From a virus (Duplodnaviria > Caudoviricetes): a stretch of 64,000 nt of DNA. The position numbers and the translations under genes are program-made. Positions within the stretch are counted from its first letter, which is position 1; every line of letters starts with the position of its first letter. The stretch is from positions 1 through 64,000 of the IMG/VR virus record IMGVR_UViG_3300011560_000001. One strand, given 5' to 3'. Positions 1-64,000 of the stretch are shown in pieces. The notes beneath the pieces are model-generated. The model did no database searches. It saw only the letters and a list, made by a program, of their open reading frames with translations, and had not been told where the DNA came from.

Positions 1-191
1 GCGGTTTACAGAAGGTAGCCGATACGGCATTTCTTCAACGTGTGGAACTGTTCGATATGACGACCGTCCTTGTCATCGGCGCTAACCCTGCCGCTAAGGT
101 TTGTAAACTTACCCACACGGTAAATCCCGACGGTAAGCATTGCTTTACAAGCGAACTCGTTTCGACAGTCGCACGTATTAATTTCATTTGA
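1..191 (+). CDS. 3' end of a hypothetical protein (partial, runs in from outside the window)
   Basis: Frame 3 is open from the window edge (GLQKVADTAF...VARINFI) to TGA at 189-191, directly followed by the AAGGAG RBS of the next gene. Confidence 0.55.
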   Translation, partial: GLQKVADTAFLQRVELFDMTTVLVIGANPAAKVCKLTHTVNPDGKHCFTSELVSTVARINFI

Positions 192-201
192 AGGAGCATC
201 A

Positions 202-651
202 ATGATGACTTTCTCTATCAAAGACGCAGTGAAAAACATCCGTGACCATTATTCACCTAACCATGACGTAACAAATAAACTAAGACTTACAGCAAAATGT
301 ATTTTCGAGATCCTTGAAACCTCATTACAGGATACCACGATGTGGGTATCGCGAGACGAAGGAGATCGCGACATCTGTCAGCTGGACGTCACCCCGACTA
401 ACCAATATGCCGACCTTCTGGATAAGTTGGTCATACGCCTCTATGAAGATTCAATAACCATCGATGTCTTCTTCCCTTCTGATTACACCAGTGAAGACTT
501 AATACGTTATATGGATCTCTTTACTCAGCTCGTTCGAGACAAAACTATGCATTATGATTTCCCTATCTCGCTTGTCGTCCATACAACAGACCGTTACGTC
601 GCCTACGGCATTGAATATAAACCGGACGATAACCCCACCAACAATAATTAA
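202..651 (+). CDS. hypothetical protein (149 aa)
   Basis: AAGGAG RBS upstream; followed by a GC-rich hairpin terminator; no recognised motif. Confidence 0.7.
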   Translation: MMTFSIKDAVKNIRDHYSPNHDVTNKLRLTAKCIFEILETSLQDTTMWVSRDEGDRDICQLDVTPTNQYADLLDKLVIRLYEDSITIDVFFPSDYTSEDLIRYMDLFTQLVRDKTMHYDFPISLVVHTTDRYVAYGIEYKPDDNPTNNN

Positions 652-669
652 AAACACATAAAACCTCCA

Positions 670-723
670 CCCCTCCCTCCGGCTTCCGCCAGGGGGAGGG
701 GCTTCGCATGCGTTTTCTTTTTT
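670..723. terminator. bidirectional hairpin terminator between convergent genes
   Basis: CCCCTCCCTCC-GGC-TTCC-GCC-AGGGGGAGGGG hairpin followed by a T-rich tract; lies between the 651 stop (+) and the 750 stop (-). Confidence 0.7.
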
Positions 724-749
724 GTTAAACGAGGATCAACATACTTGAT

Positions 750-1004
750 TCATTCGATGGTCCGCGCTTCCCCTTTTGGACGCGTTGCATCGAAATGTTC
801 TAAGAGTTCGAACATCGATGGTGCTTTATAAACGATTCTACAGAAGTCTACCGCGTTCGTTTTACCTCCGGTAATAAAGTTGATACCTAGCTTCCTGAAT
901 TGATAGTCAGAGACGCCCTCAATGCGTGAGAGCTCACGAAAAACACACGCCCTGGATAGATTGAGCAGGATCTGCCCGTTTGGATAACTTGAAGATATAT
1001 CGAG
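750..1004 (-). CDS. exon 2 of the split family-B DNA polymerase exonuclease/motif-A subunit (84 aa)
   Basis: Manual translation LDISSSYPNGQILLNLS...ARTIE*. It has no start codon. Joined to exon 1 (...LFVAD) it restores Pol B motif A (D-x-x-S-x-Y-P). It is preceded by a G, the group I omega-G. Confidence 0.9.
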   Translation of the reverse strand, partial: LDISSSYPNGQILLNLSRACVFRELSRIEGVSDYQFRKLGINFITGGKTNAVDFCRIVYKAPSMFELLEHFDATRPKGEARTIE

Positions 1005-2766
1005 CTCTTACGATGGTTCAGTAATTTCTATACATGAACGCAACGAAAAATAGACCATATCTTAGCCTGTCTTAGATTTGCATTAGCAAACCGAACGGTG
1101 TGTCTACAACACCTCGACTGACTTCTCCCTTTTCAGAGAACATCCTATTTCTCCTACTCCGCGCAACCGGATGGTCGTTGAACGTTACCCGTAGCCTGTC
1201 CGTGTTAACCACGCCAACTCATCGAGTCAGTCACGACAGTCCGTAGGGTCTTCGCTGCTACGGTTACCTTATTTTTATCTTCTACCCTTAGTACCACTGT
1301 CGCCTTTCGCTATCCAAGAAAGCAGTGGCTTTTATTGCAACATAGGTAATCCCCTCCAACTTTTTTCTGTCTTTCGACAACCATCACGTTTACCCTTTCG
1401 GATTGCGTTGTGGTGTGGAGGGGCATTAAAGGTTTCCAGCAATTAAAGAGAGTTCACCCACTCATTACAAGTAGGGGGACCTGTTATCGTTCTAATGGAA
1501 CATTAAATACACGCTTCTTCTTAGGAACTAATTTATTAACATCGAAATCAGGCATAGCGGCAATATCATCGGCATAACGAAAACACCAAGGCTGTTTCGT
1601 AGGTACTGCACGACGATCGCAATGACGTCTTACGGTAATCCAGGAGATTCCTAACGCATTTGCGGCAGCAGTTACTGATGGAAACACATGTCGTTCGTTC
1701 GTCTCTTTATTAATAGCGAGAATACCGCGACCATCAGTGTCCTCGACACGACGATCTTCTCCAAGTTTCCACTCCGGCCAAGGCGTATTGTCCGTGGCAA
1801 ACTTGATGTATAAATCGCATTCTGGGATACGTTTCGGAGGATTGTTTACCCACCATTTGAAACGTCCTTTCGGCACGTACGGATAAGCACGTTCCGCTTC
1901 TGCGATACTATTAAAACGACGTTCGATTCGTGCACGGTAATCATAAACCAAAACGGGTTTTGACGTACCTATACACAACCCTGCCATACGAGCATGTTGA
2001 TTGTTCTCAGCATATGTCGCCCATTCGAGGTTGTCAAACCAATCGTCACCTTTAATTCCGTTTTTATGATTTACGGTTAAGTTCACAACGTTAGCATCAT
2101 ATCTCGTAAACGCTAACATGATAGCTCGGTGACGATACAACTGCGGTGTAAACCCACTGTCGGGAACCACTTTACGATAAGCGTATCCGCCAAGACGTGT
2201 GCCTTGCTGAACCGTTTTCGTCCACGTGATAGGATCCAACGAAAGAAGACTAATACAATGTCCTTCTTTATTTATCGCGTAACGAGATGCAAACGGAATA
2301 TAACAATAACCTTCGAATCCCTCAACTTCTAACGGCCCATTACGGAAACGGTAGATGTGATTGCTATACGAAAAGTTAGTCGGATCTCCGTCCACAAACA
2401 ACGATTCAATTTCATCGTAAAGATGGTCTGGTAAAACAACCCGTTCGAGAGCAGTGAGAACGATCATGCCGAGATCGTATTTTCCAACGCCTCTATACCA
2501 ATCGATTTCAACATAAGGGACACCATCTACAACTTCGTAAGGGACGACCCTATCTTCTTTATAGTCGTACAACTCGCCATCTTCAAATATACGATAACGA
2601 CGATTGGTATACGGTAAATAAGCTGAATCTCGATAGTCAATAGTTCCAGTTTGAGTATGTATAGATTTTTCCATCTCGTAAACCTCATGTAACATCTAGA
2701 TGTATCGGCCTCTCTTATACCACACACGATTCTTACATGAAGTAAACTTTTACAGAACGAAGGTTA
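1005..2766 (-). mobile_element. group I self-splicing intron (1762 nt) with a homing endonuclease ORF near its 5' end
   Basis: The 5' exon ends in U (GAU|) and the intron ends in G. Core elements (minus strand): P AAUUGCUGGAAA (1433-1444), Q-like CGUAGCAGCGAAG, R GUUCAACGACCA (1172-1183), S AAGAUAUGGUCU (1052-1063). P7 GACCAU/AUGGUC is complementary; P3 is CUCUCUUU/AAAGGGAG; P2 hairpin CCUACUU-GUAAU-GAGUGGG follows the ORF stop. Confidence 0.93.
1484..2695 (-). CDS. intron-encoded HNH homing endonuclease (tandem NUMOD4-HNH, C-terminal NUMOD1/IENR1-like repeats)
   Basis: Intact HNH_3 motif TVNHKNGIKGDDWFDNLEWATYAENNQH; degenerate first HNH (LFVDGDPTNFSYSNH); NUMOD4-like Y-x-I-x-x-x-G segments; NUMOD1-like FNSIAEAER and FPSVTAAANALGI. 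Confidence 0.92.
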   Translation of the reverse strand: MLHEVYEMEKSIHTQTGTIDYRDSAYLPYTNRRYRIFEDGELYDYKEDRVVPYEVVDGVPYVEIDWYRGVGKYDLGMIVLTALERVVLPDHLYDEIESLFVDGDPTNFSYSNHIYRFRNGPLEVEGFEGYCYIPFASRYAINKEGHCISLLSLDPITWTKTVQQGTRLGGYAYRKVVPDSGFTPQLYRHRAIMLAFTRYDANVVNLTVNHKNGIKGDDWFDNLEWATYAENNQHARMAGLCIGTSKPVLVYDYRARIERRFNSIAEAERAYPYVPKGRFKWWVNNPPKRIPECDLYIKFATDNTPWPEWKLGEDRRVEDTDGRGILAINKETNERHVFPSVTAAANALGISWITVRRHCDRRAVPTKQPWCFRYADDIAAMPDFDVNKLVPKKKRVFNVPLER

Positions 2767-4263
2767 ATCCGCAACAAATAATCTAATATAGCTCCTCAGG
2801 TTCGGCATATCCCAGAATAGATGAATGCCGTTGTCCGCCATGAGATCGCATGGTAATGTGACGATATGTCCGGTTCGTGAGATAACCCACTTATCTTCTT
2901 CCTGGGTCATGTCGTCGGCAGTGCAGCCCATGACTTCCCCACGGTTAAGATAAACGAAGAAGAGTTTATCGCAGATACGTTTAGGGTTAGAACTGAAATC
3001 TTTCAAATCCGACGCCGCTAAACGAATAGGGATGGTCATCGAATAGTCTTTTGTTTTCTGGTCCAACGCTTCGATGCCCTGGTTATCCCAAAGGTTATAT
3101 ACACCGTAGTCGATTTGGTGGTTCGTTTGCATCTCTTCGTGCCAGGCGAGCTCCGTGAACCCTTCTGTACCAGGAATTGCTTTTAATTTCGTATGGCATT
3201 TATTTCGCTCTAATACCGCATCGAGTGAATAGCGTCCCTCATCCGGTCTTCCTAAACGAACGAACTTATAACCACACATCGCATCCATAACCTGATACGT
3301 GGCCATCGTATAAAACATCGGCCAGGTTTGCTCAAGGGTAAGGTTGGTTTTACGACCTGAAGCAGATACCTTGTCGGTCTTCGGTGGTACCCAGCGAGCA
3401 ATACGATACTTAGGTGGTACACGAGGATCGGAGAAAACATCCTCAGGACGATACCCTTCCTCGTTCAGCGCCTGGAGCATGCGCGGAATATCGAACGCGA
3501 TATTCCAGCCAAGGAGATAATCCGGCTGCCATTCGTGAACCTTTTGCATGCATTGGATAACCGCTTGCGCTGGGCTTTCTACGATTCGCACATCGTACTG
3601 ATATTTTTCGAACGCGTGAGGATCTTCTTTGGTGTTCAGACGTTCGGCCAGGTAATATCGAATCTTCTCATGGGTTTTCTCAATCGCATTCGGAATATGG
3701 CCAACGAAGTCCTTGGTATAGCAAAGGATCGCATTGTATCCCATTGTAATAGACATACAAACGATCTTACCATGTCCGTGGACAACGTCGGTTTCGATAT
3801 CGAAACATGCAATGGAAGCGGGTAATTTATCGACGTATTCCGGCCATTTTGTATTGTATTGGGTTTTTAAATAACAGCTAGCGCTAACGTCCGTACCATA
3901 GAGGTATGGACTCCGGGCGAGCTGTTGTAAACGGGTGTTATCATCAGCACGTCTTTTATAAAGCACCGAACTGATCTTTTCAACCAGTTCGCTTTGGCGG
4001 ACATCGTAGCGACGCACATGCGAGAGCTTCTCGCTTTCCTTTTTATATTTGTTCTTGCGTTTACTCTCTACCGTCACCCAAAACGGACGTTTGTAATTCT
4101 CGAAGAAGCGAAGGTTCGTCGCTTGCGTATTATCATCAAAGAACATGATCTCTTTTGCGATCATGAGGTCGTTCTTACTACCATCGTTCGCTTCGTTATA
4201 GCTGATGTGTCGACATTGAATACCGAGCAGTTTCTTCTTAGGTTTTCGTTCTTGTTCGCTCAT
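2767..4263 (-). CDS. exon 1 of the split family-B DNA polymerase: 3'-5' exonuclease subunit (phiKZ gp82-like); spliced product about 583 aa
   Basis: ExoI CFDIETD, ExoII GWNIAFDIP, YSLDAV and ExoIII YNLWD motifs. The ORF stops at VAD, immediately before motif A, where the intron begins. Confidence 0.9.
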
Positions 4264-4484
4264 GGCTTGATAAACTCGTAATAAGTGTTAAAAGGTGATT
4301 TTCTATATCATCCTCACGTTCTGTTGTTTTTAACCGACCACTCTTATCGCTTGGGGTGTGAATGGTAATGCTACACTCAAAAGGTATTTCTATGAATGCC
4401 GTTGCATAGCAACGAACACATTGTGATTGGTGCGGCCAGCCGATCCATTAGCCCTTAAATTTACGTAAATTTAGAGAGTGTATA

Positions 4485-5795
4485 ATGTCATTACTACAAC
4501 GCGTGTATGGTCATGACGAGTTAACGATGGAGGCCATCAAGTTTCAGGATGGTTCCTTGTTCAAGGAAATGACCGAGTTCTTCAGAAGCAAACAAGGACT
4601 GGATAAAAAAGAGGTTTTAAACGTTTTCAAGGACGGTCATTTAACCGAGATGGTTAAACGCTATACGGGGTTGAACATCGAATTCTCGGTTGACGTAAAG
4701 ATGGGTCAGATGAATGCCTACGTGTACCCGCCGGATATTTCGACAAACAACACGATCCTGGCCGACTATCATCGATTATGGATGCGCGGTGCCGATGGTG
4801 TCACACTCCTTAAGAAGATTAAAGATACGCCTGTTGGTTATGTCGATTTAGAAAAAGGTCGTGTTTACGGTATCTTTGAGGAATTGAAGATTCGTTCCGC
4901 CATCACGTATGAATTGCTAACAGCGACAGAACCATTTATTCCGGAAGAAAAAGCAGCCATAATGCTGCACGAAATCGGGCATGCGTTTACTTTCCTTGAA
5001 ACATTATCGGAAACGGTGCGTGTCGAAGCCTCAATCATGACTGTACAGCGTGAGCTGCTGGGGACAACCGATAAGGTAAAACGTATCGAACTGGCTAAAG
5101 CGTTAAACAAAACGCTGGATACCAACGTCGACGTAAACAAAATCAGTGATTCAGACGATGGTAGTGTCTGGTACACGGTTTACGTGTCTAACAAAGCGAT
5201 GCAGTTAAGAAACGTAAACAACGCTGGACGATATACCGACGTTGCTTCCGAATTCATGGCTGATCAGTTCGCTACGCGGCACGGTAGCGGGGAGTATCTC
5301 GTTAGCGGGCTTGCTAAAATGTTTCGGCTTTATGGCACCAACTCCATGAAGTCCAAAACGATGTTCTGGCTCTCCTTCATTATGTATGCTACTATAGCTT
5401 CTATGATGGCGATAGGTTTAGCTTCTGTCGGTGCTATCGGCGTGTTGGTTGTTGTCGCTGTAACCGCGCTTTCTGTTTGGTTGGATCCGACATACAGCAT
5501 TTACGATAATGACATGGAACGATTCCGTAAAATCAAACAAGATTTAATCATACGTCTGAAAGATCGTGATGTTCCAAGCGATGTTCGTTCCATGACGTTG
5601 GATACCATCAAAACAATCGATGAAACGCTGAGTGTGATGAACAATAATCGTACCTTTTCACAGATGGTTACGCTTATCCTTCGTCCTGGGGTTCGTAAAG
5701 CCGTTAAACAGGAAGAAATTCAGCAAGTCCTTTCTTCTACAATGAACAGCGATCTGTTCAAAACAGCAGCGACTCTTGATTCCATTATCGCCTAA
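4485..5795 (+). CDS. virion head protein with an M48/zincin-like metallopeptidase motif and a hydrophobic hairpin
   Basis: HEIGH motif, downstream EFMADQFA, two hydrophobic segments (FWLSFIMY...LSVWL), N-terminal LTME|A processing-like site; first gene of the head-protein block. Confidence 0.7.
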   Translation: MSLLQRVYGHDELTMEAIKFQDGSLFKEMTEFFRSKQGLDKKEVLNVFKDGHLTEMVKRYTGLNIEFSVDVKMGQMNAYVYPPDISTNNTILADYHRLWMRGADGVTLLKKIKDTPVGYVDLEKGRVYGIFEELKIRSAITYELLTATEPFIPEEKAAIMLHEIGHAFTFLETLSETVRVEASIMTVQRELLGTTDKVKRIELAKALNKTLDTNVDVNKISDSDDGSVWYTVYVSNKAMQLRNVNNAGRYTDVASEFMADQFATRHGSGEYLVSGLAKMFRLYGTNSMKSKTMFWLSFIMYATIASMMAIGLASVGAIGVLVVVAVTALSVWLDPTYSIYDNDMERFRKIKQDLIIRLKDRDVPSDVRSMTLDTIKTIDETLSVMNNNRTFSQMVTLILRPGVRKAVKQEEIQQVLSSTMNSDLFKTAATLDSIIA

Positions 5796-5827
5796 TCTCT
5801 TCTATTTTTACTGTAAAGGAATTTAAC

Positions 5828-6268
5828 ATGAATATTTCTGATTTCGCCGTTCAGCTGAAAGACCTGGTTCGTGATTTCCCGGCCGAACAACAGACCCGCG
5901 CATTAAGTATTGCCGCAGGTTACATTGCTGGCTACAGCATGCCGGTATTCGCTGAAAAAGAAGATCTGACTGCAGATAGCATTTTCGTTCGTGAACATCT
6001 CCCTAAAATCCGTGAAGGGCTGGATAAGCTGAACAAGGTACTGGTTATCGGGCTGGCTGATGCGTTAGACGTTGCTCGCTACTTCTGGTGCCTGCGTTAC
6101 CGCATGGTGCATGAGCCAACCGCACCTGAAACCATGCTGTTATTAGCAGCTGCTGTTCGTGACCAAGAAACCGCAGGGCTGCCTGACGTTATCGAAGGCG
6201 TTGATCCGAAACTGGTTGCGCAACTCGCAACGGCTTTCGCTAACGCACTGCAAGGAGAGAATGCATGA
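5828..6268 (+). CDS. small virion structural protein (putative)
   Basis: AAGGA RBS; biased codons; ATGA overlap with the next gene; lies in the head block. Confidence 0.65.
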   Translation: MNISDFAVQLKDLVRDFPAEQQTRALSIAAGYIAGYSMPVFAEKEDLTADSIFVREHLPKIREGLDKLNKVLVIGLADALDVARYFWCLRYRMVHEPTAPETMLLLAAAVRDQETAGLPDVIEGVDPKLVAQLATAFANALQGENA

Positions 6269-9069
6269 GTATCCCAGTTATTACCCCAGACCACAACGAA
6301 TTCGGTTTAGCAACCGATTACGGAGTGGTTGAAATGCGTCACGGTATGCTCATGGCATTCCCTGACGAAGACATCCAAACCAGTGACGGTTCAAGCGTCG
6401 TTACCACCGAAGATCAAGAACTGGTTTCATTTGACGTTAACGAATTCGTAGCCTCTGGTGAAGAAAACGTTCGTCTTCACGAGCAACTAACAACGCGTGG
6501 TATTTCTCGCGCCGATGTACCCGAACTGCGTATGCGTCTTGGTGATGCGTTCCCGAAACAACTACCGGATGCTTTCTTCACCGAAATCCCATCACGTAAC
6601 GGCGTTGAGTTGGTACAGGAAGGATTCGTTGCCAAGGTCTCTAAACTGTTTGTCGATGGTGCGAAGAAAGTCTGGGAACTCATTAAGCGTATCTGGACAT
6701 TCGTCTTCGAATTCTTTAAGAAGACGCTACAGAAAATCTGGAAACATTACGGCGGCACAAATAAATTTATCGCTACCACAGACGACATCATCCAAGAAGT
6801 CATCGATGCGTTAGGTGCAGATTATCCACGTTTCAAAGAAATGTTGGATAAAGAGATGACGGTTAACGACATCTACAACGAACTTGCGGGATACAGCAGT
6901 GCGATTAACCTTAAGGAAATCGCTGACAAAAATCTGAAAGAAAAGGCTAAAGCAACCGCTGAATGGCTTATGCGGATGGTTCCTTTTGTCATTGAAAAAC
7001 AAAAGGTATTTGCTGATCTTGTCGCACAAATGAGTCATAATGGCGGCACTTTCCTTGACTTAGGTACTACCTTAAAAGACATCGACCGTTTCCGTGGTGA
7101 CCTCCAGAAACACTGGGACACCCCAGAATGTGTTGGCGCACTTCACGCGATTGTCCCGCTGATTTCAGATCGCGTCCAGGTGGTTGCCGCTGCTGATATC
7201 GTGGAAGAATGGGTACGAAAACATCAAACCGAGCTCCACGATGAAAACACCATCCGCGACAGCAAGGAAGCTTGGATCCGCGAACTCCACGATAAGATGC
7301 ATGAACTCGCTGAACCGTTCACCGCGTTTAATGACATTAAGTTCGAAAAGACGCTGAAAGAAGCAGAACAGGTCTTCAAGGCAACAAAGGAAATGAATCC
7401 AACAGCCAATATTCAGAGTGGTGATATTGAGCTGTATGAAACATACATGAAGTTAACCTACCAAACGTTGTTCGCTTATAGCCGTTTGATCTCGGCGATG
7501 TCACGTTGGTTAATGGATATCCAACTCGCTCACATTCAGGTAGAACAGCTCGTTGCGCGCTATCGCGCTTTCGAACTCAAGAACCATTTCATTGTCCTCG
7601 AACGTGACGATGAGTGGAAAGCTATCTATAACGCGTTGAAGGCAAGAGCGGTAAAACCCTTGAATGACTACAAAGAGAAATTCAAGGAAAAAATGGATAA
7701 GCAAAAAGAAGATGCGAAGACACTCGATCCTGCTAAGAAAGAGGCGCTTGCCAAGATGGTTGTCGATTTCTTTAAGTTCGAAAGTTTTGAAGACGACGTA
7801 TCCGGCTGCGCTTATTTGACCGAAACAGACCGTCAAGCACGTAAAGATCTTGTTGAGATTGACGAAGCCATCTATCGGACTTCGCATCGTGGTGAGATCA
7901 GCAAACCAGATGAGCAGATCTATCTGGAGCTGCGTGAACGATATATGCCGGACCAGGCGTTAGAGCCGACCATGGAATCGTTCGGTATCATGAAGATGGC
8001 TGTTATCGGTGTCATCATCACGACGGCCTATACCGCGATTCGTCGTCTGTTGCTCTGGATTATTGAACTCTTGAAGAAACGTGCTGATAGCGTAGCGGCC
8101 ACCGAAAAAGCGGCCAACGACGCCATCAAGCAGGCGAAACGTAACGCGAACGTTTATGTTCCTGATGAGAACGTTCGTAAAGAGGTTGATAAAACCGAGG
8201 ATACTGACGCGATGCGTGACGTTGTTGGTGCGCCCAGCAAGTCGGTCTCTGACGTTCCATTAACGACAGAACAGAAACTTTCGGCTGTTTCTGCGATTGT
8301 TGATGGTATCCGTAAGGAGATGGTGACCTTACCGGTGTTCGATCGTCTTCAGCAAGCGTGTACGTCTTTAACGTTAGGTTATTTCCAGGAAGGTAAGCTG
8401 GATACTATTCTTCGTGAGATGCGTCGTCTGCGTCCCGATCGTATCGTGTATCTGAATGACCAGTGCAAAGAACTCGAAGGGGCGTTAGAAGACCAGAAAC
8501 GCGCTAAAGAAGGTGAGATTGCTCCGCGTCTGGCTAACCTGGCTGGTACCATGCAACAGGGTATGGAAGCGTACCGGATGCTGTATGATAATTCGCTGAC
8601 TTTCCGTTTCAACGAGTTAACAACGTCTGCGCACTTACCGCCGAAGGACTTCGCGGAATTCGGTGAGAAGGTACTGCAAAGCGGTACTCCTGTGTATCCG
8701 GACACCAACGTACTTCAGCAGTTAGCGGCCGCACTTGACGGCAACAGCTATCTGTTATTTACCCGTTCTGGTGATGAATTCAGCAAACTTGCCGACAGTA
8801 AGTTTAAAGAAATCGAAACACAGTTCCGCCGTTTAAATGACGTTGCTCGCCAGGTGAAAGCCATCCCGCAAGAAAACGCAACCGAGCTTCGCTCAACCGT
8901 TGATTATATCAACGTACAGATTCGTGAAATCGCTGCGTGGTATAGCTTCGAAGAAGCCTTGCGTTCACGGGTGGATGGGTTAGTGACTGCGTATCGTGAT
9001 TATGTTTTCGCAGAAGCAAAACTGATCAACGAGAAACTACAGAAAGCTGGTTTCGGTAAATTAGCGTAA
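6265..9069 (+). CDS. internal head/ejection protein, multi-module (934 aa)
   Basis: LVQE|GF, KFE|SF and TME|SF sites; the first and last are followed by amphipathic or hydrophobic helices. Confidence 0.7.
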   Translation: MSIPVITPDHNEFGLATDYGVVEMRHGMLMAFPDEDIQTSDGSSVVTTEDQELVSFDVNEFVASGEENVRLHEQLTTRGISRADVPELRMRLGDAFPKQLPDAFFTEIPSRNGVELVQEGFVAKVSKLFVDGAKKVWELIKRIWTFVFEFFKKTLQKIWKHYGGTNKFIATTDDIIQEVIDALGADYPRFKEMLDKEMTVNDIYNELAGYSSAINLKEIADKNLKEKAKATAEWLMRMVPFVIEKQKVFADLVAQMSHNGGTFLDLGTTLKDIDRFRGDLQKHWDTPECVGALHAIVPLISDRVQVVAAADIVEEWVRKHQTELHDENTIRDSKEAWIRELHDKMHELAEPFTAFNDIKFEKTLKEAEQVFKATKEMNPTANIQSGDIELYETYMKLTYQTLFAYSRLISAMSRWLMDIQLAHIQVEQLVARYRAFELKNHFIVLERDDEWKAIYNALKARAVKPLNDYKEKFKEKMDKQKEDAKTLDPAKKEALAKMVVDFFKFESFEDDVSGCAYLTETDRQARKDLVEIDEAIYRTSHRGEISKPDEQIYLELRERYMPDQALEPTMESFGIMKMAVIGVIITTAYTAIRRLLLWIIELLKKRADSVAATEKAANDAIKQAKRNANVYVPDENVRKEVDKTEDTDAMRDVVGAPSKSVSDVPLTTEQKLSAVSAIVDGIRKEMVTLPVFDRLQQACTSLTLGYFQEGKLDTILREMRRLRPDRIVYLNDQCKELEGALEDQKRAKEGEIAPRLANLAGTMQQGMEAYRMLYDNSLTFRFNELTTSAHLPPKDFAEFGEKVLQSGTPVYPDTNVLQQLAAALDGNSYLLFTRSGDEFSKLADSKFKEIETQFRRLNDVARQVKAIPQENATELRSTVDYINVQIREIAAWYSFEEALRSRVDGLVTAYRDYVFAEAKLINEKLQKAGFGKLA

Positions 9070-9104
9070 TCATGCGTACCTTATAACCGTACGCGTTGTT
9101 CAAC

Positions 9105-9135
9105 CCTAGGTGGAGGCCAATAACCTCCACCTAGG
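9105..9135. promoter_or_regulatory. perfect 12-bp intergenic hairpin without a U-tract (processing, stability or partial termination)
   Basis: CCTAGGTGGAGG-CCAATAA-CCTCCACCTAGG between co-directional head genes. Confidence 0.55.
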
Positions 9136-9150
9136 TCAACGGAGTGTTTT

Positions 9151-11964
9151 ATGAACAAATACCTTAAAGCAGGGTTATCTTCCGCTGAAAATGGTTTATT
9201 GGTTCTTGAGTCATTGACAGAAAACATCAATGCTGTATCACATCCCACGACCCCTAGCAGTGTGGGTCTTGATGAGCTTTTGGCGTTGAAAGAAACATTA
9301 CATCGTGACAAACAGGTATCACGTCAACAACTAGCAATGCTGTCGTATTCCCTTCCTGACGCAATGGAAGGTAAGCCGTTGGCATTATGGACCGAGTTAC
9401 CTTCAACGACCGGTTTCAATGAAGCCTGTCGCGTTGTCGATAAAGCCATCGCGATTATCGGGGAGCAGCTGAGAAACGCATCTGCTACGCAAGTAAAAGA
9501 TCTCCTGGAGCAGGAACTTACACGCCTTGAAGAAAATGCGTCGTACGTTGACGATTTTACCGCATTGACTCAAGCGCATTCTGAACGTTTTTCTGCCATC
9601 CATGAAACATTGGGTGGTTTAATCAATCATCCAGACGTAAAAGAAGACCTTGCTATCGCTGTACAGAAATACGAAGGTAAGCTCGCACAGCTCTGGTCGC
9701 CGATCGTTGATCTGGTTGCGGCAACGCAAGCTCTATCGGCGCTTTATGCCGCTGACCGCAAAATCCTTGAACAAGCACTTGCATTACAGCCGTCTGGCAA
9801 CGATGGTGCGGATGAAGAATATAACGCAATTACTGCTGTTCCGTCTACTGATATCAATGTCCTTATGCCGTACTTCGACCAGGCGGGAAATCTCATCCCT
9901 ACTGAATCGGTAGCGGCACAGAAAGAATGGGATGGTAAAACACTTCTCAACGTTTTAGGTACCGCGGTTTTCGCATCGCGAATCATGCGTGACGTCGTGA
10001 ACGATTACCCGGAAACAGCCGCGTTGGTTAAACAATTATTAGAACGCGTTGAATCTGCTCAAGCCGATGAAAATCTTGATAACATCGGATATTTAGCGGT
10101 TATCGCACGCCTGCAAAACGCACGTATCGTTTACCAACGTATGTTAGTACAATGCGTGCGAACCGTATTGACTTACGCTGAAGCTGTTGCTGAGCTTGTT
10201 ATGTCGGTATCTGAAACCGCTACTGCTGTCCGTAGCGAAGAGCTTTGGGATAAAACGCAAGAAGAAATCGAAGCGGCTGACGGATACACACGTACCGATC
10301 TCGTGCAGGAAGGTTTCTTTGACCCAACGAAGATGGAAGGGTACGGCATCTATACCGCAGAAAGCGCGTGGGAAACGTTACGGCGGACGATGGAATACAC
10401 TATCAACATCCTAAAACGTTTGGCTGATTGGTTGGTTAAGAGCTGGCGTAATGGTAGTGCGAAAGCATCGATTCAGCAGGCGGAAGCTAACAACAGTCAA
10501 CTTACGCGAGCTAAAGACGCCCTGCTTACCGAAGGCACAAAGAAACGTTTAGCGTCGTTGCATACCGTCGGTATTCAGACCATCGCGAAATACGCTGAAG
10601 CAGGAACGATCTGGTCGGGAGCGTTCAAAGGGGTTACCGACAATCTGGGTAACGTTGCGGCATTAATCAGCTCGGAAGTGAAAGAGCTATCGAATGGTCG
10701 TGAACTCGATCAGGATAAACTCGCTAAGATTCGTGAAGGTCTTGCTCTGGCATTCGAGAAAGGTAGCTTCAATAAAGTTCTTCTTGGACATGATGGTATC
10801 ACTATCGATAATCTCGCAAGTGAAATCCGTGACTACCGTGAAGAATTGAAGGATCAGTTCAAGGAATCTACGAACGAATCGATCGATGTGGATAAACTGA
10901 TTCGATACAACGATGGTTGCCGTAAATTCCTGCAAGGACCAGTTACCGATGCGCGTAACAAGGTCAGTGGACACGAGTTGGATAATCTGCTTACCATGTT
11001 GAACAGCATGATTCGTCAACAAGCCTCTTCGCCTGAGAATAAAGGTTTAGGTGCGTTGAAGAACGAAATCGTGAACGCACGTGACCTTGCTAAAGCTGCG
11101 GTGGATATTCTCGGCATCGCACAATGGTTGGAGGTCCGAGCTAAACGTTACATCAACGCCTTGAGTACTGTTGTCGATAAAGCAAACAGCGAAGCAGCGG
11201 CTGTTAGCGGATCGTTGAAACAGGAAGCGTTCGATCTTAACGAAACTGTGCTCTCGTCCACCGATTACGATGTTTGTAGCGTCGCAGCCACAAGTCTTGC
11301 GGCAAACAGATTCCGCAACTCGCGTGATGAACTTCGTCGTCATTATAACCAAGCCTTGGAGGCTGCGTTTCAAGTCTATAACCGGGCTGTTTATAACCGT
11401 GCCGTAATCGGACAACATCTGTTGGGTGTTATGCCGCGGTTTACGGGTGTGTTCAGTAACTATCCGTGGACATTAGGCCTCGACCTTCAGGTGTCCAATC
11501 CTGCCGCGTTAAATACGTTCTGTGAAAAGCTTTCGCGGTCTATCGAGCTCTATAGTGCAGGCACTGCCGACAGCATCATACAAGCGATTGCTTTGTTAAA
11601 TTCCACAGAACTCTGTTGTGCGGTGGATCCGAACTATGAAGGCGAATCTGGTAACTCATCGGCTTTCGCAACGTATGTGTTCGAATATCGACGTCTGGCA
11701 AAAGAAGCGTTGGAGCCTCATAGTGACTTTACCACTGAAGAACAACGGCGGGGTTGGTACACGACGTTCATGGACAGTTCTCCATCATGGGAACCGGATA
11801 ATACTCCCCCGGCGGTAACGGAAGATGTTGATCCTTCGCTGATATGGGCATTCGCGTCTTTGTTCTGTGCCGCACTGAATGCGTATATCGCATTGAAATA
11901 CGGTACCGATCTCAAGGTGTACTGTTGGTTCAGCGAACAGCAGAATAGCAGCAACGTAAGATAA
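9151..11964 (+). CDS. internal head/ejection protein, multi-module (937 aa)
   Basis: LVQE|GF, KME|GY and LKQE|AF sites. The N-terminal segment (VSRQQLAML...WTELPSTTG) resembles ISRADVPEL...FTEIPSRNG of the upstream gene. Confidence 0.7.
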   Translation: MNKYLKAGLSSAENGLLVLESLTENINAVSHPTTPSSVGLDELLALKETLHRDKQVSRQQLAMLSYSLPDAMEGKPLALWTELPSTTGFNEACRVVDKAIAIIGEQLRNASATQVKDLLEQELTRLEENASYVDDFTALTQAHSERFSAIHETLGGLINHPDVKEDLAIAVQKYEGKLAQLWSPIVDLVAATQALSALYAADRKILEQALALQPSGNDGADEEYNAITAVPSTDINVLMPYFDQAGNLIPTESVAAQKEWDGKTLLNVLGTAVFASRIMRDVVNDYPETAALVKQLLERVESAQADENLDNIGYLAVIARLQNARIVYQRMLVQCVRTVLTYAEAVAELVMSVSETATAVRSEELWDKTQEEIEAADGYTRTDLVQEGFFDPTKMEGYGIYTAESAWETLRRTMEYTINILKRLADWLVKSWRNGSAKASIQQAEANNSQLTRAKDALLTEGTKKRLASLHTVGIQTIAKYAEAGTIWSGAFKGVTDNLGNVAALISSEVKELSNGRELDQDKLAKIREGLALAFEKGSFNKVLLGHDGITIDNLASEIRDYREELKDQFKESTNESIDVDKLIRYNDGCRKFLQGPVTDARNKVSGHELDNLLTMLNSMIRQQASSPENKGLGALKNEIVNARDLAKAAVDILGIAQWLEVRAKRYINALSTVVDKANSEAAAVSGSLKQEAFDLNETVLSSTDYDVCSVAATSLAANRFRNSRDELRRHYNQALEAAFQVYNRAVYNRAVIGQHLLGVMPRFTGVFSNYPWTLGLDLQVSNPAALNTFCEKLSRSIELYSAGTADSIIQAIALLNSTELCCAVDPNYEGESGNSSAFATYVFEYRRLAKEALEPHSDFTTEEQRRGWYTTFMDSSPSWEPDNTPPAVTEDVDPSLIWAFASLFCAALNAYIALKYGTDLKVYCWFSEQQNSSNVR

Positions 11965-11973
11965 CAACATATT

Positions 11974-12005
11974 CCCTCCTCCTTCCCTGATGGGTTGGAG
12001 GAGGG
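11974..12005. terminator. 32-nt hairpin family copy 1 (convergent gene junction)
   Basis: CCCTCCTCC-TT-CCC-TGAT-GGG-TT-GGAGGAGGG flanked by CATA and TATG. Confidence 0.75.
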
Positions 12006-12026
12006 TTATGCTCATGCTATTTTGTT

Positions 12027-15020
12027 TTAGACACGAAGGCCTTGCGCTAATGCCGAACTGTTGCTTTGTGCGTGTTTCACAAAACTTACATCGATCGCTT
12101 CACGTACGGACAAGATACCATCCGCTTTCACGTAAAGCTCTTTCTTCACCGCGCAGCGAACACCATCGTTCTTCGCAGTATAAACACTGAGGTTCTTACC
12201 TGGTCCAAAATCATCGATTTCAACGTTCAGGATGTCATCACCACCCTCTTCACGAATCATCGCGATCATTTCTGCTTTGGCTACTGTACGGGATGTTAAG
12301 CATTCGTTGATGACTTTCGATACCATCGCTTGAAGGACTTGACGTAGATCCAAATCCGCGTATTGCTTAGCTGGTAAGTAAAGCGTCACGTTGAACGATA
12401 GAGCGGCAGGAAGCGTTGTTTCCAATCCGTTTTCGACAATAACATCCACATACCCCAACGATTGTTTAGGATACAGTGAAATCTCTGTTTCCTCATAACA
12501 GAAATTCCTGAATGTGATGATATCGTTCTTGATCCACTCGATAAGCTGCGTAGGAATCGTGTTACGATAGTCAATCACGTCCGTATCGTTCGCGAGCAGA
12601 TACGACGCATCAATAAAGAACATGTCCAGGTTACGCAGAACTTCACGTTCATCGACAGGGATCGGATTACCGTAATTATCTTTCATGATGTCGCCTTTCA
12701 GATAACGATAGGCTTGGCTTCCATCACTGTTTAATTTCGGGTCACCTTTACGATGCAGGTATTTAACCGACAACGTACCGTCTTCACCTTGTTCAATGAT
12801 AACCGAACCGGTATCATCCGTCGCTGGAATATCTTCATCATACACCCATGGGATGTTCTCGGTATAACGTTTATACGTAATCTCCGAGGCTACCGTACGA
12901 GAGCGCATCCAAAGACCATCCAGATCATAACCAAAGGTTGCGGTGAGACGTTCACGGTAGAAACAATACCCATTTTGAAGCGTGAGTTTCTTAACCAGGT
13001 AATTATCGGAAGCACTGTGTAAGATACCGTCAACATCTTCCGGCGCGTAATCCGTCACCACATGGAAAATTTCCAAATACTGCTGCAGTGATGCCCAGTA
13101 ATCCCGCGGTGTCGATTCATACATCGAGAAAGAGGTCAATGCGATATACGGTTCATACGCCGTGGAATCATCGGCCAGGATTCGTGTAAAATCATAATTC
13201 GTGGTGATATCGAAGGTGAACAAACGACGACCTTGTTCATCGGTTGTCGGTGATGCTAGCATCGTCGCATAATCACCCTCACCCCGCGGATTGAACCCCA
13301 GCTGGATGTGCACGTTTTTATCGTCGAGCGCCTTCCATGCGTCGTTACCTTCTACAATGAGGCTTAGACGATATCCTTCAGCGATACGATCCAGACGGTA
13401 TCCGGTCACCATAGCGGTTAACGGGATCGTCTCGTTCGCGTCGAGGAATGCTTGTGTGCCGATCTTAGGGGCATCCAGGTAATAAGCATGGATGTCGAAA
13501 TCGCTTGTTGCATCTAATACGTAATGAAACGGACTGTAGAACAACATGGCGTTGTTTACCGCGTTCAACTTCGCATCGGAGTTGCCTGCATTAATACGGT
13601 CAATTTCATCGTCTGACAACAGCGCGATACTTCCGTTACTGTCACGATACAAGCAATCTGGTTTAATCGTAATACGATCGCCGTTATCGGCGACAAACTT
13701 ACTTTTCACCAATGCTGCAGCTGACGTATAGAAAGACCCCATCAACGAACCGGCTTGCGGCACGCTGTCACTCAATTGCGGTAAATCTCGGGTTGCCAGG
13801 AACGAACGATTAGTTACGTTGTCGATGGTGGTCACCATCCCATAACCCGCATCTTGAAGCACCAGCTCGACCTGCGTTCCCGTGATCGGCACCTTGGTTT
13901 TGTTCACGCCCGCCATAACGCGTTCACGTTGTTCCTCGAACGTTAATGCGGATCGTCCACCCGACAACGCCCCTTCGCTATAAATCCCTTTAATGTTGAA
14001 CGCGCTTAGCGGCGCACTGTATTTCTGTTCGGCTTTTGGTGACAGATCGATGTAGTTATCTTTCCAATCGGTCACGTCGTAATCAGACGGGTCGACGCTG
14101 ATTTTCCCTTTCGTCGTCAACACCTCAAGTCGAATAGTGCTTTTATCCATTGTACCTTGAGACAAATAAATTTCAGGAACACGCCAGTTAAGTTTGTTCC
14201 CTTCTACTTGTAACGCGATGGTTGGTGTTAACGGATCGTAGATCTGCTGGCTGTGTGTTGTCGCTATCTCCGTCCAGGTATCGTTATCCGACGACATGTA
14301 CGCCCGACAATGGTAAAACTGATCTTCGAAGGTAATGCTGCTGTTCATCCCGTGAACGCTGTTAAACGGCACATCTTTTACCAGCGTTTTAAACTGGAAC
14401 AGCGGGATACGCATCACCAACACTTTACCCGCTTTTACACGAACAACACCATACTCAACTTGGTTACTCTCCAAGGTTTGCAACGGGCTGATGTTATCAG
14501 TGTTATAAACGACGCGTATCTGGTCGTGCGCTTGCACTTGGATTTCGATGGGATAATGCAACCCGAAATCCATTCCGGCTACCGTAAACGCCGTCGTACG
14601 CGGTATCACTAACTTACGGCTGTAAGAACGGCTTAAATCATCGGAGGCGATGGTGTTTGGAATCTCTACAGCACGATCGAGGATTTCCTGATACCCTAAC
14701 GAATAAATGATTTCCGTTTTACCCGGCATCGCGAAACGTCCGACGTACGACTCGTCATACATCCAACGATAGAGCTGGTTCCAGTTCGTTGCAAGTTTTG
14801 GATACAGTTCGCGAACACGGGACTCATCCCGCGCGTTCTGGTTCGCAGCCGTTGCCGTTGCAACCTCCAGCAGATAAACAAACGGACAGCTGGGGTCAAC
14901 CAGGGTTAATTCACCATCAGAAGCCAAACGGATCATATCGCTTGCAACAGCCTGCATTTCAATAGGTGAGAGCATGTAGCGATTGAGCTGTTCAGCAAGA
15001 TCTTTGTTGGTTACGCTCAT
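12027..15020 (-). CDS. large virion structural protein, probably baseplate/tail (phiKZ gp87-like by synteny)
   Basis: 997 aa, beta-rich; baseplate-wedge-like segments (DP-PF-YLLE; GG...L-FEE-RER); inverted gene pair typical of this block in phiKZ-like phages. Confidence 0.6.
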   Translation of the reverse strand: MSVTNKDLAEQLNRYMLSPIEMQAVASDMIRLASDGELTLVDPSCPFVYLLEVATATAANQNARDESRVRELYPKLATNWNQLYRWMYDESYVGRFAMPGKTEIIYSLGYQEILDRAVEIPNTIASDDLSRSYSRKLVIPRTTAFTVAGMDFGLHYPIEIQVQAHDQIRVVYNTDNISPLQTLESNQVEYGVVRVKAGKVLVMRIPLFQFKTLVKDVPFNSVHGMNSSITFEDQFYHCRAYMSSDNDTWTEIATTHSQQIYDPLTPTIALQVEGNKLNWRVPEIYLSQGTMDKSTIRLEVLTTKGKISVDPSDYDVTDWKDNYIDLSPKAEQKYSAPLSAFNIKGIYSEGALSGGRSALTFEEQRERVMAGVNKTKVPITGTQVELVLQDAGYGMVTTIDNVTNRSFLATRDLPQLSDSVPQAGSLMGSFYTSAAALVKSKFVADNGDRITIKPDCLYRDSNGSIALLSDDEIDRINAGNSDAKLNAVNNAMLFYSPFHYVLDATSDFDIHAYYLDAPKIGTQAFLDANETIPLTAMVTGYRLDRIAEGYRLSLIVEGNDAWKALDDKNVHIQLGFNPRGEGDYATMLASPTTDEQGRRLFTFDITTNYDFTRILADDSTAYEPYIALTSFSMYESTPRDYWASLQQYLEIFHVVTDYAPEDVDGILHSASDNYLVKKLTLQNGYCFYRERLTATFGYDLDGLWMRSRTVASEITYKRYTENIPWVYDEDIPATDDTGSVIIEQGEDGTLSVKYLHRKGDPKLNSDGSQAYRYLKGDIMKDNYGNPIPVDEREVLRNLDMFFIDASYLLANDTDVIDYRNTIPTQLIEWIKNDIITFRNFCYEETEISLYPKQSLGYVDVIVENGLETTLPAALSFNVTLYLPAKQYADLDLRQVLQAMVSKVINECLTSRTVAKAEMIAMIREEGGDDILNVEIDDFGPGKNLSVYTAKNDGVRCAVKKELYVKADGILSVREAIDVSFVKHAQSNSSALAQGLRV

Positions 15021-15023
15021 TTA

Positions 15024-16229
15024 TTATCCCTCGTAATTTTGCGGAATGGTGGTACGGACAAGATCGCGACTGAACGTATCCGGTGGTAACGCCGACGGCT
15101 CAAGATCCAGATAGAATTCGTTGTAAGCATCAGCGGGTACGAACCAAAGAAGCTCTGAGGTCAACGGATGAATAAATGGATACATATCGACACGATACGA
15201 CATGATTCGACGCTCGTAGGGTGAAATAGGTACCAACTCCTCATCTTCAAGGAACGTACGGGTATCGTTCTCACCGTAATAGAACATCAGGACAAGTCGA
15301 TTGAATTCATCCTTCAGAATCTCATCGAATGCGTTGTTACCAACCGCTTGGTATGGGATAGTGATACGTTCGTTATCTTGCGTGAAGGGTTTATCGATGC
15401 TGTAGTTAGCCATATTACCAATCGGTAACCCGACAGGAAACATCGCGGTCGGTGCGAAGATATAACGAACATACATCCCAGTCGGATCCAGGATGATACG
15501 ATAACATCTTGTCCAGTAATCCATTTCATTGTCGATGATGGCCTGAGGGCTTGGCGTCAGTTCACCATTATGCACACCTGCGATGTAAATCAACCAAATA
15601 TAATGAAGGAACATGATGGGGTTACCCATGATGTTCTTGAACGTCGCGTTCAGGTTATAGGGCTGGAACATATCCACCGAACCGTCAGCCATCACAACGG
15701 TTTCTTGGCGTAATCCCGGTTTACCCTGGTAAACCTGCATTTCCATGTCATTGAAACCGCTGATATCCGTTAGGTTGTCCGTCAGTATACTTATGAATGG
15801 ATTGCGCTCATCGACGATGGCACGTCCTCGATGGTTCCGCTTTCTGGCACCCACAGGGTCCAAGTAATCACGGACAACAGCCTGAATGCTGTTAGGGTTA
15901 TCCGTGCGTAACGACCACAAACGTCGATCTCGTTTTAAGTTCGCGTCGGTAAGATGTAAATTAGGTCGTGTGAAGAAGGTAATACCGGCATGATCGCGGT
16001 TAATCGGAATCGGACTGTTACCCGGAATAGGTGACACATTCCGATACCGTCTGGCGATACTGTCCTCGTATGTCCCTTGACCGACACTGGTACGAATATT
16101 CTTCCGCGCTATTGCCCAATCCGAATCAGTGAATAACACCGCATTGCCCGCTGCCTCCACAGCTTCGGGTGTTAACGACGCATTATTCTCCTGAATGGTT
16201 TGAATAGCTTGGTCGTAGTAATTAGACAT
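15024..16229 (-). CDS. virion structural protein (tail/baseplate; phiKZ gp88-like by synteny)
   Basis: FFTRPNLHL motif; start chosen at MSNYY, which has an AAGGAAAG RBS; abuts the next minus-strand gene. Confidence 0.55.
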   Translation of the reverse strand: MSNYYDQAIQTIQENNASLTPEAVEAAGNAVLFTDSDWAIARKNIRTSVGQGTYEDSIARRYRNVSPIPGNSPIPINRDHAGITFFTRPNLHLTDANLKRDRRLWSLRTDNPNSIQAVVRDYLDPVGARKRNHRGRAIVDERNPFISILTDNLTDISGFNDMEMQVYQGKPGLRQETVVMADGSVDMFQPYNLNATFKNIMGNPIMFLHYIWLIYIAGVHNGELTPSPQAIIDNEMDYWTRCYRIILDPTGMYVRYIFAPTAMFPVGLPIGNMANYSIDKPFTQDNERITIPYQAVGNNAFDEILKDEFNRLVLMFYYGENDTRTFLEDEELVPISPYERRIMSYRVDMYPFIHPLTSELLWFVPADAYNEFYLDLEPSALPPDTFSRDLVRTTIPQNYEG

Positions 16230-16263
16230 TTTCTTTCCTTTATTTGTAAATAAGGATTTCAAT

Positions 16264-17370
16264 ATGGTAGCATCAGAAATTGCCGACGCTGTTAACGTTG
16301 TTGCGTCCGGTATCGCTAAAGTCTACGAAGTTAATAAACTTATCCAGCCGGGTTCGCTGGTTGAACTCTCACAACCTTCACGCGTTATCGCGCCGTTGAT
16401 CTTTGAACGTGAGTTGTATTATAGCGACGCACGCAATGCGTTAGGCAACTGCATGCGCACCGCTGAAAACATGTATACCGGGTTCTATTTACTGGCGTTG
16501 AATACCATCATGCAGGTGGGTAATATCAGTGTCGATAAAACGCTGGGTCGTGTGAATCCAAACCGTAACGCTAACCTGATGGATAAGGCTGTTAAATTAG
16601 CGCTGGAAAGTGCGGATAGCAAAAGCCTTGTTTTCCTTGATGACAAAGGATTCAACCTGCAGGGGAAACAAAAAAATAGCCTCGATGTTGGAGCCAGCGA
16701 CGCGGCGATCGAATTGCTGAACAAAGATGCAAACGCGGTCACCGGCAAGTTCTTGACCGTGACGCTGACCGATGGTCAGGCAACGATGAAAATGCCATTG
16801 AACATCAGCATGCGTATTGCAAGCTCTCCAGCGGAAGTGCTTGCGTCGATTTTAGCGATTGGCGGCCCACAGAACACCTGGCGAGCACGTTGGCATCGCA
16901 TGATGGCCGGTGAGCTATCTTTCTGGAGCGACATGATCCTGCTTAGTGACCTGGTTCGTGAACATAAACGAATCTCACGTATGGATAAAGAGGGTATCCG
17001 CAAGGCTGTTAATGCTGCGCGTATCAATGCCGCAAAAGCTGCAGCGAGCACAAAGATCCCTTCTTCTGGAGCAATCGCCTCCACCTATATCATCTCTAAG
17101 GCTAACCAGGAAGCCATCGAGCGTAAGATCGGACGTCGTTTATCTGACTATAACACACGTCAGAAAGTCATGGCTGAAGCCCTCGCAATGCAGTTGATCA
17201 TCATCGACGAAGCTGAAGAGATGGTGACCTTCTATTTCCACAGCTTGGATCAAGGGACCACCGTAAGCTTCAAGCAACTGGAAAAATCCAACAGTTCGTC
17301 AACCTCGGGTTCCGATCTTCTGACGATCCTCCAGGCGCTCCGTACCGGAAACGTCCCACAGATTCGTTAA
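16264..17370 (+). CDS. internal head (inner-body-type) protein (phiKZ gp89-like by synteny)
   Basis: TAAGGA RBS; ALE|SA processing-like site; position in the conserved head block. Confidence 0.6.
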   Translation: MVASEIADAVNVVASGIAKVYEVNKLIQPGSLVELSQPSRVIAPLIFERELYYSDARNALGNCMRTAENMYTGFYLLALNTIMQVGNISVDKTLGRVNPNRNANLMDKAVKLALESADSKSLVFLDDKGFNLQGKQKNSLDVGASDAAIELLNKDANAVTGKFLTVTLTDGQATMKMPLNISMRIASSPAEVLASILAIGGPQNTWRARWHRMMAGELSFWSDMILLSDLVREHKRISRMDKEGIRKAVNAARINAAKAAASTKIPSSGAIASTYIISKANQEAIERKIGRRLSDYNTRQKVMAEALAMQLIIIDEAEEMVTFYFHSLDQGTTVSFKQLEKSNSSSTSGSDLLTILQALRTGNVPQIR

Positions 17371-17409
17371 TACACGTAACCTGTTTCGAAATAGCATAGG
17401 TGCTCACTC

Positions 17410-18312
17410 ATGGCAATTGATTTTAAAGAATTCATTCGCGGTTTGAAGCCGCTTTTTAAACGCACCGGTGTTGCTGACGCACTTGAATCGATCCGCGACG
17501 AAATCAACAACACTGCGATTCCTTACTACGAGACATCCGCTTCGCTTCTCCAAAAGGGTGAAAGCGCCTTATGGAAACTTGCTGATAAGGATCTGCACCA
17601 GCGTTTAACCCGCGTTCGCTCTGGAAGCTGGGTAGAAAACGTTCACTTAGCGCTACGCAATGCGGTTGACCTGATTCCAGAAATTGTTAAACGTGTTAAC
17701 AAAAACCTGGAAATCGATGTTGCTGCCGACGGTCTAAGTTTCAAAGAAGCCGCTCTGGTACGTCTTGTTGAGTCCTTGGGCTTCTACGTTAGCTATGCTC
17801 GTACGCTGCTTCGTGCAACGGTCATCTGCGAAAGCATGCCGGGCGGTGATAAAGCACTTGGTGAGTTCTTCACCAAAAACGAGATTGCTTACCTGACTGC
17901 CAACATGTACGGTTTCGCCGTTGCCACCGAAGTGTTGTGTGGGCAGAAACAACAGATCCTGGCTGGGTTAGATAAAATCCCGGATGTTGTGGTTTCTGAT
18001 GAAGACGGTGTTGGTAACGGTCTGTACAATGCAGGTAATACTGACCCGATGCGCATGGGTTCGTGGGCTAACGGTGATGTAACCGACACGCTTGTTTACC
18101 GTTTCCGTATCTGGCGTAGCGAACGTGAAGAAGCATCATTACAAGCAGCCAAAGAAGAAGCCCAAGCGTTGGAGTATTGGATTTTGTCACTGAAGCAAAA
18201 GCAACAGAATGCGGGCAACGATCCAAAAATCCAACAGCAGATCGAATATCACGAAGAGCGACTGAAGAAACTTCGTTATGACATCAAACGAAAAGAAGAG
18301 GCGGCCGTATGA
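17410..18312 (+). CDS. internal head protein (phiKZ gp90-like by synteny)
   Basis: C-terminal charged coiled-coil; ATGA overlap with the next gene. Confidence 0.6.
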   Translation: MAIDFKEFIRGLKPLFKRTGVADALESIRDEINNTAIPYYETSASLLQKGESALWKLADKDLHQRLTRVRSGSWVENVHLALRNAVDLIPEIVKRVNKNLEIDVAADGLSFKEAALVRLVESLGFYVSYARTLLRATVICESMPGGDKALGEFFTKNEIAYLTANMYGFAVATEVLCGQKQQILAGLDKIPDVVVSDEDGVGNGLYNAGNTDPMRMGSWANGDVTDTLVYRFRIWRSEREEASLQAAKEEAQALEYWILSLKQKQQNAGNDPKIQQQIEYHEERLKKLRYDIKRKEEAAV

Positions 18313-18839
18313 GTGCACTTCGTGACGTCCCTTTAACGTTATACGGTACCGGGTTCTTTGGATTTCCGGTTAACGGCGTAAAACGCCAGGAGAACTACGA
18401 TCGTGATGTTGTTAGTTTGTATCAGCGTCTGGTCGACGGTACCCCTCTCGACAACTGGAAATATGAACGTCAGGTTCTTTCTACCCTTTATCGTTTGATG
18501 TACCCCATCACCGACTGGGTGGAAATGAACAGCCATAACCCAAATCTGAATTTCACCAGTCTGGAGTTTATCCGTGATACACTGCGGTTCATTCACACGG
18601 GTAGACGAGACACGAACGTTCAGATTGCTGGTCAATTGATTGATAACTGGTCAGATCGTCAGTCGCTAAGTTCACACCAACGTCTGGAAAGCAGCGGTAA
18701 ACTTATGAGTTATATCACGTTGTCAGACGAAGAGATGGTGCGTACTTGGCTCCATTGGGACAATGGCATCCAGGACATCATATGTACTTTGAATGCGGTG
18801 TTTGGGCAACCTATGGCACCGGGTTTTAAGGGCTTTTAA
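18309..18839 (+). CDS. virion structural protein (176 aa)
   Basis: Translationally coupled ORF in the head operon. Confidence 0.6.
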   Translation: MSALRDVPLTLYGTGFFGFPVNGVKRQENYDRDVVSLYQRLVDGTPLDNWKYERQVLSTLYRLMYPITDWVEMNSHNPNLNFTSLEFIRDTLRFIHTGRRDTNVQIAGQLIDNWSDRQSLSSHQRLESSGKLMSYITLSDEEMVRTWLHWDNGIQDIICTLNAVFGQPMAPGFKGF

Positions 18840-18903
18840 GTGGGCTAATGGCTCACTTAAGCCACATTAGCTAATGTGCAATTTATTGTAAAGGAAACAA
18901 ATT

Positions 18904-20235
18904 ATGCCTTCTATTTTTGATCGTCTTGTCGCAAATCCATCTAACGCACAGCTGGTTCAACTGGCTGCTGAGATCGATCCGGATGCAGCGGCAACCGTTG
19001 AAGCAGAACCGGCAGCTGATGCTGCAGCAGCGGATGAAACCGTTGTAGCTGAACTGACCGAACGTGCTGAAATCGCTGAAGATACCGCAGCTGAAACCGA
19101 ACTGGCTATCGAAGTTCGTGGTGATATCGAGCAGGTTGATGCTGTTGTTATCGAAATTGCAAAAGACGACGAAACCGCAGAAGCCATGGATGAAGCCATG
19201 GATGAACTGACGGAAACCGTTGTTGCGACCGAAAGCTACCTGAAAGACGGTGGTATGTCTGCACAAACCGCTCAGGAACACATGCGTAATCTGAAACGTC
19301 TGTGTGGCACTATCGGTTTCAAACTGCCGGAAACCATACCGTCCTTCGAAAGCTTCGGTGGTTCTGCTTCCCGTTACGACGCAACCAACATGATCTTCCT
19401 GGAAGAACAAAAATGGTGGCAGAAACTATGGGCAACCATCAAGAACTTCCTGAAAACTTCCTGGGAAACCTTCGTGAAGTTCATGGATCGTATCTTCGAC
19501 GGCGCGACCAAACTGAAAGCACGCGCTGCTAAACTGAAAGAAATGATCGCCAAGCGTAAAGGCACTGCTAAAAATGCCAAAGTTACCCTGGGTAGCGGCA
19601 TTTCAGGTTACATCGGCGGTGACGATCTGGTTACCGGCGCGACCAAAATCGCTGACACCTTCGAGAAAGCAATGAAGGCTGCTGACGACCGTGCTGATAA
19701 ATTCGTCAACACCGTTGTTGCTAAGTCTCACACCGAATACACTGATAAACTGAACGCACCGGCAATCGCAGATGTTACTGGTCCTGCAGGTTGGGGTTTC
19801 AAAACCAACGATGGTAAAGTAACCTGGGAACGCTCCGGTGAAGCAAAAGAAGTTGAAGCTACCGTCCTGTCCCTGAATCAGCTGGCCGCTGCGGTTAGCG
19901 GTGTTGAAGTACTGGCTGACAAACTGCTGGCGCTGAAAGGCAACATCGGTAAGAAATCCCAGGGCTTCAAAGACGCTGTTAAATTCGGCGACACAATGGA
20001 AGCTGATCTGTCTAAGAAAGGCGAAGTTTCCGCTCAGGAAAAACAGCGTGTTCAAGCGGTACTGTCTGCTCTGAAAGACGCGCGTGCTTGCTATGTGAAC
20101 CCGCAGACCGGTCTGATGAAATACGGTGTTCAGGCAGGTAACGCTGTACTGGATGGCGTTGCTAAAATGCTGAGAGATTACACCGTCCTTCCAGCTATGG
20201 CGATTTCTAAAGAAGCAAATAAAGAACAGAAATAA
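18904..20235 (+). CDS. abundant internal head protein, phiKZ gp93-family paralog
   Basis: Long A/E/D-rich propeptide with many A-x-E sites, ATE|SY and SFE|SF, then the KWWQKLWATIKNFLK amphipathic helix; very strong codon bias. Confidence 0.8.
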   Translation: MPSIFDRLVANPSNAQLVQLAAEIDPDAAATVEAEPAADAAAADETVVAELTERAEIAEDTAAETELAIEVRGDIEQVDAVVIEIAKDDETAEAMDEAMDELTETVVATESYLKDGGMSAQTAQEHMRNLKRLCGTIGFKLPETIPSFESFGGSASRYDATNMIFLEEQKWWQKLWATIKNFLKTSWETFVKFMDRIFDGATKLKARAAKLKEMIAKRKGTAKNAKVTLGSGISGYIGGDDLVTGATKIADTFEKAMKAADDRADKFVNTVVAKSHTEYTDKLNAPAIADVTGPAGWGFKTNDGKVTWERSGEAKEVEATVLSLNQLAAAVSGVEVLADKLLALKGNIGKKSQGFKDAVKFGDTMEADLSKKGEVSAQEKQRVQAVLSALKDARACYVNPQTGLMKYGVQAGNAVLDGVAKMLRDYTVLPAMAISKEANKEQK

Positions 20236-20257
20236 TCAGTTAATAAACTGACGTATT

Positions 20258-20289
20258 CCCTCTCCCAACCCGTAAGGGAAGGGAGAGGG
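20258..20289. terminator. 32-nt hairpin family copy 2 (inverted orientation)
   Basis: CCCTCTCCC-AA-CCC-GTAA-GGG-AA-GGGAGAGGG followed by TTTTATG. Confidence 0.75.
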
Positions 20290-20337
20290 TTTTATGCCGT
20301 TCTGGTTTATCTTTTGAATCATTACTGGAGACAACAC

Positions 20338-21654
20338 ATGGTACACATACCGCTATTTGCGCCCCAAGGCGATATCAGCCTCGAAGCGTTTGAAAAAGAT
20401 CCTATTGTTGCTGAAGCGCTTGCTGTGGAGCCTACCGCTGAAGTCATCGATGCTGATGGTGTTGAGTTACGTTTGGCGACAATCGACGAACATGAAGATG
20501 CACTCGATCGTGCTTTCCCTGCCGTTGAAGCACTGCGGGAAATCAGTTTTGATGTTGCCCCGACTATCGAATCGGCTAACTACAGTGATGTTGCGTTGGT
20601 TCGTAACATTCAAGAATCCGCCTCGATTGCTTTGGGCTTGCCCTCCGAAGCATTGCTGACTCCAACCGACCGTGTTGAGATTGGAGAAGCTTTGGTTGTT
20701 GAAGGGTTTAAAGACACCGTTGTAAAAGCCATGAAAAAGATCTGGGATATCATCGTTGATATTGCCCTGACTCTGGCAGCAGCCTTCGAGAAGCTTACCC
20801 ATCTTGTTTATGACGAGACACGCAATTTTCAGAAAGCTATTGCAGCCCTCGAACAAATGCCCAAAGGCAAATACACGGAAAATAAAGAGGTCGCGTTTAA
20901 AGCAGAGTGGCGAACACTTTTCCCTAACCGTAACAAAGTTGGCGGTGTAGACACGCTGAAAAGCAACATCGATACCTTCAATCAGATGTTCCTTAAATCG
21001 GACGGTTATTCAGTTATTGATGGGTTAGGATTAAACATCATCGACTTCCATTTAGATAAGGTTGAAAAACTTCCCGTTGATTATCTGACTTTCTTGAACG
21101 CTGTCAAATCAACGCTGGAAAATCGCGGTTCCGTGGAAGGTACTGACGTTATCACTCCAACGGTTTCCGGAAAACGTATCCGTTACATCAACGGTGCGGT
21201 CTTCTTGAAAGAATTCGATGCGTCAAAAGACAATATCATCGATGCGGTTAAACGTTACCTCGACTTGGATATTATCGTTGAAGATATTGAATGGGATAGT
21301 GACCCGGAAACGTACGTCCTACCGACGCCTGACGATTTGCGTAGCGTTCGACAACTGACGTTCGCGAAAGATCTGTTGATGGTAACAAAACGTGGGCGTG
21401 CTTTCTCTGAGATCTTCTCTCGTAATAAAATCCGTACCATGGAACGCATCCAATACGTTACCATGAAACGCTTCAACGAGCAGAATTTTGATGCGAGCTA
21501 CCAACCGTACGTTGAGATCTATCCTAAGCTCGTTAAGCGCGCGATTCTGCTTTGCGGTAAAGAGAACCGTATTGAAAACCAATTCGCTTACCAATATCTT
21601 CGTGCATTGACCTCATTTATCAACACTCTCGTTAAAGCTTATACCAAAGGTTAA
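20338..21654 (+). CDS. internal head protein paralog
   Basis: GGAG RBS before ATG 20338; SLE|AF and VVE|GF sites followed by the KDTVVKAMKKIWDII helix; homologous to the next two genes (D..L.R.I...AS..LG motif). Confidence 0.75.
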   Translation: MVHIPLFAPQGDISLEAFEKDPIVAEALAVEPTAEVIDADGVELRLATIDEHEDALDRAFPAVEALREISFDVAPTIESANYSDVALVRNIQESASIALGLPSEALLTPTDRVEIGEALVVEGFKDTVVKAMKKIWDIIVDIALTLAAAFEKLTHLVYDETRNFQKAIAALEQMPKGKYTENKEVAFKAEWRTLFPNRNKVGGVDTLKSNIDTFNQMFLKSDGYSVIDGLGLNIIDFHLDKVEKLPVDYLTFLNAVKSTLENRGSVEGTDVITPTVSGKRIRYINGAVFLKEFDASKDNIIDAVKRYLDLDIIVEDIEWDSDPETYVLPTPDDLRSVRQLTFAKDLLMVTKRGRAFSEIFSRNKIRTMERIQYVTMKRFNEQNFDASYQPYVEIYPKLVKRAILLCGKENRIENQFAYQYLRALTSFINTLVKAYTKG

Positions 21655-21663
21655 GGAACTAAC

Positions 21664-22953
21664 ATGGCCCGCATCTCTCTTTTTGATAACGTCAATAAAA
21701 ACGCATTCGAACTCGCACTGCTCAGCGCCGAAGATCTTCTTGCGGCAATTCCAGCGGAGCAAAATGATCCCAACGCAGAAATCGAAGAGGACGAAGTTGA
21801 GTTGGTGATTCGACGTACCGACGAGACGATCGACGAATCCAGCGAACTGGCTGAAATTGCGGTGCGTACCTCAGCAACGCTGGAAGATACCGCATACATG
21901 ATCGCACCTACGATCCCTGAAGCACGTGCGAGCGACGTCGCCCTTATCCGTCAGATTGCTTCGACGTCAGCAGCTAACCTGGGGATGTCCGATGAAGACA
22001 TGTTCCAAGCCGACGATCGTTTGGTGGAAGGGCAGGCTATCGTACTGGAAGGCTTTAAAGAACGCGCAGCACAAGCGTTATACGCAGTTTGGGTAATCAT
22101 TGCGAATATCGCTGAGCAACTGTTCAAACTGTTCCAGATGTTGTTCAAGAACCTGGTCGTTGCATACAACAAAATTGTCAAGATCGCAACCGCTGTGAAT
22201 AAAGGTGAACGCCATATCAAACAACTGGATAAGCCCACTGAAAATATGGTCAATATGTTCCCTAATGCTAAATCAGCGAATGCCGTGTTTGCAAGCAAGC
22301 ATATCGAACAACTCGCTGCAAGCGCAAGCGGGACGGATTCACTGTTTAAGCATGTGGCTGATATCAATAAAAAGGTCGCAGACCTCACTGACCTCACACT
22401 GCTTCCGTCTATCTTAGACAAATACCTGCTGGCGATCAAATCAGCTCTGAATAAAGTTGTTTTTCCAGAGAGCGGTGGGAAGGAATTCGTTATTCAAGGT
22501 CTCGACGCTGTTGAAAACGAACGTGATGCGATTAAAGCCTATACGCTGGTGAAAAATATTCGGGTTGAGGCCGAGATGACGGTGGCCGGTGAGATAGAGA
22601 ACGCAAACATTTTCAAAGACGATAACGAACTGAAAGGCGCATTGACTTCCTATCTTAACGTGTTCCGTACGATAGACTCCTCTTATTTCCACATGGTTGA
22701 AGCTTTGGCCGGTTCTGTGGAGCGTACCGCTAAACTCAACGGCATGAAAATCAAAACGAAGTGGGGTGATATGCTCGACAAGCTGCCTGAAGCCGATCGT
22801 GAAACCATCCGTCCTTATGTAAGCGCGGTTTCTGAAATGGCGCGCTTAAGTACTGTATTGTCAACCAAGATTCTTCGCGCTTCGATACGCCAATATGCGG
22901 ATGCTGTATTTGCTGCAGCGAAATACTTCGACGCTGTAACCGAAAAAGCATAA
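21664..22953 (+). CDS. internal head protein paralog
   Basis: Acidic propeptide; DVALIRQIASTSAANLG; VLE|GF site followed by an amphipathic helix. Confidence 0.75.
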   Translation: MARISLFDNVNKNAFELALLSAEDLLAAIPAEQNDPNAEIEEDEVELVIRRTDETIDESSELAEIAVRTSATLEDTAYMIAPTIPEARASDVALIRQIASTSAANLGMSDEDMFQADDRLVEGQAIVLEGFKERAAQALYAVWVIIANIAEQLFKLFQMLFKNLVVAYNKIVKIATAVNKGERHIKQLDKPTENMVNMFPNAKSANAVFASKHIEQLAASASGTDSLFKHVADINKKVADLTDLTLLPSILDKYLLAIKSALNKVVFPESGGKEFVIQGLDAVENERDAIKAYTLVKNIRVEAEMTVAGEIENANIFKDDNELKGALTSYLNVFRTIDSSYFHMVEALAGSVERTAKLNGMKIKTKWGDMLDKLPEADRETIRPYVSAVSEMARLSTVLSTKILRASIRQYADAVFAAAKYFDAVTEKA

Positions 22954-22963
22954 TCACCATATC

Positions 22964-22995
22964 CCTTCCTCCTTCCCTTACGGGTTGGAGGAAGG
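22964..22995. terminator. 32-nt hairpin family copy 3
   Basis: CCTTCCTCC-TT-CCC-TTAC-GGG-TT-GGAGGAAGG flanked by CATA and TTTTATG. Confidence 0.75.
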
Positions 22996-23102
22996 TTTTA
23001 TGGCGTTGGTATCCGGTTATCTTTTGACTTCTGAATCAACGGTTCAGAAGGTAAATGGCGGACATGATCACCCGCCAAGATTTTCCTACGTAGGAGTCCC
23101 AA

Positions 23103-24404
23103 ATGGAAAACGTGTTACAACAACCCATGACATCGTTGTTTCAAGGGATTGATGATGAACCTGTAGAATCGTTCGGTATCGCTGGCAATATTCTCGATGC
23201 CAGTAATATTGAGAATCAGTTTCACTCAATCGACGAAACAAACACGGTGATGAAAGAAGGTGAACAACACCTTCAAACATTAAATAAACTCCGGCTGGAT
23301 ATTGTCCCAAACATGGCTGAAGTTGAAGAACGCGATATCAGCACGATCAAACATATCGCATCAACCGCAGCGGCCGGAATGGGAATGGACCCAAACCAAA
23401 TCATCGAGGGTCTGGAAGAGGAAACTTCCAGCGGGATGAGCTTGAACATGGAAAGTTTTGACAAGACCGCAAAAGAAGCAACCCGAGCGTTATGGCTTTA
23501 CATGAACGAATTATACCGCTACGCGATCGATATCTGCAATCGTTGTTATCGTCGATTCGTTCGTCAGGTGAAGCCGTTATTAAAGAAAGCGGCTGCATTG
23601 AAAACTATTTCCGAATACGATGTTAATGAAGATAACGCATTCTGGGAGAACTTTCCCTACAACTGGCGATATCTTCATCCGAAAGGCGGTGCGGTAAGCA
23701 GCATTGCTGATTTACGACAAACCGCAGAAAACATCGTAACGAACACAGGAATCCTCGCAGCATGGCATCGTCAACTCGATCCGTTATTAATGCAGCTACT
23801 AAAAGCACCATCAGCGGATAACAAAGAAGGTATCGCTGCAGAAAACGAAGCCTGTTGGGAGAATATTCTCGAGGTCATCAACGATGCGTTATGCGAGAAG
23901 CCGTTAAAGCCTACCGGAACAGACGACATTGTCGTTGACGTACCCGTTGGTGCTTCCTACCTTAAAATACACAACATCGAAGACGCAACAGGAACGCAAT
24001 TCAGCGTTGTGTGGGAAGCCGTACCTTTCCAATCAGCAAAAGACGGATTCCGTTTCTTGCCGTTAAACGACGTTATCGACGGAACCAACGCGGTCATCAA
24101 CGCATTAAGTACATTATGGTCTACGCTACGACAGTTGGAATTTAAACGTTGTCTTGAAGCAAGCCTTGCTGACCAGGACGAATGGATTCAACCTTACGAG
24201 CGTTTACTACAACAGATGGACAACGACGATACCACCGCATCCGCTATCGTTCAACGTGTGGGTATCGCGCGTAACGTCGTCGGCTTCCAGGCGGTTGCTT
24301 TTGCCCGATTCCTGTTAACTGTCTGCGACGTCATCGACGGTCTTAATGATTATCTTGACGCGCATCTCGAACTTGAGGAAACCAGCAATGCTGCAGACCT
24401 ATGA
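23103..24404 (+). CDS. internal head protein paralog
   Basis: AGGAG RBS; PVE|SF and NME|SF sites; DISTIKHIASTAAAGMG matches the two upstream paralogs. Confidence 0.72.
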   Translation: MENVLQQPMTSLFQGIDDEPVESFGIAGNILDASNIENQFHSIDETNTVMKEGEQHLQTLNKLRLDIVPNMAEVEERDISTIKHIASTAAAGMGMDPNQIIEGLEEETSSGMSLNMESFDKTAKEATRALWLYMNELYRYAIDICNRCYRRFVRQVKPLLKKAAALKTISEYDVNEDNAFWENFPYNWRYLHPKGGAVSSIADLRQTAENIVTNTGILAAWHRQLDPLLMQLLKAPSADNKEGIAAENEACWENILEVINDALCEKPLKPTGTDDIVVDVPVGASYLKIHNIEDATGTQFSVVWEAVPFQSAKDGFRFLPLNDVIDGTNAVINALSTLWSTLRQLEFKRCLEASLADQDEWIQPYERLLQQMDNDDTTASAIVQRVGIARNVVGFQAVAFARFLLTVCDVIDGLNDYLDAHLELEETSNAADL

Positions 24405-25494
24405 CGGACAGATTCAAGCGTTAAGCTTGTTAAAAACATTACCTGTGCCAGAGACAGCAACGCAACGACAAATTCACCAGCTTATTTATCAGCAAGCAGG
24501 CGGTATTCCGGCAACCGGTTATACCACAGAAAGTGCTGATCTCCTCACGATGGAATCGTACAATCAGCTTGCGATGAAAATCATCAAAGCCATCATCGAT
24601 GCGATCTGGACAACGTTGCGGAACATTACCGCGTTTATCGCACGGTTTATCGATCGTAGTCGTGCACTACAGCTCGAACTCAGCAACATCCGCCGTCACT
24701 ACACAAAAGCCGTTGGTCGTAAACCTATCGCGCAAAGCTTCGAAGCTACGTCGACGTTGGCTCCTCACCTACGGTATGGGAACAGTTTTGGGTTCGATTT
24801 CACAACCGGGAATACGCTATACAAACAGAATTTGGCAATCGCTGAATATCTCTTGTCTTCGTCGTTCCGTGATGATTTCAAGCAGTTCGCTAATACGTTA
24901 GATAGAGCACTCGACATTATCTTAAAACAGACGGATACCGCATTAATCGATGTGATTAATCGCGATGCGTATACGTTATTGCATAAAGTCTACAGTACGC
25001 TAAACGAATCGAAACTCGTCAACGTAACGTTACTGGGTAACCGTACGCTACGACTCGATCAGGTTACCACCGCAGGTTCTGGTTCAATTCAACAATCCCT
25101 CGCTATTCAATCCGCACGGTTTGAAGTCCAGGATGTACCGTCCGTTGAACGGGATATGGTGGTTACAATGCCAACATTAGAACAAGTTGGTGTGCTACTC
25201 GAGTCAGTAAATACGGGTGTTGATTTGCTGGTTAGTTACCATCGTAAAAAGTACGCCAACGAGCTACTCGAAATTGCGGGGAATTTACAAGCAAAACTTA
25301 ACGACGTTTATCGTCAACAAGGTCAGTTGTCAGTTGCTACTGCTTCTGATGATGCTATGGTAGCCCTTTCTCGATACCTTACAGCGTATACCGCGTGGAT
25401 CAAGGTGCCGCTTGTGGGCTATGCCGAGTTCTTTACGAATTCAACGGCGGCTATGCTTGAGGTCTCTCGCGAGGCGCTGAAATACTACTTTTAA
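24388..25494 (+). CDS. internal head protein paralog
   Basis: GAGG RBS before ATG 24388; TME|SY site followed by the IIKAIIDAIWTTLR helix. Confidence 0.7.
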   Translation: MLQTYDGQIQALSLLKTLPVPETATQRQIHQLIYQQAGGIPATGYTTESADLLTMESYNQLAMKIIKAIIDAIWTTLRNITAFIARFIDRSRALQLELSNIRRHYTKAVGRKPIAQSFEATSTLAPHLRYGNSFGFDFTTGNTLYKQNLAIAEYLLSSSFRDDFKQFANTLDRALDIILKQTDTALIDVINRDAYTLLHKVYSTLNESKLVNVTLLGNRTLRLDQVTTAGSGSIQQSLAIQSARFEVQDVPSVERDMVVTMPTLEQVGVLLESVNTGVDLLVSYHRKKYANELLEIAGNLQAKLNDVYRQQGQLSVATASDDAMVALSRYLTAYTAWIKVPLVGYAEFFTNSTAAMLEVSREALKYYF

Positions 25495-25509
25495 GAGGAA
25501 TAACGCTTT

Positions 25510-28500
25510 ATGAAAAAATCGTTAGCTGATCTGATGCGTAAGTCGCATCTTAACCTGGAAAGCGGCGATACCCCTATCGAAGTCAAAGCAACGCTTTCTA
25601 CCGATAAAGAAGAGCAAGTGATCGCATTACCTACAGCGGCACGACCAGACAGCATCGAAGCGACGATCGAATCAGATACGCTCGAGGAAGGGGCTACTGT
25701 TGATGACGCCGTTCGTGTGATTCGTAGTACGGATGAAAACGGTGAGGATGTCGTACGCGCTGTTATTGTTACCCGTCCTATTGATGGTAGCTTGCGAATC
25801 CGTTTCACGCCGAGCAATGGTGGCGTGACCATGGAAGACGGTAACGACGTTCAACCGTTCGTTCTGATCGCGGTACCAACCGCACCTGGCGAAGAGCCGA
25901 AGAACCCGTATCCGGCAAACGCGCCGACCGAGACACCAGCGCCGAAAGTGACCAATGACCCGACCGTTAGCGCTGACCGTGACAACCTGAAGAACAAGAT
26001 TCAGGATGCAGCTAACGCCATCGATCCAACCAACCCGACGCAAATCGAACAGGTAGCGCAACCTGCAGAAACCACCGAAGGTGTTAAGGGTAACGTCGTC
26101 GAACCGGAAAAAGCAGAACCTGTTGCTGAAACAGCAGCTGTGGTAGCCGACGTAACACCAGAAACCAAAACGACGGAAGAACCCATCAAAGTCACCGTGA
26201 TTAAACGTGTCGTAGAGAAAGTAGAAAAGGTTGAAGATACTGTCGCTGACGAACAACCTGCTATCGACGCTAATGACGGTAATACCGGTGAGCAGAAAGC
26301 CGAAGCAGTTGCTCAGGAAACAGAACTGCAAGGCGATGTTGACGTCGATAACGCTGATGAAACGCCTACCGAGGACGGCACCACCGAACCTGCGTCCGAA
26401 GAAGCAGCCAACGCAGACGTCGATGCTGATGCTATCGACACCAAAACCACCAAGGGCGATGAAAACACCAAAGGTGACGATGAAGACGACGAAAACGAAG
26501 AAGATGAAGATCTGAAACAAGAGTCGTTCGAAATTCATCAAGAGCTGGAAGCCCGCGGTGTATTAGATGTTCCTGTTGTTGAACAGCGCGCTTCTGTTAT
26601 TCTCGGTGAAGGTGAAACAGATGTTACCGTCATTGAAACAGAACAACCGTACATTCCTGGCACTATGGTGGTACGTCGTCTTGATGGGGATAAGAGCGTT
26701 ATTGTTCGCCGTACTCGTTACGCTGAACGCTTTAACGCTGATGGTCAGGGTGAAGCGATCGCCATTGTCGACCCTACCCTGCAAGGCGAACTGAAAATGG
26801 AATTCCGTCCGGCTGAAGGTCCGATGGAAAGCTTCGAGATTCGTCCTGAAATCAAAGACGAATACATCATGGAATCGTACAAACAGCTTGATGTCGCACT
26901 GAACAGCGATCTCAATCTGGAAGACGGGGAAAAGCAACCAGGTCGCTTTAAACAGATCCTGAAGTCTGTTTACGAAGCGGTTGTGAAGTTCTTAAAAGCA
27001 ATCGTGGCACGCCTAAGAAAACTTTTCGGTGTTAATAAAAAGAAAATCGAAGAGAAGGCCGGTAAGCTCACCAAAGAACAACGCACAGCACCAGTAATGA
27101 AACTGCTTCCTCCACCGAGTAATACTTCGGATGAAAAGAAAGTCGACGTCGAATGGAACAAACTCGATACGCTGCTTGCGAACGATGCTAAATCGGTTGA
27201 TAAAATCGTAAACGCCGTCAAAGACAGCAAACGTATCGCTGAAGCATCCCGTAAATTCTTCGACCAGCTGAAGGATCTTAAAGAAGGCGAAAGTCCAAAC
27301 GCTGATACGGACATGCTGACAGCAACAACAATGTCTGGCGTGGCCGCGTTCGGACATAGCGCCGACGCCGCTTTAGATGGTATTCGTAAGTTCCGTGATG
27401 AACTTAGCGCCATGAAACAGCAGGATGATGCTGTGCCGTCTAACGTTAGTGTTGATATGCTGATCGATGCGTCAACGAAACTGTTTGATGAGGACCTTCT
27501 GAAAGCAGCTACACAACTTCAGGAGACAGCTGAACGGCTAATCCGTGACATCGATAAGAGCGGCAACGATTACGATGTTGGTTACATCGTTAAACGCACA
27601 CGCACACTGATGAACTTTGCGACAACAGCATGTACCGTCTACGGATTCGCTGCGAAAGAACTCGGTGATGTTACCGTCCGTATACTCACCGCTGTCGCTG
27701 CGGCCGATAACGGCGAACTCAAACAGGAAGAGTACCAGGATGTTGCTGGTGAAAACGATCCGGTTGTCACCATCGAGACACTGGAAGGCGATGCTGGTAC
27801 ACGTGTTGTTGCCGAAGCGGAAATCGTTGACGATCCTGCGGTTGTAGAATTCGTTGAGCGTGCTGAAGAAGCGCAGCGAAATCTGGCTATCGGTCGTCAT
27901 GCAGTGAGCGCGGTGGAAGGTATTCTGGTAGCGGCACGTGAGATCGGTCCTGATAACTTCCAGGGTAACGTCGAAGCCACCGAAATTGCGATGGAAGGGT
28001 TCATGGATACCGTTAAGAGTGCGGTCAACCGTATCGGTAACTGGATTGAAACCAACCACCGTTACTATACCGCCGCTACGGCTCCATGGGATAAGCTGTT
28101 CGCCGAAACACAGCAAGCGTTGGCTAAAGCGCGTCGTGGTAACCCAGCAGCAGAACGGATTATTCTGAAACGTTTCATCCGTCATCTTACCATCGGTGGT
28201 GAACCTATTACCGATGTGAAGAAGCTCATCGCTGCGTTGGGTGAAATCAAAATGCTTGGTAACATGACGCGTGAATTAATCGTTGCTATCGATCGTGAAC
28301 TCAGCGAAGTGCGGAAGAGCAACCAGTCCGAAACATCAGCCGGATCGGTTGTTGGTCTGAAGCGTATTCCTATTCAGAAATGGGATAAGCTCATGGTCGC
28401 TACCGTACAACCGTGGAAAGACAGCGATCGTAAAGGCGTTGGGTCCAAAGCGTATCTTGGTGAAACGCATATCGTGAAGATGAGCGCGACCTATGCGACA

Positions 28501-28893
28501 ACGCGTAACAACCCGAACGAGGAAGCAGCGAAACTGATGCAGTGGATCTACACTGGTATCAATCGTCAGTTTACGGTTTCTGACGACCTCACCAGTGAGG
28601 AGTTACCGGTAGCCAGCACCGGCGAACTGGAAGCATTGCTGCGTGCGGCTCGTGAAGCGCATGAAGCATGGCTTATTGCTGACAACGCCATGCAGGCCCT
28701 GCGTTCAATCGATAAATTCCTGGATAGCGAACTCAACGTTGAGAACGATGTTAATAATGTCGTTAACTACGGTATTGTTCTCGGCCTGGAAGATTGGTTG
28801 TTCCATCCTGCACTGACGTTATGGCAACAGTTCAATAAACCGATGCAAGCAGTGCTTTTCCTCATCAAAGCACATTGCGGTGCCTACAAGTAA
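25510..28893 (+). CDS. very large multi-module internal head protein (1127 aa)
   Basis: Acidic low-complexity N-terminal region; LNLE|S, LKQE|SF, PME|SF, IME|SY, LKQE|EY and AME|GF sites; two amphipathic-helix cargo modules. Confidence 0.72.
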   Translation: MKKSLADLMRKSHLNLESGDTPIEVKATLSTDKEEQVIALPTAARPDSIEATIESDTLEEGATVDDAVRVIRSTDENGEDVVRAVIVTRPIDGSLRIRFTPSNGGVTMEDGNDVQPFVLIAVPTAPGEEPKNPYPANAPTETPAPKVTNDPTVSADRDNLKNKIQDAANAIDPTNPTQIEQVAQPAETTEGVKGNVVEPEKAEPVAETAAVVADVTPETKTTEEPIKVTVIKRVVEKVEKVEDTVADEQPAIDANDGNTGEQKAEAVAQETELQGDVDVDNADETPTEDGTTEPASEEAANADVDADAIDTKTTKGDENTKGDDEDDENEEDEDLKQESFEIHQELEARGVLDVPVVEQRASVILGEGETDVTVIETEQPYIPGTMVVRRLDGDKSVIVRRTRYAERFNADGQGEAIAIVDPTLQGELKMEFRPAEGPMESFEIRPEIKDEYIMESYKQLDVALNSDLNLEDGEKQPGRFKQILKSVYEAVVKFLKAIVARLRKLFGVNKKKIEEKAGKLTKEQRTAPVMKLLPPPSNTSDEKKVDVEWNKLDTLLANDAKSVDKIVNAVKDSKRIAEASRKFFDQLKDLKEGESPNADTDMLTATTMSGVAAFGHSADAALDGIRKFRDELSAMKQQDDAVPSNVSVDMLIDASTKLFDEDLLKAATQLQETAERLIRDIDKSGNDYDVGYIVKRTRTLMNFATTACTVYGFAAKELGDVTVRILTAVAAADNGELKQEEYQDVAGENDPVVTIETLEGDAGTRVVAEAEIVDDPAVVEFVERAEEAQRNLAIGRHAVSAVEGILVAAREIGPDNFQGNVEATEIAMEGFMDTVKSAVNRIGNWIETNHRYYTAATAPWDKLFAETQQALAKARRGNPAAERIILKRFIRHLTIGGEPITDVKKLIAALGEIKMLGNMTRELIVAIDRELSEVRKSNQSETSAGSVVGLKRIPIQKWDKLMVATVQPWKDSDRKGVGSKAYLGETHIVKMSATYATTRNNPNEEAAKLMQWIYTGINRQFTVSDDLTSEELPVASTGELEALLRAAREAHEAWLIADNAMQALRSIDKFLDSELNVENDVNNVVNYGIVLGLEDWLFHPALTLWQQFNKPMQAVLFLIKAHCGAYK

Positions 28894-28908
28894 TCCGTAC
28901 GCATAAAC

Positions 28909-28935
28909 AGCCCGCCCTTCGGGGTGGGCTTTATG
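28909..28935 (+). terminator. cUUCGg hairpin terminator
   Basis: AGCCCGCCC-TTCG-GGGTGGGCT then TTATG, with CATA upstream. Confidence 0.75.
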
Positions 28936-28981
28936 CTGTCGACCATCATGTGATATCTTATCTTTCAAACAGGAATCTGCG

Positions 28982-29365
28982 ATGACACGTGAAGCGAAAT
29001 TTCTATCCCTCGCACTTAACGGTGCGCAACAACAGACATGCTTGGTAGCGGCGTGCCCGCGACATTCAGTACCAGGTATGTATATTTGTCGTATTAACCC
29101 ACATACCGCACGTGAAACCGTCGTGCAGATTCCTGTTGCGGCATTGCCAGAAGGTACCAACAAACCAATCATCCAAGGATTGCCGTTAGAAGCGCTATAC
29201 GCTGTTTTAAACAACGAAATAGAAACATTAATGGAAACGTCCAATGAAACAGATAAAACGCGTCTAGGGCTCGTTAAAGAGCTTCTACAGAGCAGTCTGA
29301 TTCATTATACCGGATATCGACAACAAGGAGGTGAGGAAATTAGCGAGGACGACATCGATGCCTAA
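28982..29365 (+). CDS. hypothetical protein (127 aa)
   Basis: CAGGA RBS; overlaps the start of the next gene. Confidence 0.6.
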   Translation: MTREAKFLSLALNGAQQQTCLVAACPRHSVPGMYICRINPHTARETVVQIPVAALPEGTNKPIIQGLPLEALYAVLNNEIETLMETSNETDKTRLGLVKELLQSSLIHYTGYRQQGGEEISEDDIDA

Positions 29366-30923
29366 ACTTGATCGAAAAATCAATGACGTATACGCGACGG
29401 TAACACGTCCGGTTGCAATCGCGGTGTTACGGCAGATCAGCGAGCTTTGCGGGTGGGATTATAGTCGGGAGAACATTCTTTTTCGAGGGGAGGCTCTTCA
29501 CGCTAAAATGAGTGCTGCGAACGAGCAACCGCCGCAAGTTGTTGATCAGGATGTAAAGGGGCCTGCTGACGGGTTTATCCAAATTGAGCTTAATATTGTC
29601 CCCGAAGAACAGGCCTCTATGTACGATACCGTTTACAAACGAAACAGTCTTCCCGTATTTGAAGACCGTAACCTTGGCGTATCGCTAGTACCTGTTTACA
29701 GTACGATGGTTGCAACCATGCAGATCACCAAACGGTTCGAAGATCAGGTCACCGCCGAACGTTGGTGGTACGACATGAAACGTTTGCTGACAAGTCAGCA
29801 CGTCGCTGCCTTCCTTAGCGCCGAATACAGCTATGCGATCCCAACACAGTTTCTCATGTTGTTAAAAGTTATTCATACACACCGGGAAGCAATAGCGGGT
29901 TACGGGGATAAGTTCAGCGAATACCTTAGAGACGGGTTCGACAACCGCGCAACCACCATGACGACGGTTGCAGGTGACGGTAAGAGCGTTAAATTGGTTA
30001 TCAGGGAAATGCAAGAAGAGATCTCTGGTCAATTTGATTTCACCGACGCTCCGAAGCCAGAGAAGAATGAGAACAGTTCTTCGTACAACGCAACCTTCTC
30101 TTACCGTTACACGTACGACACGCCAACACATATCGTAGCACGGTATCCTGTTCAAGTACACCAACAGATACTCCCCGAAGAGTACCTTTACAAACCGAGC
30201 CTCTCAGTGCGCGATAAATCCCGTGCCCGTCGTGGTGGTATGGTGGTGCAGTATCAGGACATTCTTCGTGATTCGTTCTTGCCCGAGCAGGGTGCATCGA
30301 TTCAAGCGTATCGGTATCCCGATTTGGATGAATGGTTGCCTCCATCGAGCGTGGAAACCGAGCTTCCATCGAGCACGCTTTTCACCGCACTACTCGCTAT
30401 CGATCCTGAACAACCTAACCTATTGGTGACGTTGGACTCGTTAGCCGAAGAAGGTGAATTCCACCCCGATCTTGTTCGGTGGTTCCGTGAGTACCCAGAA
30501 TGGTCAAAATGCCATTACCAATCTCCTTTTTTCCTTGAGGTTTGGAAGGGTAAATACCGCTACGCAAGAGACGCGTGGACATTAACCGACGTTGGTGATC
30601 TTGAAGCGAAAGATCCGTTAGACTTACGGAGTGATTACCACGTTCGTCTAGCGATACTGTTAGATTTAAGCCAGTTACAGGTTGAGACGCTTGAAGCGTT
30701 GTGTTGTTATCCCAATCTGGTGGATGAACTGTTTGCGGTATTAGGTTTAGATAAAAAGTACTGGCCTAAGAAGAACAGCCGGGGATGTTATACGCTAATC
30801 GGGCTTATCGAAGCCATCAAACGTATCCCAACAACCGCTTCATGGTTCAAACATCGTAGTTTATTCGTACCGAGAATTCTTGTCGGTACCATCGTAGGAG
30901 TGAAACGCTATGGCGCTCGCTAA
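29358..30923 (+). CDS. virion structural protein (neck/tail; phiKZ gp98-like by synteny)
   Basis: GAGG RBS before ATG 29358; first of four coupled structural-type genes. Confidence 0.55.
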   Translation: MPKLDRKINDVYATVTRPVAIAVLRQISELCGWDYSRENILFRGEALHAKMSAANEQPPQVVDQDVKGPADGFIQIELNIVPEEQASMYDTVYKRNSLPVFEDRNLGVSLVPVYSTMVATMQITKRFEDQVTAERWWYDMKRLLTSQHVAAFLSAEYSYAIPTQFLMLLKVIHTHREAIAGYGDKFSEYLRDGFDNRATTMTTVAGDGKSVKLVIREMQEEISGQFDFTDAPKPEKNENSSSYNATFSYRYTYDTPTHIVARYPVQVHQQILPEEYLYKPSLSVRDKSRARRGGMVVQYQDILRDSFLPEQGASIQAYRYPDLDEWLPPSSVETELPSSTLFTALLAIDPEQPNLLVTLDSLAEEGEFHPDLVRWFREYPEWSKCHYQSPFFLEVWKGKYRYARDAWTLTDVGDLEAKDPLDLRSDYHVRLAILLDLSQLQVETLEALCCYPNLVDELFAVLGLDKKYWPKKNSRGCYTLIGLIEAIKRIPTTASWFKHRSLFVPRILVGTIVGVKRYGAR

Positions 30924-32226
30924 GAAGCCCGCGAAACCCATCATCAACCCCCAACAGCCCGCGAAGGCTCGCGACGATGTTTATCGTTCTGCGGTGGTGG
31001 ATGAGCAATACAATAGTCAAATCGGGTTAGTGAATTACGCATCCGGTTATTCCGTCGAATGTGATTATTACGAACAGATTCTCGGTCGCGATGATGAACA
31101 AAGTAGTTTTCAAGCTAACCGTGATATCGCTGAACAGCAGTACCGTCGCATCAGACATTACCCTATCAAGTTAATGTCATCATTGACGCCGTCGTACGAC
31201 AACGGTACCGCACGTTTTCAATCCGAGGGTACGTGCATACTTCCGGCAGTATCCGTTCCTCTTTTAGGTAACATGCTGTTAATCTCCGGTCTTGATCATC
31301 GTATCGCGGTGTACACTATCACCAGAATCACACCGAAGAACATCAGCTTAGCACCGGCTTACGAATGCGATATTTCCTTCCAGCGTATTCTTGACGAAAA
31401 ACAGCTTATCGAACTGGAAGCGAAAATCGTTGAGGATACACTATACGACCAAGACCAGTTAAAGCACGGAAAACATCCCGTAATGGCAACGGAGAAATAC
31501 AATCGTAAGTATGATTATCTCCGTCGTGCGCTGGGGCTTTGTCACGCGTATTACCACGAATTTTACAGCCGTGAATTAAACACACTGCTTGTTCCTGGTC
31601 AAGATGCGGCAACCTACGATCCCTGGTGTGTTAACGCGTTTACGAAATTATGGTCGTCGCTTGAAGGAAAACCCTCATGGAACTTCGGACGTCTTAACGT
31701 AGACGACAGCCAGGAAGCGAATGCGATTTCTGTCTTTGAATGGGTCATGGACGGACGTCGGGAAGACGAGGCGCGGTTGACGGTGAAATTCACACTGTTG
31801 TCAACAAAGCGTTTCTATCAGTACCCAGCTGCAGGCGGGATTCGTTTTAGTGGTGCGCGGTTCTGTATGTGGCCTGCGACCACGTCGCTCGGTGAAGACG
31901 TAGGTAAAGAGTTGGCTGTACCTGAAAACACGCCACCGACAAATCCGTTGGTGACCAACCTTACATCGATGGAGTATGACGACGTTCCGTTATTTCCATC
32001 GGTAACAGACGATCCGTACTATGTTTTCACAGAGGCTTTCTATCGCAACCAAGCCCCAATGACAATCATTGAGAGTATGGTGCGTGATATGGTCGACGAG
32101 AAAGCGATCAGTCATCCAGCATTGAAACAGATGGTTGACGCATTGCCGTTGCTTTCTCCGCTGGATCGTTATTATTTCACACCGTTCGTTATTATGCTGT
32201 TACGAGCAGGAGCTATTGAACCATGA
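30910..32226 (+). CDS. virion structural protein (phiKZ gp99-like by synteny)
   Basis: AGGAG RBS; overlaps both neighbours. Confidence 0.55.
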   Translation: MALAKKPAKPIINPQQPAKARDDVYRSAVVDEQYNSQIGLVNYASGYSVECDYYEQILGRDDEQSSFQANRDIAEQQYRRIRHYPIKLMSSLTPSYDNGTARFQSEGTCILPAVSVPLLGNMLLISGLDHRIAVYTITRITPKNISLAPAYECDISFQRILDEKQLIELEAKIVEDTLYDQDQLKHGKHPVMATEKYNRKYDYLRRALGLCHAYYHEFYSRELNTLLVPGQDAATYDPWCVNAFTKLWSSLEGKPSWNFGRLNVDDSQEANAISVFEWVMDGRREDEARLTVKFTLLSTKRFYQYPAAGGIRFSGARFCMWPATTSLGEDVGKELAVPENTPPTNPLVTNLTSMEYDDVPLFPSVTDDPYYVFTEAFYRNQAPMTIIESMVRDMVDEKAISHPALKQMVDALPLLSPLDRYYFTPFVIMLLRAGAIEP

Positions 32227-32828
32227 GTCTACAACACGTTAAAGATACTCCAACCAAACGTCTATTTGAACGTAAATTCGAATTCTGGATTCCCCGTAAA
32301 TTCATGGTGGATAATTACACCAACGAAGTCAGCGGTGTCTACTCTTCAGGGGTTGCAGAAATCGACGATATGACCATGAACGAAGAGGTGCCCGCACAAC
32401 TCACGGTACCGCAGGCTGCTGAAAAACATTCTCGTGGTGTCCCTATGCGTATTGCAAATCCTGACGTGAACGCCATGAAGATGTTCATGCTTCTTCTGGA
32501 ACACACGGAATACGTTAAATACAATCTTGAAAACGACCCTAATGCGCGCGTACCGTCTCTCGAAGCCAGTCGTATTCTCGAAGAGTTCATGGGTGGTCTG
32601 TGGAACGTTGCACGCGGTCGCATTAAAGACCCAACCGAAATGAGCGGATTATCTTCACGTTTGCGTGAAATCGGTCAGCGCCGTAAAATCGGCATCAACC
32701 GCGCACGTCGTGGTGGTCTCAATGCAGGCCCAACCGTTGAAGAGCAACTGCAAGCGGTTCGTCACAGCGAATTCCGTGGTACGAAGATCGAAGAATTCAT
32801 CATTCAACAACAGCAACGGGGTCGTTAA
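32223..32828 (+). CDS. conserved hypothetical protein (201 aa)
   Basis: ATGA overlap, AGGAG RBS. Confidence 0.6.
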   Translation: MSLQHVKDTPTKRLFERKFEFWIPRKFMVDNYTNEVSGVYSSGVAEIDDMTMNEEVPAQLTVPQAAEKHSRGVPMRIANPDVNAMKMFMLLLEHTEYVKYNLENDPNARVPSLEASRILEEFMGGLWNVARGRIKDPTEMSGLSSRLREIGQRRKIGINRARRGGLNAGPTVEEQLQAVRHSEFRGTKIEEFIIQQQQRGR

Positions 32829-32830
32829 AC

Positions 32831-34198
32831 ATGGATTACAAACAGACGCCGTTAGGACGGTATATCGGTACATTTGCGCAGGAAGCAGTTGCTGTTGCGT
32901 ATAAAGTCACCGCGGAATTAATCACGCCGTCAATGACGGTGTCTGTTCCTTTAGTGACTCAAGTCCACACGTATCGAGACTATGAACGTAACGCTGGAGA
33001 TGAACTCTATATCTCTGTAAAGTTCCCGCCCGGCAGTTACGGAAAATACATCTTACCGCACCAACAACAACTTAAAATGCGCATCATCGTGCAGGCGTAC
33101 AGCCTGATGCGCGGACAACGCCAAACCGTAGACGATGCCGCACAAGCTTACGTCTACCGAGCGGTTTGTTTAACAACCGTAGACAGTCGTATGTCTGCTA
33201 CCGACGAACGTACCGCAACCGATTCTTCGAAGAAAGACTACGAACAAATGGTCGATCTTCAATTTCAACTGTTCGATCCTGTTCTTGAAAGCTTCATGCA
33301 ATCAGAAACCGGTGAAAACTATACCGGGTCGAAAGTGCTGGATGTGTTACGGCTCGAATTCAGCAAGATACTTTCTGCGGTTGAAGCCGACACCGGGTTC
33401 AAAATGCAGGGCGTGGATATTGTTGCACCGAATAACGACAACCTGTTCAAGTTGCTTATTCTTCCGCACGGTACCAACGCAATGGATCTCGTAGACAAAA
33501 TCCAGAACCAGGTCGGTATTTATTCGGCGGATGTCGGTTGTTATTACCAATCTCCGTATCTGTATATTTATCCTCTCTATGACGAAACCCGTTTCTCTGA
33601 CGGTCGGCGCACGGCTATCTTTTACAACTATCCTGCCGATATGTTTCCGGGTATGGACAAGACCTGGATCAATCGTGACAAATACGTGGAAATTGCATGT
33701 ACGAGAGGGGCGTCGGTAAGCGACATCAATAACGCGGCTTCGTTGTTAGGTAATGCGGGTGGGCGTTTTGTTTCGGCAAGTCAGATGAGTCAGGGAATGA
33801 CATTATCAAAAGGGGGCGATACAATAATCAGTCGTACTGTAAACGTTAGCGAGTACGTAACTGAAGAACGTAGCGATAACGTGAAGGTGGCGAAAGGGAT
33901 GGGACGCGTAACCGATAACCGATGGCGTGAATTAAGTAATACTGCTGGATTACGCGGTAGAACAATGCAGTTGGTGTGGGAATACGCAAACATGGATTTG
34001 TTGTATCCTGGCATGCCTGCTAAAGTTGTGTGGATGCAGGATAACAATCTCTGCGAAGCATACGGGGTTATCATGCGTACCGATTGCGCTGTAACGATGG
34101 CAGGTTCTTCTGTACGTGAACCGCAGTGGACATGCCATGGTACGGTCACGTTATGGCTTGCACCAGAAAAAGACAACACCGTTCGTCCAACCGTTTAG
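32831..34198 (+). CDS. baseplate hub-like structural protein (phiKZ gp101-like by synteny)
   Basis: C-terminal LVWE...LLYPGMPAKV hub-type beta motif; IQNQVGIY motif. Confidence 0.55.
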   Translation: MDYKQTPLGRYIGTFAQEAVAVAYKVTAELITPSMTVSVPLVTQVHTYRDYERNAGDELYISVKFPPGSYGKYILPHQQQLKMRIIVQAYSLMRGQRQTVDDAAQAYVYRAVCLTTVDSRMSATDERTATDSSKKDYEQMVDLQFQLFDPVLESFMQSETGENYTGSKVLDVLRLEFSKILSAVEADTGFKMQGVDIVAPNNDNLFKLLILPHGTNAMDLVDKIQNQVGIYSADVGCYYQSPYLYIYPLYDETRFSDGRRTAIFYNYPADMFPGMDKTWINRDKYVEIACTRGASVSDINNAASLLGNAGGRFVSASQMSQGMTLSKGGDTIISRTVNVSEYVTEERSDNVKVAKGMGRVTDNRWRELSNTAGLRGRTMQLVWEYANMDLLYPGMPAKVVWMQDNNLCEAYGVIMRTDCAVTMAGSSVREPQWTCHGTVTLWLAPEKDNTVRPTV

Positions 34199-34214
34199 CT
34201 GTAGTGAGTACATC

Positions 34215-34847
34215 ATGCTTTCGGAGATTAAGAAATTAAACCAATGGATATTCAACAAGGAAATCATCAAATTCCTTCCTATTGATTTGCGTAATGTTAA
34301 CTGGGCTATCGTCAATAAATATAGCGCGTATCCCAACCTAATGGAACTTGCGGCAAAGTGGAACATCCAAGCAGATTATGAATTGGCTGAAGAACTTAAA
34401 CCTTTGAAAATATTGGTTGACCGTTTACAACCCGTTCATCGTCATCAAAAGGCCATCTTGTATCGCGGTGTGTTTCCAGACACGATGAAAGAAGAATGGA
34501 ATATCTTCGACGTGCCAATTGCGTCGATTCGGAAAATGAAGCCGGGTGAAACGATGGGAATGACTTTGGATTTCCCTGTTTCGTTCACAGATACTCCAAA
34601 TATCGCACGGCGGTTTGGTAACGTACTTATCCGATATGATGCAACACCACACATCGGTGAGTACCTCCGTTTCACCGATGAGCTTCAAGTCGCCATGTTC
34701 CAATTTCTGACGGGTTCTGCCCGCATCGATGAGCGAGAAGACAACGTCCCGCTATCGCAACGCGAATATGTCTCATTGCCATCAGCACCAATAACCTTCC
34801 AAGTTGAGATCGTTCGTAACACTCCTGGTTCCTTCGATCATTGGTGA
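34215..34847 (+). CDS. putative ADP-ribosyltransferase (R-S-E clade)
   Basis: ILYRG (R), PVSFTD...IARRFG (S-x-T) and SQREYV (Q-x-E) occur in the canonical ART order; start taken at MLSEIK. Confidence 0.65.
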   Translation: MLSEIKKLNQWIFNKEIIKFLPIDLRNVNWAIVNKYSAYPNLMELAAKWNIQADYELAEELKPLKILVDRLQPVHRHQKAILYRGVFPDTMKEEWNIFDVPIASIRKMKPGETMGMTLDFPVSFTDTPNIARRFGNVLIRYDATPHIGEYLRFTDELQVAMFQFLTGSARIDEREDNVPLSQREYVSLPSAPITFQVEIVRNTPGSFDHW

Positions 34848-34853
34848 TATATC

Positions 34854-34885
34854 CCCTCTCCCTTCCCTGACGGGTTGGGAGAGGG
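34854..34885. terminator. 32-nt hairpin family copy 4
   Basis: CCCTCTCCC-TT-CCC-TGAC-GGG-TT-GGGAGAGGG then TTCTATG. Confidence 0.75.
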
Positions 34886-34929
34886 TTCTATGCTGTCTTA
34901 TTTCGCATTACTCCAGTTTATTTCACGAC

Positions 34930-34945
34930 TACATTACCTAGGTGA
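34930..34945 (+). promoter_or_regulatory. candidate phage (early-type) promoter, copy A
   Basis: TACATTACCTAGGTGA is identical to 41409-41424; the core TACATTAC is one mismatch from the phiKZ early consensus TATATTAC. Confidence 0.6.
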
Positions 34946-35000
34946 TAACAGCGGTTACTGTTATCGCTGTAAATTTCTCTTAATAATCGAGGATACAGTC

Positions 35001-35078
35001 ATGACCTTATTAATACGCGACCCGTCAGAATACGAAAACACGCGTTATAACCATAACCAGTTCGGCAATAATTTCTAA
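35001..35078 (+). CDS. 25-aa leader/small peptide MTLLIRDPSEYENTRYNHNQFGNNF
   Basis: GAGGA RBS 7 nt before the ATG; first ORF after the candidate promoter. Confidence 0.4.
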   Translation: MTLLIRDPSEYENTRYNHNQFGNNF

Positions 35079-35147
35079 CATAGAACGATCAATCTATGCA
35101 TTGATTCTTCTATCCGCAATCCACCTAACATAGAAAGGTAAAATACG

Positions 35148-35717
35148 ATGTTTAATCCAGAAATCATGATTCTTGATCCTTGGTACCTCAACAAACTTCC
35201 AGGAATCAAAATGCCAGGTGACCCTCACGCATTTGATTTGATGGTTGTTGCTGAAGTTACCAGCAACACGGTTAACACCATCGACGATGACGAGGTTCCT
35301 GTTGAAGAGGTGTTCTCTGTTACGACGACATTACTGGAAAGTCGCGAGCTGACCGAAAACGGCAGCGCCGATGAAATCATTCCTATCGATGGTGAGATGG
35401 AGATCATGTTAACACAGGTCGAGTTGCAACATCGTGTCGCACCAACAAAAGACACGCCGTATGACAATGAACCTGCAGAACAACCTGATGAAAACGGTCG
35501 AGTGAAACTTGCTGACATCGACGACGATGCTCTCGAAGAGATCGACGAAAACGAAGAAACGAACTTCTACCAAGCTGAAGCGAAAGAAGCGTTTGATAAA
35601 GCGGTTCAGCAAGATCGACGCATCACCGAGAAGATGATTCAGCAACAACTTATCGGTAAACGTCTTAAGCTCGAATTCGCAAGCGGGGTGCTTACTACCT
35701 GGTCACTCATCGTCTAA
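35148..35717 (+). CDS. acidic hypothetical protein (189 aa)
   Basis: AAAGGT RBS; D/E-rich. Confidence 0.7.
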   Translation: MFNPEIMILDPWYLNKLPGIKMPGDPHAFDLMVVAEVTSNTVNTIDDDEVPVEEVFSVTTTLLESRELTENGSADEIIPIDGEMEIMLTQVELQHRVAPTKDTPYDNEPAEQPDENGRVKLADIDDDALEEIDENEETNFYQAEAKEAFDKAVQQDRRITEKMIQQQLIGKRLKLEFASGVLTTWSLIV

Positions 35718-35787
35718 AACCGAAACAACGTTTTCATTTCCCAATCACATACCCAACAATCTAAATCCAATTAAGAGGACAACATCT

Positions 35788-36189
35788 ATGTTTAATATTC
35801 TTAGTGTACCACGTTCCCCTGTCAGTTCTTACTTCGGTATTATGACCAGTAAAGAACACAATGTGGAATATACTGTTATCGCTAAAGATCCATCACCGAT
35901 CAACGTAACGTTTGCTGAAGGTACTACCGAACTCGTTCCGTTAAATGGCGAATTCAGTAAACCTGTTAACGGCGTCTACGAACTTATCACTCGCGATCCG
36001 AATAACAACGCGACCTACCGTGTGGTGTGTGCGTTCAACAATAACAAACTGGTTATTGTTGCGGATAGCCGTGGGTTATCGTGGATGGCTGAGGAAGGCA
36101 CACATCGTTACTACGAAGAGTGCTTACGAACCGCAGGCATCTACGATCTGGTAATGGACGCCCGTGCTAAAAACGACCGTATGTTTTAA
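35788..36189 (+). CDS. hypothetical protein (133 aa)
   Basis: GAGGA RBS. Confidence 0.7.
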   Translation: MFNILSVPRSPVSSYFGIMTSKEHNVEYTVIAKDPSPINVTFAEGTTELVPLNGEFSKPVNGVYELITRDPNNNATYRVVCAFNNNKLVIVADSRGLSWMAEEGTHRYYEECLRTAGIYDLVMDARAKNDRMF

Positions 36190-36195
36190 ATTATC

Positions 36196-36522
36196 ATGAT
36201 TACTCGAGAAATCATTTACGACGCTATTATCGAATGCCGCCATCGTGTCATGCGTGGAACGGTATACAACTACCACTTAAACAACATTATCAGTGAATGT
36301 ACGGCGGTGATGACTAGCGCGCTGGGTAAACCTAGCGCTATCGCACTTTATCCAAACATCACTGAACAGGAGCAAATCAATATCGAAAACCAACGTCGAG
36401 TGAATCGCCAATACGATGTAACGGCTATGCACGCATGGCTTATCGTCGCAGCGAAACTCAACACACTTCTCAATGAGAATGGTTGGAAATTCTCACCAAG
36501 CGAATTTATGACAATAAGTTAA
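36196..36522 (+). CDS. hypothetical protein (108 aa)
   Basis: Coupled ORF ending at the hairpin terminator. Confidence 0.6.
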   Translation: MITREIIYDAIIECRHRVMRGTVYNYHLNNIISECTAVMTSALGKPSAIALYPNITEQEQINIENQRRVNRQYDVTAMHAWLIVAAKLNTLLNENGWKFSPSEFMTIS

Positions 36523-36537
36523 TCGTAGCGGTCATAA

Positions 36538-36569
36538 CCCTCCTCCTTCCCTGACGGGTTGGAGGAGGG
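36538..36569. terminator. 32-nt hairpin family copy 5 (convergent junction)
   Basis: CCCTCCTCC-TT-CCC-TGAC-GGG-TT-GGAGGAGGG, CATA upstream, T8 tract downstream. Confidence 0.75.
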
Positions 36570-36593
36570 AACCGTACAATCTTTTTTTTGCGT

Positions 36594-38204
36594 TTAAAAT
36601 TCTAAATCAAATTGTAATTCATTACTCGGTGCTGCGTTTTCATCGAACTTGTTCCATGGACCTTTGCCTCCCTCGGAGACTGGTTGTCCGCCAACCTTAC
36701 GGCAGTATACTGCTTTCTTACCGTAATCATCAGGAAGCATCCCGATGGTTTGGAATGGCATCGTGAAATGTTTATCCTCAGGTTTCGTTGAACCGTTATC
36801 CGGTTGACGGTCTTTCCCTAACGCAAAGACCTGCCAGCTTTGACGCTTACCCGGTTCCTTAACGATATCAACAATCACTTCAAGATCGATCTCACGGTCA
36901 ATCCCTTTACAACCATCCCAGTAACTTAATCCTGCGACTTGGTCAACAAACTCTTCATCGTTACCATCACGTGCACGCATCTTCGCGTCGGATGACAGCT
37001 GATGTACGGTCATACCTAAAATACGTTTAACACTGCAGAGGTTACGAACTTTGTTGAAGAGTTCTTGGAGCCATGCGCCGGTCGGTCCATTTCTATCCAG
37101 CCCTTCCGATGAGAACATTTTCAGATAGTCAATGAACAACGCCATGACCTCATAACCCATGCGTTCGAAATGGTCGATGAGATTAGCGAGTTGTTTGTAA
37201 CTCATCCCATCAACACGACGCATACAAACAGAGAAACCCGCATCGTTGAACACCTTCAACACATAACGTGATGCCTCGCGAGGGTCAATCTTACGAATAT
37301 CGACATATTCGCCTGTTTCCTGTTCTCGCATGTTCTTGTATATCTGAAGCGTGTTTTCTTCTACTTCGTTTTCCGTCGACAAATGAATCAGTAATGCTTT
37401 CTTTGCTCGCTCCGGAAAAAAGAAATGAGGTTTATTGTACAATGCCAGATGCGTGAACAGTTTTAACAACACGCCCGACTTATTTCGGTGCTGCATCGCA
37501 CCAATCAGTCCTAAGGTACCGCGACGTAAAACGCCGACCGACCCCAACATTTTATTAAAGCCTTGCCAGCCGGTTACAAATCCACCTTCAGGACTGTTAC
37601 GTTCCATCGCTTTGACGAACATACGTTCGACTTTCTCGATATCGTCTTCGCTGTCAGCGATAAAGCCGTCAATCATACACGACATCTCTTCGGGATTTTC
37701 GGTATCCATTTCGATACTGTCTAGCGATAATTTCAGATTCGCCATCGCATCGAAAAATTCTTTATCCCCAAGTCGCCCGTTACTGATATCCATGTACGTG
37801 TTTCTAAAGGTTTCGAAAACACGTCGGCGGGTAACCAGGTTACGCAATTCGTTGTAATAAAGCGAACAGACCTTACTGATATGAGCATCGTCTTCGATAT
37901 CGTACAGTCCGTCGGCAAGAATCTCGTAAAGATTGCTTTGCTCAAGGCAATCTAAACGTATCCTTTGTAACAACTGTTGTTTGTCGAAAGGTTCCGATAA
38001 CGGTTGTTCCAGCATCCAATGAATGGTATTCATCAGGTTGTTGAAAACCTCTCTATCTATGTCCGTAGCGAGATGGTTTTTCGGGGGTTCGACTTTATCT
38101 AAGACGGATTTAACATGGTCGATCGTACTGGGATCGGGATGGTTCAATTGTGCGTTACGAAACAGTAACGTAATAATCTTAATGGCTATCTGTTTTGGGT
38201 CCAT
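36594..38204 (-). CDS. DnaB-like (SF4) replicative helicase (phiKZ gp118-like)
   Basis: TGWQGFNKMLG, variant Walker A GAMQHRNKSG, H1a LSTEN, Walker B FIDYL, H3 TVHQLS; start at MDPKQ with an AAGGA RBS. Confidence 0.88.
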   Translation of the reverse strand: MDPKQIAIKIITLLFRNAQLNHPDPSTIDHVKSVLDKVEPPKNHLATDIDREVFNNLMNTIHWMLEQPLSEPFDKQQLLQRIRLDCLEQSNLYEILADGLYDIEDDAHISKVCSLYYNELRNLVTRRRVFETFRNTYMDISNGRLGDKEFFDAMANLKLSLDSIEMDTENPEEMSCMIDGFIADSEDDIEKVERMFVKAMERNSPEGGFVTGWQGFNKMLGSVGVLRRGTLGLIGAMQHRNKSGVLLKLFTHLALYNKPHFFFPERAKKALLIHLSTENEVEENTLQIYKNMREQETGEYVDIRKIDPREASRYVLKVFNDAGFSVCMRRVDGMSYKQLANLIDHFERMGYEVMALFIDYLKMFSSEGLDRNGPTGAWLQELFNKVRNLCSVKRILGMTVHQLSSDAKMRARDGNDEEFVDQVAGLSYWDGCKGIDREIDLEVIVDIVKEPGKRQSWQVFALGKDRQPDNGSTKPEDKHFTMPFQTIGMLPDDYGKKAVYCRKVGGQPVSEGGKGPWNKFDENAAPSNELQFDLEF

Positions 38205-38243
38205 CGACTCAATCCTTTCGATACTTGCAAAGAGGTAATCATA

Positions 38244-38864
38244 ATGAAGGAACTCCGATATCTCGTCGTTCCGAATTGGGTAGAACACGCGATTATTCGA
38301 AATGCGCGTGATGACTTACAGGTGTTATTGGATCCTAAAAGTCTTTTCGGCATACTATCGCCCAATGATGTAGGTTTTTATTTCGCGGCTCAAAACGTGC
38401 CTTTCTTCATCACGAAAGAACACGAACAAGCGAACCCTGCGGTTCATCTTAACAACCTGCTTGGTGGTATGTTTGCGTATCACTATGACGAAACAGGTTT
38501 GCCGCCAGAGAAGAATGTTGATGTGCTGTGTGAGTACATCAATCGTTATGACAATGGTTATTACCATTTACTGACGAGCTATCCGCGTGATATTGAACGT
38601 CGTTTGGCGGATCCAACTTACAGCCCAGACAAACGTCCGTTGAGTGTTCGGGTGCGTTATGTTAATGAGGATGTGATCGCGATTGTTGTCGATTGTCTTC
38701 CTTTATTGGCAGAAGAGTTATTGAGCGATCGTATTGCTGATAACTACAGCGCCGTTATTGAACATCTGCGAATTAATATGAGTCTTGCGGAAGTTGCGCA
38801 ATTGCCGCTGTTCCGTTCATATTGCACCAATCGTTCCATCCATTATCGCCTGCGTCGTTTGTGA
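38244..38864 (+). CDS. conserved hypothetical/virion protein preceding the MCP
   Basis: GAGGT RBS; lies between the helicase and the MCP as in phiKZ-like phages. Confidence 0.65.
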   Translation: MKELRYLVVPNWVEHAIIRNARDDLQVLLDPKSLFGILSPNDVGFYFAAQNVPFFITKEHEQANPAVHLNNLLGGMFAYHYDETGLPPEKNVDVLCEYINRYDNGYYHLLTSYPRDIERRLADPTYSPDKRPLSVRVRYVNEDVIAIVVDCLPLLAEELLSDRIADNYSAVIEHLRINMSLAEVAQLPLFRSYCTNRSIHYRLRRL

Positions 38865-39013
38865 CGTAGGGAAAAGTTATGCGGCATTTTTAGTGTTGTA
38901 TCACAACCTCAATAACGGTAAGTGTTTACTGATACTATAGTGGCGCATGCACGCGTGTACGCTATGGTCTATCGACCGACTTATATAAGTTAATTCTGTA
39001 AAGGATACTTTCA

Positions 39014-41236
39014 ATGAATGATAAAACCCTTCTTAGCCAACAGGTCGCGGCCACTCGCCAGTTCCTGACCGCTAATGGTAGCAAACCAGCAGACAAAGGT
39101 CTGGAGAACACCTTCCTGTCTATGGAATCTGCTTCTAAGGTTGATTTCAAATCCATGGACAAACTGGTTAACGATATGGATGTTAAGAGCTTCAGCAGCG
39201 ACATCCGTAAAGCAGAAGAACCGGTTCTGTCCATGCTGGGCTTCGAAACCACCACTCCGGAAGAGAAGCAGCGTATTGAAGAACAGTTGTTCACCATGAA
39301 CGCACAGCAGGCTCGTGCAGCAGCATTGATCATGCTGGCTCATGGCAACCCGGTAGAATATGCTAAACAAGCACGTTCCATGAACATCAGCACCACTCCG
39401 TCTGGCCGTGAAGTTGACAGCTCTAACTTCGTCATGATGGCTGCTGATTCCTGCGGTTGCGAATCTGAAGAACTGGTTCAGCTGTCCTACGACCAGAAAG
39501 AACTGCGTGACATGATGCCGTACTCCGTTGTGTTCAACGTGAAGGCTTCTCGTCTGAGCCGCATGGGTAACGAACTGTACAACACCATCGTTCTGGCTCC
39601 GAACCAGATCGGTTATGACGTATCTTTCCGTCGTCCGCTGGTGTTCAACCACCTGCGCCGTAACGCTGACGGTACTCCGGCTGATTGGGTACGTCGTCCG
39701 CTGCTGGATGCGTTCATGTACAACGACGTTCTGTCCAATGACGTGACCGATCTGCATCCGATCTATCGTGCTGACGATGCTAACGCGCAGTACTTCGTTG
39801 ACAAAACTATCGTTGCTCCGCGTGACATCGAGATCAAAGGTGTAACTTACAAAACGTCTTACCTGGCTGTTGATAAACTGATCGACATGATCGGTATCGC
39901 TGAAGACGATAGCATTCTGGCTAACGGTTACAGCGACAACACCGATGCGCTGGATGCTCAGATCACGCTGACCAAAATCCTGGTGGAAATCAAATCCGCT
40001 AAGCACAGCAAGACCTCTTACGTTCCGTTCGACGTATCCGGTCTGATTACCAACGGTTTCCAGAAATCCCTGGAAGGCGACTTCCGCAAAATGACCCTGG
40101 CGTTCGACACCCACTCCATCTTCGTTGATGAGAACACTGTTGACGTTAAAGGTGCGAAAGCTGAAGCGCTGCAAGACATCATCGATGCGAAATCTGCTGC
40201 TCAGCTGGCTATCGAAGTTTACGGTTCTTCCAACGTAGAGAAAGCAGGTCTGCGTGTTAACGGTGCTAACGCTGAACTGTATCGCCTGGTTGATCAGGAC
40301 AACATCGAACAGCCGCGTAAGAGCCAAGAATTTAAAGACCTGGCTGACGACCTGAGCTTCAAACTGGTTGGTTACGAACTGCGTATCCGCCGTAACAACA
40401 GCAACCGTCGTGAACGTGGTAAGCACCTTGACTTCAACATGAAGCAAGAGCGTTACGCAATCGGCCTGCTGGCTCCGTTCTCTATTCCTCGTCCGCTGGA
40501 TTGGGAAGAAAACGCTGCTGACCTGGACGTTCTGATCCAAGCTGCTAACGCACGTTTCGACAACCTGATGGTTGAGAAACTGTTCAGCTACAAAGATGCA
40601 CTGAAAGCGGTTGCGACCTCTCGCTTCCGTCAGTTCGGTGACATCCAGATCGAAGGTTTCGGTCGTTACCTGATTCGTCCGTGGTTCGAAGAAATCAATC
40701 TGGACCTGGCGAAATCTGTTCAGGGTACCACCACTGCAGAACGTCGTGCTGAAGTGTCCGCTGCGATCATGAACGTGATTCGTGAGATGGCATACCGCAT
40801 GTACTCCGAGTCTGGTTATCAGCCAGCTCTGCAGCTGCTGTCTTCCAACGCTGATGAGAAACCGCGTTGCGTGGTAGCGACCGACAACTACATCCCGCAG
40901 TTCCTGCAGACCGATGGTGATTTCCGTACCGTTGGTGTAAGCTTCAACTTCGTGGTTGTAGATAACCCGAACGTCCTGCTGCGTGATAAGATCTTCGTGA
41001 CCCTGTCTCGTGGTATCCAGGGTTCTCCGGATCCGCTGACCTTCGGTATGTTCCTGTACGTACCGGAACTGGTATCTGTTGCTCAGGTTACCCGTAACGG
41101 TCAGGTTTCTAAAGAAACCATGGTTCAGCCTCGCTGCCGCTTCGTTAACAACTGCCCGCTGCTGGGTCTGATTAACGTTGTGAACCTGCGTAAGGTCTAC
41201 ACCGAAAACATCAAGCTGCCGGTTCAGACTAACTGA
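39014..41236 (+). CDS. major capsid protein (phiKZ gp120-like, 740 aa precursor)
   Basis: Strongest codon bias in the window; SME|S propeptide site; NSNRRERG and ETMVQPR..FVNNCPLLG motifs typical of phiKZ-type MCPs; synteny helicase-MCP-nvRNAP. Confidence 0.92.
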   Translation: MNDKTLLSQQVAATRQFLTANGSKPADKGLENTFLSMESASKVDFKSMDKLVNDMDVKSFSSDIRKAEEPVLSMLGFETTTPEEKQRIEEQLFTMNAQQARAAALIMLAHGNPVEYAKQARSMNISTTPSGREVDSSNFVMMAADSCGCESEELVQLSYDQKELRDMMPYSVVFNVKASRLSRMGNELYNTIVLAPNQIGYDVSFRRPLVFNHLRRNADGTPADWVRRPLLDAFMYNDVLSNDVTDLHPIYRADDANAQYFVDKTIVAPRDIEIKGVTYKTSYLAVDKLIDMIGIAEDDSILANGYSDNTDALDAQITLTKILVEIKSAKHSKTSYVPFDVSGLITNGFQKSLEGDFRKMTLAFDTHSIFVDENTVDVKGAKAEALQDIIDAKSAAQLAIEVYGSSNVEKAGLRVNGANAELYRLVDQDNIEQPRKSQEFKDLADDLSFKLVGYELRIRRNNSNRRERGKHLDFNMKQERYAIGLLAPFSIPRPLDWEENAADLDVLIQAANARFDNLMVEKLFSYKDALKAVATSRFRQFGDIQIEGFGRYLIRPWFEEINLDLAKSVQGTTTAERRAEVSAAIMNVIREMAYRMYSESGYQPALQLLSSNADEKPRCVVATDNYIPQFLQTDGDFRTVGVSFNFVVVDNPNVLLRDKIFVTLSRGIQGSPDPLTFGMFLYVPELVSVAQVTRNGQVSKETMVQPRCRFVNNCPLLGLINVVNLRKVYTENIKLPVQTN

Positions 41237-41323
41237 ACTACCGTAGCTGCTTCGTTGGATGATATTCTTGATGACAACGTTGCGGATGGTTTCATTGCAC
41301 CGGACATTCATCCGGCACCGTGA
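41234..41323 (+). other. probable stop-codon read-through extension of the MCP (X-TTVAASLDDILDDNVADGFIAPDIHPAP*)
   Basis: 28 in-frame sense codons between TGA 41234-36 and TGA 41321-23; the terminator follows the second stop; peptide motif shared with baseplate proteins. Confidence 0.65.
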
Positions 41324-41333
41324 TACATAAGTC

Positions 41334-41367
41334 AGCCTCCCTCAGCCCGTAAGGGTTGGGGGAGGTT
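41334..41367 (+). terminator. hairpin family copy 6 (variant with a fully paired stem and GTAA loop)
   Basis: AGCCTCCCTCAGCCC-GTAA-GGGTTGGGGGAGGTT flanked by CATA and TCTATG. Confidence 0.75.
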
Positions 41368-41408
41368 TCTATGCCGTTTATCGTTGCGAATAGAAAAAAT
41401 TTGACGCT

Positions 41409-41424
41409 TACATTACCTAGGTGA
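41409..41424 (+). promoter_or_regulatory. candidate phage (early-type) promoter, copy B
   Basis: TACATTACCTAGGTGA is identical to 34930-34945; lies upstream of the non-structural unit that includes the nvRNAP subunit. Confidence 0.6.
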
Positions 41425-41573
41425 CAGAAGCCTGCGATTAATAAGGCATAGACAGCACGTAAGGTCGTTCTCGCGCTAGGGGCGATACTGAAACCGTCGG
41501 CTGTCGGTTTGATAAGAACAAGAAAAGGGAAATGCATCATGCATGATATTTTTCAATCTGATGGAGGTTGACA

Positions 41574-43010
41574 ATGCCCTCCATGCCAATATGTGATACC
41601 GCGTTTGAGCCGTGGGATGGCACACACGCATATCGCATTGACGGTTATGCTGAACCGTTATATGACCTGGAATTAGGGTGGGCATGTATTAATGAATCCG
41701 GCCATACCGTGTTGGTTATCACCTCCGACAATATGTTCCAGTACATTCCTGGTAGAGTTGAGGACGGTAATACATTCAGGATCGTACGACGTTCAAAATT
41801 TCGTAGTCCTGTAATAGTTGACAGCCATGACGTATCTAATGCGAATGGTGCATTCAGAAACTTCGTCTACGCGGGTAGACGTCGGGATATACTCCGTGTT
41901 AAAAACGGAACAGGTTATGCAATAAGGAAACCGCATATCCGTCGTATCGTTAACACAGAGAAAATACCGCGTCTATTAGACCAGCAAGACTGGTACGATA
42001 CGCTGGACGAGATATGTCAAATTGACCTCAACACGTTGAACTTTAATCAACCTATTTATGTCGCGCAAATCAACGTGGCAATCGTAAAAGTTAAAGGAGA
42101 ATACAAAAGCGCAGACCATGTTACGAAAGGGATTGATCACCCCTACATCGCAACCTGTGCGCGGAGCTTAACAGGAAAGACAGAGGGTTTCCGGATTCTC
42201 GGAACACAACTCACTATCCATTGGACGCCGCCCGACTTTCATAACCCGTACAGTCTATGGGTTAACGTGCTGGGAAAAGCGTTCGAAATAAAGCCAACGA
42301 ATGGCGCAGGCGCGCCAGGTATGTTGGTTACCTTCGGGAATAATGACTCCATCTTCGTACCGGTCGAAGATTTGGAAAAAGAGATGTGGAAGTACAATGT
42401 TTTTCCGACACGCGAATCGGCATTGCATTGGCGCGACCCCATCCAAAAAGAAGCCTACAAAAATGATTTCGACCAGCGTAGCTACGAACGTAAGGCATCA
42501 GAAGAAACCCTTAAAGGGGTGATGGCTGAAATGCGACGTATGGCGGATGAACACAAGGCAGTTATCGCACAGATGCATGAGGCGCATCGCGCTGATGCAA
42601 AGCTGCGTGATGAACAACATAAAGCCGAACTCGATCAGCTTAAAGACGAACAAAAACGTAGGATGGAACAACACCAAGCCGAAATGAAACGTCAAGATGA
42701 TCTACGTAGACAAATACACGAAGATTATCAAGCTGATTTAAAACGTCGTGATGACGAGGCTAAACGCAAACATGAAGAATTCGTCGCTGAACTTCGTCGT
42801 CGAGACGAAGAATCCAAACGTAAGCACGACGAGTTTGCTGCTGAGATACGTCGACGTGATGAAGAGGCAAAAAGACAACGTGAAGCGGAAGAAGCGCGAC
42901 GTCAACGTAACGTCGATGTTTGGAAAGCCGCTGCGAGTATAACTGCGGCCGTTGTCGGTATAGGTATGACCTTTTTCAAGATTCTTGAGAAGGCGTCATC
43001 GAAAAAGTAA
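41574..43010 (+). CDS. protein with a long charged helical stalk and a C-terminal membrane anchor
   Basis: GGAGG RBS; E/R/K/H-rich 18-aa repeats; hydrophobic AAASITAAVVGIGMTFF followed by a basic tail. Confidence 0.75.
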   Translation: MPSMPICDTAFEPWDGTHAYRIDGYAEPLYDLELGWACINESGHTVLVITSDNMFQYIPGRVEDGNTFRIVRRSKFRSPVIVDSHDVSNANGAFRNFVYAGRRRDILRVKNGTGYAIRKPHIRRIVNTEKIPRLLDQQDWYDTLDEICQIDLNTLNFNQPIYVAQINVAIVKVKGEYKSADHVTKGIDHPYIATCARSLTGKTEGFRILGTQLTIHWTPPDFHNPYSLWVNVLGKAFEIKPTNGAGAPGMLVTFGNNDSIFVPVEDLEKEMWKYNVFPTRESALHWRDPIQKEAYKNDFDQRSYERKASEETLKGVMAEMRRMADEHKAVIAQMHEAHRADAKLRDEQHKAELDQLKDEQKRRMEQHQAEMKRQDDLRRQIHEDYQADLKRRDDEAKRKHEEFVAELRRRDEESKRKHDEFAAEIRRRDEEAKRQREAEEARRQRNVDVWKAAASITAAVVGIGMTFFKILEKASSKK

Positions 43011-43046
43011 CTTTAATCTGCTTAAGCAACTTTCTGAAAGGAGTGT

Positions 43047-44846
43047 GTGATGGATCCTAGATTCTGCAAAGCTGTCGCTGAGCTTGCACCGAAGATGAAC
43101 GAGAAGATAGCACGCAACATCGTCGTCGATAAGATGCAAGATGTTGAGTCCTATGTTGATCGTCTTTGGCGGAACAGCAAAGATAGTTTACCTAAGGATC
43201 TGGTGTATCATGGCCTGCGTCGTTGTATGGCCCGCGAACAGTTCCACTACTTAAGCGGAGGAAAGAAAACCAAAGGGAAGGATAGCGGTAAACTGACGTT
43301 CGACCTTGCGCCTTCCGATGTGTTCATGGTGATGTTAGAATTCCGCTGGTACGGCGCGATGGAAGCAGGTGACCGTCGTGAACCCGGCAAGGATTACTGC
43401 ATCATCCGGCATCCTCTCCTATTACCCGCGGTAGGTCAGGGTGGTAAGATGCGTCTACGTGGTGCGAACTTCATTCTCAGTGCGGTACTCGCTGACCCCG
43501 TAATCAGTTACACGAAAGACATGGCGTTCATCATGCTTCCGCGTGACAAAATCACGGTTAAACGTACACCGTATCAGTTCCTGAGCAATGATACACCGAC
43601 CGGTATCGATTATCGACATTACTTGTCATTGCCCTGGTCGCAAATCTATCACCTTACCAAACAAAGCAAGGTGAACGGGGACAACATCAACCACACCAGC
43701 GTAACCACGTTGGGTCATTATCTCTTTGCGAAATATGGCGTGGGTGAATGTTTCCGACGTTTCGCAGGCGTCGAAGCGATCACCGGACGGAATCTCGCTG
43801 AACGTGATTTTCCGCGTGACCAATGGGTAATCTATCGCACCATGGGGGTTATTCCTAAAGGCTTTAGTATCAGCAAAAGCGGTAAAAGCCGTAGCGCTAG
43901 CGCTGTACGTTATAAACATCCTGATATTCAAATTGCTGTAAGACGTGGAGGCACGGAACGTATTGTTCTTGGCCTTGTCGGTGCATTCTTGTATCTCATC
44001 GACCGTTATTACGATCGTTTTCCGGAAGACTATCCGGTTGAGGAGTTCGCGAATGCGCCAGACCATTGGCGTACATTACTCGGTTTGATTATCTTTAATA
44101 ACAACAATGCGGATGCGCGTTTGTTGCGTGATGTAAACCACCACATCGACAGTCTCGATCTTTACGTTGATGAAATTCAACAGAAGAAGTTCAAACAGGA
44201 AAATATTCCTTGCGACGACTTCTACGAATTTATGGCGTATCTGATTGACAATGTCACTATCGAAATGAGTCGTGTTGATACCACGACGATGTTCGGTAAA
44301 GAACTGATGGTGTTGGAATACGTCATGGAGGATGTGCGTAAGAGCATCTTTAAACTGGGGTTCCATCTTAAAACCACTGAACGTGGTAAACGACAGAACA
44401 ACCGGAAAGAGATGACCAATCGCGATGTACAAAAAGCGTTACGTAATCAAGTTGCAACAGAAGCGATTCTCAACATCCAGAGCAATCGTGATAAACGCGA
44501 GAAAGTGGCAACCTCGATTCAATCACCTGGTGACTGCATGCTGTTCAAAGTAAGTACACATGTTGTTCTCCAGAGTCAAAATGCGGGCGGTGCTGCATTG
44601 GCTGACGAGAGTCGTTTGGTGAGCGGTTCCATCCCGTTCTGCGCGAGCTATCTGAATCTTCCGCACTCCGAACCAACCGGACGCCAGAAGTTCAGTATGT
44701 ACGCACCTATTGACGATCGTGGTCGGTTAATCATTACCCCACAAATCGCAAATGACGTTGCAGCAACAAACGCAGGCTTGAAGAAAGACGTCGGTCGATT
44801 CGATGAAGAAATTGTAGAAATTAACGATCGTGACATAATCGATTGA
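43047..44846 (+). CDS. non-virion RNA polymerase beta subunit, N-terminal part (phiKZ gp123-like)
   Basis: HPLLLPAVGQGGKMRLRGANF corresponds to the beta region P-x-M-T-x-x-G-T-F-x-I-N-G; C-terminal PHSEPTGR; size and synteny match. Confidence 0.8.
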   Translation: MMDPRFCKAVAELAPKMNEKIARNIVVDKMQDVESYVDRLWRNSKDSLPKDLVYHGLRRCMAREQFHYLSGGKKTKGKDSGKLTFDLAPSDVFMVMLEFRWYGAMEAGDRREPGKDYCIIRHPLLLPAVGQGGKMRLRGANFILSAVLADPVISYTKDMAFIMLPRDKITVKRTPYQFLSNDTPTGIDYRHYLSLPWSQIYHLTKQSKVNGDNINHTSVTTLGHYLFAKYGVGECFRRFAGVEAITGRNLAERDFPRDQWVIYRTMGVIPKGFSISKSGKSRSASAVRYKHPDIQIAVRRGGTERIVLGLVGAFLYLIDRYYDRFPEDYPVEEFANAPDHWRTLLGLIIFNNNNADARLLRDVNHHIDSLDLYVDEIQQKKFKQENIPCDDFYEFMAYLIDNVTIEMSRVDTTTMFGKELMVLEYVMEDVRKSIFKLGFHLKTTERGKRQNNRKEMTNRDVQKALRNQVATEAILNIQSNRDKREKVATSIQSPGDCMLFKVSTHVVLQSQNAGGAALADESRLVSGSIPFCASYLNLPHSEPTGRQKFSMYAPIDDRGRLIITPQIANDVAATNAGLKKDVGRFDEEIVEINDRDIID

Positions 44847-44880
44847 CACCTAATCGAATAAATAAAAGGATTGTAAGAAG

Positions 44881-47472
44881 ATGTATAACGGTAACAACAT
44901 ATACCAACAAATGGGCTATAGCGAGAACCCGTACGCAAGCACGGTTCGATTTGCAGCTGACCAGGTGCGTCAACAACAGTACCAGCAACCGCAATATCAA
45001 CAACCTCCGTACCAACCCCAGCAACCGGCTTATCCACAATACGGGGGCGGTTACCAACAACCACCGCAATACCAACCTAATCCAGCATATCAGCAGAACT
45101 ACCAGTTCATCACCAACGAAGGAAATATCGTCAAAATCCGTCAGGCTATCTTTAATGTCCTGAAAGAGCATGCCCAGCAAGACGATATTCAAACACAGTT
45201 CGTGGCACGTTACGCCAATAACAACGAGGCGATGGAGTCACTTGTTGAAGACTGCTGCTGGAACGTATTCTCTTACATCAACCCAGCACCTCAGAATGCT
45301 TCAGTCGATCAGATTATCGACACCGCGGTACGTACAACGATACTTATGCATCTTGTACAGTGGCTCTTTGAGGCCAATCAATATCCTGAGTATTATCGTG
45401 CAAAGGAATTAACGCGCATTAACCCGGAAGCAGCGAATAAGTACACACAACTGAATCAAGGTGGAACTCTGAGTCAAATCGCGCAGAAAACACGTGCGTT
45501 GAAATCGCAGGTAACGCAGTTGGGAATGACCTATCGCGGACCGCAAGCAAACGCGATGGTCAACACCGGATACGGTCAACCTCAACAACCTGTGTATAAC
45601 ACGTACGGTGGAGCTTATCCTCAACCGCAGTACCAACCTAATCCAGCGGTTATGCGTGGTATGGCTCCGACAATGCCAGGATACGGCACACAACCTCGAC
45701 CAACGGTTGTTCAGCAGCAAGCACCTTCGTATATGGATTCGAAGGAGTGTGCATTCAACCGTTTGTACGATGTTGGTGATGATGACCCAGTTGACGATAA
45801 ACCTGCTCCGGCAGCAACACGTCGGGAAGCACCACAAACGCGTATTTACTCAACCCATCCTGAAGGAGATATTGGTGGTATCAACGATATCTTTGCAGCG
45901 GCTGAGCAATTTGCTGAACAGTACGAAGAGCCAGAATGGCATGTTAAGGCTGGGCAGCAGAAACCCGTTCAACCTGAACCTGCGCAGGTGAAACCAGAAC
46001 CCGTTCGTACGGCTCGTTCTGCTACGGTAACAAAGACCGTTAATCCAATTGATGCGACCGAAGATGCTAAGCGTTACGGTCGTGTTGTTCAACATGAAGA
46101 ATTTATGCAGATGCGTCTGAAAGCCAAAGACTTTGCACCTAATAGTCGTTGGCCGACGTTGTATGACTTCAGGCACTTCGCTCGTCGGGCACGTATCGAC
46201 GAAAACGGAATTCTTCATGAAACCATTGTCGACATTACATCCCTCACGGAGGAAGAAGTGGAATACATCGAACTTGAATCAGACCCAACCGCTCGTCGTA
46301 TGGCAGAGCAGGAAATGGCAAAACTGGATCGTATCGCGCAAGCAGAAGTTGTTCGTGTTAGTCTTAACAAGCCTGTTCAGCGTGAACCAATCGTTGTCGG
46401 CGAGCAGCGCGAAATGAAACTGTTTACCGTCACCGATGCGATCGCAGCGTCAAGCGTTGAGGATGCTGAAACCAAAGCTTCAGTGGCGATCATTCAGCAG
46501 ACCAACACCGACGTCAACCAAAACGACGCATTAGCATTCCTGGCTACGGTCAATTCCTATCTGGGAACCTATACCGACAAAGAGCTGGATGCAATCCATG
46601 AATTCCTGGATGCTTTGTCTATTGATAAAGGTCGCAGCGACGATATCAAAGCTTATCGTCAGATCATGCAACAGTATCGAGATGTCATTCCTCTGCGTAT
46701 CTGGCATTTCCTGAACGATAGCATGACCAAAGACGTCAATAAGCTGATCAAACGTATCGTACCGAAGAACTTCTCTGAAACCACCATCTCTAGCTTCGTT
46801 GATGATATCGGAGAACTGTCCGGTTGGCTGATTCACGATCTTAAAATGGACCAGAAGTTCATTGAAGATGAATTCGCCAATTGCTACTACACCTGGGTCA
46901 ACATGCTGAAGTGTCTCTACTGCAATCGTGATGGCGAAGGTCAGTGGAACATTCGTCTTTCCATGGCTGAACTGTACAACATGCATGACTACCTGAAAGC
47001 CGCTCACGAAAAATCAGCAGCGAATCGTGAACGTCATCTGGTTGCCATGAGTGAGTATCGTGCAGAACTGGAGAAAGATGGCTCTCTGGATGCTGACGAA
47101 ATCGAACGTCGTTTGGCGGATGCGGCTACCGAAGACATGCGTGTTAATCCAGACATCGTCACTGACGAAGATAGCAACGATGCTTACTGGTTCAATCACA
47201 GCGTATTCGCGATGCGTCCGCATGTTGTTGTTCGCGTACCGACCAACGCCAAGATTCTGAAGCTGAACCAGAGCGGTTACACTCACGCATCGGCTGCAAC
47301 CAACCCAAGCATTGCTCGTATGCTGGATCAGGTGTTCAAGACCTTCGAAACCAAAGTAAAAGGTCTGCAATCTGTTACCGTGATTCTGAGTGATGATACT
47401 CGTCTGAAAGCAGTACGTACGGTAAACGGTATTACCGCTTCCGAGTACCTGCTGGAACGCGACGAACAGTAA
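44881..47472 (+). CDS. conserved hypothetical protein with Q/P/Y/N-rich low-complexity regions (863 aa)
   Basis: QQQYQQPQYQQPPYQPQQPAYPQY and GYGQPQQPVYNTYGGAYPQPQYQPN tracts; folded-looking C-terminal half. Confidence 0.75.
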   Translation: MYNGNNIYQQMGYSENPYASTVRFAADQVRQQQYQQPQYQQPPYQPQQPAYPQYGGGYQQPPQYQPNPAYQQNYQFITNEGNIVKIRQAIFNVLKEHAQQDDIQTQFVARYANNNEAMESLVEDCCWNVFSYINPAPQNASVDQIIDTAVRTTILMHLVQWLFEANQYPEYYRAKELTRINPEAANKYTQLNQGGTLSQIAQKTRALKSQVTQLGMTYRGPQANAMVNTGYGQPQQPVYNTYGGAYPQPQYQPNPAVMRGMAPTMPGYGTQPRPTVVQQQAPSYMDSKECAFNRLYDVGDDDPVDDKPAPAATRREAPQTRIYSTHPEGDIGGINDIFAAAEQFAEQYEEPEWHVKAGQQKPVQPEPAQVKPEPVRTARSATVTKTVNPIDATEDAKRYGRVVQHEEFMQMRLKAKDFAPNSRWPTLYDFRHFARRARIDENGILHETIVDITSLTEEEVEYIELESDPTARRMAEQEMAKLDRIAQAEVVRVSLNKPVQREPIVVGEQREMKLFTVTDAIAASSVEDAETKASVAIIQQTNTDVNQNDALAFLATVNSYLGTYTDKELDAIHEFLDALSIDKGRSDDIKAYRQIMQQYRDVIPLRIWHFLNDSMTKDVNKLIKRIVPKNFSETTISSFVDDIGELSGWLIHDLKMDQKFIEDEFANCYYTWVNMLKCLYCNRDGEGQWNIRLSMAELYNMHDYLKAAHEKSAANRERHLVAMSEYRAELEKDGSLDADEIERRLADAATEDMRVNPDIVTDEDSNDAYWFNHSVFAMRPHVVVRVPTNAKILKLNQSGYTHASAATNPSIARMLDQVFKTFETKVKGLQSVTVILSDDTRLKAVRTVNGITASEYLLERDEQ

Positions 47473-47521
47473 TTGACGATGGGTATTGTTAACGCGATAC
47501 CCTAGTTGATAAGGAAACCCT

Positions 47522-47797
47522 ATGAGTCATTATAAACTCATTACTGTCCCGATGGACGCAAAGGACTTACGCGAAATCGTTTTAGCAACCGAAGCAATCC
47601 AAATGGATGCTGTACTGATGGCGTACGAACGTTACCAGCTTTTCCTTTCGGTAAACGCTACGGTAGCCCGTATGAAACAGAAGTACCAGGCTCAGCTAAC
47701 CGTAATCGACCAAGGTGCTGTGATCCCACCACACCCTAGTTGGCGCGTATTGCGAAGCAACCTCACCACAATTGAATCGTGGTTAACCTCGAGATAA
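47522..47797 (+). CDS. small hypothetical/virion protein (91 aa)
   Basis: TAAGGA RBS; ends at the hairpin terminator. Confidence 0.65.
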   Translation: MSHYKLITVPMDAKDLREIVLATEAIQMDAVLMAYERYQLFLSVNATVARMKQKYQAQLTVIDQGAVIPPHPSWRVLRSNLTTIESWLTSR

Positions 47798-47814
47798 GTT
47801 AAATAGCGCATAGC

Positions 47815-47848
47815 CCTTCTCCCCTTACCTTACGGGTTGGGGAGAAGG
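47815..47848. terminator. hairpin family copy 7 (convergent junction)
   Basis: CCTTCTCCCC-TT-ACC-TTAC-GGG-TT-GGGGAGAAGG flanked by CATA and TATG, T-tract downstream. Confidence 0.75.
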
Positions 47849-47877
47849 TTAACTATGTGTTATTTTTTTACATCCGT

Positions 47878-50787
47878 TTAGACAACGCCACCTGAAGTGT
47901 CGTCTTCTGACGTTGTGTCGGTAGTCGTTTCCTCAGATGTGGTTGTTTCTTCTGTTGAGGTTTCCTCCATCGTTTCGGTATCGAAATCGGTATCTCCGAA
48001 ATCGTCACCGCCACCGAAGTCATCAGAAGAACCGGTATCGCTACTTGAATCGGATGACCACGAACCATCAGATGAAACGCTGCCGTCCTGTGCTTGAGCT
48101 CCCATCTTCTCTTCAATCTTCTTCGTCAGATTCTGGATATACAATGCAAAATCACCCATGCATTTACCCATGACTTCAATATGTTCCATGGACATACGTT
48201 TCCAATCTTGCACGGCATTCTTCTTATCGTCAAGACTGAAGAGATCAGCCAGCTCCTGATTGAAGTTGTTCTCTTTTGCCCACGTACGCATCGCGGTACC
48301 AATAATGCATGCGCGGATCATCTGCAGCGTTGTTTCATCAACCCCACCCAGACCCATGACGTAATCAGGCGTTAAATAATCATCAAGTTGCGCAGTAATC
48401 GCTTCCTTGTACTGATTATATTCACGTACCTGGTCTTCAAGGCGACGAGCATTGCTATCCGGTAAACGCACACGCAGGCTGTTTAAGAACATGGACACAT
48501 AAGCATCGGCAATAACTTCCTGGACTTCTGGTTTAGTGTAATCCAGATCCATTGTTGCTGATTGGTCGTCAATCTCCTGATAGGCGTTAACGTTACGGAT
48601 AACACCGTTTTCGAAATCGCTACCAAAAAGCTGCTTCAATTGTGCCTGGGAGAGCTTAGACATGTTCGCACGAACCGTGTTTCGTAACGACGTCAACAAC
48701 ACGGGACTGTATGCCGTATATTTCTTGATGTGGTCCGATAACCCATTCGTGATCACCTCACGACAAACCGTGAACTGTTTCTCTTGCATCGCGTTAGCTG
48801 TAATCACAGAAGCTGCGAATTCAGATTGGTAGGAAGTATCGATAATCTCCGGAGACACACCCAAGCCCATGAAATGGTCACGACGGTAACGATCCATCAG
48901 CTCATTATCAGGAGACTGATAGTTACGCTGCTCAACACTGACGTCTGTATTCAATTTCGGGAAGCGTGGGTTATTCCCCTCAACCTTCAATCGAATCGAG
49001 CTTCGTTCATACGCGTTGATGATATCCATCGGGTTAGTTTCACCCAACGGGAAACCAGACTGGTAGACACGAGCGAAACTATGCAGCGCTTGTTCGACGG
49101 TATCGACCGGGTTTCTGTCGGTGTCTTCAAGCATTACACTCAGCGTCGTATAGTTCAACGAACTTTTGATTTTTGCCATCAGTTCTTGAACCATGAGCAT
49201 GGCTCGTTGCGACGAGATCATCTTCGTACTTTCAAGCAGCGAACGACCGATACCGTATTTGTTGTATTCATAGGCGATGTAAGTCACCATCTCTCGAGGA
49301 ATAAACAAAACACGGGTCTGCTTGTGAGCGAGGCTACGGGCAAGCATCGACAGATAAAACGATGATGTCGCGCCGATTTCCACCGCACTGCCAAGATAAC
49401 CGTTGACAATACGTTCAACGATGTAACGTTGCATCAGCGATTCGTACGACGATACGAAGGCCGACATGTCTACCTGATTACATGACGTACCTTGGATCAT
49501 GTTCTTGGCTGCACCAATCATCTCGCTCGCCATGCCGTTGCTTGACGTGCCTGCGATATCTGCAGTGATCTTCGACAACCGACCTTCCAACTGCTTGTAA
49601 TACGCAGCATCTTCAACCAAACGCACCGGATAACCAAACTCATCCAACTGAACCAAATATCCGATATGGTTCTCCGGATCACCAGGCGCATGTACAGGTT
49701 CTAATGCCTCAGGTGGTACGTGCATCACACCAGGATGACCGACGCTTTGACGATCGAGTGTATCTGGGGTTGCCAGCGCGTAAACGGGAGATACCTTGGT
49801 GTGACGCTGGATGTTGAGTTTATTCCAGATCTCGTTAACCTGTTCTTGCGTCAGCTCACGTCGGTTAGCGGTTAGGGTTGGGTCACCTGACAGCGTTACC
49901 AAACCACTACCTCCTAACGTGTTTGCACGTAACGCACGTTGTACCGCGGTCGCCGCTCGACGCTGATGCAGAATGGGCATGCGGAGGATATCCGGGTTAT
50001 CGACAACCGTAACCATATCCGGAATATCGATCTTCGCTTCAATGAATTTACCGTCCTTATCACGAAGCAGGGTATTGGTAAATTTAATGCTGTCTATGCG
50101 AACAACAGGATCGTACGGTATGGTTTCATTAACGCCTGAGAAATAATCTTCCATCGAAACCGTCGCAGGTAATTGATTTTCGTGGCGTTTACGACTGTCG
50201 TTACCTAGAAGCCCCCAACTTGCAAAATGGTTGTCTTTAAATCCGTATTCTTCAAGTTTCAGTTGACCGTTACCATTAATAGCGCGGTCGAGCGTGCTTT
50301 CCGGCAGAACAACGAAGTTATAACTACCCTTGATAAAGAAGACGTCTTCGATGATACGCGGGATAAGCGTCTTTATTTTATAGATATTCTTAAAATGCGT
50401 GTCGATGGTATCGATCATCGGCTGAACGATTTCTGCGACTCTGCCGGGGAAATCTTCGCTGTCGATAAACATCTCGACCGTCTTAAGATCGTTAGGGTTC
50501 GTCAACGCGGCAACATAGATCTGCATCACGCGTTTAAGTTCAGGGAACAACTCGAGGATGTTTTTATTATCCTCGATGTTTGTCGCGGTCGCACGCGTAA
50601 CCGTGTTCATCGTCATTTGGTCGGGAACAACTAACCCGAAACGACCGTTCGCTCCTTCCGCATCACGTGTATTATAAAGACGTGACTGCGGAGCAGGAGC
50701 GACAAATTTGTTCATGAGTGCCTTCGCAACGTCATTATTGCTCATTTGACGTTCGAGGGCGACGCGCCCTTTATTTATATCGTTCAT
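47878..50787 (-). CDS. portal protein (phiKZ gp129-like, 969 aa)
   Basis: GIGRSLLE, HIGYLVQLDEFGYP and MGLGVSPEIID portal-type motifs; acidic S/T/D/E C-terminal tail; AAGGAG RBS; synteny. Confidence 0.78.
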   Translation of the reverse strand: MNDINKGRVALERQMSNNDVAKALMNKFVAPAPQSRLYNTRDAEGANGRFGLVVPDQMTMNTVTRATATNIEDNKNILELFPELKRVMQIYVAALTNPNDLKTVEMFIDSEDFPGRVAEIVQPMIDTIDTHFKNIYKIKTLIPRIIEDVFFIKGSYNFVVLPESTLDRAINGNGQLKLEEYGFKDNHFASWGLLGNDSRKRHENQLPATVSMEDYFSGVNETIPYDPVVRIDSIKFTNTLLRDKDGKFIEAKIDIPDMVTVVDNPDILRMPILHQRRAATAVQRALRANTLGGSGLVTLSGDPTLTANRRELTQEQVNEIWNKLNIQRHTKVSPVYALATPDTLDRQSVGHPGVMHVPPEALEPVHAPGDPENHIGYLVQLDEFGYPVRLVEDAAYYKQLEGRLSKITADIAGTSSNGMASEMIGAAKNMIQGTSCNQVDMSAFVSSYESLMQRYIVERIVNGYLGSAVEIGATSSFYLSMLARSLAHKQTRVLFIPREMVTYIAYEYNKYGIGRSLLESTKMISSQRAMLMVQELMAKIKSSLNYTTLSVMLEDTDRNPVDTVEQALHSFARVYQSGFPLGETNPMDIINAYERSSIRLKVEGNNPRFPKLNTDVSVEQRNYQSPDNELMDRYRRDHFMGLGVSPEIIDTSYQSEFAASVITANAMQEKQFTVCREVITNGLSDHIKKYTAYSPVLLTSLRNTVRANMSKLSQAQLKQLFGSDFENGVIRNVNAYQEIDDQSATMDLDYTKPEVQEVIADAYVSMFLNSLRVRLPDSNARRLEDQVREYNQYKEAITAQLDDYLTPDYVMGLGGVDETTLQMIRACIIGTAMRTWAKENNFNQELADLFSLDDKKNAVQDWKRMSMEHIEVMGKCMGDFALYIQNLTKKIEEKMGAQAQDGSVSSDGSWSSDSSSDTGSSDDFGGGDDFGDTDFDTETMEETSTEETTTSEETTTDTTSEDDTSGGVV

Positions 50788-50814
50788 TTACACTGGCTCC
50801 TTGGAGGACCGATC

Positions 50815-53226
50815 GTGTCCAACACTGACTATCAGCTTTATTCGGAAAGCGTGCAGCGTCTAACGGACACCCTGATTATTAAAAGCGACATCACGGCAGA
50901 ACGGTTAAACCTCAAGGTTTCCGAAGTCTACCAGATGGCCGTCGGGGACGACCCACGCACGTGGTTATACTACATGAATCTCGCTGGCGAGTATCATCCT
51001 TGTCAGACAATGATGACCGTAAATTCCCTGGATACGCTCGAAGAGATCGAGTTCACCAAGGAAAACATGTTACGGCACCGCATGACGGCAAGGGAGTACG
51101 CGTATGGTGGAGATTATTTCAATCGTTTAATTGCGCGATACCCGGAACAACGTATGTTGATCTTGGGTATCCTTAACCCCATCGATATCGAGAAAGCAAT
51201 TGCGGCACGCAATCATGAGATTCTCTGGTACGATACACAAGAGGTTGAGTCACGCGAGGCCAATCTTATTCCGCGTTTACAGCAAGAAATCGACGATTAC
51301 TTCAGACGCTGGGAACATCCGGCATACGAGAGCGTCGATATGCTTCATTGGCCTGCGCTATACGCCATCCTATTCACACAAATACCTGAGATGATAAAAG
51401 GTATTCGTTGGGAAAACTGTCATACCCATTATGCCCATAGCTTCCATATCTGGAGTTATCTGGCAAGCCATCAAGGTCTCGATCGATTCAAGCGATACAT
51501 GACCGAATCCCAAATGCTCTGGTTCTATCGTAACATCGCTTACGTTGAAAGAAACATGGGCAGAACGGAAAACTACGATAAGCTCATTCAAAAGGTATTA
51601 ACCGATCGTGGGATTCCAATCGGTGCGTTCTCGATCAAACAAGACGCTTCCGGGATACCCCAGACGTTAAAACCCGCAGTTTACATGGAGCGTAAACCGC
51701 TTAACCTTCAAGAGATCGTCGGTAATGGCACGGTAAGACGTAAGGTCACCACCGTGATGCAACAACAGTTCCCTCTAGCGCGGGATAACGAAGCGGAGTA
51801 TTATACCGAGCTTAACCGCACGATAGAGAAGATGTCGATGCACGACAATAATACCTTAACAACCAAGGTATTGGAAAGTGAAGCGGAAGATCTTACCGAC
51901 AGTGAGTTATACCCGAAATACGATTTCTTGCTCAACGAATGGATCCATCTGAGTTCCATCGGTATGTATCAGTCACGGTTAACCACCACCAACCCGGTGA
52001 CGGGTGATACCATGACGATGTCGATGAAAGATGCATACAAGCTGTTCTTGTATTTGCTGAACTATTCGATGGGTATGCCGCTGATTGAAGTGCCTAAGAT
52101 CCATGCTAACCATGTCAGGGTGTTAACGCTACCAACATTCGATCATCTCCGCAGCATTACCGATCCTGCTATCATTCCCGATAAACTGATCTGGTGGTGT
52201 TTGGATAAGCAAGTAACATTGCGTCCGGTCGTCAGCACTGAAGAGTTTCTCAACGTCGTTACCGAGATCTATCAGGGCTGGCGTCGCCATCAATTCATGT
52301 ACCAGCTCCAAGAGCATTATCAAGCTCGAGGTATGGCTGAAGCAATCGTTGAAAACTTTTACGTGGATGTTGGTGTCGACTTCGGTATTGGGCAGCTTTA
52401 CAAGGAATGGTTCTTAGCGATGGATTGGGAGCTTGATGCAATCAGTCAAGAAGAGGCGGGAATTCTAGCTCTCGATATCTTCACAAAGGCTACCGGTCAA
52501 GATTTGGAAGACGTCACCAGTCTTAAGGATATTCAATACGGAATGCTGCAGCTGCTTAAGACATTGAGCAGTTACACCATCCATTTTATCCAGACAATCA
52601 ACAGCGATCCAATCAAGCCGCTAAACAAAATCGCCGTTCGTCTTGGTTCGAGTTTAGTAAGCGGTAGTGAAGAACTGTGGGAAGACTGGGCACAGGCAAA
52701 CGTTCATGATACGGATAACCAGGCTACGGAAGTTATCAAATTCGTACATGATAACAACCCGATGACGAACTGGCGCGAATCGGCGGTTGAAAGTTTGGAA
52801 GCACCTCCGAAACCAACCTGGTGTGACTGTAGCGGTTACGAGAATACCCAAACCGTTCGATTCAGTACGCAATATTGGGCGCAAGTCATCAGTGATCCTG
52901 TCTCGTTACGTTTCCGTAAAAACCCGCTCGATGGTTTGTGGCTTGCACCGTTCCCGGGTCGGGCACCACGCGACCTTCGTGAGCGTTTACTGTCGGAGTC
53001 GCTGCATGGGCTGACCATAAACCCGATCAAACCGTTCGAACAACGTTTCCGTAAACGTGATCTTCGAGGTCTTTGGATAGAACCAATCTACAAACAGGTG
53101 AATGGTCGTTTCAGGTCAGCGGTTCTAAGTGAGACGAATCATGTTGCGTATAAGCCTGTCAGTATGCGTCTATCGAATCCGCTCAATCGTTTGATTGTTA
53201 AACCTTTGCCTATCGAGGACGCTTAA
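50815..53226 (+). CDS. baseplate structural protein (phiKZ gp128-like) with five C-terminal ~20-aa repeats
   Basis: GGAGG RBS before GTG 50815; WLYYMNLAGEYH and AHSFHIWSYLASH motifs; divergent from the portal. Confidence 0.68.
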   Translation: MSNTDYQLYSESVQRLTDTLIIKSDITAERLNLKVSEVYQMAVGDDPRTWLYYMNLAGEYHPCQTMMTVNSLDTLEEIEFTKENMLRHRMTAREYAYGGDYFNRLIARYPEQRMLILGILNPIDIEKAIAARNHEILWYDTQEVESREANLIPRLQQEIDDYFRRWEHPAYESVDMLHWPALYAILFTQIPEMIKGIRWENCHTHYAHSFHIWSYLASHQGLDRFKRYMTESQMLWFYRNIAYVERNMGRTENYDKLIQKVLTDRGIPIGAFSIKQDASGIPQTLKPAVYMERKPLNLQEIVGNGTVRRKVTTVMQQQFPLARDNEAEYYTELNRTIEKMSMHDNNTLTTKVLESEAEDLTDSELYPKYDFLLNEWIHLSSIGMYQSRLTTTNPVTGDTMTMSMKDAYKLFLYLLNYSMGMPLIEVPKIHANHVRVLTLPTFDHLRSITDPAIIPDKLIWWCLDKQVTLRPVVSTEEFLNVVTEIYQGWRRHQFMYQLQEHYQARGMAEAIVENFYVDVGVDFGIGQLYKEWFLAMDWELDAISQEEAGILALDIFTKATGQDLEDVTSLKDIQYGMLQLLKTLSSYTIHFIQTINSDPIKPLNKIAVRLGSSLVSGSEELWEDWAQANVHDTDNQATEVIKFVHDNNPMTNWRESAVESLEAPPKPTWCDCSGYENTQTVRFSTQYWAQVISDPVSLRFRKNPLDGLWLAPFPGRAPRDLRERLLSESLHGLTINPIKPFEQRFRKRDLRGLWIEPIYKQVNGRFRSAVLSETNHVAYKPVSMRLSNPLNRLIVKPLPIEDA
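52900..53223 (+). repeat. five tandem peptide repeats [VLF]-x-x-R-[FL]-x4-L-x-G-L-x-[IL]-x-P
   Basis: VSLRFRKNPLDGLWL / LRERLLSESLHGLTI / FEQRFRKRDLRGLWI / VNGRFRSAVLSETNH / VSMRLSNPLNRLIV. Confidence 0.75.
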
Positions 53227-53285
53227 CGTGATAGTGCAGCAAATCGTAAAGTCTTTTTTAATTAATTCCTGGCGTGGAGGTCACC

Positions 53286-54221
53286 GTGAGTGATACGGTA
53301 ACAACTATTGACGACACCGAACTTTACCCGGTCGACGTCTCTTTACCCTCATCCGATCTCGTGTATGGTCTTATCAACCACGATAACCCACCTCAGAACG
53401 GAGAACATGTTCTAACCCCTGAATTATTGGTTTTAGGGACACCAACCACCAACCAAAGCGCCTACGAGCGCGATACCCAGATTACGGCAACGGCAACCGC
53501 TAAGCTTACCGAGTTAGACGATTATGAAGGTTCGACGACGCTGTATTACGATCGTATTAACATCGGTGCGTATCTACGTAACGTAGCACCTATTCTTATC
53601 GATGCGCCAGATGCCACCAAGATGCGTGATATCTGGCCTATCATCAAAGAACGTTTCGGTCTCGGCCTTACCGCAGAAGAAATTGTCAACGACGAACTTA
53701 ACTGGGATACCGTTAACGGACAATTGCTCCGTGTCGTATCTAATTGCCTGGCTTGGACGGGAAGTGTTCGTATCTTGATGAAATCGCGTGTACCGAATCT
53801 TGATGATATTATCGCGATCAAAGAGCTCGATGGTCTTAAGTTCTTCGGACAGGGCGTACGCGCTAGCGGTGAGATCTACAGTTACAGTCGTGATACTTCT
53901 GATTACGGTGAGTTGCTGGCTTCGCTGGTAACAGGTACGGTCATTAGCGATGTGGTGGTCGCCGATCTTCTGGCTGAAATGACCGCCAATCGTTGGGTAT
54001 TAGACGACAACATCGCACCGTATAACCTGTATAATGCTAAAGTGGCTTTCAACGGTGAGTTGGGTGGACGTATTCCAGCACGAGCAGGTTACCAATACGG
54101 TATCGAGATCAGTCTGGATGAAAACTACTGTACTGCTGTCGGCGGTCCATTGATTTTCTATTACAACGTCGACGGACATACCGCAAGCCTCCAGGGTCGT
54201 TCTCCAGAAGAACAAGGCTAA
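53286..54221 (+). CDS. baseplate/tail-fibre adaptor, phiKZ gp131-like paralog 1
   Basis: Y-D-R-I ... AWTGSV domain, LDDIIAIKELDGL linker, NLYNAKV C-terminal domain; GGAGG RBS before GTG. Confidence 0.65.
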   Translation: MSDTVTTIDDTELYPVDVSLPSSDLVYGLINHDNPPQNGEHVLTPELLVLGTPTTNQSAYERDTQITATATAKLTELDDYEGSTTLYYDRINIGAYLRNVAPILIDAPDATKMRDIWPIIKERFGLGLTAEEIVNDELNWDTVNGQLLRVVSNCLAWTGSVRILMKSRVPNLDDIIAIKELDGLKFFGQGVRASGEIYSYSRDTSDYGELLASLVTGTVISDVVVADLLAEMTANRWVLDDNIAPYNLYNAKVAFNGELGGRIPARAGYQYGIEISLDENYCTAVGGPLIFYYNVDGHTASLQGRSPEEQG

Positions 54222-54231
54222 GGAATAAACA

Positions 54232-55083
54232 ATGAGTCAGAAATTGTTAAACAAAAGTCCTAAAGTACTGGTCGCCGAACTTATTCAGGCCGCCAATCCT
54301 GACTTCGACTTTAACTTCGATGCGCTTGAGATCACGGATGCTGCTGAAAACGGAAACCACGCGTATAAACGGAACACCCGCGCTAAGGTATCGCCTTCGG
54401 CAACAGTAACGCCAGCACAATACCGTGAAAGCAGCTACGTGTGGTACGATCGTATTCCTATCCAAGACTTCTTCTTGGGAATGGAACCGAAGCTCGCTAT
54501 CGATGCCGGGGTTAAAACAACGCACGATCTTATCCCTCTGATCCAATCGACGTACGGAATCGTTATCGATCGGGATAGCTGCGTCGATTCTCCGATTGTT
54601 CGAGGGAATGAATACCCATTCCCTCATGTCGTAGAATTGAAAACAACCGGATTGGCTTGGACGGGAAGTGTTACATTCTACCTCCTCGATAGCGCACGCG
54701 ATATTGCGGGGATGATGAAGACCACGGCGATGGCCGGTCTCAATTTCCCGTACTACACCGCAAATCGTATCCAAGCGTTGGTCTACAGTTACGCTATAGA
54801 CTGCACAGCAATCCGTTCCGATCTTGCCGGGTTAAAGGTTGGTGGTAACCTAAGCGCAATGGTTAGCTTATTCAACAACGTTGCACCAACCCCATGGGTT
54901 TATAACGGCCGTGAAGACGAAAACAACCTTTACGGGGCTACCGTACTCGCAACCGGTAAAACAACAGAACTTATCGCACAGGGTTATCCTGTTAACCCCG
55001 CGTTCGCTAACGCTGTTATCGTTACGCTTAGCCAAGATTACTGCACGAACTACGGCGGTATCCTGTTGATGCAATATAACTGA
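54232..55083 (+). CDS. baseplate/tail-fibre adaptor, paralog 2
   Basis: YKRNT, WYDRI, AWTGSV, IAGMMKTTAMAGL and NLYGATV align with paralogs 1 and 3. Confidence 0.65.
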   Translation: MSQKLLNKSPKVLVAELIQAANPDFDFNFDALEITDAAENGNHAYKRNTRAKVSPSATVTPAQYRESSYVWYDRIPIQDFFLGMEPKLAIDAGVKTTHDLIPLIQSTYGIVIDRDSCVDSPIVRGNEYPFPHVVELKTTGLAWTGSVTFYLLDSARDIAGMMKTTAMAGLNFPYYTANRIQALVYSYAIDCTAIRSDLAGLKVGGNLSAMVSLFNNVAPTPWVYNGREDENNLYGATVLATGKTTELIAQGYPVNPAFANAVIVTLSQDYCTNYGGILLMQYN

Positions 55084-55099
55084 TTAAATAGGAAAAGAC

Positions 55100-55984
55100 A
55101 TGGCTTCTACACAAATCCGTGCTACCGATCGTATCGTCCGTACGATTATCGGCGGTCAAGTACAAACGAACCTTACGCTCGGTCTTCCTCATGCGTGGGA
55201 AGAACACAGCACCTTGAACGAAAAGCTTCAGATTCAATCAAAGATTTACCCCGACGGTAATCCTGCTGTACGTTACTTCTGTATCGGCAACCAAGGTCAC
55301 GAATTCATCCGCAACGCTAACGGCATCCCTTCCTCGATGCCGATCGCTCACGAAGCAAGCGATCTTTCACCATGGAAAATCAAACCTTTCGTGATGCGTG
55401 AAGTTGGTAACGATTTGACCACGGACGAACGTGCTAGATTTGGGTTACGTCGTATTGAGACGCTGGAAAACGGTAAAAAATACATCTGTTATTACGGTCG
55501 TCGCATCGATTTCGATAACGTTGTCCGCTCCATGCGATATACCAAGTACATCGATGGTGTTGCTCAGACTATCGAATGGCATCCGACCGACAAGAACCTC
55601 AACCCACCCCGACCGGATATTCCAACAACAGGAATTCTGGTGGCGACCGGGGAGTATTACGATTATAGCTGTAAAGTCTCTTTGGTTTGGACACCATGGG
55701 ATATTAACGAATACCTCAATGTAGCTAAACTCACCGAGGGTGGTGAAGAGTACGCGGTTATTTCTGAAATTGGGATGGTCTCCGCCGGTGACAAAATCGT
55801 TCGTGCTGATGATGGTCAAGGTTCTGCCTTCGACATGAACGAAATCGTCGGTGCGCAGGTTACCGACCTGATTTCGACTTACCACAACCTATTTACCACC
55901 AACGATACGCTGACGTTGAAATACGACCTTGGTGCGTTGGAAGCTCGTAAGGCAGGCCCGACGGGCGCAGAAATCCTACCGTAA
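55100..55984 (+). CDS. conserved virion/baseplate protein
   Basis: HSTLNEK, YFCIGNQGH, PFVMR...DL and AVISEIG motifs of a conserved phiKZ-like structural family. Confidence 0.65.
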   Translation: MASTQIRATDRIVRTIIGGQVQTNLTLGLPHAWEEHSTLNEKLQIQSKIYPDGNPAVRYFCIGNQGHEFIRNANGIPSSMPIAHEASDLSPWKIKPFVMREVGNDLTTDERARFGLRRIETLENGKKYICYYGRRIDFDNVVRSMRYTKYIDGVAQTIEWHPTDKNLNPPRPDIPTTGILVATGEYYDYSCKVSLVWTPWDINEYLNVAKLTEGGEEYAVISEIGMVSAGDKIVRADDGQGSAFDMNEIVGAQVTDLISTYHNLFTTNDTLTLKYDLGALEARKAGPTGAEILP

Positions 55985-55999
55985 CCTAAGGGGTGTTAA

Positions 56000-56905
56000 A
56001 TGGAGTACAGTGAAATCCTAGGGTTAGAATCGAAAGAAATCCTCTTTCGGCTGATTCGAAAGCATAGCGATTTCGATGCTCGAGGCGTAACGCTGGATAA
56101 ACTGGTTATCGGTGAGGCTTCTGAAAGCACAGGGTACAAGCGTAACAGCAAGTTAACCGTGCATCCCCAACCGGGTTCGGGGCTGGTGAACTCTGTCGAC
56201 ATCTATTATAACCGCGTCGATCTTGGTAAACTGGGTATTTGGCCTGGTGGACAGCACCGCTGGCCCATCGAGATCGAAACCTTAGATACACTAACCAAGG
56301 TCTCTGAGATATTACCTGTCTTAGCATCAACGTACGGTATCCTTCTCAATAAAACCGAGATCGTCGACGCGGATCTGGATAAATCCAAATCACCGATACA
56401 TGTTGCGATAACACCTAAACCTGGTAACCAAGTATGGGTTGGTCAATTACTTGTTGAGTTAACTTCAGGACATAACGACCTCAACAACCTCATTCGCAAC
56501 AATATGTTGGCTGGGTTGAATTATCTCATCGATCGAGATAGTGATAAACTCCCGGGCGCTATTGTTTCGTACAACTGGTTCATGTCTGATGATGTTCTAG
56601 CGTCACTTACTGATGGGTATACGTTAACCTCAGGTGATATGCAATCAGAAGCACTAATCGCAGAAATGAACATGCTGCAATTGGGTCTCTCTGAAGAGAT
56701 CGATGGTCTTACGGCCAACGATCGCTGGGTATTGTCGGCAACGCCTGGACCGCTCAACTTGCAGAATGCGAGAGTAATAGCCGATCCAGAGCATTTCAAA
56801 ACACTACCATTTGGTGTACGTACAGACGCTCGTAAAGCTGTTGTACTTCAACTCAGTGTGATGAATACGCTCATCGACGGTTATCTAACGTTATACGTGG
56901 CATAA
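56000..56905 (+). CDS. baseplate/tail-fibre adaptor, paralog 3
   Basis: YKRNS, YYNRV, VWVGQL, LNNLIRNNMLAGL and NLQNARV. Confidence 0.65.
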   Translation: MEYSEILGLESKEILFRLIRKHSDFDARGVTLDKLVIGEASESTGYKRNSKLTVHPQPGSGLVNSVDIYYNRVDLGKLGIWPGGQHRWPIEIETLDTLTKVSEILPVLASTYGILLNKTEIVDADLDKSKSPIHVAITPKPGNQVWVGQLLVELTSGHNDLNNLIRNNMLAGLNYLIDRDSDKLPGAIVSYNWFMSDDVLASLTDGYTLTSGDMQSEALIAEMNMLQLGLSEEIDGLTANDRWVLSATPGPLNLQNARVIADPEHFKTLPFGVRTDARKAVVLQLSVMNTLIDGYLTLYVA

Positions 56906-56914
56906 CAGCATATT

Positions 56915-56946
56915 CCCTCCTCCTTCCCTGATGGGTTGGAGGAGGG
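56915..56946. terminator. 32-nt hairpin family copy 8 (convergent junction)
   Basis: Identical to copy 1 over 43 nt, including the CATATT and TTATG flanks. Confidence 0.75.
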
Positions 56947-56956
56947 TTATGTTTGT

Positions 56957-58237
56957 TTATTTGTTTTTCTGACTGGAATCGATCAATTCGAGCTTATGTA
57001 CTGTCTGCAACGTCGCATGCGTTTCCAACCAGACCTGGTGAAGATAAGGCGTATCGTTAAGCCGCTTAACGCGTGTATGTTTGTACAATGTGTTTTCAAA
57101 CAACATGTTCTTACGAAGTCCCCAGCGTGAGTGAAGTACCCATAACGGTTTTTCATAGGTCTGCACGTAAGCCGGTAACTCACCGAGATCGGCTCGAATC
57201 AGTCCTTCCGGTTTCTTACCTAAGAAATATTGTCCTGGTACACCACTTCGCGGTAAAGGTTCTTGTGTAACCTGAATCGATGTTGCTTTGATATACACCC
57301 AGAAACTGCAGGGATGCGTCACCCATGCTTTTAAAGTCTTATCAGACAGTAAACGATTGGCAACAATATCGGACTGCGGGTCTTCTTCGTTCAACAGAAT
57401 ACCGAGAGACGTTAAATCAAGGTATTTGCGGGAGCGGAAGTATCTTTCATACAGAAACATGTTTCTGCAGTTTATTTTTGCCGTCGTATCACTAACAATC
57501 GTGTAGCAATCGTCAAGAAGGTGTAGATATCCCCCGAACACCAGCGCAACGGTTTCATCTTCGGCGACCTTGCGTGGTAACCGCAAGTACATCTCGTCCT
57601 TATACGGCAAGAGCTTCGTGGAATCAGCAATCATCTCTTCCGTGATAGCGTGGATTTCCAAACTCCCGATACGGCTAAAATCAATCATGCCGATATCGTT
57701 TTCTTGGCTACGCTGTGCTGTCTCGAACCCACCCTGGATATAGACACCAACGTCTTTACCGTAGACGTGAGGATGAACATAACCGCCTACAGTGAACAAG
57801 CAGTGTTTGCCGATATTTTCGTAATTCGTATTCGCCTTCGTCAACAGTATATCAGTACGTTCCGACTCAGGGATCGCGTTGCTCGGATGATAGCCGCTAT
57901 TACCGACTTTAGGGAGAAAGCCTACCGTAATAGCATCATGGCAATAAAGCTTGTGGGTTTTAATCGACAGCTCGCCGGGCTGTCCTCGAAGGTTGGTATG
58001 CGCATCCGATTTCGCTTTCAACCACGCATTGAGCGTGTCATTGCTGTTTTGAAGCTCGGATTGAAACGCGTACAGATCAATAACTTGTTGCTGGTCAGCA
58101 TAGCTTTCATGGACCTGGATCTTGAGTTTTTGATACGTTGAGAACAACGTACTCAGGACACTTTCACCCGCCTCAAGTGCTGTCCAGGCCGTGCCAGAAC
58201 CTACGGGTAATCCGTAAGTTTTTACCAATGTATACAT
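56957..58237 (-). CDS. virion structural protein (tail/baseplate-associated)
   Basis: CLFTVGGYVH and LVFGGYLH internal repeat motif; divergent from the fibre genes. Confidence 0.6.
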   Translation of the reverse strand: MYTLVKTYGLPVGSGTAWTALEAGESVLSTLFSTYQKLKIQVHESYADQQQVIDLYAFQSELQNSNDTLNAWLKAKSDAHTNLRGQPGELSIKTHKLYCHDAITVGFLPKVGNSGYHPSNAIPESERTDILLTKANTNYENIGKHCLFTVGGYVHPHVYGKDVGVYIQGGFETAQRSQENDIGMIDFSRIGSLEIHAITEEMIADSTKLLPYKDEMYLRLPRKVAEDETVALVFGGYLHLLDDCYTIVSDTTAKINCRNMFLYERYFRSRKYLDLTSLGILLNEEDPQSDIVANRLLSDKTLKAWVTHPCSFWVYIKATSIQVTQEPLPRSGVPGQYFLGKKPEGLIRADLGELPAYVQTYEKPLWVLHSRWGLRKNMLFENTLYKHTRVKRLNDTPYLHQVWLETHATLQTVHKLELIDSSQKNK

Positions 58238-58341
58238 GGGAGAGGCCCCCTTATTTTATAGTTACAGTAATATTTTACCGCTGTTAACACAGGATACCCC
58301 AGGGTATCCCACACTTACTAACAACTTGTAAAGGGCGCATC

Positions 58342-60495
58342 ATGACAGATGAAATTAAACGCCTTCCGTATAACCCGCAGGGGAATTTGGATGGCGCATG
58401 GGTTCCAGAAGAACTCGTCACTGTCCGTCCTTCCACGGGGACCGGATTTAACTTTCTCGTTCCTAAATACGCACCCTATTTTCGTAATGGGTTAAGGATC
58501 TACAATCCTGAAACAAACGCGTATCTGGAAGAAGGCGTTGACTTTTTATGCACTCACCCCTTCCGTGCCATGGCTGCGCTGACCGGCCTGGAATTATACG
58601 GTTCCATCATGCTGTTGGACACCGCATTCAGTGGACAGTTGCAACTGAACTACTATTCACTGGGGGGTGAGTTTACACTTGATCAACAACAAATTCTTAA
58701 CGTTTTAGCCAACAACCTTTATGACCCTCGCGTTACGTTCTGGGAAAAGGTTGCTGACGTTCCTTCCGTATTCCCACCAATCAACCACCAACATAATGTC
58801 GAAACCGACACGATGACGTGGGACGATGTGGTGGCTGCAATCGAGTCATTGAAAGGACCGCTTGAAGAAGGGTTCAATAAAGCAATGACTGCGTTAGTGC
58901 AGCACGAGAATCGACGTGATAATCCCCATGGCGTCACGAAAGCCCAAGTTGGGTTGGGGAATGTACAGAACTTCACAACAGCGACCGAGAGCGATCTGGA
59001 AACTGTCGGTGAAAATCTGTACATGACGTTGGCGATGACACGTAAGATGATCGCTAACCTTAGCGGCGATAGTGCCGCTGCGCACATCAGTAACCGCAAC
59101 AACCCACACAAGGTGACCAAAGCCCAGGTGGGACTCGGGGACGTTGAGAACTACGGTGTAGCCGATGATAATACAACCGTTACCGGTACAGCCACTAATC
59201 TGTACACGACTCCAGCGGGTGTACGAGCAGCAATCAAGGCAATCACGGACGGCTTAAGTACACGCATCGATCACGTCAACGCTACGTTAACAACCCATAC
59301 CGAGGATAATAGCAACCCTCATGCTGTTACGAAAGCACAGGTAGGGCTGGGGGACGTACAGAACTACGGTGTAGCGTCTAATGGGGAAGCTGGTGCGGGT
59401 GTTGCTAACAACAAATACATGACGCCTGCGACCACAGCCGCCGCTATCGCAGCGCTAATCACCCCAACCGTAACCGAACATATCGGTAGCACCAATAACC
59501 CACATGGGGTGACAAAAGCCCAAGTCGGTCTGGGAAGCGTGCAGAACTTCGGGGTTGCTACTACCCAAGAAGCGATCGACGGTCAGGTTAACAACAAGTA
59601 CATGACACCAATACTTGTTCGTTACGCGATCGAGCAAATGGCTGGTCAAGGGTTCAGTAGTCACATCGCAAACACCGAGAACCCGCACAGGGTGACGAAA
59701 ACCCAGGTTGGGTTGGGGAGTGTTGAGAACTACCCTGTTGCTTCTGATGTGGAAGCACAAACCGGTGTAGCGACCAACCGCTATATGACACCGGCTGCGA
59801 CAAAAGCAGCGATCATCGCTTTAGCAGGTGATGGTTTTGCGGCACACGTTGTCGATAAGAGTAACCCGCATGAAGTAACCAAGGTACAAGTGGGGTTAGG
59901 GAACGTACAGGACTTTGCTGTCGCCACCGACGTGCAAGCTGCCGACAGGACTAACCAGACAGCGTACATGACACCGTACTCGACTTACAAGTCGATTGCA
60001 GCGTTCGCCGCGTTAGCCGATCATACACACACAGCCGAACAGGTCGGCGCGCTCCCTATCAATGGGGGTAAGTTAACCGGACCAATCGATCTTTCAGCAA
60101 CGTCTATCACGGGTACCGGACTCGGTATCGATGGTGCTAATGGTTCAATCAACGTCAATAAGTTGACCGTCAACCAGCTTCTGGAAGCTTACGGCGGTAT
60201 TGAATCCAGCGATACGATCAAAATCCTTAACGATGATGAGACCCCGGCGAACTTCCTTGCTGACGGCGATCTCGAAGGGATCAAATGGGCTAATATCAAT
60301 AGCCAGGAACCCGGAGAGAACGATGAAGGCGTGACAATGCAGAAGATCGGTAAGCTTAGCGATTACCTTAAGAACGACTATTTAACCAGCTTGAAGACGA
60401 ACGCGGCGTTCCGTGACGTTTTCCAAGCGTTACTTAAGGAATTCCTTGCCAACTTCAACGCAGTCATCAAGGCAAAAGACTTCGAAACGTTATAA
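58342..60495 (+). CDS. tail fibre protein with six H-x5-NPH-x-VTK-x-QVGLG repeats
   Basis: Six ~62-aa repeats with YMTP motifs; PSVFPPINHQH and DHTHT His motifs typical of fibre shafts. Confidence 0.85.
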   Translation: MTDEIKRLPYNPQGNLDGAWVPEELVTVRPSTGTGFNFLVPKYAPYFRNGLRIYNPETNAYLEEGVDFLCTHPFRAMAALTGLELYGSIMLLDTAFSGQLQLNYYSLGGEFTLDQQQILNVLANNLYDPRVTFWEKVADVPSVFPPINHQHNVETDTMTWDDVVAAIESLKGPLEEGFNKAMTALVQHENRRDNPHGVTKAQVGLGNVQNFTTATESDLETVGENLYMTLAMTRKMIANLSGDSAAAHISNRNNPHKVTKAQVGLGDVENYGVADDNTTVTGTATNLYTTPAGVRAAIKAITDGLSTRIDHVNATLTTHTEDNSNPHAVTKAQVGLGDVQNYGVASNGEAGAGVANNKYMTPATTAAAIAALITPTVTEHIGSTNNPHGVTKAQVGLGSVQNFGVATTQEAIDGQVNNKYMTPILVRYAIEQMAGQGFSSHIANTENPHRVTKTQVGLGSVENYPVASDVEAQTGVATNRYMTPAATKAAIIALAGDGFAAHVVDKSNPHEVTKVQVGLGNVQDFAVATDVQAADRTNQTAYMTPYSTYKSIAAFAALADHTHTAEQVGALPINGGKLTGPIDLSATSITGTGLGIDGANGSINVNKLTVNQLLEAYGGIESSDTIKILNDDETPANFLADGDLEGIKWANINSQEPGENDEGVTMQKIGKLSDYLKNDYLTSLKTNAAFRDVFQALLKEFLANFNAVIKAKDFETL

Positions 60496-60497
60496 CG

Positions 60498-60538
60498 GAT
60501 GGGTGGGTTCTGCCCACCTTTCCATCTTTTTATTTTTT
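60498..60538 (+). terminator. intrinsic terminator/attenuator between fibre genes
   Basis: GATGG..GGTGGG-TTCTG-CCCACC..CCATC followed by TTTTTATTTTTT. Confidence 0.6.
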
Positions 60539-60553
60539 CGATAGGACGTGAAA

Positions 60554-61063
60554 ATGGGCACAAAAATGAGTGAGTTGGGTGCTCGCATGACGACATGGTA
60601 CACAAGGAAGGATAACCCCAACCAAGTCACCGCAGCGCAAATCGACGCACCCGATAAAAACACAATCGATACGAAAATCGACAAAAAGCTACCTAAGGGG
60701 ATACTCCCCGTAGCGTATTTCGGTGATTGCACTGATATTCGTAACGATCATATCAGCAACGTTACCGCTAGCGGTACGGTAATCTCGTATCCTGAAATAC
60801 CTGTCATGATTGCGGGTACCGACTATATTCTGGCGAAAGGAACGCTAGACATCAAAAATCTTACTTCCGACTGGGCGAACAAGACCGGTTATCTTTTCAT
60901 TCGTCAGAAAGACGGATCGATCGATTGGATCTGGCAGAGTAGTGCTGGGGTCGACACGTCAACAGCGATTCGCGTCGGGCAGGTGAGCTGTAACGCATCA
61001 GGAATCACTTCAGTGGTATTCAACAAAGTCTTCATCCTCGGCCAAAAACGTTACATGGGGTAA
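60554..61063 (+). CDS. short tail-fibre tip subunit A
   Basis: N-terminal DNPNQVTAAQI repeat; the C-terminal domain aligns with the end of the long fibre ORF. Confidence 0.7.
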   Translation: MGTKMSELGARMTTWYTRKDNPNQVTAAQIDAPDKNTIDTKIDKKLPKGILPVAYFGDCTDIRNDHISNVTASGTVISYPEIPVMIAGTDYILAKGTLDIKNLTSDWANKTGYLFIRQKDGSIDWIWQSSAGVDTSTAIRVGQVSCNASGITSVVFNKVFILGQKRYMG

Positions 61064-61067
61064 CCAC

Positions 61068-61553
61068 ATGAAGCTATCAACATTGCTTTCTGAATGGGGA
61101 GCGTATCTCACCCAAAAGAACCCTCACGAGGTAACGCCAACACAAACAAATGTTTACGTTAAGATCGAAGTGGCTCCTAAACTTGCATCGCTTGTTACTC
61201 AGCGTTACCTTCCGTTTCTTTTCTTCAGTCGAAATAAAACGCTTCCGGCAGCCAGTTACAGCAACGGGCAGATCAGTATTGGTCAAGGTACAGCGGAATA
61301 CAACACGATGGTAGGGACAGTACCAGCAACGACTTTGGATGTGTCTGGTATCAGTGAGTCTGTGGGCTGGATCTATCTTGCCGTAACCGATCGTGGTTTT
61401 GTTTACACGCTGAATGATAGCGATAGCAGCTACAAAAACACCATGCGTATCGGTACCTGGAACAAAGTCCAGGGTACATCACATCTTGCTGCAACACGTA
61501 AGGTGGCCACCATCGAGATTGACGATGGTCAGCTTCCCGACTCGCCTATTTAA
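61068..61553 (+). CDS. short tail-fibre tip subunit B
   Basis: N-terminal KNPHEVTPTQ repeat; GWIYLAV...MRIGT aligns with GYLFIR...IRVGQ of subunit A. Confidence 0.7.
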   Translation: MKLSTLLSEWGAYLTQKNPHEVTPTQTNVYVKIEVAPKLASLVTQRYLPFLFFSRNKTLPAASYSNGQISIGQGTAEYNTMVGTVPATTLDVSGISESVGWIYLAVTDRGFVYTLNDSDSSYKNTMRIGTWNKVQGTSHLAATRKVATIEIDDGQLPDSPI

Positions 61554-61565
61554 TCGAGGTGAATA

Positions 61566-64000
61566 ATGGCAATGAAAAAGTTCAGCGAACTGGTGAGTAG
61601 CGTTAATACGCGTATCGCTAGTCGCGACAACCCAACGGGACTAAAAGCGAGTGATCTTGGGGCCTACAGTACCGCTGAGTTCAACACCGAGATGGAAAAA
61701 TACATCGATATCAGCGTAACCGATATCGAACAGGTTGGGGACCAAAGTTATTTTCCTCTGGCAATTGAAGGCTCCGCCGATGGTGCTATCTCCCTAAACG
61801 ACAAATACCGTCGTTACGGCGTATGTCGTGAATCGGACGGTACCATCGTGTTATTGCGTTCAGCAACGAACAGCGTAAAGAAAGGGGTTTACTACGTTAT
61901 CTGTAAAACAGATCAAAACGGGCAAATCACCGAAGTTATCCCAACCAGTCGTCGTTATGAGCCCGCGACGCTCGATCGTATTCCTACGGTGATATACTGC
62001 CACCAGAACGGTATCATGTTAGGTCAAGCTGCTTTTGAAGACGGTAGCAGCCCTAAAATGTTTATCGCATTGACAGACGGAACGTTTGATGCATCCAAAC
62101 ACGTCGCCATGTATCTCGATGGTAGTCTTGCCAACTTTGTTGATACGTCACCGAATGTCTGCTGTTGGGAAATTAACGGTAAAATCTACATCGCTATTGC
62201 TGGCGCTAACAGTTATAAACTCTACTTAAATGTTTATACCGTAACTAAATCTTCCATCGGTCCCAGCGGTGGCAGCGTAGCGGCTACACAGCTTACGAAT
62301 ATTAGCGGTAGAACGATAGAAGGAACGGCGATAAGCAACAGCGCCGAGATGATTGTCTGCAACCGCATAACTGCGAACGATTTCCCTTCTGACGGGATCG
62401 GTCAAATCGTCTGGCGTGCTCAGATTCGTCTGCTCGCAGCAACCAAAGGCACTAAAGCACGCATTCTGATTGCTTCGGCGTGGTGGACGAACAACCGTAA
62501 CAACCGAGCTAAAAATGGGTTGCATCAGTTTTATCTGGATTTTGAAACCACCAACAACAGTTACAGCATGAACCCGGGCGCTGGACAATCGACTTACACG
62601 TCAACCAGCAGCGGTATTGACTGGATAGGACCTTCCAACACAACGGAGGGGACAAGCGCATATAACGATGGTTTCTGGCAATGGGGTTCGGGTAACGGTA
62701 CCGGGAATATCGAAATCAACGAACGTGGTCAGGTAGCCCTTATCCAAAACGACAACTTATCCGCCCCCCAAGCGAGATCGTACACCATCAAAGGTTTCTC
62801 TGGAAACGTGTTCGACGAACTCGCCAAACTCGGCCCGACCGGTGGAAGACAGTACGATTCAAACTGGAAAAGCGTCGGGGATCGCGTCGTTGGTGCGCTC
62901 GCGTCCCATGGTTACCTGGGTTTCTTTTCTAAAAACAAGGTTTTTGTTAACTCGCGTACGGCTGGCGGACAAGGTAATTTTGAGGCTCGTCTAGTGACCT
63001 ATGACTGGAACCTCAATTACCATTATCAGGGCGAGGGTATTAATGTTTACGGTTTTCCGCCTTCCAACAATGTGGTGGTTAGAACAGGTCAAACAGCGTT
63101 ACCTTTCCTAACCGTGCATTTAAGCGATGACAATACGGTGGTTAGCGGGTCTTATTTAACCGATGCGGTCCTAACAAGCAAAATCGGTTACGACGCAACC
63201 AAACTTGCACCATCCGGTGAAGCCATCAGCATAACCGCAGCGAATCTGCAGGCAGGCGGTCAGCTTGTGTGGAACGCATATACAGGATCTAAGTTATCAG
63301 GGGTAAGTCAATGGCGACATGCGTTAGCAGTGCCTCCAGATGGTACAAACGCGCCCTGTATCCTGTTTGTTGCTGGCTGTAATACCAGCACACGCGTACA
63401 TGGACGAATCGCTGCAGAGGTTACCGTATCCGCGCGTAAAGGTTCGATTACGGTGACGGGCGTAACCAAATTGCTGGGTTATGTCGAAGAACCCGATTCA
63501 ACAAATATCGGTAGTCAGGATGCTGCCTGGGGTGTATTAGCTTACAAGAAGGTGAGTGATGGATGGCTTGTTGCGGGACATGTTCCGTACTCCCGTCAGT
63601 CTGCAGGGAACCAGAACACATATCAGTTCCGAGCTGGGCGACAAAACGATGGGAACTGGACAACCATCGCATTTGAAGGTATGTATGCTTACCTACAGAC
63701 AAGCGGCTATCGCTGGAACGTACATCCGGTGTGGGGAATCGGTTATGTTGATACCGCCGTCTCTACGGTGATGGGTAATGGCGGGCAGGTCTTTAACGCT
63801 GTCGGTAATTCCGTTGCGGAATATACAGCCCTCGCTGTTAAAAATCGTTATATGGTTTCTACGGTCGTTGCCGCTTCCGGCTACGATATCTACGTCAACG
63901 AAGATATCACCTGCTTGTTTGCCGGTAAAGTCATGACCCTACCTAAAGGCCATTATAACCTAAAAGACTATAATAGCTCACCAGGTAATAAAACATGGTA
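61566..64000 (+). CDS. long tail-fibre/receptor-binding protein (partial, >810 aa, no stop in the window)
   Basis: GAGGTG RBS, ATG 61566; MAMKKFSELV...RDNPTGLKASDLGAY N-terminus. The frame checked at both ends is the same, and it is absent from the ORF track because it has no stop. G/S/T/N-rich beta body. Confidence 0.85.
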   Translation, partial: MAMKKFSELVSSVNTRIASRDNPTGLKASDLGAYSTAEFNTEMEKYIDISVTDIEQVGDQSYFPLAIEGSADGAISLNDKYRRYGVCRESDGTIVLLRSATNSVKKGVYYVICKTDQNGQITEVIPTSRRYEPATLDRIPTVIYCHQNGIMLGQAAFEDGSSPKMFIALTDGTFDASKHVAMYLDGSLANFVDTSPNVCCWEINGKIYIAIAGANSYKLYLNVYTVTKSSIGPSGGSVAATQLTNISGRTIEGTAISNSAEMIVCNRITANDFPSDGIGQIVWRAQIRLLAATKGTKARILIASAWWTNNRNNRAKNGLHQFYLDFETTNNSYSMNPGAGQSTYTSTSSGIDWIGPSNTTEGTSAYNDGFWQWGSGNGTGNIEINERGQVALIQNDNLSAPQARSYTIKGFSGNVFDELAKLGPTGGRQYDSNWKSVGDRVVGALASHGYLGFFSKNKVFVNSRTAGGQGNFEARLVTYDWNLNYHYQGEGINVYGFPPSNNVVVRTGQTALPFLTVHLSDDNTVVSGSYLTDAVLTSKIGYDATKLAPSGEAISITAANLQAGGQLVWNAYTGSKLSGVSQWRHALAVPPDGTNAPCILFVAGCNTSTRVHGRIAAEVTVSARKGSITVTGVTKLLGYVEEPDSTNIGSQDAAWGVLAYKKVSDGWLVAGHVPYSRQSAGNQNTYQFRAGRQNDGNWTTIAFEGMYAYLQTSGYRWNVHPVWGIGYVDTAVSTVMGNGGQVFNAVGNSVAEYTALAVKNRYMVSTVVAASGYDIYVNEDITCLFAGKVMTLPKGHYNLKDYNSSPGNKTW

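Follow-up and report, generated by a model that had tools for sequence, protein, structure and literature searches.

The 64,000-nt window analysed here, to whose positions all coordinates refer unless stated otherwise, is 96.6% identical in DNA sequence to Escherichia phage Goslar and belongs to a Goslar-like jumbo phage of E. coli that forms a phage nucleus. On its minus strand, the gene for DNAP-N, the N-terminal subunit of a split family B DNA polymerase, is divided into two exons by an intron that contains an open reading frame of its own:

2767..4263, minus strand: exon 1 of DNAP-N, homologue of phiKZ gp82 and Goslar gp068 (ORF list, phrog_3011, phiKZ gp82 alignment)
1005..2766, minus strand: group I intron, 1762 nt (sequence, RF00028, profile join, uninterrupted natural alleles)
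1484..2695, minus strand: homing endonuclease ORF (Pfam NUMOD1 and HNH_3, phrog_59, tblastn to PhiPA3 gp210 and phiKZ gp179)
1477..1480, minus strand: proposed internal guide sequence GUCC (directly 5' of P2)
1016..1475, minus strand: ribozyme core (Rfam alignment, scripted complementarity check, compensatory differences in a related intron)
753..1004, minus strand: exon 2 of DNAP-N (translation, phrog_3011, phiKZ gp82 alignment, tblastn)

Exon 1 consists of 499 codons, the last of which are GCG GAU (C-terminal residues LFVAD, the GAT being followed by an in-frame TAA at 2764-2766), and encodes the N-terminal domain and the exonuclease residues D155, E157, D258 and D393; its match to Pfam DNA_pol_B_exo1 is weak. 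Exon 2 consists of 84 codons, opening with CUC GAU (L500 and D501; N-terminal residues LDISSSYPN) and closing with a stop codon at 750-752, and has tblastn matches in 277 chimallivirus records. The exons match PHROG 3011 (DNA polymerase, 576 positions) from 5 to 494 (E = 2e-150) and from 495 to 568 (E = 1e-18), respectively, and the join is seamless because profile positions 494 and 495 are contiguous across it. The spliced DNAP-N has 583 aa and a mass of ~67 kDa, with its junction between D499 and L500; the predicted spliced sequence (window 2767|1004) is ...GTTGCGGAT|CTCGATATA... (RNA ...GCGGAU | CUCGAU...), and the predicted junction peptide is LFVADLDISSSYPNGQILLNLSR. The ORF list contains no ATG, GTG or TTG reading frame of at least 40 aa that covers exon 2, and neither Goslar record has a feature annotated there; thus, exon 2 was missed by ORF callers. 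The first-pass annotation of the window had claimed this oversight together with the exon ends LFVAD (GAU|UAA) and LDISSSYPN, and all of the coordinates hold in the ORF list, the translation and the profile join.

Chimalliviruses have an established split polymerase, in which DNAP-N carries the exonuclease and motif A and a separate DNAP-C carries motif C, the fingers and the thumb (PMC13648687). Residues D155, E157, D258, D393 and D501 of DNAP-N align with D151, E153, D251, D452 and D562 of phiKZ gp82. The last of these is the catalytic aspartate of motif A (D-I-S-S-S-Y-P-N in exon 2, compare DxxSLYPS), and its replacement in phiKZ (D562A) gives a polymerase-dead mutant (PMC13648687). The intron lies two codons upstream of this aspartate, at a point where phiKZ gp82 and 201phi2-1 gp144 read straight through ...(I/V)ADLDIVSTYPN. 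The first-pass annotation had placed the intron at motif A of a phiKZ-like split B-family polymerase, described the 583-aa product as possessing the exonuclease and motif A without motifs B and C, and assigned the remaining palm to a gene outside the window; the phiKZ gp82 alignment agrees, and a DNAP-C gene (phiKZ gp50 homologue, 32% identity, E = 4e-126) is found at genome positions 144764-146872, outside the window. This gene was detected only by tblastn with phiKZ gp50: Pfam DNA_pol_B (PF00136) has no match anywhere in the genome, even at E = 10. A PDB sequence search with the 583-aa protein (P0007) returned nothing at E <= 0.01, but its four exonuclease acidic residues and motif A aspartate, together with the separate DNAP-C gene, place DNAP-N in the split B family.

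Because D501 is encoded in exon 2, an active polymerase would require splicing, and since a genome estimated to be 99% complete has only one copy of the gene, it follows from the sequence that replication would depend on splicing as well. The same single copy bears on the thought that the gene is a broken pseudogene of a defective phage, or a mis-assembly, as the annotated 499-aa product lacking the catalytic aspartate might suggest; however, both exons are strictly conserved at the protein level, and the arrangement is shared by the viable isolate Goslar and many independent contigs. Goslar effectively refutes this explanation, to which we attach next to no probability.

The intron begins with UAA, which stops the exon 1 frame, and ends in ...AAGAG, the final base (1005) being omega-G; U occupies position -1. 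The first-pass annotation had located full P, Q, R and S elements in 1005-1483 and suggested a comparison with Rfam. The full RF00028 model aligns to 1548..1028 (minus strand) with 47 bits (E = 9.9e-10), a score 3 bits under the curated gathering cut-off of 50 bits; at the same site, the intron of L006, a close relative, scores 70.4 bits and that of Goslar 44.7 bits. The conserved blocks UUAAUUGCUGGAA, GCAGC, GUUCAACGAC and GAUAUGGUCU align with those of four other introns, and helices P3 to P9, P7.1 and P7.2 can be written out with complementary strands in 1016-1480, in agreement with the span given for the P, Q, R and S elements. All are on the minus strand:

1475-1471/1461-1457: P2
1452-1446/1131-1125: P3
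1441-1436/~1263-1256: P4
1432-1429/1270-1267: P5, with a P5 extension of ~155 nt
1249-1246/1190-1187: P6
1239-1235/1200-1196: P6a
1176-1172/1057-1053: P7
1171-1168/1161-1158: P7.1 (UCCG/CGGA)
1154-1149/1140-1135: P7.2 (GGAGAA/UUCUCU)
1123-1116/1071-1064: P8
1039-1035/1020-1016: P9

Compensatory differences between the window and L006 introns occur in P3, P5, P6, P7 and P7.2. Subgroup IA is defined by two additional hairpins, P7.1 and P7.2, in the segment from P7 to the 3' strand of P3; both are present here, and their equivalents in L006 carry compensatory changes. Removal of the intron restores a conserved, uninterrupted frame, contiguous in phrog_3011 and identical to the natural protein P0007. 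An intein was considered and rejected, the junction containing an in-frame UAA and the endonuclease ORF being in a frame of its own.

The halves of the gene might instead be permanently separate, a free-standing endonuclease having inserted between them and the two polypeptides reassembling without splicing. T4 gp39/gp60 and the NrdA of Aeromonas phage Aeh1, its halves split by mobE, are models for such a gene. The chimallivirus polymerase has already been divided once, into DNAP-N and DNAP-C (PMC13648687), and in a sister clade with 74% identity gene callers predict a 47-aa piece (P0021) from an internal methionine of exon 2; the clade also has 499-aa and 579-aa alleles (P0019 and P0020), with no locus for P0020 found in IMG/VR. 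In the window, however, exon 2 offers no ATG, GTG or TTG start yielding at least 40 aa, therefore no separately translated piece could include L500-D501 and motif A. In addition, the two exons directly flank a segment with a complete group I ribozyme, preceded by U (-1) and ending in G. An unspliced split gene is therefore very improbable, and splicing of a group I intron is the preferred reading.

The guide sequence of this intron was assigned more tentatively. Exon 1 ends in GAU and the intron in G, and we infer that GUCC at 1477-1480 pairs with the exon 1 end GGAU (2767-2770) as P1, which would supply the G.U pair at the splice site, and that AG at 1481-1482, just 5' of GUCC, can pair with the CU of exon 2 as a minimal P10; the proposed P1 is only 4 bp and P10 only 2 bp long, and the GUCC tetramer is not unique within the intron. 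Two other pairings were considered, one with a guide at the G of intron position 84 (window 2683; four wobble-rich pairs and a 4-bp P10) and one with local hairpins that join the exon end to intron positions +10 to +18 and contain no G.U pair. Both were set aside because AGGUCC occupies the same place beside P2 in the divergent L006 intron.

The endonuclease ORF is intact, with 403 aa counted from its first ATG, but translation more probably begins at the ATG at 2674 (396 aa), which follows a GAGG by 8 nt and agrees with the annotation of Goslar gp069; the protein is 98.8% identical to that of Goslar. It contains an HNH motif around H210 (NHKNGIKGDD...NLEW...NN.HA), matching Pfam HNH_3 at 23.3 bits (E = 4.8e-5), under the 24.8 cut-off, and a NUMOD1 domain at residues 329-358 (29.5 bits against a Pfam cut-off of 22.8); this combination of HNH motif and C-terminal NUMOD1 places it by sequence in the I-HmuI-like HNH class. 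It also matches phrog_59 (HNH endonuclease, E = 4e-18), PhiPA3 gp210 (29.5% identity; E = 1e-13 by tblastn and 2e-20 by blastp) and, by tblastn, phiKZ gp179; a PDB sequence search returned nothing at E <= 0.01. H210 aligns with catalytic H82 of PhiPA3 gp210 inside an identical NHKNGIKGDD. The ORF follows the 5' splice site and precedes the ribozyme core; it is upstream of the guide and P2, apparently in the P1 loop. The td, nrdB and nrdD introns of T4, which are also of subgroup IA (P7.1/P7.2) and occupy genes of nucleotide metabolism and replication, differ in this respect: their ORFs, for GIY-YIG or other endonucleases, are looped out of the core in P6 or P9.

Presence of the intron is polymorphic among relatives. 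The 583-aa protein P0007, encoded on 19 public contigs, equals exon 1 plus exon 2 residue for residue, and metagenome contig L012 has an uninterrupted polymerase gene with 94.9% nucleotide identity. The exact 24-nt spliced junction has no match in viral contigs and genome contigs, because intron-less alleles differ from it at wobble positions beside the junction (e.g. C for T at -1). The motif A region is matched in 288 phage records at 291 places, two of them in one listed Goslar record, therefore no more than a few deposited isolates are split here. L006 has a second, very divergent intron at the identical codon boundary: its endonuclease is 42% identical in protein to that of the window, and the ribozyme DNA cannot be aligned outside the core blocks. 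The exon flanks have been recoded by synonymous changes confined to the 30-40 nt adjoining the junction, and each of the two intron lineages has a recoded flank of its own.

These comparisons also bear on whether the intron is a vertically inherited passenger that still splices but is decayed as a mobile element, its endonuclease inactive or without a target. The HNH_3 score just under the Pfam cut-off would fit such a passenger, as would the 96.9% identity of the window and Goslar introns, which equals that of the surrounding region. On the other hand, the ORF has stayed intact at near-identity to that of Goslar, the catalytic histidine and NHKNGIKGDD...NLEW...N..HA are conserved with active PhiPA3 gp210, at least 101 contigs with 583-aa forms and at least 76 with 499-aa forms occur among the cluster members listed, and recoding limited to the junction is expected of ongoing homing with co-conversion. 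An immobile intron is thus unlikely, though less so than an unspliced split gene.

We are highly confident, from the sequence evidence, that the DNAP-N gene contains a self-splicing group I intron with a homing endonuclease, a mobile element whose removal gives the 583-aa product. This intron of 1762 nt is of subgroup IA and encodes an HNH + NUMOD1 endonuclease of the I-HmuI/PhiPA3 gp210 type, and we infer that the primary transcript of the single gene self-splices in vivo; the unspliced message would end at the junction UAA, giving a product without D501 and the last 84 residues. Spliced DNAP-N would pair with DNAP-C, whose gene is some 140 kb distant. The most likely target of the endonuclease is the same site in co-infecting relatives, which it would nick in intron-less alleles and perhaps also in those with a rival intron; repair off the intron-containing copy would spread the intron with a short tract of flanking exon.

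The intron and its D|L junction are already known for Goslar gp068/gp069 (Rani et al., bioRxiv 10.64898/2026.10.01.755736, Methods), where the coding sequence is given as 79690-81186 plus 82949-83203 of NC_048170 and active polymerase was purified from the inferred spliced gp068 with gp244; the element is of a classical kind. The window represents a different isolate or contig. The preprint puts the interruption 'after the predicted active site', whereas the phiKZ gp82 alignment puts the catalytic aspartate two codons past the junction, in exon 2. The preprint contains no description of the ribozyme, and the polymorphism of the intron, the second divergent intron at the same boundary and the synonymous recoding of the flanks are additions to it.

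PhiPA3 has a group I intron in its virion RNA polymerase gene (gp211/209), and its HNH nicking endonuclease gp210 has demonstrated activity and a demonstrated competitive effect (Birkholz et al. 2024, PMC11620839). Both are chimallivirus introns beside catalytic aspartate codons of essential polymerases, with homologous endonucleases, but here the host gene is for DNA polymerase and the endonuclease is known from sequence. The genome of the window also has an intron in an RNA polymerase gene, at about 111.5-113 kb. Group I introns encoding HNH nicking-type endonucleases likewise interrupt the DNA polymerase genes of Bacillus phages SPO1, SP82 and phi-e (I-HmuI/I-HmuII) and Bastille (I-BasI) (PMC421625, PMC308352, PMC162337), although these polymerases are of family A and belong to phages of Gram-positive hosts, whereas here the interrupted gene is for one subunit, DNAP-N, of a two-part family B polymerase and its phage forms a nucleus. 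Related phages among them have similar introns with highly divergent ORFs at one site, which parallels the window and L006 introns and, by analogy, would allow for competition between these two.

The gp068 deposited for Goslar stops at 499 aa and is missing 84 residues, the catalytic aspartate among them; modelling, expression and comparison therefore need the spliced 583-aa form. The case adds to the mobile introns that occupy active-site codons of essential replication genes. Its host is a nucleus-forming phage, in which transcripts would be made and spliced inside the phage nucleus and the endonuclease would have to be produced in the cytoplasm and then re-imported. That the endonuclease is a weapon against competing phages is plausible by analogy, because PhiPA3 gp210 is a homologue that has the same catalytic histidine and because intron-less alleles exist in nature. 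A broader proposal is possible but tentative: D499|L500 in motif A of the Goslar-group polymerase may be a homing site for which two or more intron/endonuclease lineages of deep divergence compete, and the recoded flanks may immunise against the rival endonuclease. The endonucleases would then act as weapons between co-infecting relatives in shared phage nuclei, as in SPO1/SP82 and PhiPA3/phiKZ, and would drive local marker exclusion around the active site. The polymorphism, the second intron lineage and the localised recoding together provide a natural system for tests of homing and of intron-versus-intron competition in chimalliviruses.

Positions 700-4300 are 96.6% identical to positions 79655-83252 of Escherichia phage vB_EcoM_Goslar (NC_048170), a chimallivirus, or nucleus-forming jumbo phage; the window comprises bases 1-64000 of a 237,533-base record with an estimated completeness of 99%. 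A well-formed mobile group I intron is situated at motif A of the split DNA polymerase, in the gene of its N-terminal subunit (DNAP-N, the phiKZ gp82 homolog), with the following features.

2767-4263, minus strand: exon 1 ORF, 499 codons, ending ...LFVAD, its last codon (GAT) immediately preceding TAA
1005-2766, minus strand: intron, 1762 nt; the exon ends in U and the intron in G
1484-2695, minus strand: HNH endonuclease ORF, 403 aa, with NUMOD1 above cut-off and matches to HNH-endonuclease PHROGs
1004 to 753, with stop at 750-752, minus strand: exon 2 frame, 84 codons, opening with LDISSSYPN

The first-pass annotation was accurate in all of its coordinates and in its claim that ORF callers miss exon 2, which is covered by no ATG, GTG or TTG ORF of at least 40 aa in the ORF list and has no annotation in either Goslar record. 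Exon 1 corresponds to positions 5-494 (E 2e-150) and exon 2 to positions 495-568 (E 1e-18) of PHROG 3011 ('DNA polymerase', 576 positions); because these positions run on contiguously, the exons are adjacent pieces of one protein with nothing duplicated or missing. In the public protein collection, 583-aa proteins share a 90% cluster with the 499-aa forms, and one of them (P0007, on 19 contigs) equals the two exons of the window at 583/583 residues. An uninterrupted allele of the gene is found on a metagenome contig (L012; SKEV01002332.1, 1566-3317, 94.9% nucleotide identity), and phiKZ gp82 and 201phi2-1 gp144 are uninterrupted through ...(I/V)ADLDIVSTYPN.... At the level of protein sequence, these natural uninterrupted forms are independent proof of the join.

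In the phiKZ polymerase structure, the motif A catalytic aspartate is gp82 D562, the exonuclease site is D151, E153, D251 and D452 of gp82, and the motif C aspartate is gp50 D426 (PMC13648687). By alignment, these gp82 residues correspond to D501 and to D155, E157, D258 and D393 of the spliced protein. The insertion point, between the codons for D499 and L500, is two codons (6 nt) upstream of the catalytic aspartate codon; therefore exon 2 encodes this residue and the motif A sequence SSSYPN, which rules out the annotated 499-aa product as an active polymerase subunit. The DNAP-N gene is single-copy. Neither a split gene expressed without splicing nor a pseudogene has appreciable probability as an alternative to a spliced gene, and for Goslar, Rani et al. 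(10.64898/2026.10.01.755736) give the full coding sequence in their Methods as 79690-81186 plus 82949-83203 of NC_048170, the same junction as in the window, and report that gp068 in its spliced form, with gp244, is active in primer extension. The junction is placed after the catalytic aspartate in that report, whereas here it precedes it. The first-pass annotation had inferred that the remainder of the polymerase lies outside the window, and a gp50 homolog (DNAP-C, 32% identity, E 4e-126) is indeed encoded at 144764-146872, although the Pfam DNA_pol_B model missed it in the genome search.

The proposed group I identity was borne out by an Rfam match over the full model length at 1548..1028 (minus strand; E 1e-9), its 47 bits being three bits below the curated threshold. 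The Rfam alignment, together with a test of complementarity, allows P2, P3, P4, P5 (with an extension of ~155 nt), P6/P6a, P7, P7.1, P7.2, P8 and P9 to be assigned. P7.1 and P7.2 together are the mark of subgroup IA, the usual phage type. The true 3' end of the intron is 23 nt beyond the end of the Rfam match, and the U at the exon end and G at the intron end are what group I chemistry requires. Downstream of the 5' splice site and ahead of the core comes the endonuclease ORF, whose final ~65 nt overlap the start of the Rfam match. The best candidate for the internal guide sequence is GUCC (1480-1477), directly 5' of P2, which is complementary to the exon-end GGAU, puts G.U at the splice site, and is preceded by AG that can pair with the opening CU of exon 2; its location beside P2 would place the endonuclease ORF in the P1 loop. 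The assignment is provisional because P1 would comprise just 4 bp and GUCC occurs more than once in the intron; alternative local pairings exist near the splice site, and AGGUCC at the same position in an otherwise divergent intron (L006, below) supports GUCC.

The endonuclease has two candidate starts, at 2695 (the longest ORF) and at ATG 2674, which has GAGG upstream at 8-nt spacing and agrees with the annotation of Goslar gp069 (396 aa). A predicted hairpin in the 5' leader, CAUGUAA/UUACAUG, encloses the ribosome-binding region of ATG 2674 and could tie translation of the endonuclease to RNA folding. The protein shares 29.5% identity with PhiPA3 gp210 (tblastn E 1e-13, blastp E 2e-20) and 29% with phiKZ gp179, and sequence search detected no solved structure for it. 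Its HNH_3 match scores 23.3 bits against a cut-off of 24.8 bits; H210 aligns with gp210 H82 within an identical NHKNGIKGDD, and the H82R mutation abolishes nicking by gp210 (PMC11620839). A decayed, immobile intron carried as a passenger is the only rival of appreciable probability, and current activity of the endonuclease in nicking and homing is moderately likely.

Outside the window, the same genome record has a second group I intron at ~111543-112952 (loci L007 and L011; RF00028, 51.4 bits), which carries a 403-aa HNH endonuclease ORF and interrupts the gene for an RNA polymerase beta subunit (phrog_3148 positions 632-1050 / 1065-1290) in the layout of PhiPA3 gp211/210/209. A third candidate, at 151877-152238 (plus strand), scores only weakly as a group I intron (31.5 bits, E 3e-7), and a search there found no endonuclease homolog. 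Within the window, a G+C-rich inverted repeat at 661-705 (CCCCTCCCT...AGGGGGAGGGG), not in the consensus scan's listing, separates a convergent gene whose end is at 651 (plus strand) from exon 2, which ends at 750 (minus strand), and probably serves as a bidirectional terminator.

Presence of the intron is polymorphic. In a rough tally of the 90% cluster (15 of 215 members listed), 583-aa forms account for at least 101 contigs, and 499-aa forms for at least 76. A sister clade, with identities of ~67% for the full-length protein and 74% for residues 300-499, has the same presence/absence pattern (P0019, 499 aa, ending ...LFVADQF; P0020, 579 aa, uninterrupted). On its contigs of ~255-259 kb, uninterrupted forms are 578-579 aa, and interrupted forms, broken at the same codon, are represented by a 499-aa product and a 47-aa C-terminal fragment (P0021). 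The motif A region matched 288 deposited phage genomes at 291 places, the listed Goslar record showing two; by this sequence search, the insertion is rare among deposited isolates.

A relative with exons ~96% identical to the window (L006:5498-7033, IMGVR_UViG_3300045988_173921) has a different 1536-nt intron after the same GAT (RF00028, 70.4 bits), which matches the window intron at the DNA level in a 32-nt core block only and encodes a 377-aa endonuclease with 42% protein identity. Among four alleles compared, with background divergence of mostly 2-5%, all those containing an intron diverge by 25-28% from intron-less L012 over the final 40 nt of exon 1; the differences include positions -1 (U in place of C) and -4 (G in place of A), bases needed for P1. 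In exon 2 it is the L006 type that stands apart, its first 30 nt showing a 33% difference from those of all other alleles. These changes are synonymous, leaving the encoded amino acids unchanged, and such recoding is the footprint expected of homing with exon co-conversion. The two intron types may possibly be mutually immune.

The interpretation in the first-pass annotation is supported overall (intron fold, protein join, active-site position and partner subunit outside the window). The core finding has already been published, since Rani et al. report it for a 96.6% identical phage, and novelty is low because the element is classical in kind and the Goslar case known; the polymorphism and the two intron lineages are modest additions. 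Transcription would yield a pre-mRNA with the exon 1 frame ended by the UAA that opens the intron, which very probably folds and self-splices to give the mRNA for 583-aa DNAP-N. The endonuclease would be translated in the cytoplasm from unspliced or excised RNA and, by analogy with gp210, would have to be re-imported into the phage nucleus to gain access to DNA. There it would nick intron-less alleles near the insertion site, and the intron would be copied in, along with its flanks, during repair. The intron may confer a competitive benefit in co-infection.

Follow-up and report, generated by a model that had tools for sequence, protein, structure and literature searches.

Extension of a minority of capsid subunits is known from other phages. 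In the allolevivirus Q-beta, the coat gene ends in UGA, and ~5% read-through yields an extended minor subunit, A1, which is needed for infectious particles (PMC7026636). In T7 and T3 (gene 10), Lactobacillus phage A2, and Listeria phages A118, A500 and PSA, the extended minor capsid subunits are generated by frameshifting (PMC5009743). A third point of comparison is provided by the DUF7941 (PF25613) filament proteins, namely gp22 and gp23 of Goslar and gp126, gp127 and gp143 of phiKZ. In a structure preprint of Goslar, a disordered region of gp22 and gp23 is predicted to dock on the following protomer's N-terminal domain, gp22 forms filaments, and the anchoring of DUF7941 proteins is put at the peripheral baseplate only, the capsid being unmentioned (10.64898/2026.04.21.720040). 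Head-to-tail docking is the only described role of the gp23 tail.

We analyzed a stretch of 64,000 nt of phage DNA, referred to here as the window, which contains a major capsid protein (MCP) gene with two successive in-frame TGA codons at its 3′ end (Table 1). The source is a Goslar-like giant E. coli phage with a genome of 237,533 bp. We consider it probable, from the sequence comparisons described below, that, through UGA read-through at a low level, a minority of MCP subunits acquire a peptide for anchoring fibres.

As with Q-beta A1, the proposed product would be a coat protein extended at its C-terminus past a UGA. However, Q-beta is a single-stranded RNA phage with another coat fold and an extension that is a whole domain, whereas here a dsDNA phage of 237 kb, whose MCP has the HK97 fold, would add a 29-residue linear peptide that copies the docking tail of another virion protein. 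The T7 10B type resembles the present case in that recoding is proposed at the 3′ end of a capsid gene of a dsDNA tailed phage, but it proceeds by a −1 or +1 frameshift and often adds Ig-like domains. Because the extension here lies in the zero frame behind the stop, the mechanism would be read-through rather than frameshifting, and an extension of the T7 10B type was set aside. The −1 and +1 frames behind the MCP gene contain stops and are not conserved. With the DUF7941 proteins, the MCP tail has in common the conserved peptide that ends gp23, but the MCP lacks the DUF7941 domain and would present only the handle, from the capsomer centre. In the literature, we found no published account of stop-codon read-through as a structural device in a capsid gene of a tailed dsDNA phage, and the term ‘read-through’ is absent from the Goslar structure preprint (10.64898/2026.04.21.720040).

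Table 1 Features of the MCP locus and of DUF7941 genes considered with it. Positions are those of the window except in the last row.
Feature	Position	Strand	Remark
Major capsid protein (MCP) gene, Goslar gp41 orthologue, 740 codons	39014..41233	+	Pfam PF25620 (PhiKZ_MCP)
First stop TGA, followed by A; proposed leaky stop	41234..41236	+	Kept in 8/8 Goslar-like genomes
Variable linker of the tail, five codons	41237..41251	+	2/7 clade amino-acid changes (T to N, V to G)
Copy of gp23-type (short DUF7941) C-terminal docking tail, 23 codons, core DNVADGF	41252..41320	+	Matrix scores
Second stop TGA, end of proposed read-through product	41321..41323	+	Invariant in 8 genomes
Terminator-type hairpin, CATA/TATG flanks	41326..41373	.	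2 nt past second stop
DUF7941 paralogue with linker motif; N-terminal domain may accept the MCP tail	53274..54221	+	PF25613, E 5e-63
DUF7941 paralogue, possible acceptor	54232..55083	+	PF25613, E 8e-47
DUF7941 paralogue, possible acceptor	56000..56905	+	PF25613, E 4e-53
Short DUF7941 protein (gp23-like), abundant	G000 67289-67819, outside window	minus

The MCP ORF (39014..41236, 740 aa) ends with ACT AAC TGA, the next base being A. It matches Pfam PF25620 over its full length (E 1.6e-217, covering positions 2-635 of the 635 in the profile), shares 99% identity with the Goslar MCP chains of known structure (11bt/36za), and is strongly codon-optimized (Fop of 0.73). An ORF check confirmed the original prediction that the MCP frame runs on past its TGA, as the frame is open for 28 codons (41237-41320) up to the second TGA. 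This open frame by itself was rejected as evidence of read-through. At least 28 open codons follow the stop in 28% of the genes of this genome, so that a bare open frame behind the MCP gene is not beyond chance, and its significance comes only from comparative evidence. An antisense ORF (39011..41311), which had been taken as a sign of coding-like periodicity beyond the stop, does exist but is uninformative, since it results simply from three rare codons being absent. Its codon boundaries coincide with those of the MCP frame, and third-position changes of the MCP gene in close relatives therefore fall on first codon positions of the antisense ORF, which was rejected as coding evidence.

The GC-rich hairpin behind the gene (−30.2 kcal/mol) starts 89 nt past the first TGA and 2 nt past the second. 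The other CATA/TATG hairpins in the window (n = 5) start 3-11 nt past the upstream stop, and genome-wide, 11 of the 15 hairpins of this family start 0-11 nt after a stop. The second stop is likewise followed by a hairpin in L005, a diverged relative described below, and in phiKZ and PhiPA3. The predicted arrangement, with the hairpin far from the first TGA and near the second, thus stands, although the distances first given for it (about 100 and 10 nt) were approximate.

The tail peptide was compared with the C-terminus of gp23, which is nearly invariant over 34 homologues, down to 40% identity. When the whole 237-kb genome was scanned in six frames with a gp23-tail scoring matrix, gp23 itself scored 64.4 bits and the MCP tail 16.9 bits, the latter being the only other match above 8 bits; the next best in the proteome scored −3.3. 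With a matrix built from eight DUF7941 linkers, the MCP tail scored 11.06 bits, the top of 66,320 non-family 16-mers (shuffle p of 2.5e-4). Its gapless alignment with the gp23 tail of the same phage scores 35 (0/5000 shuffles), and the two C-termini coincide at the same residue. In sequence, the tail thus matches the docking tail/linker motif of DUF7941 at family-level significance. The MCP matches PF25620 only and lacks the DUF7941 domain, nine DUF7941 loci being found elsewhere in the genome, and its tail mimics a DUF7941-family peptide without belonging to the family. As only 37 of 72 nt are identical between the MCP and gp23 tails (51%), a recent DNA duplication from gp23 was rejected as the origin of the tail.

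The likeness is restricted in its distribution. A tblastn search of 50,697 phage records with the tail peptide matched Goslar alone, and a DNA pattern for the core motif gave 42 matches across IMG/VR, with the full motif only at Goslar-type loci. The DUF7941 linker motif is not enriched in the C-terminal tails of 158 other MCP representatives, and faint L-x-G-L resemblances in some constitutive MCP tails are not significant. An AF2 monomer model of a gp23 homologue has a confident N-terminal domain and a tail with pLDDT of 72-84, and says nothing decisive on docking.

In L005, the MCP is 67% identical to that of the window overall and 78% over the C-terminal 300 aa, and its TGA lies five codons downstream of the window's. 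The post-stop tail of L005 aligns in the MCP frame without gaps, and over 20 aa behind the stop, the BLOSUM62 score is 38, compared with −22 ± 12 for shuffled sequences (0/100,000); the remaining frames give −6 and −20. By codon position, 10, 13 and 6 of 20 nucleotides are identical. A search for further L005-like lineages found none. The L005 tail has G-D-G, as do two divergent gp23 tails, which come from other samples, so that a link between L005 and either gp23 allele is no more than a lead.

Among the Goslar-like genomes (n = 8, 94-100% nucleotide identity), both stops and the open frame are kept with no indel, and the spacer neighbouring the tail has at least five indels in ~140 nt. Seven amino-acid changes separate members of the clade, two of them in the five linker codons and five in the motif that follows; all are conservative and inside the variation of gp23 tails. 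The tail of L009 scores 24 bits with the gp23-tail matrix, above that of the window. An alignment of MCP 3′ regions of relatives, proposed earlier as a check, thus gave protein-level conservation across the moved stop of L005, and no indel or stop in eight genomes. Judged by its substitution pattern, the sequence past the TGA is evolving as a protein that is in frame with the MCP.

This pattern bears on a non-coding reading, which we regard as highly improbable, in which the region serves as a 3′ UTR element (RNA hairpin, or processing or stability signal) and the peptide likeness is a by-product, for example of an ancient gene-conversion tract derived from the 3′ end of gp23. In 8/8 genomes, it is indeed possible to draw a long, imperfect hairpin from the stop codon (−15.5 to −18.7 kcal/mol), but the fold has a z of just −1.8, the window's stem is disrupted by uncompensated substitutions in L009 and L011, and L005 folds differently. 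Moreover, conservation tracks codon positions (2 > 1 > 3) and amino-acid similarity rather than nucleotides, and the 51% DNA identity with the gp23 tail also speaks against it. As a read-through signal, too, the RNA hairpin is weak and lacks support from covariation.

The same layout recurs at the MCP 3′ ends of phiKZ, PhiPA3 and Erwinia phage PhiEaH1, where a TGA and 18-30 further in-frame codons lead to a second stop and a hairpin, even though the tail peptide is unrelated to the Goslar-type motif in phiKZ and only distantly related in PhiEaH1. In phiKZ, the TGA is followed by 26 codons, a stop and a hairpin, and the tail scores 59 against the C-terminus of gp143, the short DUF7941 protein of this phage (0/5000 shuffles). 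PhiPA3 shares the phiKZ-type tail, apart from a codon-sized in-frame indel, with identities of 19/21/12 by codon position. In PhiEaH1, TGA-A is followed by 18 codons, and the tail scores 39 against that of its own short DUF7941 protein (0/5000 shuffles). The best score of each MCP tail is with the short DUF7941 protein of its own phage. Peptide mimicry, in which the MCP tail resembles the DUF7941 tail of the same phage, is thus shown for three lineages. The tail regions of phiKZ, PhiPA3 and PhiEaH1 are unannotated in public records.

Among the MCP 3′ ends sampled, the type of stop goes with the length of the tail. All five TGA-ending lineages have 18-30 in-frame codons past the stop, compared with 0-10 in the TAA-ending MCPs surveyed (n = 6). 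A sister clade (22 MCP variants, TAA stop) has no tail, with 3-9 in-frame codons past the stop by our own reading of its sequence, so that the tail is dispensable there.

The loss in the sister clade, together with the constitutive C-terminal tails of some distant MCPs, could suggest a decaying remnant: an ancestral constitutive tail would have been truncated by independent nonsense mutations in the Goslar-like and L005 lineages, leaving what is now untranslated 3′ UTR. Constraint within the Goslar-like clade is also weak, with an omega of ~0.6 (4 synonymous and 7 non-synonymous events), weakly below neutral and not clearly below 1; at codon positions 1 and 2, 5 variable sites are seen where 10.6 are expected (P ~0.05). 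However, decay would require parallel TGA truncations in five lineages, with frames left intact and each tail matching its own DUF7941 tail, and the tails of eight genomes are free of indels and stops. When seven random substitutions were introduced in the window's tail, the motif score was kept in 8% of trials; for drift from the tail of L009, the score was kept without a stop in 27%. Codon optimization also falls at the TGA, from an Fop of 0.73 in the MCP gene to 0.43 in the tail (P 7e-4; genome median 0.42). Such ordinary codon usage argues against recent translation of the tail at the MCP level, and the drop at the TGA fits long-standing low translation past the stop. We therefore hold the remnant to be very unlikely. 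Of the features of a read-through capsid extension, a conserved UGA and protein conservation in the zero frame are both found, the latter with weak within-clade constraint.

As for decoding, no tRNA genes were found in the window or in the whole 237,533-bp genome, and TGA ends 47 of 218 called genes (TAA, 160; TAG, 11). A phage suppressor tRNA or a change of the TGA code was rejected on these grounds, and the proposed leaky TGA would probably be read as Trp by a host tRNA. The original prediction had also pointed to the leaky UGA-A context. An A does follow the TGA here, but it is not conserved in other lineages, which include UGA-U and UGA-G; with A, U, G, G and A after the UGA in the five lineages, there is no sign of a common stimulatory context. 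The codon before the TGA encodes Pro in four of the five lineages, though not in this phage.

The tail could instead be a free small peptide that arises by re-initiation after termination or from a TTG (41255) at codon 7 of the extension, and that competes in solution for DUF7941 N-terminal domains or caps them, since a docking peptide could in principle regulate polymerization. However, the sequence offers the tail no start codon and ribosome-binding site of its own, with no Shine-Dalgarno upstream of the TTG, and the TTG is not conserved in register, being CTG in L005. A separate ORF would need neither the strict gapless relation to the MCP frame across the moved stop nor the in-frame indel of PhiPA3. 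We find such a peptide hardly credible.

Read-through of the MCP UGA, on the other hand, draws support from the gapless L005 frame, the position of the terminator, the gp23-tail copy and the parallels in phiKZ, PhiPA3 and PhiEaH1. We infer both the read-through and its level. In the mechanism that we propose, a small share of host ribosomes would pass the UGA, presumably via tRNA-Trp, and extend a minority of the 1,615 capsid subunits by the residue read at the stop and 28 others. Neither Lys nor Arg is encoded in the tail, so that a tryptic peptide of the extended product would span 35 residues, from the Leu encoded at 41216 to its end. Read-through at 0.5-5% would give about 8-80 extended subunits per head. 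As each hexon centre brings six C-termini together, a stop codon would keep the handle sub-stoichiometric. The extended MCP would present a gp23-type handle at the capsomer centre; its tail may point outward and bind a DUF7941 N-terminal domain, so that DUF7941 filaments would be anchored or seeded at the head.

Against this proposal, the published hexon model has an ordered six-stranded barrel through residue 740, and no extra density is reported in the preprint. In its favour, an MCP-GFP C-terminal fusion localizes like capsids, and the MCP C-terminal arm of phiKZ touches the outer-surface protein gp244 in pentons. The MCP C-terminus thus tolerates and exposes additions.

If read-through is real, the tail could still have a role other than that of an external fibre anchor, such as gp23-like recruitment during assembly or inside the head, capping or limiting of DUF7941 polymerization, or docking of heads to another structure of the infected cell. 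gp23 is present at ~2,140 copies per virion, near the MCP copy number, and is unmodelled, which speaks for a role of this kind. On the other hand, the MCP tail is flush with the gp23 tail, for which only head-to-tail docking has been described, and the phiKZ arm contacts an outer-surface protein. Another role is thus unlikely, and fibre anchoring on the head is the reading that we prefer.

If this reading is true, stop-codon read-through would serve as a structural device in a capsid gene of a tailed dsDNA phage. It would also give a concrete answer to where the >2,500 DUF7941 proteins per virion attach, an open point of the preprint (10.64898/2026.04.21.720040); with six baseplate sites only, DUF7941 filaments would have to be nearly 3 microns long. 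An unannotated product would be added to the model phages Goslar, phiKZ and PhiPA3, extra low-occupancy features are predicted at hexon centres, and jumbo-phage heads would gain a simple handle for cargo display. More tentatively, it is quite possible that in chimalliviruses in general, a leaky capsid-gene UGA gives a set fraction of subunits the phage's own DUF7941 docking peptide. The ‘fibre cloud’ that has been proposed to act in host recognition would then have anchors on the head, at hexon centres, in addition to the six baseplate sites, with the leakiness of the stop setting the number of fibres per head. Since the peptide of each phage varies in step with its DUF7941 tail, recoding would in that case maintain a self-matching attachment between capsid and fibre.

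The source phage is a Goslar-like chimallivirus of E. coli with a genome of 237,533 bp, and the region is 97% identical to phage Goslar at the nucleotide level. The major capsid protein (MCP) encoded here (Pfam PhiKZ_MCP, E 1.6e-217) matches the PDB chains of Goslar gp41 at 99% identity. As originally noted, its gene ends with ACT AAC TGA followed by A, and the frame stays open for 28 codons up to a second TGA. Taken alone, this open frame is unremarkable, as at least 28 open codons lie behind the stop in 28% of genes (218 called genes); TGA is the stop of 47 of the 218. The antisense 'shadow' ORF, once counted as a sign of coding past the stop, adds nothing. It is a by-product of the extreme codon bias of the MCP gene and a trap for length-based gene callers.

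On the other hand, the argument from terminator spacing holds. A strong CATA/TATG-flanked hairpin lies 3' of the second TGA, starting 89 nt past the first TGA and only 2 nt past the second, while the five other such hairpins in the window start 3-11 nt past the upstream stop. Genome-wide, 11 of 15 begin 0-11 nt after it. These hairpins are near-identical and GC-rich, with a CATA left flank and a TATG right flank, and often lie between convergent genes. The same design also trails the MCP genes of L004, L005 (a distant relative), phiKZ and PhiPA3. About 40 nt past the MCP terminator, a short block is kept at the matching place in L004, L005, L015 and L016, even where the MCP is 67-71% identical overall and the surrounding spacer is unalignable. 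It probably serves as promoter for the transcription unit that follows.

Coordinates of features in the window and in compared sequences
Feature	Position	Strand	Remark
MCP ORF	39014..41236
Second TGA	41321-23
Antisense ORF, 766 codons	39011-41311	minus	longer than the MCP gene it shadows, same codon register
CATA/TATG hairpins	11968-12010, 22958-23002, 28902-28935, 41326-41373, 47809-47857, 56909-56951		15 copies genome-wide; 41326-41373 follows the MCP gene
Conserved block	41409-41424		past MCP terminator
DUF7208 protein	55100-55984		Goslar gp32 / phiKZ gp139 homologue, baseplate spoke
gp23 homologue, 176 aa	L012:393-920 = G000 67289-67819	minus	outside window; tail at C-terminus
L005 MCP tail	L005:5233-5292		G-D-G motif
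PhiEaH1 short DUF7941 protein	L077:1432-1611	minus	two tandem docking-motif copies in tail

Close relatives (94-100% nucleotide identity) were compared using Goslar, five metagenomic genomes and one from IMG/VR. All of them retain both stops and the uninterrupted frame with no indel in the tail; five or more indels occur in the spacer alongside. Ten of the 84 tail bases vary (3/2/5 at codon positions 1/2/3), with five variable sites at positions 1 and 2 against 10.6 expected (P about 0.05). The changes amount to about four synonymous and seven non-synonymous events. Because omega is near 0.6 (about 0.04 in the MCP), constraint on the tail within the clade is weak.

Only two further MCP lineages with more than 50% identity were found in a large protein collection. 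The first, L005, comes from a Logan contig; its MCP has 67% overall identity, rising to 78% over the C-terminal 300 residues, and the gene ends with TGA, 20 in-frame codons, TAA and a hairpin. In the MCP frame the two sequences align without gaps and the L005 stop lies five codons further on, so that the window TGA stands opposite a Ser codon and the L005 TGA opposite an Ala codon. The 20 residues behind both stops, in fixed register, score 38 in BLOSUM62 against -22 ± 12 for shuffles (0/100,000). Nucleotide identity at codon positions 1/2/3 is 10/13/6 of 20, and in the remaining two frames the score falls to -6 and -20, a pattern that reads as a coding signature. Of the alignment check that had been proposed, a TGA stop with protein-like conservation behind it was borne out against L005, but not strong constraint within the clade. 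The second lineage, a sister clade of 22 MCP variants, has a TAA stop, a hairpin 26-29 nt beyond it and no tail. Maximum-likelihood analysis groups the two lineages that bear a tail as sisters (98/98) and puts the tail-less clade outside both.

The paralogues further along the window are DUF7941 (PF25613) proteins, of which the genome has nine loci. Two proteins are very abundant in the Goslar virion, gp23 (about 2,140 copies) and gp22 (about 580), purified gp22 forms filaments, and head-to-tail assembly is predicted for DUF7941 proteins, a disordered linker or tail docking on the next protomer at its N-terminal domain (10.64898/2026.04.21.720040, 2026 cryo-EM preprint). The gp23 tail core D/N-N-V-A-D/E-G-F is almost invariant among 34 homologues, down to 40% identity. 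The MCP extension reads DNVADGF from 41252 on, with the hydrophobic spacing and the end residue of the gp23 tail. With a scoring matrix built from eight DUF7941 linkers, the MCP being left out, the extension scored 11.06 bits, the best of 66,320 non-family proteome 16-mers (shuffle p 2.5e-4), and the L005 tail 8.75 bits (p 3.5e-4). When a gp23-tail matrix was run over the whole genome in six frames, only two hits exceeded 8 bits, gp23 at 64.4 and the MCP extension at 16.9; the next best proteome score was -3.3. Tail replacements within the clade are conservative and stay within the variation of gp23 tails, and the most divergent clade genome scores higher, not lower, for the motif. Recent duplication from gp23 is ruled out, because only 37 of 72 nucleotides agree between the two coding stretches. 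The tail likely copies the DUF7941 docking peptide onto the capsid, with putative binding.

Several other observations concern these motifs. At the position where Goslar-type tails show D/A-D/N-N, the tail of L005 reads G-D-G, and the two most divergent gp23 homologues (P0199 and P0200, from other samples than L005) show G-D/N-G there. The pattern hints that the tails co-vary, although no link to a single genome was found. The gp23-like gene is only 49-51% identical to those of Goslar and an IMG/VR genome despite 99% identical MCPs; the N-terminal domain is swapped among phages that are otherwise near-identical, with the C-terminal tail motif constant. Residues 260-275 of the DUF7208 protein, near its C-terminus, are the third-best non-family match to the linker matrix (9.7 bits), and may be the baseplate's own docking handle.

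The same architecture recurs in more distant phages. The MCP gene of phiKZ (and KTN4) ends with TGA-G; 26 in-frame codons lead to a TAA, after which comes a CATA/TATG hairpin. PhiPA3 retains the tail, showing one in-frame codon indel, eight synonymous codon differences and codon-position identity of 19/21/12 of 26. The short DUF7941 protein of phiKZ is gp143 (10.64898/2026.04.21.720040), whose C-terminus repeats an R-Y-L-E-N-G motif that also composes the MCP extension (gapless score 59, 0/5000 shuffles, C-termini aligned). In Erwinia phage PhiEaH1, the TGA-A of the MCP gene is followed by 18 in-frame codons; the phage's own short DUF7941 protein has two motif copies in its tail, the second of which the extension matches (8/18 aligned residues identical, score 39, 0/5000 shuffles). 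In a 3 x 3 comparison, each MCP tail fits the DUF7941 tail of its own phage best (diagonal 35, 59 and 39; off-diagonal -4 to 28). Among sampled MCP 3' ends, all five TGA-ending lineages have 18-30 in-frame codons; the six surveyed TAA-ending MCPs have 0-10, and the tail-less sister clade reads as having 3-9.

How would the tail be made? The extension contains no ATG or GTG, and its single TTG has no ribosome-binding site, nor is it kept in register. The whole genome has no tRNA gene, TGA elsewhere in it is an ordinary stop, and the zero-frame relation of tail to MCP survives a moved stop and an in-frame indel. With no start of its own, no tRNA gene and the zero frame kept, the simplest route would be UGA read-through, in which a host near-cognate tRNA decodes the UGA and the tail is added. 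The same route is established for Q-beta A1, at about 5% (PMC7026636). If the tail were instead a recently truncated constitutive extension, its codons should still resemble those of the MCP; this is disfavored by codon optimization (Fop), which drops from an MCP value of 0.73 to 0.43 for the tail (genome median 0.42; P 7e-4). The drop fits a stop at which termination has mostly worked for a long time. No shared stimulatory signal for read-through emerged: lineages differ in the base that follows the stop, and a hairpin drawable from the first stop is weak and lacks covariation support. Pro is the last residue before TGA in four of five lineages, but not in this phage; C-terminal Pro slows termination in E. 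coli.

In the Goslar hexon, six C-terminal arms, modeled to residue 740, form a small beta-barrel at the capsomer center, and gp41 with a C-terminal GFP fusion still shows capsid-like localization (10.64898/2026.04.21.720040). The phiKZ arms are bundled centrally in hexons, and in pentons they touch the outer-surface protein gp244 (PMC11297242). Given this arm placement and the tolerated fusion, it is plausible that the tail would exit outwards from the capsomer center. With a partner-bound tail on all six arms, clashes would be probable, and this would account for the retained stop. With an assumed read-through of 0.5-5%, 8-80 of the 1,615 subunits would bear a tail.

Comparative evidence thus supports the proposed read-through of the MCP stop. 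In the literature, we found no publication on read-through of a tailed-phage capsid gene; Q-beta A1 and the capsid proteins that T7, A2 and Listeria phages extend by frameshifting (PMC5009743) are the nearest published analogues. The tail can now be assigned a likely role, that of a DUF7941 docking peptide on the capsid.

Follow-up and report, generated by a model that had tools for sequence, protein, structure and literature searches.

A conserved, predicted docking peptide of DUF7941 proteins and its probable multivalent anchor on the baseplate wedge of a Goslar-like jumbo phage

The closest described system to the locus analyzed here is the DUF7941 'fiber cloud' of phage Goslar (gp22, gp23, gp31, gp33, gp34 and others) together with phiKZ gp126 and gp127. 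Basu et al. (Sci Adv 2026, PMC13742148) report about 2,700 DUF7941 copies per virion. According to section 14 of that paper, AlphaFold 3 models place the linker of one protomer in an intermolecular beta-sheet with the N-terminal domain (NTD) of the next, and gp23 is likewise predicted to oligomerise head-to-tail; filaments were seen by negative-stain EM, and are shown there for gp22 only. Section 11 of the same paper identifies gp35 as the upper-wedge protein, the equivalent of T4 gp7, in direct contact with the gp8-like gp32 dimer.

The window, i.e. the whole stretch of 64,000 nucleotides that was analyzed, derives from a Goslar-like chimallivirus, a jumbo phage of E. coli, and is 95% identical to Goslar at the nucleotide level. 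The following features, all on the + strand, are relevant here.

39014..41236, +, major capsid protein (MCP) gene, homolog of Goslar gp41, 740 aa, ending in AAC-TGA (Pfam PhiKZ_MCP, 724 bits; PDB 11bt_Ar, 1625 bits across residues 1-740)
41237..41323, +, 28 codons in frame behind the stop, followed by a second TGA and containing LDDILDDNVADGF (41255-41293); most likely untranslated 3' UTR
41336..41365, +, G+C-rich hairpin directly 3' of the second stop, read from the sequence; probable MCP transcription terminator
50815..53226, +, baseplate upper-wedge protein, Goslar gp35 / phiKZ gp128, functional equivalent of T4 gp7 (PDB 11lx_Bh, 1830 bits; 9xqs_C PHIKZ128, E = 2e-110; phrog_3222, E = 6e-209)
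52900..53205, +, five tandem repeats of the wedge tail, proposed multivalent anchor for DUF7941 NTDs
53274..54221, +, DUF7941 protein, gp34 homolog, with linker motif LDDIIAIKELDGLKFF (53799-53846) (Pfam PF25613, 213.5 bits; alignment)
54232..55083, +, DUF7941 protein, gp33 homolog, with linker motif IAGMMKTTAMAGLNFP (54703-54750) (Pfam PF25613, 160.4 bits; weak PDB match to PHIKZ127)
55100..55984, +, baseplate spoke protein, gp32 homolog, DUF7208, T4 gp8-like dimer (Pfam PF23838, 319.6 bits; PDB 11lx_Aa, 666 bits, PHIKZ139)
56000..56905, +, DUF7941 protein, gp31 homolog, with linker motif LNNLIRNNMLAGLNYL (56480-56527) (Pfam PF25613, 181.3 bits; alignment)

The open frame of the wedge gene begins with a TTG at 50746; the start at 50815 was set according to the 803-aa Goslar protein. 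All three DUF7941 proteins, termed adaptors below, exceed the PF25613 gathering cut-off of 27 bits. The gp32-homolog spoke gene sits between DUF7941 genes. The peptides listed in an earlier note on this DNA are exact translations at 41255-41293, 53799-53837, 54703-54741 and 56480-56518 and in the wedge tail (52900-53223).

By sequence comparison, the 'LDGL' peptide of the three adaptors is the conserved linker motif and a hallmark of the DUF7941 family, the tail-associated filament proteins restricted to chimalliviruses. Its consensus, [DS]-L-x2-[IVL]-[ILV]-x4-L-x-G-[LF]-x-Y-P, follows directly after the NTD, behind the W-x-G strand. Among 135+ diverse homologs (from 2464 cluster representatives) no other segment behind the NTD is as strongly conserved; the column frequencies are L 0.86, L 0.83, G 0.70, L/F 0.83, Y 0.77 and P 0.60. 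The paralog alignment and the family column frequencies give the adaptors the same NTD-linker-CTD architecture as in PMC13742148, and the motif was found in eight of the nine DUF7941 paralogs detected in the genome. The three adaptor copies represent one homologous position in these paralogs and are therefore non-independent. The gp23 homolog consists of the NTD and the linker peptide alone and ends nine residues past G-F. A six-frame scan of the genome with a 22-position motif HMM recovered the DUF7941 linkers, gave a marginal score to the MCP extension and did not find the gp35 repeats. The 13-residue pattern h-x2-h-h-x4-h-x-G-h, from which the earlier note had started, is background as a proteome signal (30 occurrences compared to 24.7 +/- 5.0 in shuffled proteins). 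The view that capsid, baseplate and adaptors share one peptide thus stands in part: the peptide is conserved in the adaptors and its core is repeated in the wedge tail, but the MCP copy is marginal.

Model-based evidence suggests that the linker is a short docking peptide, disordered when free and ordered on the NTD of the next protomer; docking and filaments as such are taken from the literature. In AlphaFold2 models the motif is ordered only where a DUF7941 domain comes after it. In the natural tandem-NTD protein P0108 the motif copy between the NTDs reaches a pLDDT of 85-88 and the free C-terminal copy 41-43. In the segment P0271:700-899, whose NTD matches the solved phiKZ gp127 (9xqd_0, E = 2.9e-7), the motif reaches 85-92 with a following NTD only and no preceding one. 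The readout consists of pLDDT and secondary structure, contacts not included, and the folding alignments were derived from tandem proteins; ordering by the following NTD is therefore an indirect observation. The adaptor peptide behind the Y-x-R...W-x-G domain had been proposed as a docking element captured by the domain of another protomer, giving head-to-tail chains. This is what PMC13742148 predicts, and the cis-fusion models agree with it. The accompanying statement that no description of such a system was known is wrong, the filament part having been published in 2026 (PMC13742148). The core of the idea was thus already known, since that paper predicts linker docking and reports gp22 filaments.

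One could argue that the motif is an intrachain structural element only, which packs on the domains of the same protein and binds nothing in trans, and that gp22 filaments form via other surfaces. The contact-free model readout would allow for this, structure prediction is the basis for head-to-tail docking in PMC13742148 as it is here, and tandem proteins place the motif in cis by construction. Against it, the last motif of P0108 stays disordered despite its own NTD, whereas the copy preceding another NTD is ordered, and the P0271 motif is ordered with no NTD before it. Proteins of the gp23 type comprise an NTD and the motif only, yet Goslar gp23 is predicted to chain (PMC13742148, section 14), and the tandem copies in wedge tails come with no associated domain against which they could pack. 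We give this explanation very little credence.

The tail of the wedge protein contains the following five repeats.

52900-52950, +, wedge repeat 1, PLDGLWLAP
52969-53025, +, wedge repeat 2, SLHGLTINP
53035-53085, +, wedge repeat 3, DLRGLWIEP
53098-53157, +, wedge repeat 4, degenerate, VLSETNHVA
53158-53205, +, wedge repeat 5, degenerate, PLNRLIVKP

The deposited composite-model chain 36za_sR ends at residue 595, before the repeat region. Three L.GL occurrences within about 110 aa are far from random expectation (Poisson P = 5e-5). Repeats 4 and 5 of gp35 do not contain G-L; in relatives of 61-63% identity (P0159, P0160) the five repeats keep their positions and all five read LxGL, with G-L invariant among repeats while the neighbouring residues vary. 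The gp35 repeats carry W/T and a shifted P and score below 6 bits with a matrix derived from DUF7941 linkers. A homolog search with the gp35 tail alone gave matches confined to the Goslar lineage.

In other chimalliviruses the resemblance is much closer. With a matrix built from DUF7941 linkers only and a threshold of 12 bits, wedge tails (16,531 aa in total) gave 61 matches; at the same threshold, shuffled wedge tails gave 0.5 +/- 0.6 matches and wedge cores a single one in 73,909 aa. At least one canonical match is present in 23 of the 121 wedge homologs, in tandem and in 1-12 copies, and many wedge tails bear the exact DUF7941 core LDGLxYP. RAY gp7 has four LxGLW repeats and LucasX LUCX_291 about ten LDDLxYP repeats. 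In P0271, present on 24 contigs, the wedge protein itself is fused to the motif and a DUF7941 NTD (Pfam 39.7 bits). The gene order wedge to DUF7941 is kept in Goslar, RAY, LucasX, the phiKZ-like SL2 and the sister phages L035 and L036. A Pfam scan of the wedge tails returned no known repeat family. The repeated tail is a lineage-variable addition and does not define the wedge family; phiKZ-type wedge proteins and forms of about 695 aa lack repeats. Co-variation between wedge repeats and the DUF7941 linkers of the same phage was examined in LucasX and RAY, where the linkers are heterogeneous.

Because of the motif copies across lineages, the wedge-DUF7941 fusion and the ordering in AlphaFold2 models, the gp35 tail is probably a multivalent anchor for DUF7941 NTDs. 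The earlier note had assigned about five sockets to this tail. Motif enrichment, fusion and synteny point to about five docking sites, but with reversed roles: the tail would carry the ligand peptides, and the sockets would be the DUF7941 NTDs.

It is also conceivable that the wedge repeats are real but serve other partners in this phage, i.e. that they bind the gp32 dimers (one each), gp220 or tail fibres, or act as a flexible spacer, the LxGL likeness being convergent or vestigial. Five repeats would match the five gp32 dimers per spoke, and gp35 is in direct contact with gp32 (both PMC13742148). The low matrix scores of the gp35 repeats, missed by the motif HMM, fit this scenario as well. 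In the solved phiKZ baseplate, moreover, the DUF7941 protein gp127 adjoins the outermost gp139 dimer at the far end of the spoke, distant from the wedge body. Against it, the wedge copy number ranges from 1 to 12, yet there are five spoke dimers in both Goslar and phiKZ (for Goslar, PMC13742148), and the phiKZ wedge manages without any repeats. The exact LDGLxYP core on many wedge tails and the known wedge-to-DUF7941 fusion (P0271) likewise speak for DUF7941 as the partner. Even the deviating gp35 repeat 1 has a counterpart in a genuine DUF7941 linker, that of P0052, which reads LDGLWLPS and is nearly the same. Other partners are thus a rather unlikely, though serious, explanation, and DUF7941 anchoring remains our preferred reading of the wedge tail.

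The peptide behind the capsid gene is a different matter. The earlier note had suggested read-through of the MCP TGA, with sub-stoichiometric sockets on the capsid for head fibres or decoration. In this scenario, low-level read-through would equip a small number of capsid subunits with a docking peptide of the gp23 kind, and DUF7941 filaments or decoration proteins would also attach to the head. Several observations are in line with this scenario. The stop is TGA, a leaky codon, followed by A, with 28 open codons behind it, and TGA accounts for only 24% of the stops in the genome. Across 46 genomes of the Goslar clade, neither the 28-codon frame nor either of its two stops varies. Nowhere else in the genome is the gp23 tail matched as well as by this peptide, at either the protein or the DNA level; it aligns end to end in the six-frame search and has the same nine residues past G-F, and the extension shares the sequence DNVADGF with natural gp23 variants. 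With the motif HMM it ranks first among 142 post-stop peptides (7.8 bits; runner-up 5.7), a set to which the MCP extension was added by hand, the gene caller having picked an antisense frame over the MCP. The stretch should be present on the mRNA, since the hairpin follows the second stop. This hairpin has a long G+C-rich stem (total energy of the 80-nt segment 41321-41400: -37.2 kcal/mol) and is conserved in L035 and L036; a simple terminator scan did not call it behind the MCP. In the hexon, the MCP C-terminus is located at the centre, and about 2,700 DUF7941 copies per virion (PMC13742148) are hard to fit on six sites.

On the other side, all of these scores are close to noise: the gp23-tail match reaches 33 compared to 31 and 30, the DNA match 40/78 nt compared to 39, and the HMM score has an independent E-value of 2.1 in the six-frame scan, and 4 of 5754 random short segments reached it as well. 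Of 249 genes, 70 stay open for 28 codons or more behind the stop. The two closest sister phages, L035 and L036, lack the extension as a conserved coding sequence: their MCP genes end in TAA, the next stop follows after 3 or 9 codons, and the peptide lies within an insert of about 50 nt that is specific to the Goslar clade. The seven haplotypes of the 46 genomes show 3 synonymous versus 9 non-synonymous changes in the post-stop stretch (neutral expectation, 24.6% synonymous). This pattern is neutral-like, and strong purifying selection is rejected. A term search of the text of Basu et al. (PMC13742148) returned no mention of read-through. When viral contigs were scanned for MCP relatives of intermediate distance, only loci that were either identical or 36% identical came up; the intermediates were obtained from the contigs of the wedge protein instead. 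An origin of the extension from a duplicated gp23 3' end was considered and rejected; the nucleotide homology is limited to an 8-mer, and the sequences that follow show no relationship.

The read-through claim is therefore not supported by the sister phages or by the substitution pattern, and the motif copy behind the MCP stop is probably due to chance. Chance is likely rather than certain, because the peptide is the best gp23-tail match genome-wide and because none of the 46 genomes deviates in TGA or in the 28-codon frame. We consider head decoration as proposed in the earlier note quite improbable. Only a slim chance is given to its Goslar-clade form, in which read-through at a low rate would place a gp23-type peptide at the centre of a few hexons and filaments would cover the capsid in addition to 6 x 5 wedge-tail sites, with their copy number set by the read-through rate.

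The explanation we favor as a whole, with a probability of roughly 60%, combines the linker as DUF7941 docking peptide, the wedge tail as multivalent anchor and the capsid look-alike as chance 3' UTR. A free linker peptide would be disordered, and binding to the NTD of the next protomer would order it, giving head-to-tail chains. The gp35 tail, with five copies of the motif core (L-x-G-L-aromatic/aliphatic-x-P) in about 110 residues, would capture one DUF7941 NTD per copy. The first candidates for capture are gp34, gp33 and gp31, the products of the adjacent genes, which may then recruit more protomers (gp22, gp23) via their own linker peptides. Each baseplate would then offer up to about 30 attachment points rather than 6. 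The peptide behind the capsid TGA would most likely be untranslated and resemble the motif by chance.

Two questions remained after the 2026 Goslar structure (PMC13742148): by what means the virion holds its very abundant DUF7941 filaments, and which components occupy the unresolved periphery of the baseplate. A concrete and cheaply testable answer is offered by a docking motif of 8-17 residues with 1-12 copies on the wedge tails of many chimalliviruses, namely a multivalent scaffold of short linear motifs on the wedge protein equivalent to T4 gp7. If true, Goslar-type phages would have about 30 anchor points rather than 6, it would be explained why DUF7941 genes always follow the wedge gene, and expansion or contraction of the repeats might tune the number of host-recognition filaments per phage. 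The linker motif could also serve as a handle to display cargo on jumbo-phage virions. Should MCP read-through turn out to be true, this dsDNA jumbo phage would have a head-fibre system that evolved recently and is controlled by recoding.

Among known systems, Q-beta A1 (UGA read-through) and T7 gp10B (-1 frameshift) are recoded minor capsid proteins, and the proposed MCP extension resembles them as a sub-stoichiometric C-terminal addition by recoding at the end of a capsid gene. It differs in not being kept in sister phages and in its neutral-like pattern, and is not to be filed as a member of this group. The proposed docking resembles donor-strand complementation and exchange in chaperone-usher pili (FimA, PapA), where each subunit contributes a short extension to its neighbour, whose sheet is thereby completed or augmented, giving head-to-tail polymers from a peptide that is unstructured until bound. 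In DUF7941 the putative donor peptide is C-terminal to the acceptor domain, chaperone and usher are absent, and a PDB fold search with the NTD returned phiKZ gp127 (9xqd_0) only and no pilin-like match; DUF7941 is thus not a member of this class either.

T4 gp7 is the attachment hub for the peripheral baseplate proteins gp8 and gp10 and binds its partners via folded domains. Its structural equivalent gp35 contacts the gp8-like gp32, and in both phages the wedge protein joins the inner baseplate to host-recognition parts; the attachment proposed here would, in contrast, use a disordered tail with repeated short linear motifs, in 0-12 copies between phages. As in the cellulosome scaffoldin (cohesin-dockerin), one anchored polypeptide would offer several tandem docking sites to modular partners with varied functional domains, which in DUF7941 proteins include carbohydrate-binding, hydrolase and LRR domains. 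The polarity is reversed, for the wedge scaffold would bear short peptides and the partners the folded receptor domain, and DUF7941 partners could polymerise further. Closest of all is the Goslar fiber cloud itself, with the same genes (gp34, gp33 and gp31 homologs of about 95% nucleotide identity), the same NTD-linker-CTD architecture, the same proposed docking of the linker on the next NTD and the same location at the peripheral baseplate. In PMC13742148 the sequence motif is left undefined, the searched text is silent on gp35 tail repeats, and 6 anchoring sites are assumed. Relative to that account, our analysis adds the family-wide motif consensus, the tandem wedge-tail copies in many lineages, the wedge-DUF7941 fusion and the tandem-NTD proteins.

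The region carried by the window is 95% identical in DNA sequence to Escherichia phage vB_EcoM_Goslar, which on sequence grounds places this Goslar-like phage in the Chimalliviridae. The major capsid protein (MCP) is of the phiKZ type (PDB 11bt), the 'baseplate protein' of the earlier note is the wedge protein, and its three 'adaptor paralogs' belong to DUF7941 and are homologous to gp34, gp33 and gp31; the gene for gp32, a T4 gp8-like spoke protein, is located between the DUF7941 adaptor genes. In the 2026 Goslar structure, gp35 takes the upper-wedge place that gp7 has in T4 (PMC13742148). Features needed below are:

50746/50815-53226: wedge, homolog of Goslar gp35 and phiKZ gp128 (PDB 11lx_Bh, 9xqs_C)
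52900-53205: five wedge-tail repeats, within the last 110 residues of gp35
genome 67289-67819, minus strand: gp23 homolog, 176 aa, consisting only of the DUF7941 N-terminal domain (NTD) and the linker peptide

A TTG at 50746 is a possible wedge start; a start 23 codons later (50815) is the one that fits the PDB chains and the 803-aa protein of Goslar.

Every 'LDGL' peptide reported for the MCP extension, the wedge and the adaptors is present at its position. The loose 13-residue pattern by which they had been linked is nevertheless uninformative, with 30 occurrences in the proteome versus 24.7 +/- 5.0 after shuffling, and the three adaptor copies are one site shared by homology among paralogs. 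Of the nine DUF7941 paralogs detected in the genome, eight have the element directly after the last NTD strand. A profile search extended the family to 2464 cluster representatives; among 135+ diverse members the linker is the most conserved segment after the NTD, with the consensus [DS]-L(0.86)-x2-[IVL]-[ILV]-x4-L(0.83)-x-G(0.70)-[LF](0.83)-x-Y(0.77)-P(0.60). Within the gp23 homolog cluster the tail varies naturally (N161D, E165D and, in a single case, F167S), so in the population the most abundant DUF7941 protein, gp23, has a polymorphic docking peptide.

As an independent look at docking, natural cis-fusions were modelled with AlphaFold2, and pLDDT rather than contacts was inspected. P0108, a metagenomic homolog made of two NTD-plus-motif units, was modelled with a mean pLDDT of 85 and a pTM of 0.68. 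Its motif reaches a pLDDT of 85-88 between the two NTDs, whereas the copy of identical type that ends the chain freely has 41-43; this is indirect evidence for a peptide ordered only by the NTD on its C-terminal side. Two or three such units per chain occur in many metagenomic DUF7941 proteins (P0016, P0033, P0108, P0127, P0141 and others), and these chains amount to covalent head-to-tail oligomers. The profile search also returned P0039, a 4717-aa protein with 21 partial matches.

The repeats of the wedge tail lie beyond the part of gp35 present in the composite-virion chain 36za_sR, whose last residue is 595, so that the final ~208 residues are missing from it. Three of the five repeats read L-x-G-L-[WT]-h-x-P. 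Compared with close relatives, substitutions are concentrated in the repeats while G-L is invariant, and LxGL stands at all five repeat positions in phages with 61-63% wedge identity. A homology search with the tail detected no sequence homologs beyond its own lineage; despite this, tandem arrays of the core also occur in the tails of further wedge homologs, as four LxGLW repeats in RAY gp7, ~10 [VM]LDDLxYP repeats in the LucasX wedge, and ELDGLxYP or LDGFxYP in up to 11-12 copies in metagenomic proteins. Scanned with an eight-column matrix built from DUF7941 linkers only, wedge tails totalling 16,531 aa gave 61 matches scoring 12 bits or more, versus 0.5 +/- 0.6 in shuffled tails and one in 73,909 aa of wedge cores. 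The canonical motif occurs at least once in 23 of 121 wedge homologs and at least twice in 13. The true linker of one DUF7941 protein (P0052) reads LDGLWLPS and so differs little from gp35 repeat 1.

P0271 (899 aa, on 24 contigs, the longest 234 kb) is a wedge protein whose C-terminal tail continues into a linker-like motif and a DUF7941 NTD, the sole PDB relative of which is the solved phiKZ gp127; as a Rosetta-stone protein, P0271 ties the two families together. When residues 700-899 were folded alone (AlphaFold2), the motif had a pLDDT of 85-92, and the downstream NTD was the only one present. A DUF7941 gene follows the wedge gene in Goslar, RAY, LucasX, SL2 and the two nearest sister phages (L035, L036). 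Taken together, the repeats, the motif copies across lineages, the P0271 fusion and its fold, and the gene order make the wedge tail a likely candidate for a multivalent anchor of DUF7941 NTDs. Where the earlier note had envisaged about five sockets, the tail has five repeats; two are degenerate, and all are a divergent variant scoring below 6 bits with the linker matrix. Tails of phiKZ-type wedges hold no motif copies, and gp127, the phiKZ DUF7941 protein, is evidently anchored another way; its modelled position adjoins the outermost gp139 dimer. The LucasX record has 19 DUF7941 matches, compared with nine paralogs here (own profile) and five Pfam matches in RAY. Many of the LucasX proteins are NTD-only or lack the canonical motif, and their sequences suggest that they may be chain terminators or caps.

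Display of the peptide on the capsid would demand functional read-through of the MCP TGA into a 28-codon extension (41237..41323, plus strand; peptide at 41255-41293), which we consider unlikely. The stop is TGA-A, in a genome where TGA makes up only 24% of stops, and the open codons are followed by a second stop and a strong hairpin, but equally long open post-stop frames occur in 70 of 249 genes. The peptide is the top non-self six-frame genome match to the gp23 tail, end-to-end (33 versus 31 and 30), and the run DNVADGF is common to the extension and some natural gp23 variants. With the family motif HMM it ranks first among 142 post-stop peptides (7.8 versus 5.7 bits), yet all these scores lie at the noise edge: in a six-frame genome scan its independent E-value is 2.1, and 4 of 5754 random segments score as high. 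At the nucleotide level the match is 40/78 nt versus 39 for the next best, and a copy derived from gp23 has no DNA-level sign. The two sister phages lack the extension: their MCP ends in TAA, a further stop follows 3 or 9 codons on, and the peptide lies within a ~50 nt clade-specific insert. In the 46 Goslar-clade genomes compared, which fall into 7 haplotypes, the extension shows three synonymous and nine non-synonymous changes; this is the neutral ratio (expectation 24.6% synonymous) and rules out strong purifying selection. At the hexon centre the C-terminal arms of the MCP assemble into a six-stranded barrel, which neither favours nor excludes read-through.

An antisense open frame of 766 aa (window 39011-41311, minus strand), chosen by a greedy gene caller, spans the whole MCP gene, is longer than the MCP and is probably a by-product of MCP codon bias. 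Where the plus-strand extension changes at in-frame third positions, the antisense frame is hit at its first codon positions, so the antisense frame is not the conserved one there. The intergenic stretch after the MCP (window 41324-41567) diverges by ~5% among Goslar-clade genomes versus ~7% at MCP third codon positions, and opens with a hairpin kept even in sister phages with a 61-63% identical wedge; it probably combines a terminator with regulatory sequence for the next gene.

The central inference of the earlier note, a peptide captured by a domain of the type preceding it and adaptors that would chain head-to-tail, is probably right, but the filament part of the system, of which the note knew no description, is already in print: exactly these DUF7941 proteins were described by Basu et al. 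(Sci Adv, Nov 2026; bioRxiv, Apr 2026; PMC13742148). That work gives an architecture of NTD, disordered linker and C-terminal domain (CTD), an AlphaFold 3 prediction in which each protomer's linker docks on the next NTD in an intermolecular beta-sheet, even for gp23, which has no CTD, filaments formed by purified gp22, and a proposed 'fiber cloud' attached through 6 sites of the peripheral baseplate. New here are the motif definition, the wedge-tail repeats as candidate anchor, the wedge-DUF7941 fusion and the tandem-NTD proteins.
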